This document shows, in pieces, positions 1-32,000 of a stretch of 32,000 bases of DNA; the stretch's first letter is position 1, and every line of letters begins with the position of its first letter. The stretch spans positions 3,180,001 through 3,212,000 of the forward strand of contig NC_014833.1 in the NCBI RefSeq assembly GCF_000179635.2. Direction: 5' to 3'. Position numbers and translations under genes: made by a program. The notes under the pieces were generated by a model that was given only the letters and a program-made list of their open reading frames with translations, ran no database searches and was not told the DNA's origin. The stretch is from Ruminococcus albus 7 = DSM 20455. Lineage in GTDB: Bacteria > Bacillota > Clostridia > Oscillospirales > Ruminococcaceae.

Positions 1-203
1 AAGCTCATAGCGCCCTTGACAAAACCCGAAGCTTCATATGTCAGAAAGCTCGTCCAGCCGATAAATCCATATACCACCAGTGCAGGCAGCAGAGGTACGA
101 ACGTCATACGCGCCAGCCGCTTCTGCTCCTTCAGCCTTTTGCGGTATATATCTTTCAATTCCTCGTCAGGCATAGTCAGACAGCATTCATGAAGATCCTC
201 CAT
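1..203 (-). CDS. hypothetical small membrane protein, 5' part only (gene runs off the window start)
   Basis: Not in the ORF track because it runs off the edge. ATG at 203-201 (minus) lies 8 nt downstream of AAGGAG (rc of 212-217). The frame is open to position 1: MEDLHECCLTMPDEELKDIYRKRLKEQKRLARMTFVPLLPALVVYGFIGW..., with one hydrophobic helix. Confidence 0.4.
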   Translation of the reverse strand, partial: MEDLHECCLTMPDEELKDIYRKRLKEQKRLARMTFVPLLPALVVYGFIGWTSFLTYEASGFVKGAMS

Positions 204-236
204 ATCATTCACTCCTTAAAATTGTACTTACAACTC

Positions 237-265
237 ATTATACCACATCACAGAGGTAATTACAA
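237..265 (-). promoter_or_regulatory. sigma-70-like promoter for the 1-203 gene
   Basis: Minus strand reads TTGTAA, 17 nt, TATAAT, with TG at the extended -10 position (gTGgTATAAT), about 35 nt upstream of the ATG. Confidence 0.35.
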
Positions 266-374
266 GTCAATGATCGTTGATCTTTATTCATAAATTGTTG
301 TGTTTTTCACCAATGATACGCTCCATATGATCTCAAACCAGAACATATATTCCACACGGAACATTTTTACCTAC

Positions 375-409
375 GCAAAAGGAGCAGTAATGCATCACAT
401 TACTGCTCC
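375..409 (-). terminator. rho-independent terminator after the ABC permease gene
   Basis: Perfect 12-bp stem ggagcagtaatg / cattactgctcc (381-409) with a 5-nt loop, followed on the minus strand by TTTT. Confidence 0.6.
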
Positions 410-416
410 CGAAATA

Positions 417-3400
417 TCATTCAACAGATTTAAGGCTCTCTGCCATATTTATCTTCTCCAGCTTGTTTTCCATTACAAGATTTACCAGAAGATTGAATAT
501 GACCGTAAGACCTATGCTGTATATGTAGCTCTTGAAAAGTATACGTTCCTTGAAGCATACCATATCAACGACCAGGTAGGACATTACAAAGTGCAGCAGC
601 ATATTTCCCAGCACCAGACCCACAGCTATGCCGAGCCCTGTCAGGAACAGGTTCTCTCTCAGCACATAAGCCGAAGTTTCTTTCTTGAAGAATCCCAGCA
701 CCTTTATGGTGGCTATCTCCCTTTCCCTTTCGGTGATGTTTATATTTGTCAGGTTGTAAAGAACGATGAATGCCAGCAGTGCCGCACAGATTATGACCAG
801 CAGCACCACGTAGTCTAGTGAAGCCATCGAATCTGTCATACGCTTTTTTACATCCTCGAACAGCGTGACATTCTTTACACTTTTCAGTTTCGATATATCT
901 GTCTGTGCCTTGTAAGCATCCGTATTCTCAGGGAAGTTTATATAAGCTTCATTCAGCCCGACCTTCTCGCCAAGCTGTCTTTCCACAGCTTCATACGGCA
1001 CAAAAACATAGTTGTATACATGATTATCGAATACTGCCTTGACCTTGAATTCCATGACACGCATATTCTCATCGCGCAGTGTGATGGTGTCGCCATCTTT
1101 CACACCGTATCTGTTCATGATACTTACGCATACAAGTGCCTCATCACCCACGGGAGCATCTATACTGCTGCCATCGGGTCTGTTGAAATTCATACTTCCT
1201 TCAAGCTCTGCAAAATCAACAGGCGCAACAAGGCTTATGCTCTTTACAGCATCCTTTGTCACCAGATCCCATGAACCTGTATAAAGCTCAGCATAGGAAG
1301 CACCTGTATTATCCAGCTTTTCTTTGAGCTCAACGGGCATATCACCGCTGCTGTCGGATGAATAAGTGACCGAAGCATCCGCAGTTACGATCTCCTCATA
1401 CTGTACCACCGCAAAATCTCCGACCGAGTCGGACATACCGAATCCCGTGAGAAGCAGTGCCGTACAGCCGCTTATACCCACAACCATCATAAAGAATCTC
1501 TTCTTGTAACGGAAGATATTTCTTATGGATACCTTGTGAAGGAATTTCATTTTGTTCCATATAAAGGGTATACGCTCCAGCAGCACCCTTTTGCCTGCCT
1601 TAGGCGCTTTCGGGCGCATAAGTTCTGCTGCTGTTTCATTAAGCTCATATCTGCAGGACAGCCACGCCGCACCCACCGAGCATATCAGCGATACCGCACC
1701 TGCCAGCAGCGCAAGTTTCCAGTCAAAGAGATATTCAACATCAAGCTCGATATACATAAGCTTATAGTTCATCCATATTACCTGCGGGAATATATACGTT
1801 CCCAGTGCATATCCCAATGACCAGCCCAGTACTGCCGCACTGCCGGCATACAGCGTGAACTTGCTCATTATCGCCCTTTCAGAATATCCCAGTGCTTTGA
1901 GAGTTCCTATCTGGGTACGTCTTTCCTCAACCATACGGCTCATGGTGGTCATACACACAAGCGCCGCCACAAGTATGAAGAATACAGGAAACACCTTTGC
2001 AAGCTTGCCCACTATGGAAGAATCGTTCTCAAAGCAGGCGTAGCCTATGTTGGTATTCCTGTCCAGAAGGAACACATCGGGCTTTTTGAGATCGCGGAGT
2101 TCCTTTTCGCCGTCTGCGATATCCTGCTCCGCCTTGGCTATCTCCTCATCAAAGGAGGTCACGCCGTCCTCATATTCAGCCTCACCGTCTTCGTACTCTT
2201 TTAGTCCTTCTTCGTATTCGGCTTTTCCGTCCTTGTATTCCTTCCTGCCTTTTTCCAGATCTTTCCTGCCCTTTTCCAGTTTCTGCACGCCGTCCTCATA
2301 CTCGGCTCTGCCGCTGTCGTACTTCGCCTTGCCCCGCTGATATTCCGCCAGGGAAGCGTTGTATTTCGCATATCCCTGACTGTACTGCACCTTGCCTGCT
2401 TCCAGCTGTTTCCTGCTTTCTTCAAGTACTGCACGCTGTGCATCAAGCTCTGCCTGACCTGCCGCAATTTCTTCCTGCTTCGCCGCAAGCTCCGCCTTTG
2501 CCGCTTCTATCTGAGCAAATCCATCATCTATCTGAGCCTTTGCAGCGGCTATCTGCTCAGCCTGCTCGGGAGGGAGCATATCCAACATTTCAAGATACTC
2601 GCCGTATTCCGCCATAAACTGCGCGTACTGCTCATTCAGTGCCGCAGACTGCACTTCTGTCTCCGCAAGACCTGCCGTTATCTGTGCCGCACCCTCATCG
2701 AGTTCAGCCTGTGCCTTTGCAAGTTCTGCTTCGCCGTCTTTGAGTTTTTTCTCATTGGTATCTATCTGCGCCTTGCTTGCTGCAAGCTGATTCCATGCAT
2801 TGTCAAGCTGATATTTGCCGTTCCAAAGCTGTCTTTCACTGCTGTCGAGAGTTGACTTTGCATCGCTGAGCTTTTTCTCGTTATCCGCGATCTCCTTTTC
2901 GCCGTCAGCTATCTCTTTCTTCGCATCTTTGAGTTTTTTAGCAGCCTTATCCAGTTCGCTCTTAGCGTCATCCAGTTCAGCACGGGCATCATCAAGCTTC
3001 TGCTGACCCTCCTCACGGGCATCTTCCAGCTTTTTCCTGCCGCCTGCCAGCTCGTCCTCTGCATCTGATACTATACGGTCATACCTTTCCTCGGCAGCAT
3101 CCTCGGCTGCCTTTTCCCAGCTGTCCTCACGTTCTGACATATAGTCCTTATACTCATCCGAATAGACCTCCAGTTCATGATCCAGCTTTATATAAAGTTC
3201 GGAATAGGCTTTCATATCAAAAGCGCTTCTGTTAAGCAGGATGAATCCGTTTATCGTGCCGTTGCCGAGTGAGGTGGTGCCTCTTTCAAAATGTACATAC
3301 GCAGGTGAATACACAAGCCCCACAACAGTCACCTTACGCGGTTTGAAGCTTTCAAGAGTATCCTCCTCATTCTCACTGCTGACTGTAAGCACGTCACCGA

Positions 3401-3833
3401 CCTTATAAGCTGTCTTACCGTCCATGACACATTCACTGTCATTTTCGGGCAGCCTGCCTTCCAGTATCTCAGGCACATTCACGCCTTCCGTCAGGGAATG
3501 GACCTTTATGACCACGTCTTTGCCGTTTCCGTCCCTGAACATCATATCCAGTGCGTAGGCACCATCTGCCGCACGAACATCCTCACGTTCACGCAGCGTT
3601 TCTACCTCGCTCTCCTCCCAGCCAAGGGTAGACACTATCCTGTAATCGAAAAGCTCATGGTCATCCATGAACCCGCCAAGTGTCCTCACCATCGCGGGAG
3701 TGGTTATCTTTACGCCCGAGAAAAAGCCAACTCCCAGCGCGATTATAGACATTATTGCCACGAATCGCCCGATAGTGCTTTTTATATCCCTGAGCGTGGA
3801 AACTCTCAGCTTAGACCTCATGTATATCACCAC
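417..3833 (-). CDS. ABC transporter permease, MacB/FtsX-type with two FtsX modules and a giant coiled-coil extracytoplasmic domain
   Basis: 1138-aa ORF with two FtsX-like 4-TM modules (..RRTQIGTLKALGYSERAI.. and ..REREIATIKVLGFFKKE..). An N-terminal TM is followed by about 590 aa before TM2, including about 340 aa of charged heptad-like sequence. GTG 3833 overlaps the ATPase stop by 7 nt; ATG 3821 is an alternative start. Confidence 0.85.
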   Translation of the reverse strand: MVIYMRSKLRVSTLRDIKSTIGRFVAIMSIIALGVGFFSGVKITTPAMVRTLGGFMDDHELFDYRIVSTLGWEESEVETLREREDVRAADGAYALDMMFRDGNGKDVVIKVHSLTEGVNVPEILEGRLPENDSECVMDGKTAYKVGDVLTVSSENEEDTLESFKPRKVTVVGLVYSPAYVHFERGTTSLGNGTINGFILLNRSAFDMKAYSELYIKLDHELEVYSDEYKDYMSEREDSWEKAAEDAAEERYDRIVSDAEDELAGGRKKLEDAREEGQQKLDDARAELDDAKSELDKAAKKLKDAKKEIADGEKEIADNEKKLSDAKSTLDSSERQLWNGKYQLDNAWNQLAASKAQIDTNEKKLKDGEAELAKAQAELDEGAAQITAGLAETEVQSAALNEQYAQFMAEYGEYLEMLDMLPPEQAEQIAAAKAQIDDGFAQIEAAKAELAAKQEEIAAGQAELDAQRAVLEESRKQLEAGKVQYSQGYAKYNASLAEYQRGKAKYDSGRAEYEDGVQKLEKGRKDLEKGRKEYKDGKAEYEEGLKEYEDGEAEYEDGVTSFDEEIAKAEQDIADGEKELRDLKKPDVFLLDRNTNIGYACFENDSSIVGKLAKVFPVFFILVAALVCMTTMSRMVEERRTQIGTLKALGYSERAIMSKFTLYAGSAAVLGWSLGYALGTYIFPQVIWMNYKLMYIELDVEYLFDWKLALLAGAVSLICSVGAAWLSCRYELNETAAELMRPKAPKAGKRVLLERIPFIWNKMKFLHKVSIRNIFRYKKRFFMMVVGISGCTALLLTGFGMSDSVGDFAVVQYEEIVTADASVTYSSDSSGDMPVELKEKLDNTGASYAELYTGSWDLVTKDAVKSISLVAPVDFAELEGSMNFNRPDGSSIDAPVGDEALVCVSIMNRYGVKDGDTITLRDENMRVMEFKVKAVFDNHVYNYVFVPYEAVERQLGEKVGLNEAYINFPENTDAYKAQTDISKLKSVKNVTLFEDVKKRMTDSMASLDYVVLLVIICAALLAFIVLYNLTNINITEREREIATIKVLGFFKKETSAYVLRENLFLTGLGIAVGLVLGNMLLHFVMSYLVVDMVCFKERILFKSYIYSIGLTVIFNLLVNLVMENKLEKINMAESLKSVE

Positions 3834-4531
3834 TCGATGTCTTCTACGTCAACTATCTCTGTGTTTATCCTCATACTCTCCACAGTACCGCTCTTAACGG
3901 TGATTATCCTGTCAGCCATAGCCGCAAGGGCGGAGTTATGGGTGATAACTACCACTGTCATACCCCTTTTGCGGCAGGTATCCTGCAGAAGCTTCAATAC
4001 TGCCTTACCCGTGTTGTAGTCCAAAGCACCTGTAGGTTCATCGCAGAGCAGAAGTTTGGGATTTTTTGCCAGTGCCCTTGCAATAGCGACTCTCTGCTGT
4101 TCGCCGCCCGAAAGCTGTGCGGGAAAATTCTTCATTCTCTCCCCGAGACCTACCTGTTTCAGCACTTCTTCCGCATCGAGAGGCTCTTTGCATATCTGTG
4201 CTGCAAGTTCCACATTCTCCTTGGCGGTAAGGTTCTGCACCAGATTATAGAACTGGAAAACAAAACCGATATCATACCGTCTGTACGCAGTAAGCTCCTT
4301 TTTACCGAGAGTAGATATCTCCCTGCCATCCAGCTTCACGCTGCCCGAGGTCAGGGTATCCATACCGCCGAGGATATTGAGTATAGTGGTCTTGCCGGCA
4401 CCCGATGCCCCGACTATGACACAGAACTCACCCTTCTCTATCTCGAAAGAAGCATCCTTTATGGCGTGTATCTCCACCTCGCCTGTCTTATAGGTCTTTT
4501 TTACATTTTTGAATTCAACAAAAGCACTCAT
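3827..4531 (-). CDS. ABC transporter ATP-binding protein (MacB/LolD-like)
   Basis: Walker [13 protein letters not shown] signature [15 protein letters not shown], Walker [16 protein letters not shown] Shine-Dalgarno precedes ATG 4531. Confidence 0.9.
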
Positions 4532-4579
4532 CCATGATCCCCCTTACTGTAAAACTTTCACAAAAAACAACTATTGCTG

Positions 4580-4608
4580 ATTATATCATATATTTCCGGA
4601 AAAGTAAA
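4580..4608 (-). promoter_or_regulatory. sigma-70-like promoter of the ABC operon
   Basis: Minus strand reads TTTACT, 17 nt, TATAAT, with an extended -10 (TGaTATAAT), about 50 nt upstream of ATG 4531. Confidence 0.5.
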
Positions 4609-4669
4609 GATACGCATCCGGACGAAAACGTTTTATACACAAAACCACAGATCAAAATTTCCATTGTGG

Positions 4670-4703
4670 CAAAATAAAAAACTCCCCTGCATAAACAGGG
4701 GAG
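4670..4703 (-). terminator. rho-independent terminator after the AAA+ ATPase gene
   Basis: Stem ctcccctg / caggggag (4682-4689 / 4696-4703) with a 6-nt loop, then a T-run on the minus strand (A-run 4671-4681 on plus). Confidence 0.7.
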
Positions 4704-4712
4704 CAAAGTACA

Positions 4713-6236
4713 TTATTCAAACTTGAGGCAGTCTTCCAGATTTAGCTCATACATATTGTTATAGGTAGGCTCAACTGCGGGCTGACCGATAAGTCTGTAG
4801 AACTCGTCAGAACCATACTTCTTGATGAAGTCAGTAGTATGACAGTTTACTGTCAGTTCTTCAAGAAGCTTCTTCATAACGGGACTGTCAGTGCCGTATG
4901 CTGCTTCCATAAATACGAACATATTCTTCAGACCTGTCATGGACTGGCTGGTAACGTTCTTGGCACCGTTAAGCAGATTGGTGAACGCATTCTGTATGAT
5001 GATGGTACATCTCTGCTTGTTGTCACGGCCTTCGTTGGTACACTTGTCCATGTAAGCTTCCAGATTGTGGATTATCCAGTGCTGTATCTTCTTATTGGAA
5101 GGTGAGATGATACGCGCCTTTACAGCCATATCCAGATTCTTCCTTGTGGTCATGATATGCTCTGCGATTATCTGACGGCAGGAAAGACCTTCGTTGATCT
5201 TGATAAGGATATCCTCCAGCTTGGGGTGTATCTGTCTTATCATCTTCTCCATCTGGATAGTCGTTCTCATAGTATAAGTAACGCCGTCCATCAGCAGGTT
5301 CATCAGTGCCACAGCTTCTTCGATATCAGCCTTGCGTGCTCTGTCAACAGCTTCCTGAGTGATGTTGCCGTCCAGCAGATCATCGGGATCGTATACCTCA
5401 CGCAGTTCATTGAATCTGCAATAGAATTCATAGAACATAGGAGCAACATCGTGATCCTGCAGATACTGACCTACCAGTTCAAGAGTAACAGCCATGCCTG
5501 CACTTTCGTACAGCTGGATCATCTCGGAGAGATCCTCCCATGCACGAGCGGTTATGATCTTGTAGTTGTGTCTGTCAGTAGCATCTATCTCGTAGAACAG
5601 AGTGGGGTGGAGTTCGAGGAAAGCTATTATGCTGGGGTGAACACCGCCGTAGTAAGCGTATTCCTTCCAGCAGAGGAATTCAGCATCGATCTCGACCTTC
5701 TTGAATCTGTCCCAAGTAACTATATCGAACTCATTAACAGATTTGTTGAACTGAGGGGGGTTACCTGCGGTAACTATTACCCATCCGGGAGGGATCTGGT
5801 GCAGACCGAAGATCTTGTACTGCAGGAACTGTAGCATGATAGGTGCAAGGGATTCGGATACGCAGTTGATCTCATCGAGGAACAGTATACCCTCACGGAT
5901 ATGAGTCTGCTCCATAGTATAGTAAATATTAGCAATGATCTCGGACATGGTATACTCTGATACCTTTACATCTGCACCGACAAAGTTTCTCTCAACGATG
6001 ACCGGCAGACCCATCGCAGATTCTCTGGTCTGGTGAGCCATTGAGTAGGATATCAGGTTTACGCCCGTTTCCTGTGCTATCTGGTCCATGATAGCGGTCT
6101 TGCCGATACCGGGAGGTCCAAGCAGGAAGCAGGGTCTCTGATGCTCGATGCTTATCTTGTATTCACCAAACTCATCTTTTTCAAGATAAGCCTTGATAGA
6201 ATCGAGCACTTGCTGTTTTGCGTCTTTTATGGTCAT
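4713..6236 (-). CDS. AAA+ ATPase, MoxR/CbbQ-like N-terminal module plus ~300-aa uncharacterised C-terminal region
   Basis: Walker A GPPGIGKT (6096-6119), Walker B ILFLDEIN, then VTAGNPP. I chose ATG 6236 (MTIKDAK..), which has AAGGAG 9 nt upstream, over the TTG at 6269 used by the track. Confidence 0.8.
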   Translation of the reverse strand: MTIKDAKQQVLDSIKAYLEKDEFGEYKISIEHQRPCFLLGPPGIGKTAIMDQIAQETGVNLISYSMAHQTRESAMGLPVIVERNFVGADVKVSEYTMSEIIANIYYTMEQTHIREGILFLDEINCVSESLAPIMLQFLQYKIFGLHQIPPGWVIVTAGNPPQFNKSVNEFDIVTWDRFKKVEIDAEFLCWKEYAYYGGVHPSIIAFLELHPTLFYEIDATDRHNYKIITARAWEDLSEMIQLYESAGMAVTLELVGQYLQDHDVAPMFYEFYCRFNELREVYDPDDLLDGNITQEAVDRARKADIEEAVALMNLLMDGVTYTMRTTIQMEKMIRQIHPKLEDILIKINEGLSCRQIIAEHIMTTRKNLDMAVKARIISPSNKKIQHWIIHNLEAYMDKCTNEGRDNKQRCTIIIQNAFTNLLNGAKNVTSQSMTGLKNMFVFMEAAYGTDSPVMKKLLEELTVNCHTTDFIKKYGSDEFYRLIGQPAVEPTYNNMYELNLEDCLKFE

Positions 6237-6624
6237 AAGCAAAAACTCCTTCTTGCACAGAATAGTCAAAAACTATCCCAAAAATTTTCACTTAACATTA
6301 TACACTATATCCAAAACGCTGTCAATAGGAAAAATAAATTTCGGAAATGTGACTTATTTTGTTTAATTAAATATATGCAATTTGGCAATTCGGATATTAC
6401 ACCTATGATAACATCTGTGAAAAAACAACAATAGCGCCCTAAGACAGAAATCGCCGGAAGTTCACAGATGATATCCGTATCCTGCAGAAGCATAGGAAGT
6501 ACCCCTTGATATTTTAAGATCTTTCATGTAAAGATATGAATAAATAAAAGGATCGGATCCGATTTATGTACGCAGAGTATAAATTCAGCACAATATTTTG
6601 TGTAATATTTTCCTAATTAACCGC

Positions 6625-6653
6625 TTGAAAAATAAACAAAATTATGTTAGAAT
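6625..6653 (+). promoter_or_regulatory. sigma-70-like promoter upstream of the vWA gene
   Basis: TTGAAA, 17 nt, TAGAAT with TG at the extended -10 position (TGtTAGAAT), about 90 nt upstream of ATG 6741. Confidence 0.4.
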
Positions 6654-6740
6654 AAACATATAACATAAGCTGACATAGCAAAACCTGACCAGAGGTCAGC
6701 GTGAGCTTTGATAAAAAACCGGAAGAACGGAGCAAGTGCA

Positions 6741-9089
6741 ATGAAGATAAATCATAGTAAACCTACTGCTGATGATTTTGTCAAAAGCCTTGATAGAAGC
6801 ATTCGCAAAAAAAGAATAACCTTGGTAACTCTGCTGGGCGTGCTTGCAGCTGTAGTGGTAGTTATAGCTTTAGTTGGCATGAGCATAAGCCGAAACAACA
6901 GGATAAATACTGCAAAGAACGCCATATCTCAGCTGGATATACAAAGTACATACAAAGAGCCCGAATTTCCCGAAAACGAGGACTGGGACGACGACGGGAT
7001 AATGAATCAGCTTGAATCAGACTCTGAAACGAGCGTTCAGAATGCGGACACTGACGGTGACGGACTTTGTGACGGCGACGAGATAAAGCTGGGCACCGAT
7101 CCTCTCAATCCCGACACTGACGGTGATGAGATGCTGGACGGCTACGAAGTAATAGCAGGAACGAGCCCGAGACTTGATCTGACGGACGGCAGCACCCCTG
7201 ACAATACCCGTGTAATGGTAGTGGAAAAACGGCTGAACGGCTGTAAACTGCACCTGAGCGGCAACCCGAACATAGCAGGCGCTTCCATAGAAAAGCTGGA
7301 TCTTTTTGGTATATCATCAAACCCCAGTGTGGTATCAGCGGCTTACGATTTTTACTCTGAGTATCCTTGCATGGAAGCGACTATTAAGATATCCGTGGAT
7401 GAATCAAGGCTGAGAAAATGCGGCTGTGAATTCAAGGATCTCAAGGTGATGAGGTTCGATGTTGACAGCAGGGAGTATATCCCCCTTGAATCAAGGTCTG
7501 ACAACAAAAGAAGATATGTTCAGGCAACTATCACAGAGCCGGGCACATACGTTGTAGGTGCAGATGCATCAGTGAATGAGGCCGCAACTACCAGAGTTGC
7601 TTTCCTTATCGACAACTCGGGTTCCATGTACCCGAAGGAGCTTTGTCCCACGTCATCGGAAAACGATGTGGATTTCAAGAGACTTGATTTCACACAGTCG
7701 CTGATAGACAAGTTCGACAGTGATTTCCGCATAGGTATAAGCAAGTTCACGGGAACATACACCCGTATGTGCGGCTTTACCGATGACAGGACAGCGCTAA
7801 GTGATGTTATTAAAAGGATAAGGACCGAAGATGAGATCTTCGACGGTACACATAACCAGACTGCTCTAAAAAGATGTATAGAGGAGTTTACCGCCACAGG
7901 TGACGGAAAATATGTTAATATCATCGTTATGCTCTCTGACGGAGAATCAGATGAAACAAATGCCGAGTCTATCAAAAACTTGGCAAGGCTTGCGAACGAA
8001 AAGTCGGTAATAGTTCTGACTGTTGGTCTTGGCAGAGAGATAGACCGCGCATGGCTGCAGGAAATGGCTTACTCCACAGGCGGAAAGTACTACTCGGCCT
8101 CGGAAGCAAATGCACTTGACGATGTATATAAGCAGATAGTGACCACACTTAACTACGACATAGTCTCATATTCGGATTCATCGGATACCATAACAGGTTA
8201 TTCGCTGTACAATACGGGCTTTGAACCTGCTAAAAACGGATTCTCCTTCAAGAATTTCAGGACGACCACCTCCGCAAGTGTTGATTTCGGCATGGCGGTC
8301 ATGGCAAGGGACTGGTATCTCGGCAATTTCCGTATGTCCCTGGGAGATATATCTCCCACTGACCCATCTCTCCAGAAGGTGGACGCTGCAGGATATGACC
8401 TCAGCGGCACAAGTACCGCCAAGGCTTATGAGGAAAGAAAAACGCTGAGTGCTGTATCCGCCGATATATTCAGGCATCGCTATTCAAGAGTGACCGATTA
8501 TATCGACTACACCAGCAAGGGTGATGTCCTTCAGGTCAACAGTGATTACCGTGCGGATGCAGAGAACAGAGGTTGGAAAATATCAAAACGCAAGTTTGAA
8601 TCAGGCAACCTGCCATGGTCAAAGGTAGAGCTTCTCAGCCTGGATATCGCAGAGGGTATGGAAAAGATAGCCAAGGGCTACAACAACGATGATGCGCAGC
8701 TCTGCGCGGCGCTTTACAGACTCAACTCATTACAGTGGGATGACAAGGACGAGGAATTCAACCTTACCAACGGTGACGAAGGCTTTGATATGCTTTGCAG
8801 TCAGCTGAGCCTGGGCGTGCCTGTCGTTACTACTATAGATGATACCCATACGGTAAATACCATAGCCCTTATCAGGGATTCAAGCTGCCACAGGAAGTAC
8901 ATACTCAGGATATACGACAACAATTATCCCGAAAAGGTAAAGGAGCTCTATATCGAAAAGCGTCCCGTAGCTTATATAGATATCGACGTAAAGGGAAACA
9001 TAACAGTAAAGGAACAGAGTTTCACATACGTCGCTACTTACGAGGGCAAGCGCGTCGGCGTAGCATTCTCGGGTGTGGAGGCACACTGA
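6741..9089 (+). CDS. membrane-anchored von Willebrand factor A (vWA) protein with thrombospondin type-3-like Ca-binding repeats and an uncharacterised C-terminal domain
   Basis: N-terminal TM LVTLLGVLAAVVVVIALVG. D-rich repeats NADTDGDGLCDGDEIKLGTDPLNPDTDGDEMLDGYE (about 7047-7140). MIDAS motif DNSGS at 7611-7625, later SDGESDE. ATG 6741 has GGAG 8 nt upstream and is preferred over TTG 6708. Confidence 0.8.
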   Translation: MKINHSKPTADDFVKSLDRSIRKKRITLVTLLGVLAAVVVVIALVGMSISRNNRINTAKNAISQLDIQSTYKEPEFPENEDWDDDGIMNQLESDSETSVQNADTDGDGLCDGDEIKLGTDPLNPDTDGDEMLDGYEVIAGTSPRLDLTDGSTPDNTRVMVVEKRLNGCKLHLSGNPNIAGASIEKLDLFGISSNPSVVSAAYDFYSEYPCMEATIKISVDESRLRKCGCEFKDLKVMRFDVDSREYIPLESRSDNKRRYVQATITEPGTYVVGADASVNEAATTRVAFLIDNSGSMYPKELCPTSSENDVDFKRLDFTQSLIDKFDSDFRIGISKFTGTYTRMCGFTDDRTALSDVIKRIRTEDEIFDGTHNQTALKRCIEEFTATGDGKYVNIIVMLSDGESDETNAESIKNLARLANEKSVIVLTVGLGREIDRAWLQEMAYSTGGKYYSASEANALDDVYKQIVTTLNYDIVSYSDSSDTITGYSLYNTGFEPAKNGFSFKNFRTTTSASVDFGMAVMARDWYLGNFRMSLGDISPTDPSLQKVDAAGYDLSGTSTAKAYEERKTLSAVSADIFRHRYSRVTDYIDYTSKGDVLQVNSDYRADAENRGWKISKRKFESGNLPWSKVELLSLDIAEGMEKIAKGYNNDDAQLCAALYRLNSLQWDDKDEEFNLTNGDEGFDMLCSQLSLGVPVVTTIDDTHTVNTIALIRDSSCHRKYILRIYDNNYPEKVKELYIEKRPVAYIDIDVKGNITVKEQSFTYVATYEGKRVGVAFSGVEAH

Positions 9090-9335
9090 TACTCACAGAC
9101 AGGTGATATAAAAACGACATTTGAAATTGGCTCTGTGAACGGGCAAAAGCCTGATATATCGCTATTTAAGCTTTCAAAACAGCAATTTCAATGTCGTTTA
9201 TCACAGCTTAATACACCAATGGTTTAGTATACCTTTAACTTAATTGAAAACGATTTCTGTCAAAACTGCACAAAACCATTGTGTAAATTTTGTAATAGTT
9301 TTTGTAACCAAATCGAAATTATTTTCTCGAAATGC

Positions 9336-9364
9336 TTGACATTGTGAGAAAAAATTGATATACT
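9336..9364 (+). promoter_or_regulatory. sigma-70-like promoter of the secreted-protein gene
   Basis: Consensus TTGACA, 17 nt, TATACT with TG at the extended -10 position (TGaTATACT). Confidence 0.55.
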
Positions 9365-9432
9365 GTTAACTAGGGATCGGGGATATAACTGTATCCCACA
9401 AACAAATAATATGAAATTTGGAGGTAATCTAT

Positions 9433-10185
9433 ATGAAAATTTCTAAGATCTTTGCAGGAATGTCTGCACTGGCTATCGCAGCAACAATGGCTATACCTGC
9501 ATTCGCAGACACCACTTTCACTAATGACACAGGTCTTGACTATATTGAGGTCAAGGAAGGCAATCAGCTCTACGTTGATCTGGCTGCAAGCCCTTATGAT
9601 CCTGCTACTGTATCCGCAGTTAAGATCTCTTTCAGCATTGATGATTCTGACGGATTCGGCGGCGGTCTGATGCTCAACAGCAATAAGAGCGGCTGGGATC
9701 AGAATGACACTGATTGGTCCTGGGGCAATGAAGGCGCAGAGAAGGCTATCACTGCTGAGGGTTCTGACGGCGCTTACACACTGACATTTGATTTCGGCGC
9801 TAAGGGCGAAGAGTACTGGGGTGCTCCTACTGATGAGAAGTACTTTGCACAGGTAGTTTGCCAGCTCTGGTGGGGCAAGGATGCTTCCATAACAGGCATC
9901 GAGATCACCGGTGAAGAGAAGGCAGCTGCTCCCGAGAGCCAGCCTGAGTCCAAGGCTGATGAGTCTTCCAGCAATTCTTCTGAGTCCAAGGCTGCTGAGT
10001 CTTCCAGCAAGGCTGCTGAAACTGCATCTTCCAAGGCTGCAGTAAACAACAACACAACTACAACTGCTTCTTCCGCAGCTGCTGCTTCTGACAACACAAA
10101 CCAGGCAACAGGTGCTACCGCAGGTCTTGCTCTTGCAGGTCTTGCTCTTGCAGGCGCTGTTGCAGTAGTTTCCAAGAGAAAGTAA
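9433..10185 (+). CDS. small secreted, probably cell-wall-anchored protein (beta-sandwich/CBM-like module, Ser/Ala-rich linker, sortase-type C-terminus)
   Basis: GGAGG 8 nt upstream of ATG 9433. Signal peptide MKISKIFAGMSALAIAATMAIPAFA. The C-terminus is ..NQATG-ATAGLALAGLALAGAVAVV-SKRK (TG motif, hydrophobic helix, basic tail). A perfect 15-bp tandem duplication at 10120-10149 encodes AGLAL twice. Confidence 0.75.
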   Translation: MKISKIFAGMSALAIAATMAIPAFADTTFTNDTGLDYIEVKEGNQLYVDLAASPYDPATVSAVKISFSIDDSDGFGGGLMLNSNKSGWDQNDTDWSWGNEGAEKAITAEGSDGAYTLTFDFGAKGEEYWGAPTDEKYFAQVVCQLWWGKDASITGIEITGEEKAAAPESQPESKADESSSNSSESKAAESSSKAAETASSKAAVNNNTTTTASSAAAASDNTNQATGATAGLALAGLALAGAVAVVSKRK

Positions 10186-10222
10186 TCTCCGCGGATAACG
10201 AAGATAATTTATAACAATATAA

Positions 10223-10257
10223 AGCTGTGTGACCATTTTCGGTCACGCAGCTTTTTT
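10223..10257 (+). terminator. rho-independent terminator
   Basis: Stem gctgtgtgacc / ggtcacgcagc (one G-U pair) with loop atttt, followed by TTTTTT. Confidence 0.75.
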
Positions 10258-10263
10258 ATCGGA

Positions 10264-10307
10264 GAAAAAAGATATCCGGCTCTCAGCAAAGCCGAAAGTC
10301 GGATATC
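10264..10307 (-). terminator. rho-independent terminator of eno
   Basis: Outer stem gatatccg (10271-10278) / cggatatc (10300-10307), followed on the minus strand by a T-run (A-run 10265-10270 on plus). Confidence 0.55.
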
Positions 10308-10330
10308 GTATATTATAATTTGGAGAAATT

Positions 10331-11662
<1,332 letters not shown>

Positions 11663-11792
11663 TTATTTAACGTGATCTCTCACATTATTGACTCGCAGGC
11701 CCTGTTTATTCAATGTCCGCCCTATCGCACAAGGCATATTGAAAGGAGCCTGCTTTTGATCTATTCGCAGTTAGTTTTTACTAACTAACTCA

Positions 11793-11821
11793 ATTATAAC
11801 AGAGTTCTTCTGATTTGTCAA
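11793..11821 (-). promoter_or_regulatory. consensus sigma-70 promoter of eno
   Basis: Minus strand reads TTGACA, 17 nt, TATAAT (perfect hexamers). This implies a leader of about 150 nt. Confidence 0.6.
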
Positions 11822-11831
11822 GAGGATATAC

Positions 11832-11867
11832 AAAAAAACAGAGCACTGTGTTCATCACACAGCGCTC
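11832..11867 (-). terminator. rho-independent terminator after the anti-sigma gene
   Basis: Stem gagcactgtg / cacagcgctc (one mismatch), followed on the minus strand by TGTTTTTTT. Confidence 0.65.
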
Positions 11868-11901
11868 CGCATTTGCGTTTTGTTGTCTTTGGTAGTATTT
11901 G

Positions 11902-13452
11902 TCATTTCTTTATGTCGGTTATATCTATATTGAAGTTTGCTTCAAACTTGCCTTTTTCCTCGGTCTCGCCAATTCTTACAGTATTTACCTCAAGTTTCAG
12001 CGGAACACTGCTGTCCACTTCCGAGAGAGGCTTTTCTGCGTGGAATACGCAGGCTACGTGATTTTTCATATTGTCTTCTGTCAGCCAGTTTATACCTGAA
12101 TCCACAGCGGAAGAATCCGTCAGCTTCATAATGGGCTCAAAATCGCCATAAATAAAGTCCATGTGATCTGCCACCCATTCATCATAATTGAATGCACTGC
12201 CGTCCTTGTTTGAAACGTCTATAACTACTCCGTAGGTATTGTCGTTCCTATTGTAGAATAGTCTGCTAAGTTCCATATTATATGAATCAAATTCCTTTGT
12301 GGTAACGCCCTTATCTCTTACGTTAAGGTCGATATCCTTCGGATTATTTTCATAGGTATCAACATTTCCGCCTGTGTAGCTAAGACCGTCACTTATCAAA
12401 ATAGTAGCTCCGTTGCTCTCGAAATTGTTAGGCCATTTAATCCCGATTATCTCACCATCGGGAAAATCCTGACCAGATTCGGCCTCAACATTGAAAGGCA
12501 GGCTCTGGAATTCACACCAGTTCTTTATTGCATCATAATTGAACCTGCCACACATTGACCAAAGGATATCCGTGTAGTAATTATCCAAACCGTTCTCGTA
12601 CAGACCGCAAAGATAATCGCCGTATATACCCTCGGAAGTATCGGTTATAATATGACCCGGACGGTAAACATTCACATACCTCGCTGCATCGTTATCCCAC
12701 CTGAACATTGTAAGATCATCGGTGAGTTCAAGAGAATATCTGCCCGATGTGCTCTGAACACCGTTCTTTGCACACACCAGTATCTTATCTCCCTTGGCAA
12801 GCAGTTCTTCTACCTGAGTTTTCTCCATTATGCTGAACTCGTCAGGTATAGTAGTATCACCTGTAAACTTGAAAACTATTCCTGCATTATCATTCTCATC
12901 AATGAGCGAGCAGGTATAATCTGTATATTCCTCTCCGTCTATTGTTTCCTTCTGAATGTCCGTTATCCGAACCAGACCCACAAAGTCTGATTTGTCTATG
13001 AGATCGATTGTATCTCTGTCCACCTCATCTCGCCATGATATTTCGGATTTCTCTCCCTCTTCTCCAGCCTCTTCAGCTTTCTTTTCCTTTTCTTTTTCTT
13101 TCTCTTTCTTATCGTCTTTTATTTTTTCTCTTTCTATCGTCTTAATGCTTGTATCATGATCTTCCGACAGTTCTTCTGTTTCTGCTGTGCTGTCCTCAGA
13201 ATCTGTTGTGCAAGACGTTTCTGTAGCCGCAGCTGAAATATCATTATTGCGGTCTATGTCCATACGTCCTGCTGCAAAAATTCCGCCGCCGATGACCAGT
13301 ACTGCGCAGGCTGCTGCTATGATGCCGCCCTTGCTGCTTCGGATCCTTGCTTTTCCTCCTGTGCCTGTCATATTGTTGTCCTCCATGTCCTGCTGTATGA
13401 TAACAGCCGTTTCGCCGTCTGCGTGAGAGATCTCTCTTATATTATCTTTCAT
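11902..13452 (-). CDS. 3' portion (516 codons) of an IS-interrupted single-pass anti-sigma factor: TM plus large extracytoplasmic domain
   Basis: Frame-continuous with the 30-codon fragment at 14473-14561 once the IS and one TSD copy are removed. TM GGIIAAACAVLVIGGGIFAA, a KEKEKEKEKK acidic/basic linker, then a ~400-aa extracellular domain. The first in-frame ATG (13452-13450) is supplied by the terminal 3 nt of the IS. The track ORF (to 13512) reads out of the IS end. Confidence 0.7.
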   Translation of the reverse strand: MKDNIREISHADGETAVIIQQDMEDNNMTGTGGKARIRSSKGGIIAAACAVLVIGGGIFAAGRMDIDRNNDISAAATETSCTTDSEDSTAETEELSEDHDTSIKTIEREKIKDDKKEKEKEKEKKAEEAGEEGEKSEISWRDEVDRDTIDLIDKSDFVGLVRITDIQKETIDGEEYTDYTCSLIDENDNAGIVFKFTGDTTIPDEFSIMEKTQVEELLAKGDKILVCAKNGVQSTSGRYSLELTDDLTMFRWDNDAARYVNVYRPGHIITDTSEGIYGDYLCGLYENGLDNYYTDILWSMCGRFNYDAIKNWCEFQSLPFNVEAESGQDFPDGEIIGIKWPNNFESNGATILISDGLSYTGGNVDTYENNPKDIDLNVRDKGVTTKEFDSYNMELSRLFYNRNDNTYGVVIDVSNKDGSAFNYDEWVADHMDFIYGDFEPIMKLTDSSAVDSGINWLTEDNMKNHVACVFHAEKPLSEVDSSVPLKLEVNTVRIGETEEKGKFEANFNIDITDIKK

Positions 13453-14472
13453 GGTTATCCCTTTAACACACCACAGATAATTTACAATGCTGTCCAAATA
13501 AACAGACCTCAAAAACCGGAAAATATAGTATAATAGTGACAGGAAACGAAAGGAGCTGTCGCTATGTCAAAAAGATTTCCGAAACCTGAGATCACACTTG
13601 ATGGGATATATTCAAAGTTCGCAGATGAAAGCTTTTGCAAGGATTTTCTGCTTGATATCCGCTTTGAAAAGGGCTTTGCCTGCCCGTTTTGCGGTGGCTC
13701 TGAGTACCGCAGGATAAGGTCACGCCATCTGCTGCGCTGCAAGTTCTGTAAAGCAGATATATCCGCCACAAACGGAACTTTTATGCACAGAACACATATT
13801 CCGCTCAGACTGTGGATAGTCACCGCATTCCTCATTATGAGCAACAAATGCAGTGTTTCTGCTGTTACGCTGATGAGGTCTTTGGGGGTGACCTACAAGA
13901 CTGCATGGTACATCCTTCACCGCATCAGAAAAGCTATGAAATGCCGTGAAGAACGCTATTTGCTCGACGGAATCGTTGAACTTGATGACACGTATCTCGG
14001 TGCTCCGACTCACGGTAAAAAGCGCGGCAGAGGTACTGAAAAAGTCAAGATGATCGTAGCTTTATCGAAGAACGCAGCAGGAAATCCCGAGTACGTTAAA
14101 ATGAGAGATGTGCCGAATTTAAAGGGTATAACTGTGGGTAGATTTGCCAGGGATAATATCCGCGCTGGCTCGAAGATCGAGAGTGATAATGCTCGAAGTT
14201 ACAAGAAACCGTTGGCACAGAAATACTTCCATGTTTTTGAAACATATGATCCGACAAGCGGTCAGCTGAATTGGATGCATAAAGTTATATCAAACTTCAA
14301 AGCAATGATCATGGGAACTTACCACGGAAACGAAAAGATCCACACAGCGTTATATGCTGCCGAATACTGTTACAAATTCAACCGTCGTAAGCTGGGAAAC
14401 AGTGCGTATTTAAGGCTTTTGGCTGCTTTGGTGCAGTGATCTTACTTGTGGTGTGTTAAGGGGATAACCATA
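13450..14472 (+). mobile_element. IS1595-family insertion sequence (~1.02 kb) with 26-bp imperfect terminal inverted repeats and 8-bp TSD
   Basis: IRL 13450-13475 is cATGGTTATCCCtTTAACACACCACA; the rc of IRR 14447-14472 is tATGGTTATCCCcTTAACACACCACA (24/26 identical). The direct repeat TTATCTTT is at 13442-13449 and 14473-14480. There is a single transposase ORF. Confidence 0.85.
13564..14439 (+). CDS. IS1595-family DDE transposase with N-terminal zinc ribbon
   Basis: 291 aa. Zinc ribbon CPFCGG..17..CKFC, helix-turn-helix-like GVTYKTAWYILHRIRKAM, DDE-type motifs VELDDTY, IESDNARSY, AEYCYKFNRR. AAAGGAG lies 8 nt upstream of the ATG. Confidence 0.85.
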   Translation: MSKRFPKPEITLDGIYSKFADESFCKDFLLDIRFEKGFACPFCGGSEYRRIRSRHLLRCKFCKADISATNGTFMHRTHIPLRLWIVTAFLIMSNKCSVSAVTLMRSLGVTYKTAWYILHRIRKAMKCREERYLLDGIVELDDTYLGAPTHGKKRGRGTEKVKMIVALSKNAAGNPEYVKMRDVPNLKGITVGRFARDNIRAGSKIESDNARSYKKPLAQKYFHVFETYDPTSGQLNWMHKVISNFKAMIMGTYHGNEKIHTALYAAEYCYKFNRRKLGNSAYLRLLAALVQ

Positions 14473-14561
14473 TTATCTTTTTCTGCAGCTGCGATGATCT
14501 CATCGAACAATCTTTTCTTTGTATCTGTCTCATATCTCTTTACTCCGTCCGAAAATCGCAT
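14473..14561 (-). pseudogene. 5' fragment (30 codons) of the anti-sigma factor gene, severed by the IS
   Basis: ATG 14561-14559 has AAGGAGG (rc of 14571-14577) 9 nt upstream and overlaps the sigma gene 3' end by 32 nt. It reads MRFSDGVKRYETDTKKRLFDEIIAAAEKDN, then runs into the IS and stops after 9 IS-encoded codons (TAA at 14444-14442). Confidence 0.7.
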
Positions 14562-15069
14562 ATCTCTCACCCTCCTTTATCTCTTTTCTGAGCTTTTTCA
14601 GTGCACGGTACATTTTTGACTTTACCGTGGACTCCGCCAGCCCAAGCGCTTTTGCTGTCCTTTCAATTGTGTAGTCGTGACCGAAGTGCAAAAGGAATAT
14701 CCTGTAAGTAACTTCGTCCGATTCTTTCAGGCATTGAAGTATCTCTTCATACGTAAAGCCGTCGTCATTCTCCAGACTGTTCAGTGCTTTCTCATCTACT
14801 ATCTCTACTCCGTCATCAATGCTGTCGTTCACTTTCTTTGATCTGTAATAGTCTGTCAGACCATGCCTGGCACTGCGCATAAGGTAATGCTTGGGTTCAA
14901 GTATCCTGTCGCCTGCCAGCATACGTTTGTACAAATTGAGATATACACTTTGCAGGATATCCTCGGCTGTTTCACGCGAGTCCGCCTTGACGATGAGATA
15001 TTTATATATGTAGTCATAGGTCTTGTTGTATATCATCTCAAAGCGGTCCCTGACGTTTTCTTCGCTCAC
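14530..15069 (-). CDS. RNA polymerase sigma-70 family factor, ECF-like
   Basis: 179 aa. Region 2-like ETAEDILQSVYLNLYKRM, region 4 HTH ERTAKALGLAESTVKSKMYRALKKLRKEI. GTG start 15069 follows an AGGAGG-rich Shine-Dalgarno. Confidence 0.85.
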   Translation of the reverse strand: MSEENVRDRFEMIYNKTYDYIYKYLIVKADSRETAEDILQSVYLNLYKRMLAGDRILEPKHYLMRSARHGLTDYYRSKKVNDSIDDGVEIVDEKALNSLENDDGFTYEEILQCLKESDEVTYRIFLLHFGHDYTIERTAKALGLAESTVKSKMYRALKKLRKEIKEGERYAIFGRSKEI

Positions 15070-15099
15070 GGCTCTCCTCTCCTCCTTTCTTCAAGGGTC

Positions 15100-15315
15100 T
15101 TTGCCCTTTCACTTTATCAGACGAAATATCTTTGCAAAAAGTTTCACTTTCCAAAAATTTTTTTCTGATAAAGTGCAGTGGTTTTGCCCTTACACCTTAT
15201 CAGACGAAATACCGTTGTGAAAAGTTTCACTTTTCAAAAAATATTTTTTATAAAGTTTGTGGTGCTTTGCCCTTTCACCTTATCAGACATACTTGTCTGC
15301 AAAAAAGTTTCAGCA
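15100..15315. repeat. three tandem copies (period 83 bp; third copy partial) of an intergenic unit upstream of the sigma gene
   Basis: TTTGCCC starts at 15100, 15183 and 15266. Each unit contains, on the minus strand, TGAAAC, 17 nt, CGTC (copies 1 and 2) or TGTC (copy 3). Confidence 0.85.
15120..15146 (-). promoter_or_regulatory. ECF-type promoter motif (proximal copy), probable autoregulated sigma promoter
   Basis: Minus strand reads TGAAAC (15146-15141), 17 nt, CGTC (15123-15120), about 50 nt upstream of GTG 15069. This matches the AAC / CGT signature of Bacillus-type ECF promoters. Confidence 0.55.
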
Positions 15316-15325
15316 AGATACAAAT

Positions 15326-15349
15326 CGCCCACGGATTTTTCCGCGGGCG
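15326..15349 (-). terminator. probable terminator of the esterase-GH43 operon
   Basis: 10-bp stem cgcccgcgga / tccgtgggcg (one G-U pair) on the minus strand, followed by the moderately T-rich ATTTGTATCTT. Confidence 0.45.
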
Positions 15350-15370
15350 TTGATCATACAATATAAAGGC

Positions 15371-16771
15371 TTATTCCAGCGTTATGGACTTCAGCTGAGG
15401 GGTGCCGCCGCCCTTGTAGGTCAGCCATATGGCATTTACGCCATCGGGTATGCTTACATCTGTGCCCGATGCAGTCCATACATTATTACCGACAACATTT
15501 ATCTCGCCCAGCACTTCGCCGTCCCATGCGGTCTTTATCTGGAATGTACCGTCGCCGTATGCACGGGTAGCTATGCTTATACGCTTTATGCCCTTGCAGT
15601 CGAAATACTTGAAACCGATGTTGGTGCCGTCGCAGATATTTGCAATATAGCCTATCTCCTCATCACCGTCTCTGCCGTCCTGCACTATACGCGGAGAATT
15701 GAGATCACCGATGTAGAGTTCTTTCTTCTCGGTGAACAGGTTGCAGGCGATATATGCGGGATATTCGCCCTTGCCCTCCAGAGGTCCTCCGTTGAGTCCG
15801 CATGAGGTGATCTCAACCTGCGGGAAACTTCCGTCCTCTTTCAGTGTCAGCTTCTCGGCACAGCCCTGACGCGAGAACCATGTGCCGTTGGTATGTCTGT
15901 GATAGAAGATATACCACTCGTCGTTTATCTCGATGATACTGCCATGATTGTTTGCGCCGCGGCAGGTGGGCATATCGGCGGGCTTGTATGTATCTATATG
16001 CAGGTCGGTATTGCTTACCAACACACCGCCGTACCTGAATCCCTCCATAGGGCTGTCGCTGACTGCGTAGCACAGTTCATGCATAACTTCCGATGAGTAT
16101 ACAAAATAGTAGTTGCCGTTCACCTTGCGTATGGAAGATGCTTCAAAGAATGCGTGTTCTTCCCACTGGGTGCCTGCGCTGTAACAGCTGCCAGGGGCAA
16201 TAAGTTTCGGTTCAGTGAGGACTGTCAGCATATCCTTATCAAGGGTAACTACCTTTGCGCCCGTGCGTGACTTGTCGCCTATACCGCAGAAACCGCTGTA
16301 CATATAGGTAACATCGCCCTCGGTGATAACACCGGGGTCAAACTGGGGTTCATCCCCCTCGCGTTCACCCAGACGTGTACCGTCTTTATAATGTACATAT
16401 CCGTAGAATTCGTACTTGCCCGCAGGTTCATCACATACCGCCACGGACATAACGCCCACCTTGTCAAGCACATAATATAAATAGTATCTGCCGTCGGGAC
16501 CCACCGTAACATCGGGGGCATAGAGGCACATATGACCGTCCTTGTTGAGAGGGTCGGCGTTTCGCGGATATATAACGCCCTCATATCTCCAGTTGCCAAG
16601 GTCGTTCACAGGTGTTGACCAGCAAACGTAGTCCCCCATGCAGAATACATAACCGTTCCAGAGATCGTGTGAACCGTATACATACACCCTGTCCCCGAAA
16701 ACATAGGGTTCTCCGTCGGGTATGTACTCCCAGCTGGGAAGATAAGGATTAAATGCCTGTTTTTTGCTCAT
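15371..16771 (-). CDS. glycoside hydrolase family 43 (beta-xylosidase/alpha-L-arabinofuranosidase type) with C-terminal CBM6-like module
   Basis: 466 aa with the N-terminal NPYLPSWEYIPDGEPYVFGDRVYVYGSHD typical of GH43, and a C-terminal beta-sandwich-like ~130 aa. AGGAGG lies 7 nt upstream of the ATG, 13 nt after the esterase stop. Confidence 0.8.
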   Translation of the reverse strand: MSKKQAFNPYLPSWEYIPDGEPYVFGDRVYVYGSHDLWNGYVFCMGDYVCWSTPVNDLGNWRYEGVIYPRNADPLNKDGHMCLYAPDVTVGPDGRYYLYYVLDKVGVMSVAVCDEPAGKYEFYGYVHYKDGTRLGEREGDEPQFDPGVITEGDVTYMYSGFCGIGDKSRTGAKVVTLDKDMLTVLTEPKLIAPGSCYSAGTQWEEHAFFEASSIRKVNGNYYFVYSSEVMHELCYAVSDSPMEGFRYGGVLVSNTDLHIDTYKPADMPTCRGANNHGSIIEINDEWYIFYHRHTNGTWFSRQGCAEKLTLKEDGSFPQVEITSCGLNGGPLEGKGEYPAYIACNLFTEKKELYIGDLNSPRIVQDGRDGDEEIGYIANICDGTNIGFKYFDCKGIKRISIATRAYGDGTFQIKTAWDGEVLGEINVVGNNVWTASGTDVSIPDGVNAIWLTYKGGGTPQLKSITLE

Positions 16772-16784
16772 GTGATATCCTCCT

Positions 16785-18271
16785 TCATTTTACATGGTCA
16801 AGCAAAAATTTAGTATACGAACTGTTTTCAACTCCTGCCACAGCACCGTCTGAGGTGAACTCCATCTCGGCGCGGTCAGCATCGGTATAGCATCTCCATT
16901 CGTGAAGCTTGTTTCCGTTGATGTCATATCCGTTAGGGTCGCCTGTCTTTATGAAATTTGCCCAGTAATCACACATCTGTCTTGCGAGATCGTAGTGCCT
17001 GCCTTCAAAAGGTCTGGTATCCTTAGCCAGTGTCTCAAAGAAGAACCAGAGGTCAACGGAATGGAAAGTACCCGGGTGATCGTCACCTGGGATATCGGGA
17101 ACAAAGCGGTAATAGTAACATGGCTTTGCATCAGCCATTCTGCTTTCCGCAAGAAATGCAGCTTTCACACCCATTTCGGGGGCAGATACAGGGGCATAGC
17201 CCTGTCCGTATTGTATATGAGCCTCGGGATAAGACAGAAATTCTTCAGCGGAATCACCGAAATACTTCTCTGCCAGTTCCTTCAGCCGATCTTCATTTTC
17301 TGCATGGATGAACTCAAAAAACTCATCGCCGGTATTGCCCGCCATAACAGGCACACGACTGCGTGTTCCGTCACAGAATCCTTCAAGAGGATCGCCTGTG
17401 CAGAAGATCCCGTCATTTACTATGGTGAACATCATGCCCTTATTTATCATCCGATCACTGTAAGTGCGGCGTATAAACTGCGCATCCAGCTTTCTCGCCT
17501 CTTCAAGGGTCTTGACCCCCAGTTCATCAAACAGCATTACACCCAGCTTTTCAGCATCTCTCAGAGTACGGGGTATAAAGAATTCATTTCTCACATAAGG
17601 GTTCTTGAAAAGTCCGCTCATCATCACAGCCTTTTGGAAATCGCCTTCGTTGCTCTTGCTTGCCATCTGCGCCATTACACCGCCGCCGCCTGCGGATTGT
17701 CCTGCAATAGTGATATTATCAGGGTCGCCGCCGAAATTTGCGATATTCCTCCGAACCCATCTGAGTCCTGCCTGCTGATCCAGCGGACCGAAATTACACG
17801 GAGCATCGGGCTGCTCTGCCGTAAGCTGAGGGTGTGCAAGGTAGCCCAAAGCCCCCAGTCTGTAATTCACCGTAACAACTACTATTCCGCGCCTTGCCAG
17901 CCTTTCGCCGTCAAACTCCATCTCAGCGGTATATCCCCACTGAAATGCACCGCCGAAATACCATACAAGTACAGGCATCTTCTCATCGCCTGTCTTTGCG
18001 TTCGTCCATATATTAAGATACAGGCAGTCCTCACCCATGGGTATATCGGGGTCTACGTGCCATTCGCGGCAGTATATATCATCACCGATATAGGCGCATA
18101 CTCAAAGCAATCGCGGGTACCCTCCCAGTTCTCACAGGGCTGAGGTGCTCTCCAGCGGTTCTCACCTACAGGCGGAGCCGCAAACGGTATTCCCTTAAAG
18201 GATGTTATCCTCGGGTCAGCCGCAGGCAATCCACGTACCTTGCCGTTTTCGGTATTAGTTATCCTCAACAT
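16785..18271 (-). pseudogene. type-B carboxylesterase (para-nitrobenzyl esterase-like) split by a frameshift
   Basis: The two track ORFs (18271-18053 and 18038-16785) are the N- and C-terminal parts of one esterase: GIPFAAPPVGENRWRAP.. then ..EDCLYLNIW.., nucleophile elbow GQSAGG. The frames overlap at 18052-18104. The likely 1-nt lesion is near 18084-18090, at the conserved ..YAPIC.. position. Confidence 0.75.
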
Positions 18272-18305
18272 AATATCAACTCCTTACTGTAACATTTTTA
18301 AGTAT

Positions 18306-18334
18306 ATTGTATCATTGATAACTGATTATTGCAA
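18306..18334 (-). promoter_or_regulatory. sigma-70-like promoter of the esterase-GH43 operon
   Basis: Minus strand reads TTGCAA, 17 nt, TACAAT with an extended -10 TG (TGaTACAAT). Confidence 0.5.
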
Positions 18335-18444
18335 GACAGATAACACATTTTTTTGACCAATTATTGCTATATTTACGTACAAATTTCCAATAATTAGATA
18401 ATTGTCACTTTCCCGAAAAAGCAGGCTCACATACCATATTAAGA

Positions 18445-19032
18445 CTATACACCGATCTGCTCAAACAGTTCATCGGTAGACTGACCTGTAAACAGTATTG
18501 CCCTTATGCCCACATTTTCAGCACCGCGGACATTTTTCGGGCTGTCATCAATGAACACTGCATTCTCCTTTTCAATGCCGTACCTCTCGCAGATAAGTTC
18601 ATATATGGCAGGGTCGGGCTTGACTATCTTCTCGTTGCAGGAGAAGATACCACCGTCAGTTTCACGGGTGAATCTAAGTGCTTCGGGTGCAGCATGAAGA
18701 AGGAATTCAAAAAAGTTTGATAGAAAGAACACCCTGTGTCCCCGCTTTTTAAGCTCCCTTATCATGGGTATGGTAGTATCTTTCAACTGCGGTATATTGC
18801 CAAGCTGTGAAAATACGCGGCGTATCTCCCACTCGCAGTCAGGTGCCTGTGCTATGAATTTTTGCAGCACATCCTCAACGGGCAGTACTCCCCTGTCAAG
18901 TTCGATCCAATCGGGGTTTCCCCACATCGCCTTTGTGACGCGGTCGGCTTTGTCGGCATCAACGTACCTCCCGACAAATTCCTCAAAGTCAAAATCTATC
19001 AGCACCTTGCCGATATCAAAAATAATATCCAT
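18445..19032 (-). CDS. HAD-superfamily hydrolase (subfamily IA-like)
   Basis: Motif I FDIGKVLIDF, motif II FFLSNF, motif IV FIDDSPKNV. 195 aa. Confidence 0.8.
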   Translation of the reverse strand: MDIIFDIGKVLIDFDFEEFVGRYVDADKADRVTKAMWGNPDWIELDRGVLPVEDVLQKFIAQAPDCEWEIRRVFSQLGNIPQLKDTTIPMIRELKKRGHRVFFLSNFFEFLLHAAPEALRFTRETDGGIFSCNEKIVKPDPAIYELICERYGIEKENAVFIDDSPKNVRGAENVGIRAILFTGQSTDELFEQIGV

Positions 19033-19040
19033 ATTTCCTC

Positions 19041-19529
19041 CTATATCCGATAATCATTTACTGTATATACCTCTTCGTCAGCCTGCGGCTCTTCAAAAGC
19101 TCCCAGACATTTCTCTGCAAGTCCCTCATCAACATAATAAGCGGAACACTTCCCTGCCATTACAGCGGAATTTCGCTTTTCTATCCGTCTGAGCCATTCC
19201 TCATGCGGAACGGTGATGTAGTGTATCTCGAATACAACACCTTTCTGTGCGAAATACTCCCGCACTTCATCACGCTCAGACCTTGTCCATAAGCCGATAT
19301 CCAGCACGCTGTCAATACCGACTTCCGCATACTCACAAGCCTTTGCGAATACAAGTTTTTCCGTTCTTTCAACGTATGTATCCAGCATATCCCCTGCACC
19401 ATCGGGAAACAGTGCCAGCGTTATCTCGTCCACCGAAAGCAGAGCCGCTTTTCTGTCTCTGCACAGTTTTTTTGCATAGGTTGATTTCCCCGTACATACA
19501 AGCCCGCACAATGAAATTACTTTTGCCAT
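19041..19529 (-). CDS. P-loop NTPase / small-molecule kinase-like ATP-binding protein
   Basis: Walker A GLVCTGKST near the N-terminus; 162 aa. The stop lies 8 nt before the HAD start, so the two are probably an operon. GAGGAGG Shine-Dalgarno. Confidence 0.65.
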   Translation of the reverse strand: MAKVISLCGLVCTGKSTYAKKLCRDRKAALLSVDEITLALFPDGAGDMLDTYVERTEKLVFAKACEYAEVGIDSVLDIGLWTRSERDEVREYFAQKGVVFEIHYITVPHEEWLRRIEKRNSAVMAGKCSAYYVDEGLAEKCLGAFEEPQADEEVYTVNDYRI

Positions 19530-19553
19530 TTTTCTGCCTCCTCTATCACACCA

Positions 19554-19582
19554 AATATAGCATATAGAATCGGGATTGTCAA
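19554..19582 (-). promoter_or_regulatory. sigma-70-like promoter of the P-loop/HAD operon
   Basis: Minus strand reads TTGACA, 17 nt, TATATT, about 25 nt upstream of the ATG region. Confidence 0.5.
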
Positions 19583-19986
19583 CAGAAGTGACTAACTTTC
19601 CGGGAATGCCAAGGAGGAGAGCTTTATCTGGGTAGCGATAAAGAAGTATTTAGTAAACTAACAACATCCTATATAGACGATATACAGCGGATCCTAAAAA
19701 AACTTAACACTCTACTTTATTCGTACTGTTTGTAAAAGCTTTGGATGATATAAAATATTAATTCTTTTGTAACGAGCTGGCTACGCGATTCAAGCGTAGT
19801 CAGTTTTGTTTTGAGTTAATTGTATTATTGTAGATCCAATGATCAATGAACCTATTTAGTATAATTTATTGGATGCTATCTAACATCTTATGAGCTTTGG
19901 AATTTACTAAAATAGCCATAATATTCTTCTGCTTTATGTGATTATTGTTATCTTCCATGATTATGATTATAATTTCGGTTCATAAC

Positions 19987-20016
19987 TTGACATTAATAAA
20001 CTTAATGCGATATAAT
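19987..20016 (+). promoter_or_regulatory. sigma-70-like promoter of the toxin gene
   Basis: TTGACA, 18 nt, TATAAT. This places the transcription start near 20023 and supports the downstream ATG 20076 as the real start. Confidence 0.55.
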
Positions 20017-20075
20017 ATTGGATGTCTATTTTTGTAAATCTAATGGATTTACATACTATGAAAGGAGTCGTGTTA

Positions 20076-23000
20076 ATGAACACAATACCCAAGCGCAAAC
20101 CAACAAATAAGTTGATTGCTATGGTGCTTGCCATAACAATGACCTGCGTTTATGTGGTCGGAGATAACTATGCTCCGATTGTCGCAGAGAAAAGCAAGCC
20201 CAAATCAACTAATTTGTTAACCCAAACACTTGATTACAGTACAGACTTGTTCCCAAATACGGAACTCAGGGATGTTAGTGAACTTGTGTTGGCAGAGAAT
20301 ACGACATATATGGGCAAAGCGAGTCAATCACTGGCCGAAGCATTTGCTAATATGCCGGAGAACGTGGAGTCAAGTGAGGAACTTGAGAAAAGCGTTGCTG
20401 ATTTCAGCAAACAGATCTCAGAGCTAAAAGCTCGTACTCTTGATGAATTAAGGGGGAGCGACAATGGCTCAGCTGATTTTTCTGAATATCAGAACACCGT
20501 CGTATCAGGTTACAATGATCTTGAGGAATTACTGTCAAATGTTACTGTTGAAAATTATGAAACAGTAATGGCAGATATTTCAGCTTTGATCAATCCTGAA
20601 AAACCTTATGTTTCACTTGCTGATGATCTACCGTTTAACGATATTTCGGAAGATAATATCACCTATTCAACATATAATCCCGAATCAGTTACCAATTATC
20701 AGATTGATGACGACAGTTATTCAAGCAATGATCTTCAGCAGACAAACGATACTATAATTAATGATGATGTAAGGACTGAATTTGCTGATTTTGAGAGTGT
20801 GCTTGAAGTATATCAGTACATCAAAAACAACTACATGATGGAGTTCTATTTCGGCTCACGAAAGGGTGCTGTCGGTGCTTCTGCTGAAAAAGCCGGAAAT
20901 GACTATGATATAGCCAGCCTCCTGATCGGTGTACTTCGTGACAGGAATATCCCTGCACGATATGCGACAGGAGAAATTGAGATCACAGCTAAACAGGCCA
21001 TGGAATGGACTGCTACAGATGACATCAATGTAGCTATACGCTCAATTGCTGCTCTTGGAATCCCAACTACGGGAATGATCTCTAACGGTGAAACAGTTGC
21101 GGTCAGATTAGAGCATACATGGGTCGAAGCATATGTTCCTTATACGGATTATCGAGGAACAGGTAATCGTTCCGGCGAACGCCTTTGGATTCCGCTTGAT
21201 GCTTCTTTCAAGAAAGCAACACATCTTGACGGTAATGACCTTGAGACAATTAACGCTTATATGAGCGATGAATCAAATTATCTCAATGAAAATTCAGTTA
21301 TCAATGGAGTAAGTGTTTCAACCATAGCGAAATTGGTTGATGGCAAGGAATCGGCTTTTGTAAAGTATATGCTTGAAAACGGTTATGATTCTGTTGCTCA
21401 GGTTTTCGGTGGCAAAGAGATAATCTATGAAGATTTAGGATATTTACCGCTTTCACTGCCGTATAATAACGCTTCTGATACAGAGAGATATGACGATATC
21501 CCTCTTGATTACACTGATACCATCAACTTTAAGCTGTTTGGTAATTCGGCTTCGGGAAACAGTATCTATGGTGATGATTATATCAATAAAACCATTTATG
21601 CACCTGATGTTTACGGAAAAAGACTCACATTAACTTATGTTCCTGCAACACAGGCTGATAGTGATGTTATTTCAGAATATGGTAGTATTTTCTCAACTCC
21701 GACATATCTCGTCAAAATGAAACCTCAATTTGTTATTGATGGAGAAGTTATAGCTGAAGGTGGTGTATGTAATACAGGTTACACCCAAAAATACATTATT
21801 ACCCTTGGCAATAAAGCTTCCAGTCAGAATAACAGCGAAATAACAAATAATGTAACTGTTGGCGGAATGTATTCCATCGTTTTAGATTACGGTCATGTTT
21901 CTGAGATAGAATTAAATAATGTAAAATCTGTAGTCGATAATTTCTCCTCTAAAATGACGGAAGATAATTGCTATAACGAAAGTTACATGGGTGAAATGCT
22001 GTATGCAATAGGTAAACTTTATTTCTCTCAGCTTGATACATATAATGAAGTCGTTGCAGGTGTTCACAATGTTACAGCTACACGTTCCCTAAGCTTGGGA
22101 ATAATCGGCTTTAATGCTAACGTTACTTATACGTTTGGCGTTCCTTCCGAATTAAAGGAAGGCGGAGTGTTCCTTGATATCGGACACGATGTACATTGTG
22201 TTGTTTCAAATGATAATAGTAATGAATCTGAAAAGAAGTTCATGCTTGAAGCAGGTATGTATGCTTCTGCGATGGAACATGGTATTTTAGAGCAAGTTAC
22301 AGGAGTTGAATCTGTTTCAACTATAAAAGCGTTGCAGTATGCACAACAGAATAGTATTCCGATCCACTATATCACTAAGGAAAATCTTGATAGCGAAGTT
22401 GCACAGCTTACTTTATCTGATCATTTGATCAGTGATATCCGTTCTTCGGTTAATTCAGGAAAGATCATTATAATTCCTGAACGCGAAATAACAATACACC
22501 AGTGGACTGGCGTTGGCTATATGGTGCTTGATCCTGATACATGCGCTTGCGGATACATGATTTCAGGTGGAATGGCTGGCGGTGCTATGGCTTGGTGGGA
22601 AGTTCTTCTTAATACTGCAATAAACGTATTAGATGGTATTTGTATCGGACTAATGTGTTTAGACCTTGTTATCGCATTTCACGTGTTATTTTATCCGATG
22701 ATTATATTTGGTTGTGTGATGTCTTTTGTAGCAGGATATAGTATTGGAACTCATTTGTATAATGCTTTTTCAGGTGATGAATTTAATGTACGTGAATTCC
22801 AGGAAGCTATGATCGAACTCGCATCATTTGGTTTAACTATATGGGCTTTTGAAGGTTTAGATAAATGGATGGAGACTCCATCAGGCGAAGGTACCGGCGG
22901 AAGAACTCCTTCAGGTGAAGGAACAGAGGGTGGTAATCCAACTGGCGAAGGCACCGGAGGAAGAACTCCAGCTGGCGAAGGAACAGAAGGTGGTAATCCA

Positions 23001-23993
23001 GCCGGTGAAGGCACCGGAGGAAGAACTCCTGCTGGCGAAGGCACAGAAGGTGGTAATCCAAACGGTGAAGGCACGGGAGGAAAGACTCCTGCTGGTGAAA
23101 ATACAGAAGGAAAGAATACCATTGAACAGGCAAACGAAGAAGCTGGTAAAGCAAAGGGTGGAGCTTGCTTTATTGCTGGCACATTAATATCTACTTCATG
23201 TGGATACACTCCGATAGAGTGTATTAAAGCTGGAGATATTGTTAAGAGTTTTGACCCGGCAACGTTAAAAGTATCCAATCAGGTAGTTGAAGAAACTTTC
23301 GTTCGTCAAATTGATGAGTTGATAAAGATTTCTGTTAATGGTGAGATCATTTCTACTACTCCTGATCATCCGTTCTATGTTGCGCAAAAGGGATTTGTTG
23401 ATGCGGTAAAATTAAGAGCAGGCGATATTCTTATTACTGTTAATGGTGAATATGCCGTTATTACAATGATTCAGCATGAAATTTTAGAATCTTCTGTTGA
23501 CGTGTTTAATTTCAGAGTCTCTAATAATCACACTTACTTTGTTGGTGACAATGGAATTGGTGTTCATAATAATGATTGTGCAGAACCTAACAGTAAAATC
23601 GGAGGAAAAACTACAGCTAAAGATTGGGAAGGTAAAACCTCCGAACTGGCAAAAGAATCTCCTATTGAAATACCTGAAAATGTAGAAGGGAACATCAAAC
23701 ATAAAAATGGTTACGATCAGATTGAGTATAAATGGAGTACCGATGCGTACAAATATGAAGTAAGATGGCATACCCGTACTCCAGGTGCTCCTGAAGGTAA
23801 GGGTAATTCATGGGTAGTTACTAGAGTTACACGTGGTACACCCACAGGTCAAAGTAGAGTAACTCATATTTTGGTTGGTGAAGAATGGGTTCCTCGTTTC
23901 AAATGGCAAGCCGCAATTGATGCGTATCACGATGGCACTGCTTCAATTAGTCAATTAGAAATGTTAGATTTAGGACATGTGCCAGCACCATGA
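20076..23993 (+). CDS. polymorphic-toxin-like protein: N-terminal TM anchor, transglutaminase-like (Cys-less) core, large beta-rich region, hydrophobic helices, GEGT repeats, Hint domain, C-terminal toxin tip
   Basis: AAAGGAG lies 8 nt upstream of ATG 20076 (the track start 20022 would fall at or upstream of the predicted transcription start, ~20023). TM LIAMVLAITMTCVYVVG. TGase-like GNDYDIASLLIGVLRDRNIPARYATG .. EHTWVEAYV .. WIPLDAS. Hint motifs CFIAGT, TPDHPF, GVHNN. See findings. Confidence 0.85.
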   Translation: MNTIPKRKPTNKLIAMVLAITMTCVYVVGDNYAPIVAEKSKPKSTNLLTQTLDYSTDLFPNTELRDVSELVLAENTTYMGKASQSLAEAFANMPENVESSEELEKSVADFSKQISELKARTLDELRGSDNGSADFSEYQNTVVSGYNDLEELLSNVTVENYETVMADISALINPEKPYVSLADDLPFNDISEDNITYSTYNPESVTNYQIDDDSYSSNDLQQTNDTIINDDVRTEFADFESVLEVYQYIKNNYMMEFYFGSRKGAVGASAEKAGNDYDIASLLIGVLRDRNIPARYATGEIEITAKQAMEWTATDDINVAIRSIAALGIPTTGMISNGETVAVRLEHTWVEAYVPYTDYRGTGNRSGERLWIPLDASFKKATHLDGNDLETINAYMSDESNYLNENSVINGVSVSTIAKLVDGKESAFVKYMLENGYDSVAQVFGGKEIIYEDLGYLPLSLPYNNASDTERYDDIPLDYTDTINFKLFGNSASGNSIYGDDYINKTIYAPDVYGKRLTLTYVPATQADSDVISEYGSIFSTPTYLVKMKPQFVIDGEVIAEGGVCNTGYTQKYIITLGNKASSQNNSEITNNVTVGGMYSIVLDYGHVSEIELNNVKSVVDNFSSKMTEDNCYNESYMGEMLYAIGKLYFSQLDTYNEVVAGVHNVTATRSLSLGIIGFNANVTYTFGVPSELKEGGVFLDIGHDVHCVVSNDNSNESEKKFMLEAGMYASAMEHGILEQVTGVESVSTIKALQYAQQNSIPIHYITKENLDSEVAQLTLSDHLISDIRSSVNSGKIIIIPEREITIHQWTGVGYMVLDPDTCACGYMISGGMAGGAMAWWEVLLNTAINVLDGICIGLMCLDLVIAFHVLFYPMIIFGCVMSFVAGYSIGTHLYNAFSGDEFNVREFQEAMIELASFGLTIWAFEGLDKWMETPSGEGTGGRTPSGEGTEGGNPTGEGTGGRTPAGEGTEGGNPAGEGTGGRTPAGEGTEGGNPNGEGTGGKTPAGENTEGKNTIEQANEEAGKAKGGACFIAGTLISTSCGYTPIECIKAGDIVKSFDPATLKVSNQVVEETFVRQIDELIKISVNGEIISTTPDHPFYVAQKGFVDAVKLRAGDILITVNGEYAVITMIQHEILESSVDVFNFRVSNNHTYFVGDNGIGVHNNDCAEPNSKIGGKTTAKDWEGKTSELAKESPIEIPENVEGNIKHKNGYDQIEYKWSTDAYKYEVRWHTRTPGAPEGKGNSWVVTRVTRGTPTGQSRVTHILVGEEWVPRFKWQAAIDAYHDGTASISQLEMLDLGHVPAP
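22875..23117 (+). repeat. in-frame tandem repeat, 4 x 60 nt (20-aa unit TPxGEGTEGGNPxGEGTGGR)
   Basis: Read directly: TPSGEGTGGR TPSGEGTEGGN PTGEGTGGR TPAGEGTEGGN PAGEGTGGR TPAGEGTEGGN PNGEGTGGK TPAGENTEGKN. This stretch is more GC-rich than the surrounding gene. Confidence 0.9.
23166..23573 (+). other. Hint (pre-toxin HINT / bacterial intein-like) domain
   Basis: Begins at Cys codon 23166-23168 (block A CFIAGTLIS), block B TPDHPF (TxxH), and ends GIGVHNN (His-Asn at 23565-23570). About 135 aa with no endonuclease insert. Confidence 0.8.
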
Positions 23994-24160
23994 TAGATTA
24001 CACTTAGGAGGATTAATATATGAATCTTATAAAAATGGGAATAATGATATTGACAACACATTTTGTTTTATTGATGTCAATTTTATGTGGTACTGCTTCA
24101 ATTAGTCAATTAGAAATGCTAGATTTAGGATGTGAGCCAACACCATGATAGATTACACTT
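23937..24160 (+). repeat. direct repeat A/A' (69 nt each): toxin 3' end plus the first 16 nt of the immunity gene
   Basis: A is 23937-24005 and A' is 24092-24160, with about 6 mismatches. A encodes ..TASISQLEMLDLGHVPAP*; A' encodes ..TASISQLEMLDLGCEPTP*. Both end in ATGATAGATTACACTT. Confidence 0.9.
24020..24148 (+). CDS. 42-aa chimeric ORF (signal-peptide-like head of the 1416-aa protein fused to the last 18 residues of a toxin allele)
   Basis: Below the ORF-track size cut-off. AGGAGG lies 8 nt upstream of ATG 24020. Sequence: MNLIKMGIMILTTHFVLLMSILCG-TASISQLEMLDLGCEPTP*. Its TGA (24146-24148) overlaps the immunity ATG (24145) as ATGA. Expression is unproven. Confidence 0.4.
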   Translation: MNLIKMGIMILTTHFVLLMSILCGTASISQLEMLDLGCEPTP

Positions 24161-24504
24161 TTTATTCAAGGTTTGAGGGTGAACCTGAAATTCGATTTAT
24201 AGCCAAAAAATGTAATAATGAATGTGCAATTGCTTTATGGGAAGGTTATTTTGATAGGATAATGTCTTTAATTTATCCTGAACCAACAGGCTGGACTGGT
24301 ATAGCTTATATTTATCATATGTATATTGGTTGGTATGATGATGAAATTTGGGAACTTAAAGATATACGGGATGCTTATCATAAATTCACATCTATTAACA
24401 TTGCTGATTTAGATGAAATGAGTCAAAAAGTGTTGGTTATTATCTGCGCATTTTTGAAATTGGCAATAGAAGATGGTTATAAAGTATTCATAAGTAGATT
24501 ATAA
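24145..24504 (+). CDS. putative cognate immunity protein (small cytoplasmic protein; possibly barstar-like)
   Basis: 119 aa with no signal peptide, immediately 3' of the toxin tip. It has no strong SD of its own, and its start overlaps the preceding stop (ATGA). ALWE motif at residues 30-33; C-terminus LAIEDGYKVFISRL. Confidence 0.65.
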   Translation: MIDYTFYSRFEGEPEIRFIAKKCNNECAIALWEGYFDRIMSLIYPEPTGWTGIAYIYHMYIGWYDDEIWELKDIRDAYHKFTSINIADLDEMSQKVLVIICAFLKLAIEDGYKVFISRL

Positions 24505-24656
24505 AATAGTTTTTCTACAAAAACTGTTTTATATACATCTGAATCTAAAAAATAAACAACATAGCATTAACGAAACGTAATACTTTGCTTACTTAAATTA
24601 TTCTGTTTATTTTGACTTCATAGATTTAGGTCAACAACAATTAGGAGGATTAATAT

Positions 24657-27600
24657 ATGAATCTTTTAAAAAGAGGAATAGCGATATTGACAACCCATTT
24701 TGTTTTATCGATGTCAATTCATTGTGGAGCTATTTCTCACGACCCTATAAATCCTGTTAAGTCTTTTGATGAATTAATCGACAACTCTTTAATTTATTTT
24801 AGTAAAACTCAAAATTATGAGAATGCGTGGGTCAAAAATAATCGAGACTACACTTCAGAAATAATTAATACATTGGAATATATATATACCAATGTTAATT
24901 TCATAAATGATAATCAAATCATGTTTTTGAAAATGATGGTCAATGATTCCGCCGATTATATATGGGAAAATGACTATAATAATATCGATGATGTAGCTAA
25001 ATATCTACTTGTAGATGAAATCGTCGATGATAGTGCTATTACTTGGATTTTATCCATTCAAAACCCCGACGGAGGCTTCGGTCTTGACGAAGGCTACACC
25101 AGCGACATCATCGACACAAAGCTGGCATTAAAGGCTTTGACCGATATAGGTGAGACCGAAGCAATGACAAATGCCGCGCTTTACATAGCATCACTGCAAA
25201 ATGAGGACGGTGGCTTTAGCTATCAGCAGGGATTAAGCTCTAATGCTTATCTTACTGCCGACATCGCTAATATCCTTGTTGACACAATAGATGTCAATCC
25301 AGTGCTGTCATACTATCTTGAAGATACTTTTAAAGCACTCGATGGCTATCTTGATACAACGTTTCCGGCCTTGAAGGATCTTTCGGCATATGACCTTGAT
25401 ACAGTGTATCAGCACTTCTATTCTGCACTGTACAGTCTGAAAAGGGATGGCCGCTATGATGTATCCGCATACTATGCTTTACAGGCAGAAGATGGCGGAG
25501 TGTTTGATGATCCTTTGGCTACGGCACTTTACCTTGAGCTGCTTGTAAGAGAGCAGAATGCACTGGTAGCTAATATTGATAATATCGCTATCACCAATTA
25601 TAAGGGCTACGCTGTGTCAGCTTTCAACTCAAACGAAAACGTCAATATCAGCGTTATCAATGAGTTTGAAACCAATAAGGCACATTTTGAAATGTCAATC
25701 ATTAAGCCTGACGGTACAGCTATTCCTCTTGATGGCGATAAAGCAGTATGGAATACTGCGGAAAATCCTGATGGAGAGTATACTGTTCGTGCTGAGATAA
25801 TTCGCGACTCAAATGATGAGGTTGCAAAGTCATTTGAACAGACTTTCAGAATTCAGCATCGTTTAGCAGTTGATAGCATTACACTTGCTTTGAGTCAGCC
25901 TTATTCAAGAGTTGGTGATACTGATCCTGTTGATGTTACAGCAGAATTTGATATCAGCAACTTTACAGAGGATGATCAGCTTTCTATCAACTGGACAGTT
26001 ACTGATGTTTCAGGTACTGTGATTTCCGAAGATACAGTTGATATTACCGAAGCCGATGTGGCTATGAACTACATTCAGCTTGGCAGCTTTACTCCCGATA
26101 CCTCTGAAAGAAATGCATATATCATCAAAGCAGAGCTTATGTCAGGAGAAAACCAGATCGCTCAGACTACTACAAACTACTTTGTATCTGACAAGAGCGT
26201 TGCCATAACCTACTCTACTGACAAGGACTACCTTACAGAGATAGATGATAATGCAGAAGTAACATTAAATCTGCGTGATGAAAGGGTCGTTGACCTTATA
26301 TTCACAACCTCATCTGAGAATACTGATCTTATCGACAAATATGCTGCAGAAATCGAAACGATCAAGGATAAGCTTGAAAGCATGGGATATATTGTAAATC
26401 TCAGCAATGTTTCAACATCATTCCTTTCTGCGAAAGACGCTCATGAATGGATAGAATATGATCACCCAGGATATGATACACAAACCGGATATACAAAACA
26501 TATTGTATCTGATAAAACGAATATTCAGATGCTTGGATATCGTTATGTACCGTATAAGGATTTCCTGTTTGTTCCTGATGAGAATGATTCACAGAAGATA
26601 TTTACCTTCGATATTCAGAGGGATAAGACTGACTGGCATAGTATGAACGGAGGTGGCTTCCTCTTTAATACCGAGATTGATTCAGAAGCAAATACGATTA
26701 GCGGATATTATGTTCTCATTATGCGTGATGGATTGAGATTATATGAATTAGATAAGGTGAATCTCGATACATTCAGAAACAATGGCTATGCCGGAAAAGC
26801 AATCCAGAAATTCCAATTTAAAGATGTTTATGCGGAACATCACATTAAGATCGTTGCAAACAGCGACACTGTTTCCCTATGGGATGGCGATGACATTGTG
26901 ATCGATAACGCAGAGCTTCCTAATATCCACGGTAATGGCTATGGACCGATCACCAGTCATGCAAGTCATAGTTGTAGTCAGAGATCATATTTTACATTTG
27001 CAAATATTACAATGCAGACCATCAAGGGCGAAAAGCTCCTGAATGTTCTTGATAATTACAATTTTGAAAGTGACAATAGCAGATATGTTATAAGCCTTAG
27101 TGATACTCCCATCGAAGATCTTGATGATGAGGAAGTACAGAAAAATGTTGCGCAGAAGATTGTTGATAAGAACATAACATTTATCGGACTTGGCGATGAA
27201 GACTCTACGGAACAGTATCGGCGTATAGCTCAGCTTATCCCGGACAATGCTTCTTTCTATGAGTATTCAGATAAAACCGCAGTCAATACAATTAAGAAAA
27301 ATATCATTGATACAGAAGAAGCTAAACGAATTCTGAATCCTGATGCTGTTGTAGCAACAGACCTTACTATAACTGGTGAACTGCCTGACGGCTCATCTTT
27401 TGTTCAGCAGTATGATAAACTACATGAAGGTGAGACTATCAGCTTTGTAGTACCCGTTGATTTGAATAATCTGACATCGGGTATTGATGCTATACTTTTA
27501 AAGAACATCAGACTTGATTATACTGATGAAAACAACATCGCAAGAGTCAAGACACTTGATAAGATAACACTTCCTGTTATTGGCTCTGAAGGAAAGATCA

Positions 27601-28907
27601 CCAATCAGGTCACAACTGATAAAGAGGCATACTACGAATATGAAGACGTAAATATCTTCGATAGAATACACAATAATTCTGACATCAGAGCTGCAAAGGG
27701 ACTTACAAATGTAATTACCATCGCGGATTCTGAGGGCAATGTAATCACAGAATACTCTAAAACTCTTAGTGAGATCATGACAAAAAGCTATGTCGAGGTT
27801 TCAGAGATATGGAATATTGCAGATCAGCCCGAAGGACAGTATACTATAATTTCCAATGTTTACGATGGTGACATATTGGTGTCTGAAAGCCAGGCTGTTT
27901 TCGAAGTAATGAATCATGAACTGCCACAGTATGAGCTGACAGGTTATCTGAATACATCAGGTAAGCTGTTTAAGGCTGATGAGACTATTGATATAACCAG
28001 ATATATCGAAAATATTGGAAGATACGATATTGAAAATGGAACGATCAATATCAAGATCATAGACGTAGCACATGAAAAGGTAGTCTATGAAAGAGAAGAA
28101 GTTATTGACCTCTCCATTGGAGAAAACAATACAGATTCATTCAGTGTTGTTCCTGCAAATGATTTCACTTCAAGAGGCGGTAAGGAATACCTTATCACTT
28201 ATGAAGTAACAACAGAGAACGGTCAGACAATTGAATTACCGGGCGATGGCTTTATGCTTGACGGCTTTGATTTCTCATTTATGGGAGTCGACGTTCTGTT
28301 TTCTATGAATGATGATGCGTCAATAAAGGGTATTCAGATGAACGGCTGGCTTATGAATGTATACGGCAGTATGCACTCAAATTCCAATGTTGAAGCAAAC
28401 TGCTCTATTATTACAGTCGAAGGTGATTGTTCATCAGTATCAGGAGCACAGTTCAATACTTGGCAGACACTGCTTGAAAATGATCCGATCACTTCTGAGT
28501 TTATTGAATTCCCTGATGTACTGAGTGTAATTAAATCGAGATTAGAGGAAACAATACTCAGCATTGAAAACGGCTGGACAAGTGAGAACGAAAATGAATT
28601 CAGGATCTACGGAAACAGTGTTGTAGCTGACTCTGATATATTCAGCAGTAAATCCCTGATCATTGATCCCAGCAACTGCTTTGCTTCATCATCCGATGAA
28701 GGTATCCTTATTTGCAGTGAAAAAGATATAACTATCAGGTCAACTGATGTGGATATCAAGGGTATTATCTATGCTCCAAACGGAACAGTAAGGATCGAAT
28801 CAAACAACTTCAATATTCACGGAAGGATCATTGCTAAGAATATCATATTCCAGGGTAGTATCTTTAATGGTGAAACATTTGATCGAGATTTGAACCAGTT
28901 TAATTAA
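24657..28907 (+). CDS. 1416-aa secreted multidomain protein: prenyltransferase/terpene-cyclase-like (alpha/alpha toroid) repeats, Ig-like modules, lectin-like insert, beta-helix-like C-terminus
   Basis: AGGAGG SD. Signal-peptide-like MNLLKRGIAILTTHFVLSMSIHCGA. Three QNxDGGF-type repeats (SIQNPDGGFG, SLQNEDGGFS, LQAEDGGVF) lie at about 25050-25515. The C-terminus is ..IKGIIYAPNGTVRIESNNFNIHGRIIAKNIIFQGS.. Confidence 0.8.
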   Translation: MNLLKRGIAILTTHFVLSMSIHCGAISHDPINPVKSFDELIDNSLIYFSKTQNYENAWVKNNRDYTSEIINTLEYIYTNVNFINDNQIMFLKMMVNDSADYIWENDYNNIDDVAKYLLVDEIVDDSAITWILSIQNPDGGFGLDEGYTSDIIDTKLALKALTDIGETEAMTNAALYIASLQNEDGGFSYQQGLSSNAYLTADIANILVDTIDVNPVLSYYLEDTFKALDGYLDTTFPALKDLSAYDLDTVYQHFYSALYSLKRDGRYDVSAYYALQAEDGGVFDDPLATALYLELLVREQNALVANIDNIAITNYKGYAVSAFNSNENVNISVINEFETNKAHFEMSIIKPDGTAIPLDGDKAVWNTAENPDGEYTVRAEIIRDSNDEVAKSFEQTFRIQHRLAVDSITLALSQPYSRVGDTDPVDVTAEFDISNFTEDDQLSINWTVTDVSGTVISEDTVDITEADVAMNYIQLGSFTPDTSERNAYIIKAELMSGENQIAQTTTNYFVSDKSVAITYSTDKDYLTEIDDNAEVTLNLRDERVVDLIFTTSSENTDLIDKYAAEIETIKDKLESMGYIVNLSNVSTSFLSAKDAHEWIEYDHPGYDTQTGYTKHIVSDKTNIQMLGYRYVPYKDFLFVPDENDSQKIFTFDIQRDKTDWHSMNGGGFLFNTEIDSEANTISGYYVLIMRDGLRLYELDKVNLDTFRNNGYAGKAIQKFQFKDVYAEHHIKIVANSDTVSLWDGDDIVIDNAELPNIHGNGYGPITSHASHSCSQRSYFTFANITMQTIKGEKLLNVLDNYNFESDNSRYVISLSDTPIEDLDDEEVQKNVAQKIVDKNITFIGLGDEDSTEQYRRIAQLIPDNASFYEYSDKTAVNTIKKNIIDTEEAKRILNPDAVVATDLTITGELPDGSSFVQQYDKLHEGETISFVVPVDLNNLTSGIDAILLKNIRLDYTDENNIARVKTLDKITLPVIGSEGKITNQVTTDKEAYYEYEDVNIFDRIHNNSDIRAAKGLTNVITIADSEGNVITEYSKTLSEIMTKSYVEVSEIWNIADQPEGQYTIISNVYDGDILVSESQAVFEVMNHELPQYELTGYLNTSGKLFKADETIDITRYIENIGRYDIENGTINIKIIDVAHEKVVYEREEVIDLSIGENNTDSFSVVPANDFTSRGGKEYLITYEVTTENGQTIELPGDGFMLDGFDFSFMGVDVLFSMNDDASIKGIQMNGWLMNVYGSMHSNSNVEANCSIITVEGDCSSVSGAQFNTWQTLLENDPITSEFIEFPDVLSVIKSRLEETILSIENGWTSENENEFRIYGNSVVADSDIFSSKSLIIDPSNCFASSSDEGILICSEKDITIRSTDVDIKGIIYAPNGTVRIESNNFNIHGRIIAKNIIFQGSIFNGETFDRDLNQFN

Positions 28908-28937
28908 CGGTAGACTACAAATAATAAATGACCTACT

Positions 28938-28975
28938 AAAAAGTGCAGCAGACCAACATCTGCTGCACTTTTGTT
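28938..28975 (+). terminator. rho-independent terminator of the island operon
   Basis: 11-bp perfect stem agtgcagcaga / tctgctgcact (28942-28952 / 28959-28969) with loop ccaaca, followed by TTTGTT. Confidence 0.8.
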
Positions 28976-29158
28976 ATACGTAAGCGTATAACCCCCAGCA
29001 CCTACCCCACCGAAGTCTAATAAAGTATAATAAACTCCAAGGAACACCATGAAGTAAATTGAATAATCCAAATTGATCCATGGAGTTCATTGGAGACGAT
29101 TAGACAAGGAGGTAACAGGTATGGACAAAACAACATCCATCACAACAATCAAAAAGAA

Positions 29159-29437
29159 ATGCAGCTTCAGGAATGGTCTGCGCAGATCAAAGCACAGCAG
29201 GCAAGCGGTCTGACGATCCGGGAATGGTGCAAAGAAAAAGGGATCAAGCCAAACACGTATTACAACCGCCTAAGAAAAGTTCGTGAAAAGTATATCGAAA
29301 ATTCTCCGACCATCGTTCCTGTATCAGTTCCTTGCTCAAACGAAAATATCCGCATTGAGAAAAACGGACTTCAAATATCTCTTCCGGCAGATATATCTGC
29401 GGACACTCTGACCGCTTTGGTGCATGAGCTATGCTGA
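29159..29437 (+). CDS. tnpA: IS66 accessory protein TnpA (OrfA), conservative start
   Basis: ..EWSAQIKAQQASGLTIREWCKEKGIKPNTYYNRLRKV.. is a typical IS66 OrfA HTH. ATG 29159 has no SD. A strong SD plus ATG at 29121 is in the +1 frame relative to this ORF (see finding). The track start at 29090 is a TTG. Confidence 0.7.
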   Translation: MQLQEWSAQIKAQQASGLTIREWCKEKGIKPNTYYNRLRKVREKYIENSPTIVPVSVPCSNENIRIEKNGLQISLPADISADTLTALVHELC

Positions 29438-29787
29438 ATGATCTGGCAGCGGACGCACAGGTCTATCTTGTTACGGGATACACCGACCTTCGACGCGGGA
29501 TAGACGGACTTGCGACTATCGTTCAGGCTCAGCTTCGACTTGACCCGTTCTCGAAAGCATTGTTTTTGTTCTGCGGCAGACGTTGTGACCGCATCAAAGG
29601 TCTGCTGTGGGAGGGCGATGGTTTTCTGCTGTTGTACAAGCGCCTTGACAACGGAAGATTCCAGTGGCCGCGCAGTGAGACCGAAGCAGTAATGCTCACA
29701 TCTCAGCAAATTCGCTGGCTTCTGGAAGGCTTGAAAATAGAGCAGCCGAAGGCTATCCGTGAGGGAAAGCCGGGGGCGCTGTATTAA
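29431..29787 (+). CDS. tnpB: IS66 TnpB (Orf2)
   Basis: ..VYLVTGYTDLRRGIDGLATIV......LFLFCGRRCDRIKGLLWEGDGFLLLYKRLDNGRFQWP.. is the IS66 Orf2 signature. It overlaps the tnpA stop by 7 nt. Confidence 0.9.
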   Translation: MLNDLAADAQVYLVTGYTDLRRGIDGLATIVQAQLRLDPFSKALFLFCGRRCDRIKGLLWEGDGFLLLYKRLDNGRFQWPRSETEAVMLTSQQIRWLLEGLKIEQPKAIREGKPGALY

Positions 29788-29879
29788 GGCAATACTTACC
29801 GAATATTCAGAATATGTGCTTGAAAAGCCCCTCTTTTCGTGGTATCATTAAAGTATCATCACGAACGGAGGGGTGCTTT

Positions 29880-31391
29880 ATGTCCGAACCAAATATGACA
29901 TCGGAAATTGTATCGCTCCGTAATGAAAACGCTGTTCTCAAGGAAGAACTAGCACTTGCCAATCAGCAGTTAGCGTGGTTCAGAAAGCAGATATTCGGAA
30001 GAAAAACAGAGCAGACATCTGTTGTTATGGAAAAGGAGTTCGGTGTTCAGCTTTCCATGTTCGGAAACAATGAAGAAAAATCCGCAGCTAAATCTGCCGA
30101 AACAATTACTGTTCCCGAACACAAGCGCAAGAAAAAACGCACTCACGATGAATGGATGAACAATCTGCCTGTAAAAGAAGAACATCACAAAATTGACAAC
30201 CCGGTATGCGAAATATGCGGCGCCGAAATGGAAGAACTGACTCCCGAAAAGGCTTACGATGAACTTATATTTACGCCGCCAAAATATCATATCCGCAGGC
30301 ATATAGTACATAAGTACAAGTGTCCCGAGTGCGGAGAAAAGCCCGAAGAAAGGGACGAACCTTGTCATATCATCCGTGCGCCATATCCTCACGCTATGAT
30401 CCCGGGAAGCTATTGCTCTCCCGAACTTCTGGCTCATATCATCTACGAAAAATATGCAAAGTCAGTACCTCTGCACCGTCAGGAAAAGGACTTTAATTCC
30501 AAAAACATACCTCTGCTCAAAGCGACTATGTCTAATTGGGTAGGCACTGCTGCCGAAAAATGGTGTTTGCCGATTGTGGAGAAAATGCATGAGACGCTTA
30601 TCGCAGGGCAGATGATCCATGCCGATGAAACGACCGTTCAGGTGCTTCACGAGGAAGGCCGAAAGCCTACCACGACATCAAGAATGTGGGTCTACTGCAA
30701 CGGCAAAATGAATGACAGGAGCATCATCATTTTCGATTATCAGCCGACACGAAAGGGTGAGCACGCCTCGAATTTCCTGAAAGGATTTATCGGCTATCTT
30801 ATCTGTGACGGATACGATGCCTACAATGCAGTCGAGGGTGCTAAGCGATGCGGCTGTATGACTCATGCAAGGCGTGGTTTTATTCAGGCTCTTCCGAACG
30901 ACCAAAAGCTGCACAGCACTTCTGTTGCGGCAAAGGCAGTAGAATATTTCAACAAGATATATCACGAAGAAAATCTGCTTGCCGACAGCTCCACAGAATA
31001 CAGATATAAACAGCGCCTTGTGAAGGTAAAGCCTTTGCTTGACGAGTTTTTTGCGTGGCTTGAAAATGTTCAGGTCAGTGGTAAGGGCAAGCTGACAGAT
31101 GCAGTAAGATATGCGTTGAATGAACGGAAATATCTTTACACGTTTCTTGAAAACGGAGACGTGCCTATCGACAACAACAGAGCCGAAAACGCAATAAGAC
31201 CGTTTGCGTTAGGCCGAAAAAATTGGCTGTTTTCAAATACAGCAAACGGAGCCAGATCAAGTGCAACGCTGTATTCGATCATTTCAACTGCACAGGCGAA
31301 CGGTGTTGATGCTGAGAAATACCTGACCGAGCTGTTTTCACAGCCTGCGGGGACGATATTATTACCATGGAGGGAAGAAAATGAAACTTAG
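29880..31391 (+). CDS. tnpC: IS66-family DDE transposase TnpC
   Basis: GGAGGGG SD upstream of ATG 29880. N-terminal leucine zipper (LRNENAVLKEELALANQQLAWFRKQIFGRKTE), zinc finger CEICGAEM...CPECGEK, catalytic core IHADETTVQVL, C-terminal NNRAENAIRPFALGRKNWLF. Confidence 0.9.
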   Translation: MSEPNMTSEIVSLRNENAVLKEELALANQQLAWFRKQIFGRKTEQTSVVMEKEFGVQLSMFGNNEEKSAAKSAETITVPEHKRKKKRTHDEWMNNLPVKEEHHKIDNPVCEICGAEMEELTPEKAYDELIFTPPKYHIRRHIVHKYKCPECGEKPEERDEPCHIIRAPYPHAMIPGSYCSPELLAHIIYEKYAKSVPLHRQEKDFNSKNIPLLKATMSNWVGTAAEKWCLPIVEKMHETLIAGQMIHADETTVQVLHEEGRKPTTTSRMWVYCNGKMNDRSIIIFDYQPTRKGEHASNFLKGFIGYLICDGYDAYNAVEGAKRCGCMTHARRGFIQALPNDQKLHSTSVAAKAVEYFNKIYHEENLLADSSTEYRYKQRLVKVKPLLDEFFAWLENVQVSGKGKLTDAVRYALNERKYLYTFLENGDVPIDNNRAENAIRPFALGRKNWLFSNTANGARSSATLYSIISTAQANGVDAEKYLTELFSQPAGTILLPWREENET

Positions 31392-31920
31392 TAATGAAGA
31401 TGCAAAGCTGTTTTATGAACTGTTTTTTCCACTGCTTGACTATGTGAACAGAGAATATCATATACTTCCTGAGGAAGATTATTTCGGGCAAGGAATGATC
31501 GACCCACAGGACGCTGCGGAGGTTGCCCACTTTTTATGGGAACGGACATGGATCATTGATGATTATCTTGAGCGATCGGATCTGCCCGAAGAACACATGG
31601 AGATACTTAAAAGCTGGAAAGGGTGCATCACCGGCAGATTTATCATTGAGCGACATTGGAAAAAGGGATCGGTATTTATATCGATCGATGACAATTCTGT
31701 TTTTCTTGTAAACGGCATTGTCAGCAGTTGGGAGGAAATGCTGAGAAATGCACCGATGCCAACTTTGCTTGATGCAGCGCTTCTGCCATTTAAAAATGCG
31801 ATCATTTCCGATGGCCTGGTATCTGTTATGCCGATCATATTCGGTCCGAACAGCAAAGCTGATTTCAAAGAAATATACATGGACGCAAAGAGAAATGGAG
31901 AAATCAAAGCCAGAATATGA
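31381..31920 (+). CDS. uncharacterised 179-aa protein carried inside the IS66 element (fourth ORF)
   Basis: ATG 31381 overlaps the tnpC 3' end by 11 nt and has GGAGGG 6 nt upstream. It lies inside the right inverted repeat. I recognise no motif. Confidence 0.65.
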   Translation: MKLSNEDAKLFYELFFPLLDYVNREYHILPEEDYFGQGMIDPQDAAEVAHFLWERTWIIDDYLERSDLPEEHMEILKSWKGCITGRFIIERHWKKGSVFISIDDNSVFLVNGIVSSWEEMLRNAPMPTLLDAALLPFKNAIISDGLVSVMPIIFGPNSKADFKEIYMDAKRNGEIKARI

Positions 31921-31925
31921 TGTTA

Positions 31926-31960
31926 CGGCCGGGTGTTATCTGCCCGGCTGTTTGCTTTTA
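31926..31960 (+). terminator. terminator-like hairpin inside the IS66 right end
   Basis: Stem gccggg / cccggc (31928-31933 / 31943-31948) followed by TGTTTGCTTTT. Confidence 0.45.
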
Positions 31961-32000
31961 TGATGCGGGGGGTTATACGCTTACTGTTATACCACGAGAA

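Follow-up and report, generated by a model that had tools for sequence, protein, structure and literature searches.

Inactive transglutaminase modules are an established feature of some polymorphic toxins. Section 19 of Zhang et al. 2012 (PMC3482391) places them at the N-termini of Sec-dependent polymorphic toxins, states that these toxins "always" continue into RHS repeats, sometimes into Ig domains, and proposes a peptide-binding, anchoring role for the inactive transglutaminases. As that account presents them, a signal peptide or transmembrane segment stands directly before a transglutaminase fold missing its catalytic residues, the C-terminal toxins vary and are followed by an immunity gene, and HINT is among the releasing peptidases. 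The umbrella (Umb) toxins of Streptomyces (Zhao et al. 2024, Nature 629:165; PDB 8W20/8W22) leave by general secretion, end in HINT and a variable toxin, use accessory proteins with highly variable lectin-type domains that are thought to choose the target, and employ a repurposed protease fold as a protein-protein module. In the CdiA/CdiB systems of Gram-negative bacteria, which depend on two-partner secretion (TPS), a large surface-presented carrier ends in an exchangeable cassette of toxin and immunity gene, the partner gene is linked to it, and related loci hold orphan cassettes and immunity arrays.

Each of these systems, the closest that have been described, shares features with a locus of Ruminococcus albus 7, which we analysed within a 32,000-nucleotide stretch of DNA (the window). 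The features of the locus, in window coordinates, are as follows.

19987–20016, + strand: sigma-70-type promoter-like site, TTGACA-18 nt-TATAAT, 12/12, a consensus match only
20061–20067, + strand: ribosome-binding site AAAGGAG, 8 nt 5' of ATG 20076, from sequence reading
20076–23993, + strand: toxin-carrier gene, 1305 aa, ADU23311.1 / WP_013499425.1
20076–20159, + strand: predicted signal peptide or signal anchor, aa 1–28, from hydropathy, with a KRK-rich n-region
20772–21203, + strand: transglutaminase-like domain, aa 233–376, Pfam Transglut_core (PF01841), E 5e-10
21207–22586, + strand: conserved core domain, aa 378–837, uncharacterised, from homologue conservation
22587–22871, + strand: hydrophobic helical region, aa 838–932, from hydropathy and the AF2 model
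22877–23110, + strand: Gly/Glu/Thr/Pro low-complexity linker, tandem repeat
23166–23570, + strand: PT-HINT (bacterial intein-like) domain, aa 1031–1165, PF07591, +1 residue Asn
23571–23993, + strand: variable toxin tip, aa 1166–1305 (140 aa), six beta strands and two helices
24000–24160, + strand: recombination scar, duplicated segments of partner and toxin/immunity genes
24145–24504, + strand: candidate immunity gene, 119 aa, no signal peptide, GC 0.30, from co-variation with the tip
24657–28907, + strand: conserved partner gene, 1416 aa, ADU23314.1, predicted secreted, from homologue adjacency

We take ATG 20076 as the start of the carrier, whose 1305-aa product is also given by gene callers; the mechanical ORF start, ATG 20022, was rejected because the promoter-like site would place it at approximately the transcription start. 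The product opens with MNTIPKRKPTNK and a 16-residue stretch that is hydrophobic by hydropathy, and about 200 acidic residues separate this segment from the transglutaminase-like domain. The elements that the original prediction had listed for this ORF were all present where it had placed them, with small corrections, in the order signal or anchor, inactive transglutaminase-like domain, core domain, hydrophobic helices, repeat linker, PT-HINT and tip. The Transglut_core score (40 bits; cut-off 23) places aa 233–376 in the transglutaminase-like superfamily, and the Cys-His-Asp triad is incomplete: the catalytic Cys is replaced by Asp (GNDYD), a GND motif that is family-wide, while the His (EHTWVE) and Asp (WIPLD) are kept here and mostly kept across the family. 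The core domain of about 460 residues, predicted to be beta-rich, instead appeared mixed alpha/beta in its AF2 model (pLDDT 83.7; 32% strand, 33% helix). It had no match in Pfam and NCBIfam profile searches and no relative in Foldseek searches of PDB and BFVD, and on its own it matched 2330 cluster representatives at E≤1e-10. It ends in a near-invariant motif, [GA]YM[IL]SGGxxGG (aa 826–836, nt 22551–22583). An autoproteolytic GAIN/MAIN domain, which has a GAIN fold and is cleaved at an HX(S/T) motif in the beta-hairpin nearest the anchor (bioRxiv 10.64898/2026.05.12.724683), was considered for this position and rejected: the last hairpin reads GYMISGG and lacks His-X-Ser/Thr, and no GAIN entry was among the Foldseek PDB matches listed for the core, the best of which had an E of 0.02.

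The C-terminal part of the carrier supports its classification, by sequence, as a polymorphic toxin (sensu Zhang/Aravind) with a conserved scaffold ending in PT-HINT. PF07591 matched aa 1037–1166 with an E of 6e-25 (88.5 bits; cut-off 27.7), and the catalytic residues Cys1031 and His1164-Asn1165 are intact, aligning to the Clostridium thermocellum BIL domain (PDB 2LWY; E 1.4e-34) in an end-to-end match from Cys1 to His-Asn; this likeness is limited to the 135-residue processing module and does not cover the scaffold. The homologue survey that had been proposed bore out the expected polymorphism, in that the first 840–970 residues or so are conserved while the last 140 or so and the downstream gene vary. 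Among the 205 homologues scored, alignments ran from residue 1 of the query to about 840–970 and took in HINT, leaving the tip uncovered, with the single exception of P0093, in which a scaffold of only 33% identity carries the same tip. Because these 205 homologues stand beside the 2330 core-domain representatives, a chance pattern can be ruled out for this architecture. At least 14 Pfam toxin families were verified as tips on the scaffold (Toxin-deaminase, Ntox28, WHH/Colicin-DNase, Tox-REase-3, Ntox35, Colicin_E5, XOO_2897-deam, CDI_toxin_EC869_like, CdiA_C, Endonuclea_NS_2, EndoU, AHH, TNT and Ntox30). Many toxin-bearing homologues (P0043 and P0099, for example) have no HINT, so the scaffold cannot depend on HINT-mediated release.

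The tip of the R. albus 7 carrier was modelled with high confidence (pLDDT 91.5), and a fold search of PDB returned no match. Its similarity to Ntox30 (PF15532) fell below the cut-off of 25 (18.1 bits, E 0.003), and 16 of 27 tip relatives also matched this profile weakly, the best with an E of 1.4e-4. Ntox30 is a predicted metal-independent RNase with the motifs RxH and R...THIP (Table 2 of PMC3482391), and RWH and (R)VTHIL occur in the sequence. We suggest that the tip is a member of an unannotated family with a distant relationship to Ntox30. The downstream immunity gene that had been anticipated corresponds to the 119-aa ORF, a candidate that co-varies with the tip in independent contexts: homologues lie directly behind the same tip family in locus L093 (E 1.5e-26) and within an orphan cassette of locus L094 (E 5.6e-12). 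In L095 and L007, where the tips differ, the genes that follow are unrelated. Immunity gene arrays are also present in related loci. At the DNA level, the scaffold gene is 80–90% identical to near relatives, and identity ends 13–20 nt past HINT. Identity to L095 is 90% (88% in the HINT segment) until 23583, is then lost, and picks up again at 25058 with 87%; the boundaries in the comparison with L007, at 23590 and 25051, agree. The stretch from just behind HINT to about 400 nt inside the partner gene is thus an exchangeable cassette in which the tip and the immunity gene are joined by the 5' end of the partner gene.

As had been claimed, Pfam and NCBIfam searches gave no match to LXG/WXG100, RHS/YD, TPS/haemagglutinin, PAAR or MafB N-termini; RHS or YD repeats in particular were not matched at E≤0.1 over the whole carrier or at E≤10 over aa 378–935, and no T7SS or other secretion-system genes were found in the window. 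The description of the scaffold as "undescribed" holds in part. NCBI already names the carrier a "polymorphic toxin-type HINT domain-containing protein", and toxins with inactive transglutaminases were known in 2012, but those toxins are RHS-based; the two-gene scaffold itself is widespread and uncharacterised. The order of transmembrane segment, inactive transglutaminase and variable C-terminal toxin in the R. albus carrier agrees with the account of Zhang et al., with the acidic region lying between the first two. Unlike the toxins in that account, the R. albus carrier has no RHS repeats, and it contains the 460-residue domain with its GYMISGG motif, the hydrophobic helices and the low-complexity linker; a partner gene is reported here for the R. 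albus-type scaffold and is not part of that account of the 2012 class. UmbC1 was the second-best PDB sequence match to the carrier HINT domain, but the sequence and fold relationship to the Umb toxins is confined to HINT. UmbC relies on ALF repeats with a coiled-coil stalk, and UmbA on a trypsin fold, whereas the R. albus carrier combines a transglutaminase fold, a novel core and hydrophobic helices, and its partner is one protein of about 1400 residues; Umb particles are soluble, whereas the R. albus carrier looks membrane-anchored. The logic of CdiA/CdiB is similar, and several tips in the scaffold family are CdiA-type domains (CdiA_C and CDI_toxin_EC869_like), but the R. albus locus lies in a monoderm host and lacks TPS, FHA repeats, VENN and Omp85, and its partner is an adhesin-like multidomain protein, whereas CdiB is a transporter.

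Scaffold and partner genes are genetically coupled throughout Bacillota and in other phyla. In 64 of 80 genome loci a partner homologue is the immediate neighbour of the scaffold gene and has the same orientation; contig ends interrupt most of the other loci. The partner gene often overlaps the scaffold-gene start codon. Partners from Clostridia are homologous to those from Bacilli (E 1e-20 to 1e-27 by blastp), and partner and scaffold identities diverge in parallel (82/79%, 55/53% and 23/34%). The partner combines an N-terminal alpha/alpha-toroid (prenyltransferase / SQHop-cyclase / TED-like), Ig-like domains and a DUF7305-like C-terminus; its adhesin-type domains differ between lineages. Because the scaffold almost always lies beside this large secreted partner gene, our results suggest that carrier and partner may form a two-protein toxin-delivery device of Gram-positive bacteria. 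The partner gene had been overlooked in the first reading of the window, and is the most informative feature of the locus.

We propose, with moderate confidence, that the three genes make up an interbacterial toxin module consisting of a Sec-exported, membrane-tethered carrier, an immunity gene and an adhesin-like partner. Sec would export the carrier, and the N-terminal anchor, the helical hairpin behind GYMISGG, or both would keep it in the membrane of the producer, while the linker of about 95 residues would allow the HINT-toxin unit to reach through the cell wall. The inactive transglutaminase module, together with the core, may serve as an ectodomain for docking of the secreted partner, whose VWA, lectin, beta-propeller or Ig modules, which vary by lineage, would bind the surface of the target cell. 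The tip could then be freed by HINT chemistry, with a thioester at Cys1031 and cyclisation of Asn1165, and would enter the neighbouring cell and degrade RNA, while the cytoplasmic 119-aa protein would shield the producer as well as its kin. A surface-anchored device for presentation or release, as originally predicted, is a plausible description, and the predicted GEGT repeats are genuine (60 nt x 3.9 copies).

The hydrophobic helices are central to this proposal. Two long helices (aa 840–867 and 869–898) are joined by a "GD" turn and followed by an amphipathic third helix (905–932). Toxin-less family members stop right behind 2–4 hydrophobic helices, and this argues for an anchoring role. It is conceivable, but in our judgment unlikely, that the carrier is instead a released, diffusible, bacteriocin-like toxin: the signal peptide would be cleaved, the whole protein or a HINT-cleaved fragment would leave the cell, the helical hairpin would insert into the target membrane or translocate the cargo across it, like the diphtheria-toxin T domain or colicin pore hairpins, and the partner would co-assemble into a soluble receptor-binding particle. 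Umbrella toxins, as secreted HINT-toxin carriers with lectin-bearing partners, provide a precedent, and the partner of the R. albus 7 clade has a signal sequence without an anchor. Every identified tip has a cytoplasmic mode of action (nuclease, deaminase or NADase), so a membrane-crossing device is needed; the helices lie immediately N-terminal of the cargo and are moderately hydrophobic, the first containing several Asp, Glu and Asn residues, and their varying number would be easier to reconcile with a helical bundle than with a fixed topology. However, a hydrophobic stretch of about 50 residues (KD19 up to 2.3) is normally integrated into the membrane by Sec, the homologues that end directly behind the helices resemble membrane-anchored proteins, and the Gly/Pro/Thr-rich linker is similar to wall-spanning tethers.

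The breadth of the family bears on a second alternative, which we regard as quite unlikely, namely that scaffold and partner are mainly a cell-envelope or adhesion module, perhaps organising a large surface protein, to which toxins are merely appended and enter by the tip's own properties after HINT release. Such a role would accord with the peptide-binding anchoring proposed by Zhang et al., with the classical adhesin or wall-anchor features of partners (VWA, lectin, Ig, and in some clades an SPKTG sortase-type or transmembrane anchor), and with the many members, those in Nitrospirota, Desulfobacterota, Chloroflexota and Actinomycetes included, that keep the partner without a toxin-sized extension. 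Since the family also occurs in diderm phyla without toxin tips, scaffold and partner may originally have had a role unrelated to toxins. However, most sampled Bacillota members bear toxins of many families, a Geobacter member carries an NlpC/P60 cargo, and a hydrophobic region followed by cargo was seen in 156 of the 157 toxin-sized members (C-terminal extension of at least 250 residues). Furthermore, the cassette of the R. albus clade includes the 5' end of the partner gene, a link between the partner and the toxin locus.

The membrane side on which the tethered toxin would lie is ambiguous: by hydropathy, homologues have 2 to 5 hydrophobic segments C-terminal to the core motif, and an odd count would place the toxin in the cytoplasm. 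That the toxin segment stays in the producer cytoplasm, as a signal-gated effector exported or transferred only once the ectodomain-partner complex has sensed a signal, is very improbable: three segments are the commonest count (87 of the 157 toxin-sized members) and the immunity protein is cytoplasmic, but the R. albus 7 carrier reaches three only if helix 905–932, which is below transmembrane hydrophobicity, is counted, counts of 2, 4 and 5 occur too, a wall-spanning type of linker would be hard to explain in the cytoplasm, and no translocation machinery lies nearby in the window.

The region between the carrier and the immunity gene retains a trace of recombination. Positions 24000–24099 of the scar are an 85% copy of the ribosome-binding site and 5' end of the partner gene, fused to a 92% copy of the toxin 3' end and immunity start (24088–24160). 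The scar holds a 42-aa chimeric ORF (24020–24148) that was called in 6/6 R. albus contigs.

The carrier gene at 20076-23993 and its downstream companions belong to polymorphic toxin systems, with a carrier that is uncharacterised and widespread and a partner that is conserved, and we consider it highly probable that the locus is a polymorphic toxin-immunity module with a HINT processing domain. The original prediction described a polymorphic toxin on an undescribed scaffold. Every element that it listed was found, and its polymorphic toxin held up; it overlooked the 1416-aa partner gene, and its undescribed scaffold stands only in part, given that NCBI already names the carrier product (ADU23311.1 / WP_013499425.1) a polymorphic toxin-type HINT protein, and given the work of Zhang et al. 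2012 (PMC3482391), which reports inactive N-terminal transglutaminases, followed by RHS repeats, in Sec-dependent polymorphic toxins and proposes a peptide-binding anchoring role for them. Iyer et al. 2011 include the same transglutaminase-polymorphic toxin association in one table entry, and these 2011-2012 mentions by the Aravind group were the only published links of this kind that we found. Neither R. albus nor the transglutaminase architecture is mentioned in the available portion of the supplement text of Zhang et al. 2012, and we found no publication on the core domain, on its junction with the hydrophobic helices at the GYMISGG motif, or on the partner gene.

Features of the toxin module (window coordinates; aa, carrier residues counted from the Met at 20076)
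19987-20016: promoter-like site, TTGACA-18-TATAAT, 12/12 consensus match
8 nt 5' of ATG 20076: carrier ribosome-binding site (RBS), AAAGGAG
20076-23993 (+): carrier, 1305 aa
aa 1-28: N-terminus, Lys/Arg-rich n-region, then a hydrophobic stretch of 16 residues (hydropathy)
aa 233-376: Transglut_core, E 5e-10, over the Pfam cut-off
aa 378-837: core domain
aa 838-932: hydrophobic helical region, with long helices 840-867 and 869-898, a 'GD' turn and an amphipathic helix 905-932
aa ~935-1030: Gly/Glu/Thr/Pro linker, 33 Gly, 15 Glu and 14 Thr per 96 residues
aa 1031-1165: PT-HINT, E 6e-25, Cys1031 and His1164-Asn1165 present
aa 1166-1305: tip
24145-24504 (+): candidate immunity gene, 119 aa
24657-28907 (+): partner, 1416 aa (ADU23314.1), annotated 'Prenyltransferase/squalene oxidase'

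The mechanical ORF of the carrier opens at 20022, and the true start was assigned to the ATG at 20076, which agrees with the 1305-aa product given by gene callers. The ATG at 20022 was rejected because the promoter-like site places it at about the predicted transcription start, and it has no RBS.

The acidic segment at aa ~45-232 matched nothing. In the transglutaminase domain, Asp occupies the position of the catalytic Cys (GNDYD), while the His (EHTWVE) and Asp (WIPLD) are kept, and this GND substitution is common to the whole family, including its members in distant phyla. The core domain is covered by no Pfam or NCBIfam model; its AF2 model, built with 48 homologues (mean pLDDT 83.7, 32% strand, 33% helix), gave nothing significant in Foldseek searches of the PDB (best E 0.02, TM<0.1) or of BFVD (best E 0.019). 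It is closed by a beta-hairpin with the motif [GA]YM[IL]SGGxxGG, which is near-invariant from Ruminococcus to Nitrospirota. Two candidate identities for this part of the carrier were rejected: a GAIN/MAIN-type autoproteolytic domain ahead of the anchor, for which neither the HXS/T motif nor a fold match was found, and PT-TG or another Pfam pre-toxin domain in the hydrophobic 'TGD' region, which gave no match even at E<=10. Gram-positive surface proteins have Pro/Gly/Thr-rich wall-spanning segments, which the low-complexity linker resembles; its DNA repeats a 60-nt unit 3.9 times in tandem. Over its whole length the HINT domain aligns with the BIL domain of C. thermocellum, the structure of which is solved (2lwy, E 1.4e-34), and the +1 residue after HINT is Asn, so that by established intein/BIL chemistry cleavage is predicted to be possible and splicing is not.

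That a conserved N-terminal region carries a varying tip was borne out both by 205 scored homologues and by DNA comparison. The closest of these homologues are 75-90% identical to the carrier across residues 1 to ~840-970 and ~50-60% identical across HINT, and the alignments end at carrier residues ~1165-1212. The sole scored homologue that shares the carrier tip (P0093, 48%) has a scaffold just 33% identical. When representative tails were scanned with Pfam, at least 14 toxin families were confirmed on the scaffold, including deaminases (Toxin-deaminase, XOO_2897-deam), Ntox28, Ntox30 and Ntox35, WHH/Colicin-DNase, AHH, Endonuclea_NS_2, Tox-REase-3, Colicin_E5, EndoU_bacteria, CDI_toxin_EC869_like, CdiA_C and TNT. 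At the DNA level, the metagenomic locus L095 matches the window at 90% identity between 20030 and the end of the linker and at 88% across HINT as far as 23583, is unalignable over 23584-25057, and is 87% identical again over 25058-28911; a second related locus, L007, shows the same homology boundaries, at 23590 and 25051. The exchangeable cassette therefore spans tip and immunity gene and runs ~133 codons into the gene that follows. Because of this ~400-nt reach, the signal peptide and initial ~130 residues of the partner are swapped together with tip and immunity gene, and this travelling N-terminus may serve as a recombination arm or reflect functional matching.

A rearrangement scar lies between the toxin and immunity genes at 24000-24160 (42-aa ORF 24020-24148). 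The toxin stop and a truncated immunity start overlap (ATGATAGATTACACTT); after them, an 85% copy of the partner RBS and first 24 codons is joined, in frame, to a stretch that copies the last 18 toxin codons at 92%, and the intact immunity gene comes last. The scar was found in all six R. albus contigs examined, and has the appearance of a trace left by cassette duplication or exchange. Gene arrays typical of polymorphic toxin systems were observed at related loci: eight ~151-aa UCP033725 genes in tandem after a 1379-aa scaffold homologue (L012 14146-19297), a mixed array including CdiI_4 and SUKH/SMI1_KNR4 immunity genes (L093 11711-17900), and a long series of small orphan ORFs of tip or immunity size (L094).

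The relatives of the carrier tip, for the most part orphan cassettes or short proteins without annotation, have in common the motifs GYDQI.YKW, Y.YEVRWHT.TPGAP and GHW. The AF2 model of the tip (pLDDT 91.5) has six strands and two C-terminal helices, and Foldseek found no fold match for it in the PDB (best E 0.08). Judged by its sequence, the tip is probably Ntox30-like, with a weak match to Pfam Ntox30 (E 0.003, 18.1 bits) that lies below the 25-bit cut-off; weak matches were also given by 16 of the 27 tip relatives (best E 1.4e-4), and the related tip of P0055 reached E 1e-4. Ntox30 is described in Zhang et al. 2012 (PMC3482391) as an all-beta domain with RxH and R...THIP motifs, and is predicted there to be a metal-independent endo-RNase. 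The window tip contains RWH and VTHIL. The 119-aa ORF has neither a signal sequence nor a family match. In L093 (E 1.5e-26) and in the orphan cassette array of L094 (E 5.6e-12), tips of the same family are directly followed by homologues of this ORF; where relatives carry other tips, the genes downstream are unrelated. The GC content of the 119-aa ORF is 0.30, compared to 0.35-0.45 in the toxin and partner genes (repeat linker excepted, 0.54) and 0.45-0.47 in the flanking genes.

The partner begins with a signal sequence and an alpha/alpha-toroid module (weak Prenyltrans/SQHop_cyclase matches; PDB 7xqz, E 5.5e-7), and continues with Ig-like domains and a DUF7305-like C-terminus. In two MAGs, one of Oscillospiraceae and one of Lachnospiraceae, a homologue of ~1417 aa lies 3' of the toxin gene and the immunity gene. 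In Bacilli a homologue of ~1556 aa (toroid and VWA) lies immediately upstream and overlaps the start of the scaffold gene; the two types are homologous (E 1e-20 to 1e-27). When an HMM from five partners was run on 80 genome loci encoding the core domain, an adjacent same-strand partner was found in 64 (upstream in 44, downstream in 18, on both sides in 2). About 11 of the 16 apparently partner-less loci are cut by contig ends, and L076 is a false negative, its partner overlapping the scaffold start by 156 nt. Partner divergence tracks scaffold divergence, and partner domains differ by lineage, with VWA in Bacilli and R. hungatei, a beta-propeller in Pelotomaculum, L-type lectin/LamG in L093, and IgGFc-binding and Glucodextranase_B in Geobacter; weak matches to MG2, CARDB, PKD and WxLIP_HBD-type Ig were also seen. 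An anchor, either an SPKTG sortase-type signal or a TM segment at the C-terminus, is present on the partner in some clades. A thioester (CxEQ) in the TED-like toroid, considered as a sign of covalent capture, was absent from the five partners checked. PADLOC defence models matched none of the three proteins (carrier, 119-aa protein and partner).

With the core domain alone as query, the number of matching cluster representatives (50% identity) was 3527 at E<=1e-3; it fell to 2330 at a limit of 1e-10 and to 592 at 1e-30. Genome matches extended beyond Bacillota to Nitrospirota, Desulfobacterota (Geobacter, Smithella), Chloroflexota and Actinomycetes. In a Geobacter sp. MAG (L060 8711-11857), a scaffold homologue has the peptidoglycan-hydrolase domain NlpC/P60 behind the GYMISGG motif in place of hydrophobic helices and a nuclease; this cargo occurs in a diderm, and the C-terminal cargo site therefore also hosts cell-wall-acting domains outside Bacillota.

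For the joint action of carrier and partner we infer a mechanism in which Sec would export the carrier and the hydrophobic helices would anchor it in the membrane. Along the low-complexity linker, the HINT-toxin unit would extend to the cell surface; the ectodomain, made up of dead transglutaminase and core, would dock the secreted partner, and the partner's variable adhesin domains would choose targets. This mechanism, which we favour, is weakened by HINT-less variants, by toxin-less family members of diderm bacteria, and by the uncertain parity of membrane passes: hydrophobic segments occur in 156 of the 157 members with at least 250 residues beyond the GYMISGG motif, with estimated counts of 2 in 12 members, 3 in 87, 4 in 48 and 5 in 9. 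The strongest rival is a released umbrella-like particle with a T-domain-like hairpin. The Streptomyces umbrella toxin is the nearest characterised analogue in logic, and its UmbC1 (PDB 8W20) is the second-best PDB sequence match to the carrier, via HINT only. Less probable is a generic envelope module to which toxins were appended: outside the toxin-bearing Bacillota clades the scaffold often stops just past 2-4 hydrophobic helices (L058, L071, L074, L076), and within them it carries the diverse tips described. Retention of the toxin in the cytoplasm, which would turn on the parity of the passes, is the least probable.

It is possible, though less likely than not, that the dead-transglutaminase carrier and toroid/adhesin partner form an unrecognised, widespread two-protein apparatus for toxin presentation and delivery in monoderms, a Gram-positive counterpart of two-partner CDI or umbrella particles, in which the core domain and GYMISGG-hydrophobic-helix junction would act as an anchoring, release or translocation device, the partner would select the target cell, and cassettes would recombine between HINT and the partner gene. 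To our knowledge, antagonism by Gram-positive gut and rumen anaerobes is known almost solely from T7SS/LXG toxins and small bacteriocins. If the pair does serve delivery, a major route by which Clostridia and Bacilli kill other bacteria would have been overlooked. The pair would also be a new means of moving a protein across the Gram-positive envelope, and would supply toxin-immunity cassettes that can be exchanged. Because R. albus 7 can be cultured, the system is open to direct testing.

Mobile elements surround the module. An IS1595-type transposase (13564-14439) lies upstream, and IS66-family genes (29090-31391) directly 3' of the partner, where two small ORFs precede a 525-aa transposase (29814-31391). 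The homologous module of L095 lies between two phage-type integrase genes (2714-3925 and 15778-16914), with Abi_2 and AAA_25 genes. Module GC (~0.37-0.40) is lower than that of the flanks (0.45-0.47). Elsewhere in R. albus 7, the shorter proteins ADU21078.1, ADU21080.1 and WP_157865482.1 (115, 792 and 1328 aa) fall in the toxin/partner 90%-identity clusters, which points to another copy of the module, perhaps a degraded one.

Other genes of the window were also noted. At its left end (417-4531, -), an ABC transporter pair, a 1138-aa FtsX/MacB-type permease and a 234-aa ATPase, has no evident tie to the toxin module. A MoxR-like AAA_5 ATPase gene (4713-6269, -) is divergent from that of a 793-aa protein with VWA and bacterial TSP3 repeats (6708-9089, +); the pair resembles MoxR-vWA conflict or sensing systems, and has no relation to the toxin locus as far as examined. 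A COesterase carboxylesterase gene (16785-18271, -) is in two pieces, a 72-aa N-terminal ORF (18053-18271) and a 417-aa ORF (16785-18038), and because the same break is called in the strain assembly L001, it is probably a frameshift or pseudogene and not a sequencing error.

What the first reader, a model, noticed from the sequence alone, without database searches (positions are those of the whole stretch)
23937..24727. Interleaved diverged direct repeats (A-B-A'-immunity-spacer-B') at the toxin/immunity junction create a chimeric leader ORF
The last 54 nt of the toxin, its stop codon and the first 16 nt of the immunity gene (A, 23937-24005) recur at 24092-24160 (A', about 91% identical; three codon changes, H/V/A to C/E/T). 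The RBS and first 24 codons of the 1416-aa gene (B', 24643-24727) recur between them at 24006-24090 (B, about 88% identical). As a result, the real toxin stop now overlaps only a vestigial 5-codon MIDYT* stump of the immunity gene. B and A' fuse in frame into a 42-aa ORF with a strong AGGAGG SD, and the intact immunity gene keeps its ATGA stop/start coupling, but to this chimeric ORF instead of to the toxin. The pattern looks like a tandem duplication of [A..B] followed by an internal deletion. Given the 9-12% divergence, it could alternatively be recombination with a different allele of the locus, that is, a scar of toxin-tip/immunity cassette exchange. The arrangement is also recombinogenic: A x A' would restore the canonical layout, and B x B' would delete the immunity gene.
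Basis: seen in the sequence. Interest (0 to 1): 0.7.

Follow-up and report, generated by a model that had tools for sequence, protein, structure and literature searches.

The report
Rearrangement scar in toxin-immunity cassette
In the rumen bacterium Ruminococcus albus 7, a real 155-base patchwork copied from two neighbouring gene ends sits between a secreted toxin gene and its immunity gene; it forms a short new reading frame that probably now feeds ribosomes to the immunity gene, and it looks like a one-off recombination scar, not a new kind of system.

Summary
A (23933-24005) recurs at 24088-24160 (92%). B' (24643-24727) recurs at 24006-24090 (88%). Together they make a 155-bp insert that encodes a 42-aa ORF led by AGGAGG, whose stop overlaps the immunity start (ATGA). 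It is not an assembly artefact: the same DNA appears in the R. albus 7 record set (a 3.69-Mb contig, the DSM 20455 draft) and in six independent read-set assemblies.

The locus is a three-gene operon: a signal/TM-transglutaminase-PT-HINT polymorphic toxin, an immunity gene, and a 1416-aa secreted protein. Relatives keep the operon but swap a cassette (window ~23590-25056). None of them has the insert. The toxin tip and the immunity gene travel together in dozens of other loci.

Best reading: the insert is a scar of illegitimate recombination at short microhomologies (TGG; ACAnTT). The dispensable copies have since decayed: A' lost an invariant His, and changes are AT-biased. The 10% divergence equals that between natural alleles of this cassette, so an origin inside the genome and import of another allele cannot be told apart.

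That the 42-aa ORF drives immunity translation is plausible but untested. The immunity gene has a weak, mis-spaced SD. The ORF's SD and ATG are untouched and its frame is open (joint P about 0.04). Interest is modest.

The parts
19987..20016 (+). Promoter-like site with perfect consensus, TTGACA-18-TATAAT, upstream of the toxin operon
   Evidence: 12 of 12 matches. No + strand terminator-like site lies between here and the end of the 1416-aa gene apart from one inside the toxin ORF at 21168. Operon transcription is inferred, not shown.
20076..23993 (+). Polymorphic toxin gene (ADU23311.1, 1305 aa; the mechanical ORF starts at 20022). It has Transglut_core, a Pro/Gly/Thr-rich linker with 30/60-nt tandem repeats (22875-23110), PT-HINT, and a C-terminal toxin tip.
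   Evidence: Pfam PT-HINT E=6e-25 and Transglut_core E=5e-10. Tandem repeats. GenBank name and start. The SD duplex at 20076 is -12.1 kcal/mol against -0.9 at 20022.
23575..23993 (+). C-terminal toxin tip (about 140 aa) with the family motifs RWH(T) and a terminal G-H-W-x-A-P. It has sub-threshold similarity to Pfam Ntox30.
   Evidence: Alignment A2 of 14 homologues; R68, W69, H70, G138 and H139 are invariant. Ntox30 best E=1.9e-4, below the cutoff. No PDB match.
23590..25056 (+). Exchangeable cassette of the operon: toxin tip, immunity gene, spacer, and the first ~133 codons of the 1416-aa gene
   Evidence: blastn of the window against L022, L023, L067, L069 and L010. The flanks are 77-93% identical. 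Homology stops at ~23542-23590 and resumes at 25051-25059 in every comparison. The N-terminal ~140 aa of the big protein is only 22-41% identical among alleles.
23933..24005 (+). Repeat A: the last 18-19 toxin codons, the stop, and the first 16 nt of an immunity-gene start (functional toxin tail ...LGHVPAP*)
   Evidence: It keeps the family-invariant Gly-His.
23990..24007 (+). Vestigial immunity start, MIDYT*. Its ATG overlaps the toxin stop and its TAG overlaps the SD of the 42-aa ORF.
   Evidence: Read directly.
24006..24160 (+). The 155-bp insert, B (24006-24090) plus A' (24088-24160), joined at a shared TGG. It is absent from every related operon.
   Evidence: Relatives have none.
24006..24011 (+). 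AGGAGG Shine-Dalgarno of the 42-aa ORF, a copy of the SD of the 1416-aa gene
   Evidence: Duplex with the anti-SD is -10.2 kcal/mol, equal to that of the big gene.
24020..24148 (+). Chimeric 42-aa ORF (ADU23312.1): 24 codons copied from the signal-peptide start of the 1416-aa gene, fused in frame to 18 codons copied from the toxin tail. Its stop overlaps the immunity ATG.
24145..24504 (+). Immunity gene (ADU23313.1, 119 aa), with no Pfam family and only a weak, mis-spaced SD of its own
   Evidence: Homologues lie directly downstream of toxins that carry the same tip in many loci. SD duplex is -7.9 kcal/mol with a bulge, against -8.6 to -11.6 in relatives that have an SD.
24505..24656 (+). AT-rich spacer between the immunity gene and the 1416-aa gene
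   Evidence: It holds a weak promoter-like match at 24612-24641 (9 of 12) and an AT-rich inverted repeat at 24549-24613.
24637..24736 (+). Repeat B': SD, ATG and the first 24 codons of the 1416-aa gene (the functional copy). ACAATT immediately precedes the SD.
24657..28907 (+). Third operon gene (ADU23314.1, 1416 aa), a secreted protein with prenyltransferase/terpene-cyclase-like alpha-alpha toroid repeats. Its N-terminus is hypervariable and the remainder conserved.
   Evidence: Pfam. 54 homologues, all of similar length. It follows the immunity gene in L010, L022, L023 and L067-L072.

Best explanation
The structure is a fixed scar of illegitimate, microhomology-guided recombination. It lies inside the exchangeable toxin-tip/immunity cassette of a Sec-type polymorphic toxin operon of Ruminococcus albus 7.

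The ancestral layout is the one still seen in relatives: toxin, ATGA overlap, immunity gene, spacer, SD, big gene.

Two joints were made. One joined codon 24 of the big gene to codon -19 of the toxin, at a shared TGG. The other joined codon 6 of the immunity gene to the base before the big gene's SD, at ACACTT/ACAATT. This could have happened in two steps: a 637-bp tandem duplication of [A..B'], then a 482-bp deletion. It could also have happened in one event with two template switches. The partner DNA may have been the same chromosome or a ~10% diverged allele from another strain; this is not resolved.

Only products that keep the immunity protein made should persist in a toxin producer. That requirement would explain three features: the fusion is in frame, it keeps a strong SD and ATG, and it ends in the native ATGA overlap.

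As a result the immunity gene, which has no good SD of its own, is now translationally coupled to a short, efficiently initiated upstream ORF instead of to the 1305-codon toxin ORF. The two dispensable copies (B and A') have since drifted.

Shown: the anatomy, the uniqueness to this strain, the cassette limits, the toxin-tip/immunity linkage, and the decay of A'. Inferred: the order of events, the origin of the partner DNA, and the dependence of immunity translation on the 42-aa ORF.
For: 1. The repeats and ORFs are exactly as described.

2. The canonical layout without the insert is found in relatives with the same tip/immunity type (L010-L012, L014, L026, L027: toxin, ATGA, immunity gene, 80 nt, big-gene homologue). 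It is also found in relatives with other cassettes (L022, L023, L067-L072). None has comparable repeats.

3. The junctions carry microhomology. B' reads TGTGGaGCT and A reads GATGGcACT, giving TGTGGtACT in the fusion. The immunity gene reads ACACTT|TTT and the sequence upstream of B' reads ACAATT|AGGAGG, giving ACACTT|AGGAGG.

4. The region is prone to such events. The only near allele of the immunity gene (L009, 89.4% nt) is itself an orphan whose homology starts at immunity codon 2. After the stop it jumps 500 bp to window 25023, at the edge of the conserved part of the big gene.

5. A' has lost the family-invariant His of the toxin tail (GH to GC), while A keeps it. Changes from parent to insert are AT-biased, 9 against 3, and B has lower GC than B' (0.25 against 0.31).

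6. Translation signals. The first 23 nt of the insert (SD, spacer, ATG, three codons) carry no change although the insert has 16 changes in 155 nt, and the frame is open. In a simulation of random substitutions, P(open frame and ATG kept) = 0.30, P(SD to ATG intact) = 0.11, and both together = 0.043. The immunity gene's own SD is weak (-7.9 kcal/mol, bulged, mis-spaced) against -10.2 for the 42-aa ORF.

7. It is reproducible in independent assemblies.
Against: Only one strain carries the structure, so there is no comparative test of selection on the 42-aa ORF. The 0.043 is a post hoc figure from a single locus.

The microhomologies are short (3 nt perfect; 5 of 6), which is not far from chance.

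A 10% divergence is large for an event inside one genome. It either needs a long time or points to a foreign allele.

Adjacent substitutions are over-represented (5 pairs, P about 0.016). Simple independent drift does not predict this, although natural alleles of the immunity gene show the same habit.

No expression data were available. The immunity gene might be translated adequately from its own weak SD.
Confidence: 0.6

Rival explanations
1. Import of a diverged allele by homology-facilitated illegitimate recombination. DNA from another R. albus-like strain with the same cassette type (about 10% different) was anchored by homology in the conserved part of the toxin gene. Its far end, inside the start of the donor's big gene, was joined illegitimately to the tail of the resident toxin. 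This displaced the resident toxin tip but kept the resident immunity gene, as proposed for immunity-gene arrays in Vibrio and for Rhs C-terminal displacement. The incoming immunity copy was later deleted, leaving the 5-codon stump. Under this reading A and B are donor sequence, and A', the immunity gene and B' are resident sequence.
For: The divergence between copies (16 of 155, 10.3%) equals that between this immunity gene and its only near allele, L009 (38 of 357, 10.6%). The codon patterns are similar: 3 synonymous and 8 non-synonymous codons against 14 and 19, and 4 against 5 multi-nucleotide codons. Diverged alleles of the right distance therefore exist in nature. The cassette is clearly exchanged between strains. 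The mechanism has been proposed for effector/immunity loci, including displaced effector 3' ends (PMC5361080, read).
Against: No donor-like allele of A or B was found in the genome, metagenome, plasmid or protein searches. Two alleles 90% identical over the whole cassette would normally recombine homologously, not illegitimately. A' lacks the invariant His, so decay in place is needed anyway. This reading still needs a second event, the deletion of the incoming immunity gene.
Confidence: 0.3
2. The 42-aa ORF is a working small-protein gene. It would encode a membrane-inserted or secreted peptide, for example a helper for toxin export, a second immunity factor or a signal peptide, born from the fusion and now kept for its product and not merely for translational coupling.
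For: The N-terminal 24 residues are a copy of a signal peptide. All four radical changes there (R6M, A9M, S18L, H22L) raise hydrophobicity, from a mean Kyte-Doolittle value of 1.1 to 2.1 over residues 6-23. The frame is open and it has a strong SD. GenBank and RefSeq annotate it.
Against: The same changes are what AT-biased decay produces (9 GC-to-AT against 3 AT-to-GC). No homologue exists: its protein cluster has one member, and no related operon has such an ORF. Non-synonymous changes dominate, consistent with no constraint on the peptide sequence.
Confidence: 0.06
3. Assembly or sequencing artefact: a mis-join or local mis-assembly created the duplication.
For: None beyond the general suspicion that attaches to short local repeats.
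Against: The DNA is identical in the DSM 20455 draft and in six independent short-read assemblies, and the products are recorded on a 3.69-Mb contig. The copies differ at 16 positions, so reads place unambiguously. Assemblers do not invent diverged copies.
Confidence: 0.01

Closest known systems
Polymorphic toxin systems with an N-terminal (inactive) transglutaminase domain and a pre-toxin HINT domain, exported by the general secretory route (Zhang, de Souza, Anantharaman, Iyer & Aravind 2012, PMC3482391)
   Same: The architecture matches: signal/TM, transglutaminase-like domain, linker, PT-HINT, variable C-terminal toxin tip. An immunity gene lies immediately downstream. The tip and immunity gene are swapped as a cassette between close relatives.
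   Different: There are no RHS repeats here. A conserved third gene (about 1416 aa, terpene-cyclase-like repeats) always follows, and its first ~133 codons belong to the variable cassette. I did not find this described in the papers I read. Whether the transglutaminase catalytic triad is intact was not examined.
Orphan immunity genes with remnants of the displaced effector's 3' end: Rhs C-terminal displacement, CDI orphan modules, and T6SS effector-immunity arrays explained by homology-facilitated illegitimate recombination (Kirchberger et al. 2017, PMC5361080)
   Same: An intact immunity gene is preceded by a short relic of a toxin 3' end (A'), downstream of a full-length toxin. The junctions lack long homology. 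Other members of this immunity family also occur as orphans with truncated toxin tails, or in immunity arrays (L009, L042, L054).
   Different: There is only one immunity gene, not an array. The relic and the live toxin tail are the same type (92% identical), not different types. The relic is fused in frame to a copy of the downstream gene's start, making an interleaved A-B-A'-B' pattern instead of a simple series of displaced modules.
Translational coupling through overlapping stop/start codons and leader ORFs (ATGA overlaps in operons; mok-hok as a leader ORF needed for translation of a toxin gene). This comparison is from general knowledge and was not checked in a paper here.
   Same: A short upstream ORF with its own strong SD ends in an ATGA overlap with a downstream gene that has a poor SD.
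   Different: The leader here is an accidental chimera of two neighbouring genes and is unique to one strain. Coupling has not been demonstrated.
Microhomology-mediated tandem duplication/deletion and template-switch rearrangements (general mutational class; from general knowledge)
   Same: The repeats are direct. The B|A' joint is the end-to-start joint expected of a tandem duplication of [A..B']. Both joints lie at short microhomologies.
   Different: The copies are 7-12% diverged instead of identical, so the event is either old or involved a foreign allele.

Membership tests
Polymorphic toxin system (Sec-type, transglutaminase / PT-HINT class) | Large secreted protein with a pre-toxin HINT domain directly before a C-terminal toxin domain | tested here: met
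   PF07591 PT-HINT at residues 1055-1184 of the 1323-aa ORF, E=6e-25. About 140 residues follow it.
Polymorphic toxin system (Sec-type, transglutaminase / PT-HINT class) | N-terminal part conserved and C-terminal tip variable among close homologues | tested here: met
   L022, L023 and L025 match residues 1 to ~1190-1230 at 78-80% identity and then carry unrelated tips. The nucleotide homology stops at window ~23542-23590.
Polymorphic toxin system (Sec-type, transglutaminase / PT-HINT class) | Cognate immunity gene immediately downstream that travels with the toxin tip | tested here: met
   Homologues of the 119-aa protein lie directly after homologues of this tip in more than 30 loci with different toxin bodies, including an RHS/YD-type context. 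Relatives with other tips have other small genes at that position.
Polymorphic toxin system (Sec-type, transglutaminase / PT-HINT class) | Toxicity of the tip and its neutralisation by the immunity protein | not testable with these tools
   There is only sub-threshold similarity to Ntox30 (best E=1.9e-4), which Zhang et al. predict to be an RNase. No solved structure matches.
Effector displacement / orphan immunity scar (homology-facilitated illegitimate recombination) | Immunity gene preceded by a truncated 3' piece of an effector gene | tested here: met
   A' is the last 18 toxin codons plus the stop, directly before the intact immunity gene.
Effector displacement / orphan immunity scar (homology-facilitated illegitimate recombination) | A second, complete effector-immunity module of another type sits upstream of the orphan | tested here: not met
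   The upstream toxin is the same type (tail 92% identical) and is followed only by a 5-codon immunity stump.
Effector displacement / orphan immunity scar (homology-facilitated illegitimate recombination) | An identifiable donor allele | tested here: not met
   Nothing closer than 56% (immunity, metagenomes), 67% (tip), or 41% (big-gene N-terminus). There is no plasmid match. The one near allele (L009, 89% nt) lacks the A and B regions.
Tandem duplication plus deletion / template switch | Direct repeats whose novel joint equals the end-to-start joint of the duplicated segment, with microhomology | tested here: met
   The B|A' joint is at a shared TGG. The A|B joint is at ACACTT/ACAATT.
Tandem duplication plus deletion / template switch | Copies identical or nearly so (a recent event) | tested here: not met
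   There are 16 differences in 155 nt.
Translationally coupled leader ORF | Upstream ORF with an SD whose stop overlaps the start of a downstream gene that has a poor SD | tested here: met
   AGGAGG lies 8 nt before ATG 24020. There is an ATGA overlap at 24145-24148. SD duplex energies are -10.2 against -7.9 kcal/mol.
Translationally coupled leader ORF | Leader conserved in related loci | tested here: not met
   It is unique to R. albus 7. Its protein cluster has a single member and it is absent from all related operons.
Translationally coupled leader ORF | Downstream translation depends on translation of the leader | not testable with these tools
   This needs reporter fusions or ribosome profiling.

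The most novel reading that the evidence does not exclude
The scar has been co-opted. The chimeric 42-aa ORF would be maintained by selection as a dedicated translational leader. It would uncouple immunity synthesis from completion of the 1305-codon toxin ORF, so that immunity protein is made in excess and ahead of the toxin. This would be a ready-made example of a regulatory upstream ORF born from a duplication of neighbouring gene ends. Divergence of the repeats to runs of 27 nt or less of perfect identity would lock the arrangement against loss by recombination.
Probability: 0.25. Interest if true: 0.5.

Novelty: new variant of a known kind. Interest (0 to 1): 0.3.

Why it matters
Toxin-immunity loci must change without ever leaving the cell unprotected. 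This locus shows a rearrangement that cut the immunity gene off from the toxin's stop codon and yet survived. It appears to have survived because the joint recreated a strong ribosome-binding site, an open frame and the original stop/start overlap. If that is confirmed, it shows how the need for immunity filters which recombination products persist, and how a small upstream ORF can arise from scraps of neighbouring genes.

For annotation, ADU23312.1 is most likely a by-product of this event and not a conserved protein.

The wider locus may deserve more attention than the scar. It is a conserved toxin / immunity / 1416-aa protein operon whose variable cassette reaches into the third gene.

Tried and rejected
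- Assembly artefact. Rejected: identical DNA in eight fetched loci from independent assemblies.
- Known RNA element in 23000-25500. Rfam at permissive thresholds gave only one chance-level hit.
- Stable mRNA structure around the junction. The fold of 23985-24185 is no better than shuffles (z=+1.1).
- Recurrent feature of this operon family. No comparable repeats were found in eight related cassettes.
- Donor allele. I searched species-representative genomes, metagenome contigs, the 5.8-billion protein set with the immunity protein, the big protein and the toxin tip, and plasmids. Nothing close was found except the orphan in L009.
- Second, degenerate copy of the operon in R. albus 7 (ADU21078.1 and ADU21080.1) as a possible donor. 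Its DNA could not be fetched. Its big-gene fragment matches the P0010 allele closely where I compared the two sequences by eye, so it is unlikely to hold A- or B-like sequence.
- Diversity-generating (adenine-specific) mutagenesis as the source of the clustered changes. Rejected: only 3 of the 16 changed positions have A in the parent copy.
- Positive selection on the peptide. Non-synonymous changes dominate (8 codons against 3), but this does not differ from neutral expectation or from the pattern between natural alleles.
- Identity of the toxin tip. Profile searches of PDB and Pfam gave nothing above threshold.

Full report

Yes, base for base.
- The repeat finder reports A 23933-24005 against A' 24088-24160 (73 nt, 92%). 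It reports B 24000-24099 against B' 24637-24736 (100 nt, 85%, including junction microhomology).
- The core 23-27-mers occur exactly twice in the window, with none expected by chance.
- The toxin ORF ends at 23993. Its TGA overlaps ATG 23990 of a five-codon stump, MIDYT*. The stump's TAG runs into AGGAGG (24006-11).
- ATG 24020 opens a 42-aa ORF that ends at 24148, overlapping ATG 24145 of the 119-aa gene.

**2. Is it an artefact?**

No.
- The 1.3 kb around it is 100% identical in the draft assembly GCA_000621285.1 and in six assemblies of separate sequencing runs. One contig form was seen in 20 or more samples.
- The four proteins are also on record from a 3,685,408-bp contig of Ruminococcus albus 7 = DSM 20455. 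There the 42-aa ORF is annotated as ADU23312.1.
- The two copies differ at 16 positions, so they cannot be an assembler's duplicate.
- All these records are one strain. They show reproducibility, not conservation.

**3. What is the locus?**

- The upstream gene has a transglutaminase-like domain, a repetitive Pro/Gly/Thr linker, a PT-HINT domain (E=6e-25) and then about 140 residues with no Pfam family. Its true start is most likely 20076.
- This is the architecture of Sec-dependent polymorphic toxins with N-terminal transglutaminase domains described by Zhang et al. 2012 (PMC3482391).
- The tip belongs to a family with invariant R-W-H and a terminal G-H-(W)-x-A-P (alignment A2). It has only sub-threshold similarity to Ntox30 and no PDB relative.
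- Homologues of the 119-aa protein lie directly downstream of homologues of this tip in more than 30 fetched loci. These include toxins with quite different bodies. The toxin/immunity labels are therefore well founded by linkage, though not by experiment.
- A perfect consensus promoter lies at 19987-20016. No + strand terminator-like site follows the toxin gene before the third gene.

**4. The operon and its cassette**

- Relatives of the toxin (78-80% identity over residues 1 to ~1200; L022, L023, L025) and of the 1416-aa protein (P0010 and others; L067-L072) all show the same three genes: toxin, a small gene, and a protein of about 1410-1425 aa.
- Nucleotide comparison puts the limits of the variable segment at window ~23542-23590 (just after PT-HINT) and 25051-25059 (codon ~133 of the third gene) in every pair.
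- The first ~140 residues of the third protein are only 22-41% identical among alleles, while the remainder is highly conserved.
- Both repeats A/A' and B/B' therefore lie inside the exchangeable cassette.
- In the relatives that share this tip/immunity type (the L010 group), the layout is the canonical one: toxin, ATGA, immunity gene, 80 nt, SD, third gene.
- None of the relatives has the 155-bp insert or any comparable repeat.

**5. How did the insert arise?**

- The B|A' joint is what a tandem duplication of the 637-bp segment [A..B'] would create. It lies at a TGG shared by both parents (B' TGTGGaGCT, A GATGGcACT).
- The A|B joint lies at ACACTT in the immunity gene against ACAATT just before the SD of the third gene.
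- A duplication followed by a 482-bp deletion gives exactly this product. So does a single replication event with two template switches.
- The region is visibly prone to such accidents. The only near allele of the immunity gene (P0002 in L009, 89.4% nt) is an orphan in an immunity-gene array. Its homology begins at codon 2. After the stop it jumps to window 25023, the edge of the conserved part of the third gene.

**6. Same genome or foreign allele?**

This is unresolved.
- The insert differs from its parents at 16 of 155 positions (10.3%). That is 8 non-synonymous and 3 synonymous codons, four codons with 2-3 changes, and 5 adjacent pairs (P about 0.016 under independent placement).
- The window's immunity gene and the L009 allele differ at 38 of 357 positions (10.6%). 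That is 19 non-synonymous and 14 synonymous codons, five multi-change codons and 5 adjacent pairs.
- The amount and style of divergence are therefore what two natural alleles show. It fits the homology-facilitated illegitimate recombination model proposed for effector displacement (PMC5361080).
- Against it, no donor was found in any collection.
- Some decay in place is needed on either view. A' has replaced the family-invariant His by Cys, whereas A keeps it. Changes run GC to AT 9:3, and B has dropped to 25% GC.
- My rough split is one half internal, one third imported, and the rest something else.

**7. What does it do now?**

Shown:
- The immunity gene keeps its native 57 nt upstream and the ATGA overlap, but the ORF that ends there is now the 42-aa chimera.
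- That ORF has the same AGGAGG and spacing as the third gene (-10.2 kcal/mol).
- The immunity gene's own SD-like sequence is weak, bulged and badly spaced (-7.9). Relatives have GGGAGG or TAGGAGG (-8.6 to -11.6).

Inferred:
- Ribosomes reach the immunity start mainly by terminating on the 42-aa ORF. Immunity synthesis would then no longer be limited by completion of the 1305-codon toxin ORF.

Indirect support:
- The first 23 nt of the insert (SD, spacer, ATG, three codons) are unchanged and the frame is open. Under random placement of the 16 changes, both hold together in 4% of trials. This is a post hoc test on one locus.
- A survivorship argument fits as well: a rearrangement that silenced the immunity gene would not persist in a toxin producer.

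**8. Recombinogenic?**

A x A' would restore the canonical layout, and B x B' would delete the immunity gene. But the longest perfect runs are 27 nt and 25 nt. All seven assembled contigs that carry the immunity gene show one layout. I therefore expect low rates.

**9. Is the peptide itself functional?**

Probably not.
- The radical changes in B all increase hydrophobicity. AT-biased drift does the same.
- There is no homologue anywhere.

**10. Verdict**

This is a real, well-described structural scar in a known kind of locus, with a plausible but untested regulatory consequence. It is unusual in geometry: interleaved repeats that build a leader from the neighbouring gene's start. It is not a new kind of system. 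Interest is modest.

Noticed in passing
window 24657-25056 (first ~133 codons of the 1416-aa gene); compare L010, L022, L023, L067: The variable cassette of this operon does not stop at the immunity gene. It runs into the third gene. The N-terminal ~140 residues of that protein are only 22-41% identical among alleles, while the remaining ~1280 residues are highly conserved. The break falls at the same point (window 25051-25059) in every comparison. This suggests either hitch-hiking with cassette exchange or a functional link between that domain and the toxin/immunity pair.
   Followed up: partly
L009 2027-2494 (GCA_054286765.1, JAZTHG010000195.1): This is an orphan copy of the same immunity gene (84% aa, 89% nt) in an array with a SUKH-type immunity gene. 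It has a new five-residue N-terminus. After its stop there is a direct jump into a 70-nt relic of the conserved part of the 1416-aa gene. It is a second, independent illegitimate-recombination product of this cassette.
   Followed up: partly
elsewhere in the R. albus 7 chromosome (ADU21078.1, ADU21080.1; not in the window): The strain carries a second, broken copy of the operon. It consists of a 115-aa N-terminal toxin fragment and a 792-aa C-terminal fragment of the third gene, the latter of the P0010-like allele. The DNA could not be fetched.
   Followed up: partly
window 13564-14474 and 29090-31391: Mobile elements lie on both sides of the operon. An IS1595-family transposase gene lies about 5.5 kb upstream of it. 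The gene's last ~70 nt and ~35 nt beyond its stop (14370-14474) are 100% identical to a 105-nt fragment just upstream of the homologous toxin operon in L069, and they match the first 79 nt of L067. An IS66 element (orf1, TnpB-like, DDE transposase) lies about 180 nt downstream of the 1416-aa gene. In L069 a large serine recombinase lies upstream of the operon.
   Followed up: partly
window 24657 vs 24921 (start of the 1416-aa gene): RefSeq (WP_157865482.1, 1328 aa) starts this gene 88 codons downstream of the GenBank start. That drops the signal peptide that homologues in L010, L022 and L023 and the B/B' repeat support. The 24657 start, with AGGAGG 8 nt upstream, is the better one.
   Followed up: partly
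window 22875-23110: There are 30/60-nt tandem repeats (7.5 and 3.9 copies) encoding a GEGT(G/E)G(R/G)(T/N)P linker between the toxin body and the PT-HINT domain. The short-read assemblies of the locus also break inside the toxin gene, but further upstream (at about residue 170-180 of the ORF), so these repeats do not explain that break. Copy number may vary between strains.
   Followed up: no
window 20022 vs 20076: The mechanical ORF of the toxin starts at 20022, only 6 nt after the -10 box of the consensus promoter and without an SD. The annotated start at 20076 has AAAGGAG (-12.1 kcal/mol) and is almost certainly the real one.
   Followed up: yes
toxin tail, window 23973-23993: The live toxin of R. 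albus 7 ends G-H-V-P-A-P. The Trp that follows the invariant His in the other 13 aligned homologues is Val here. Whether this affects activity is unknown.
   Followed up: no
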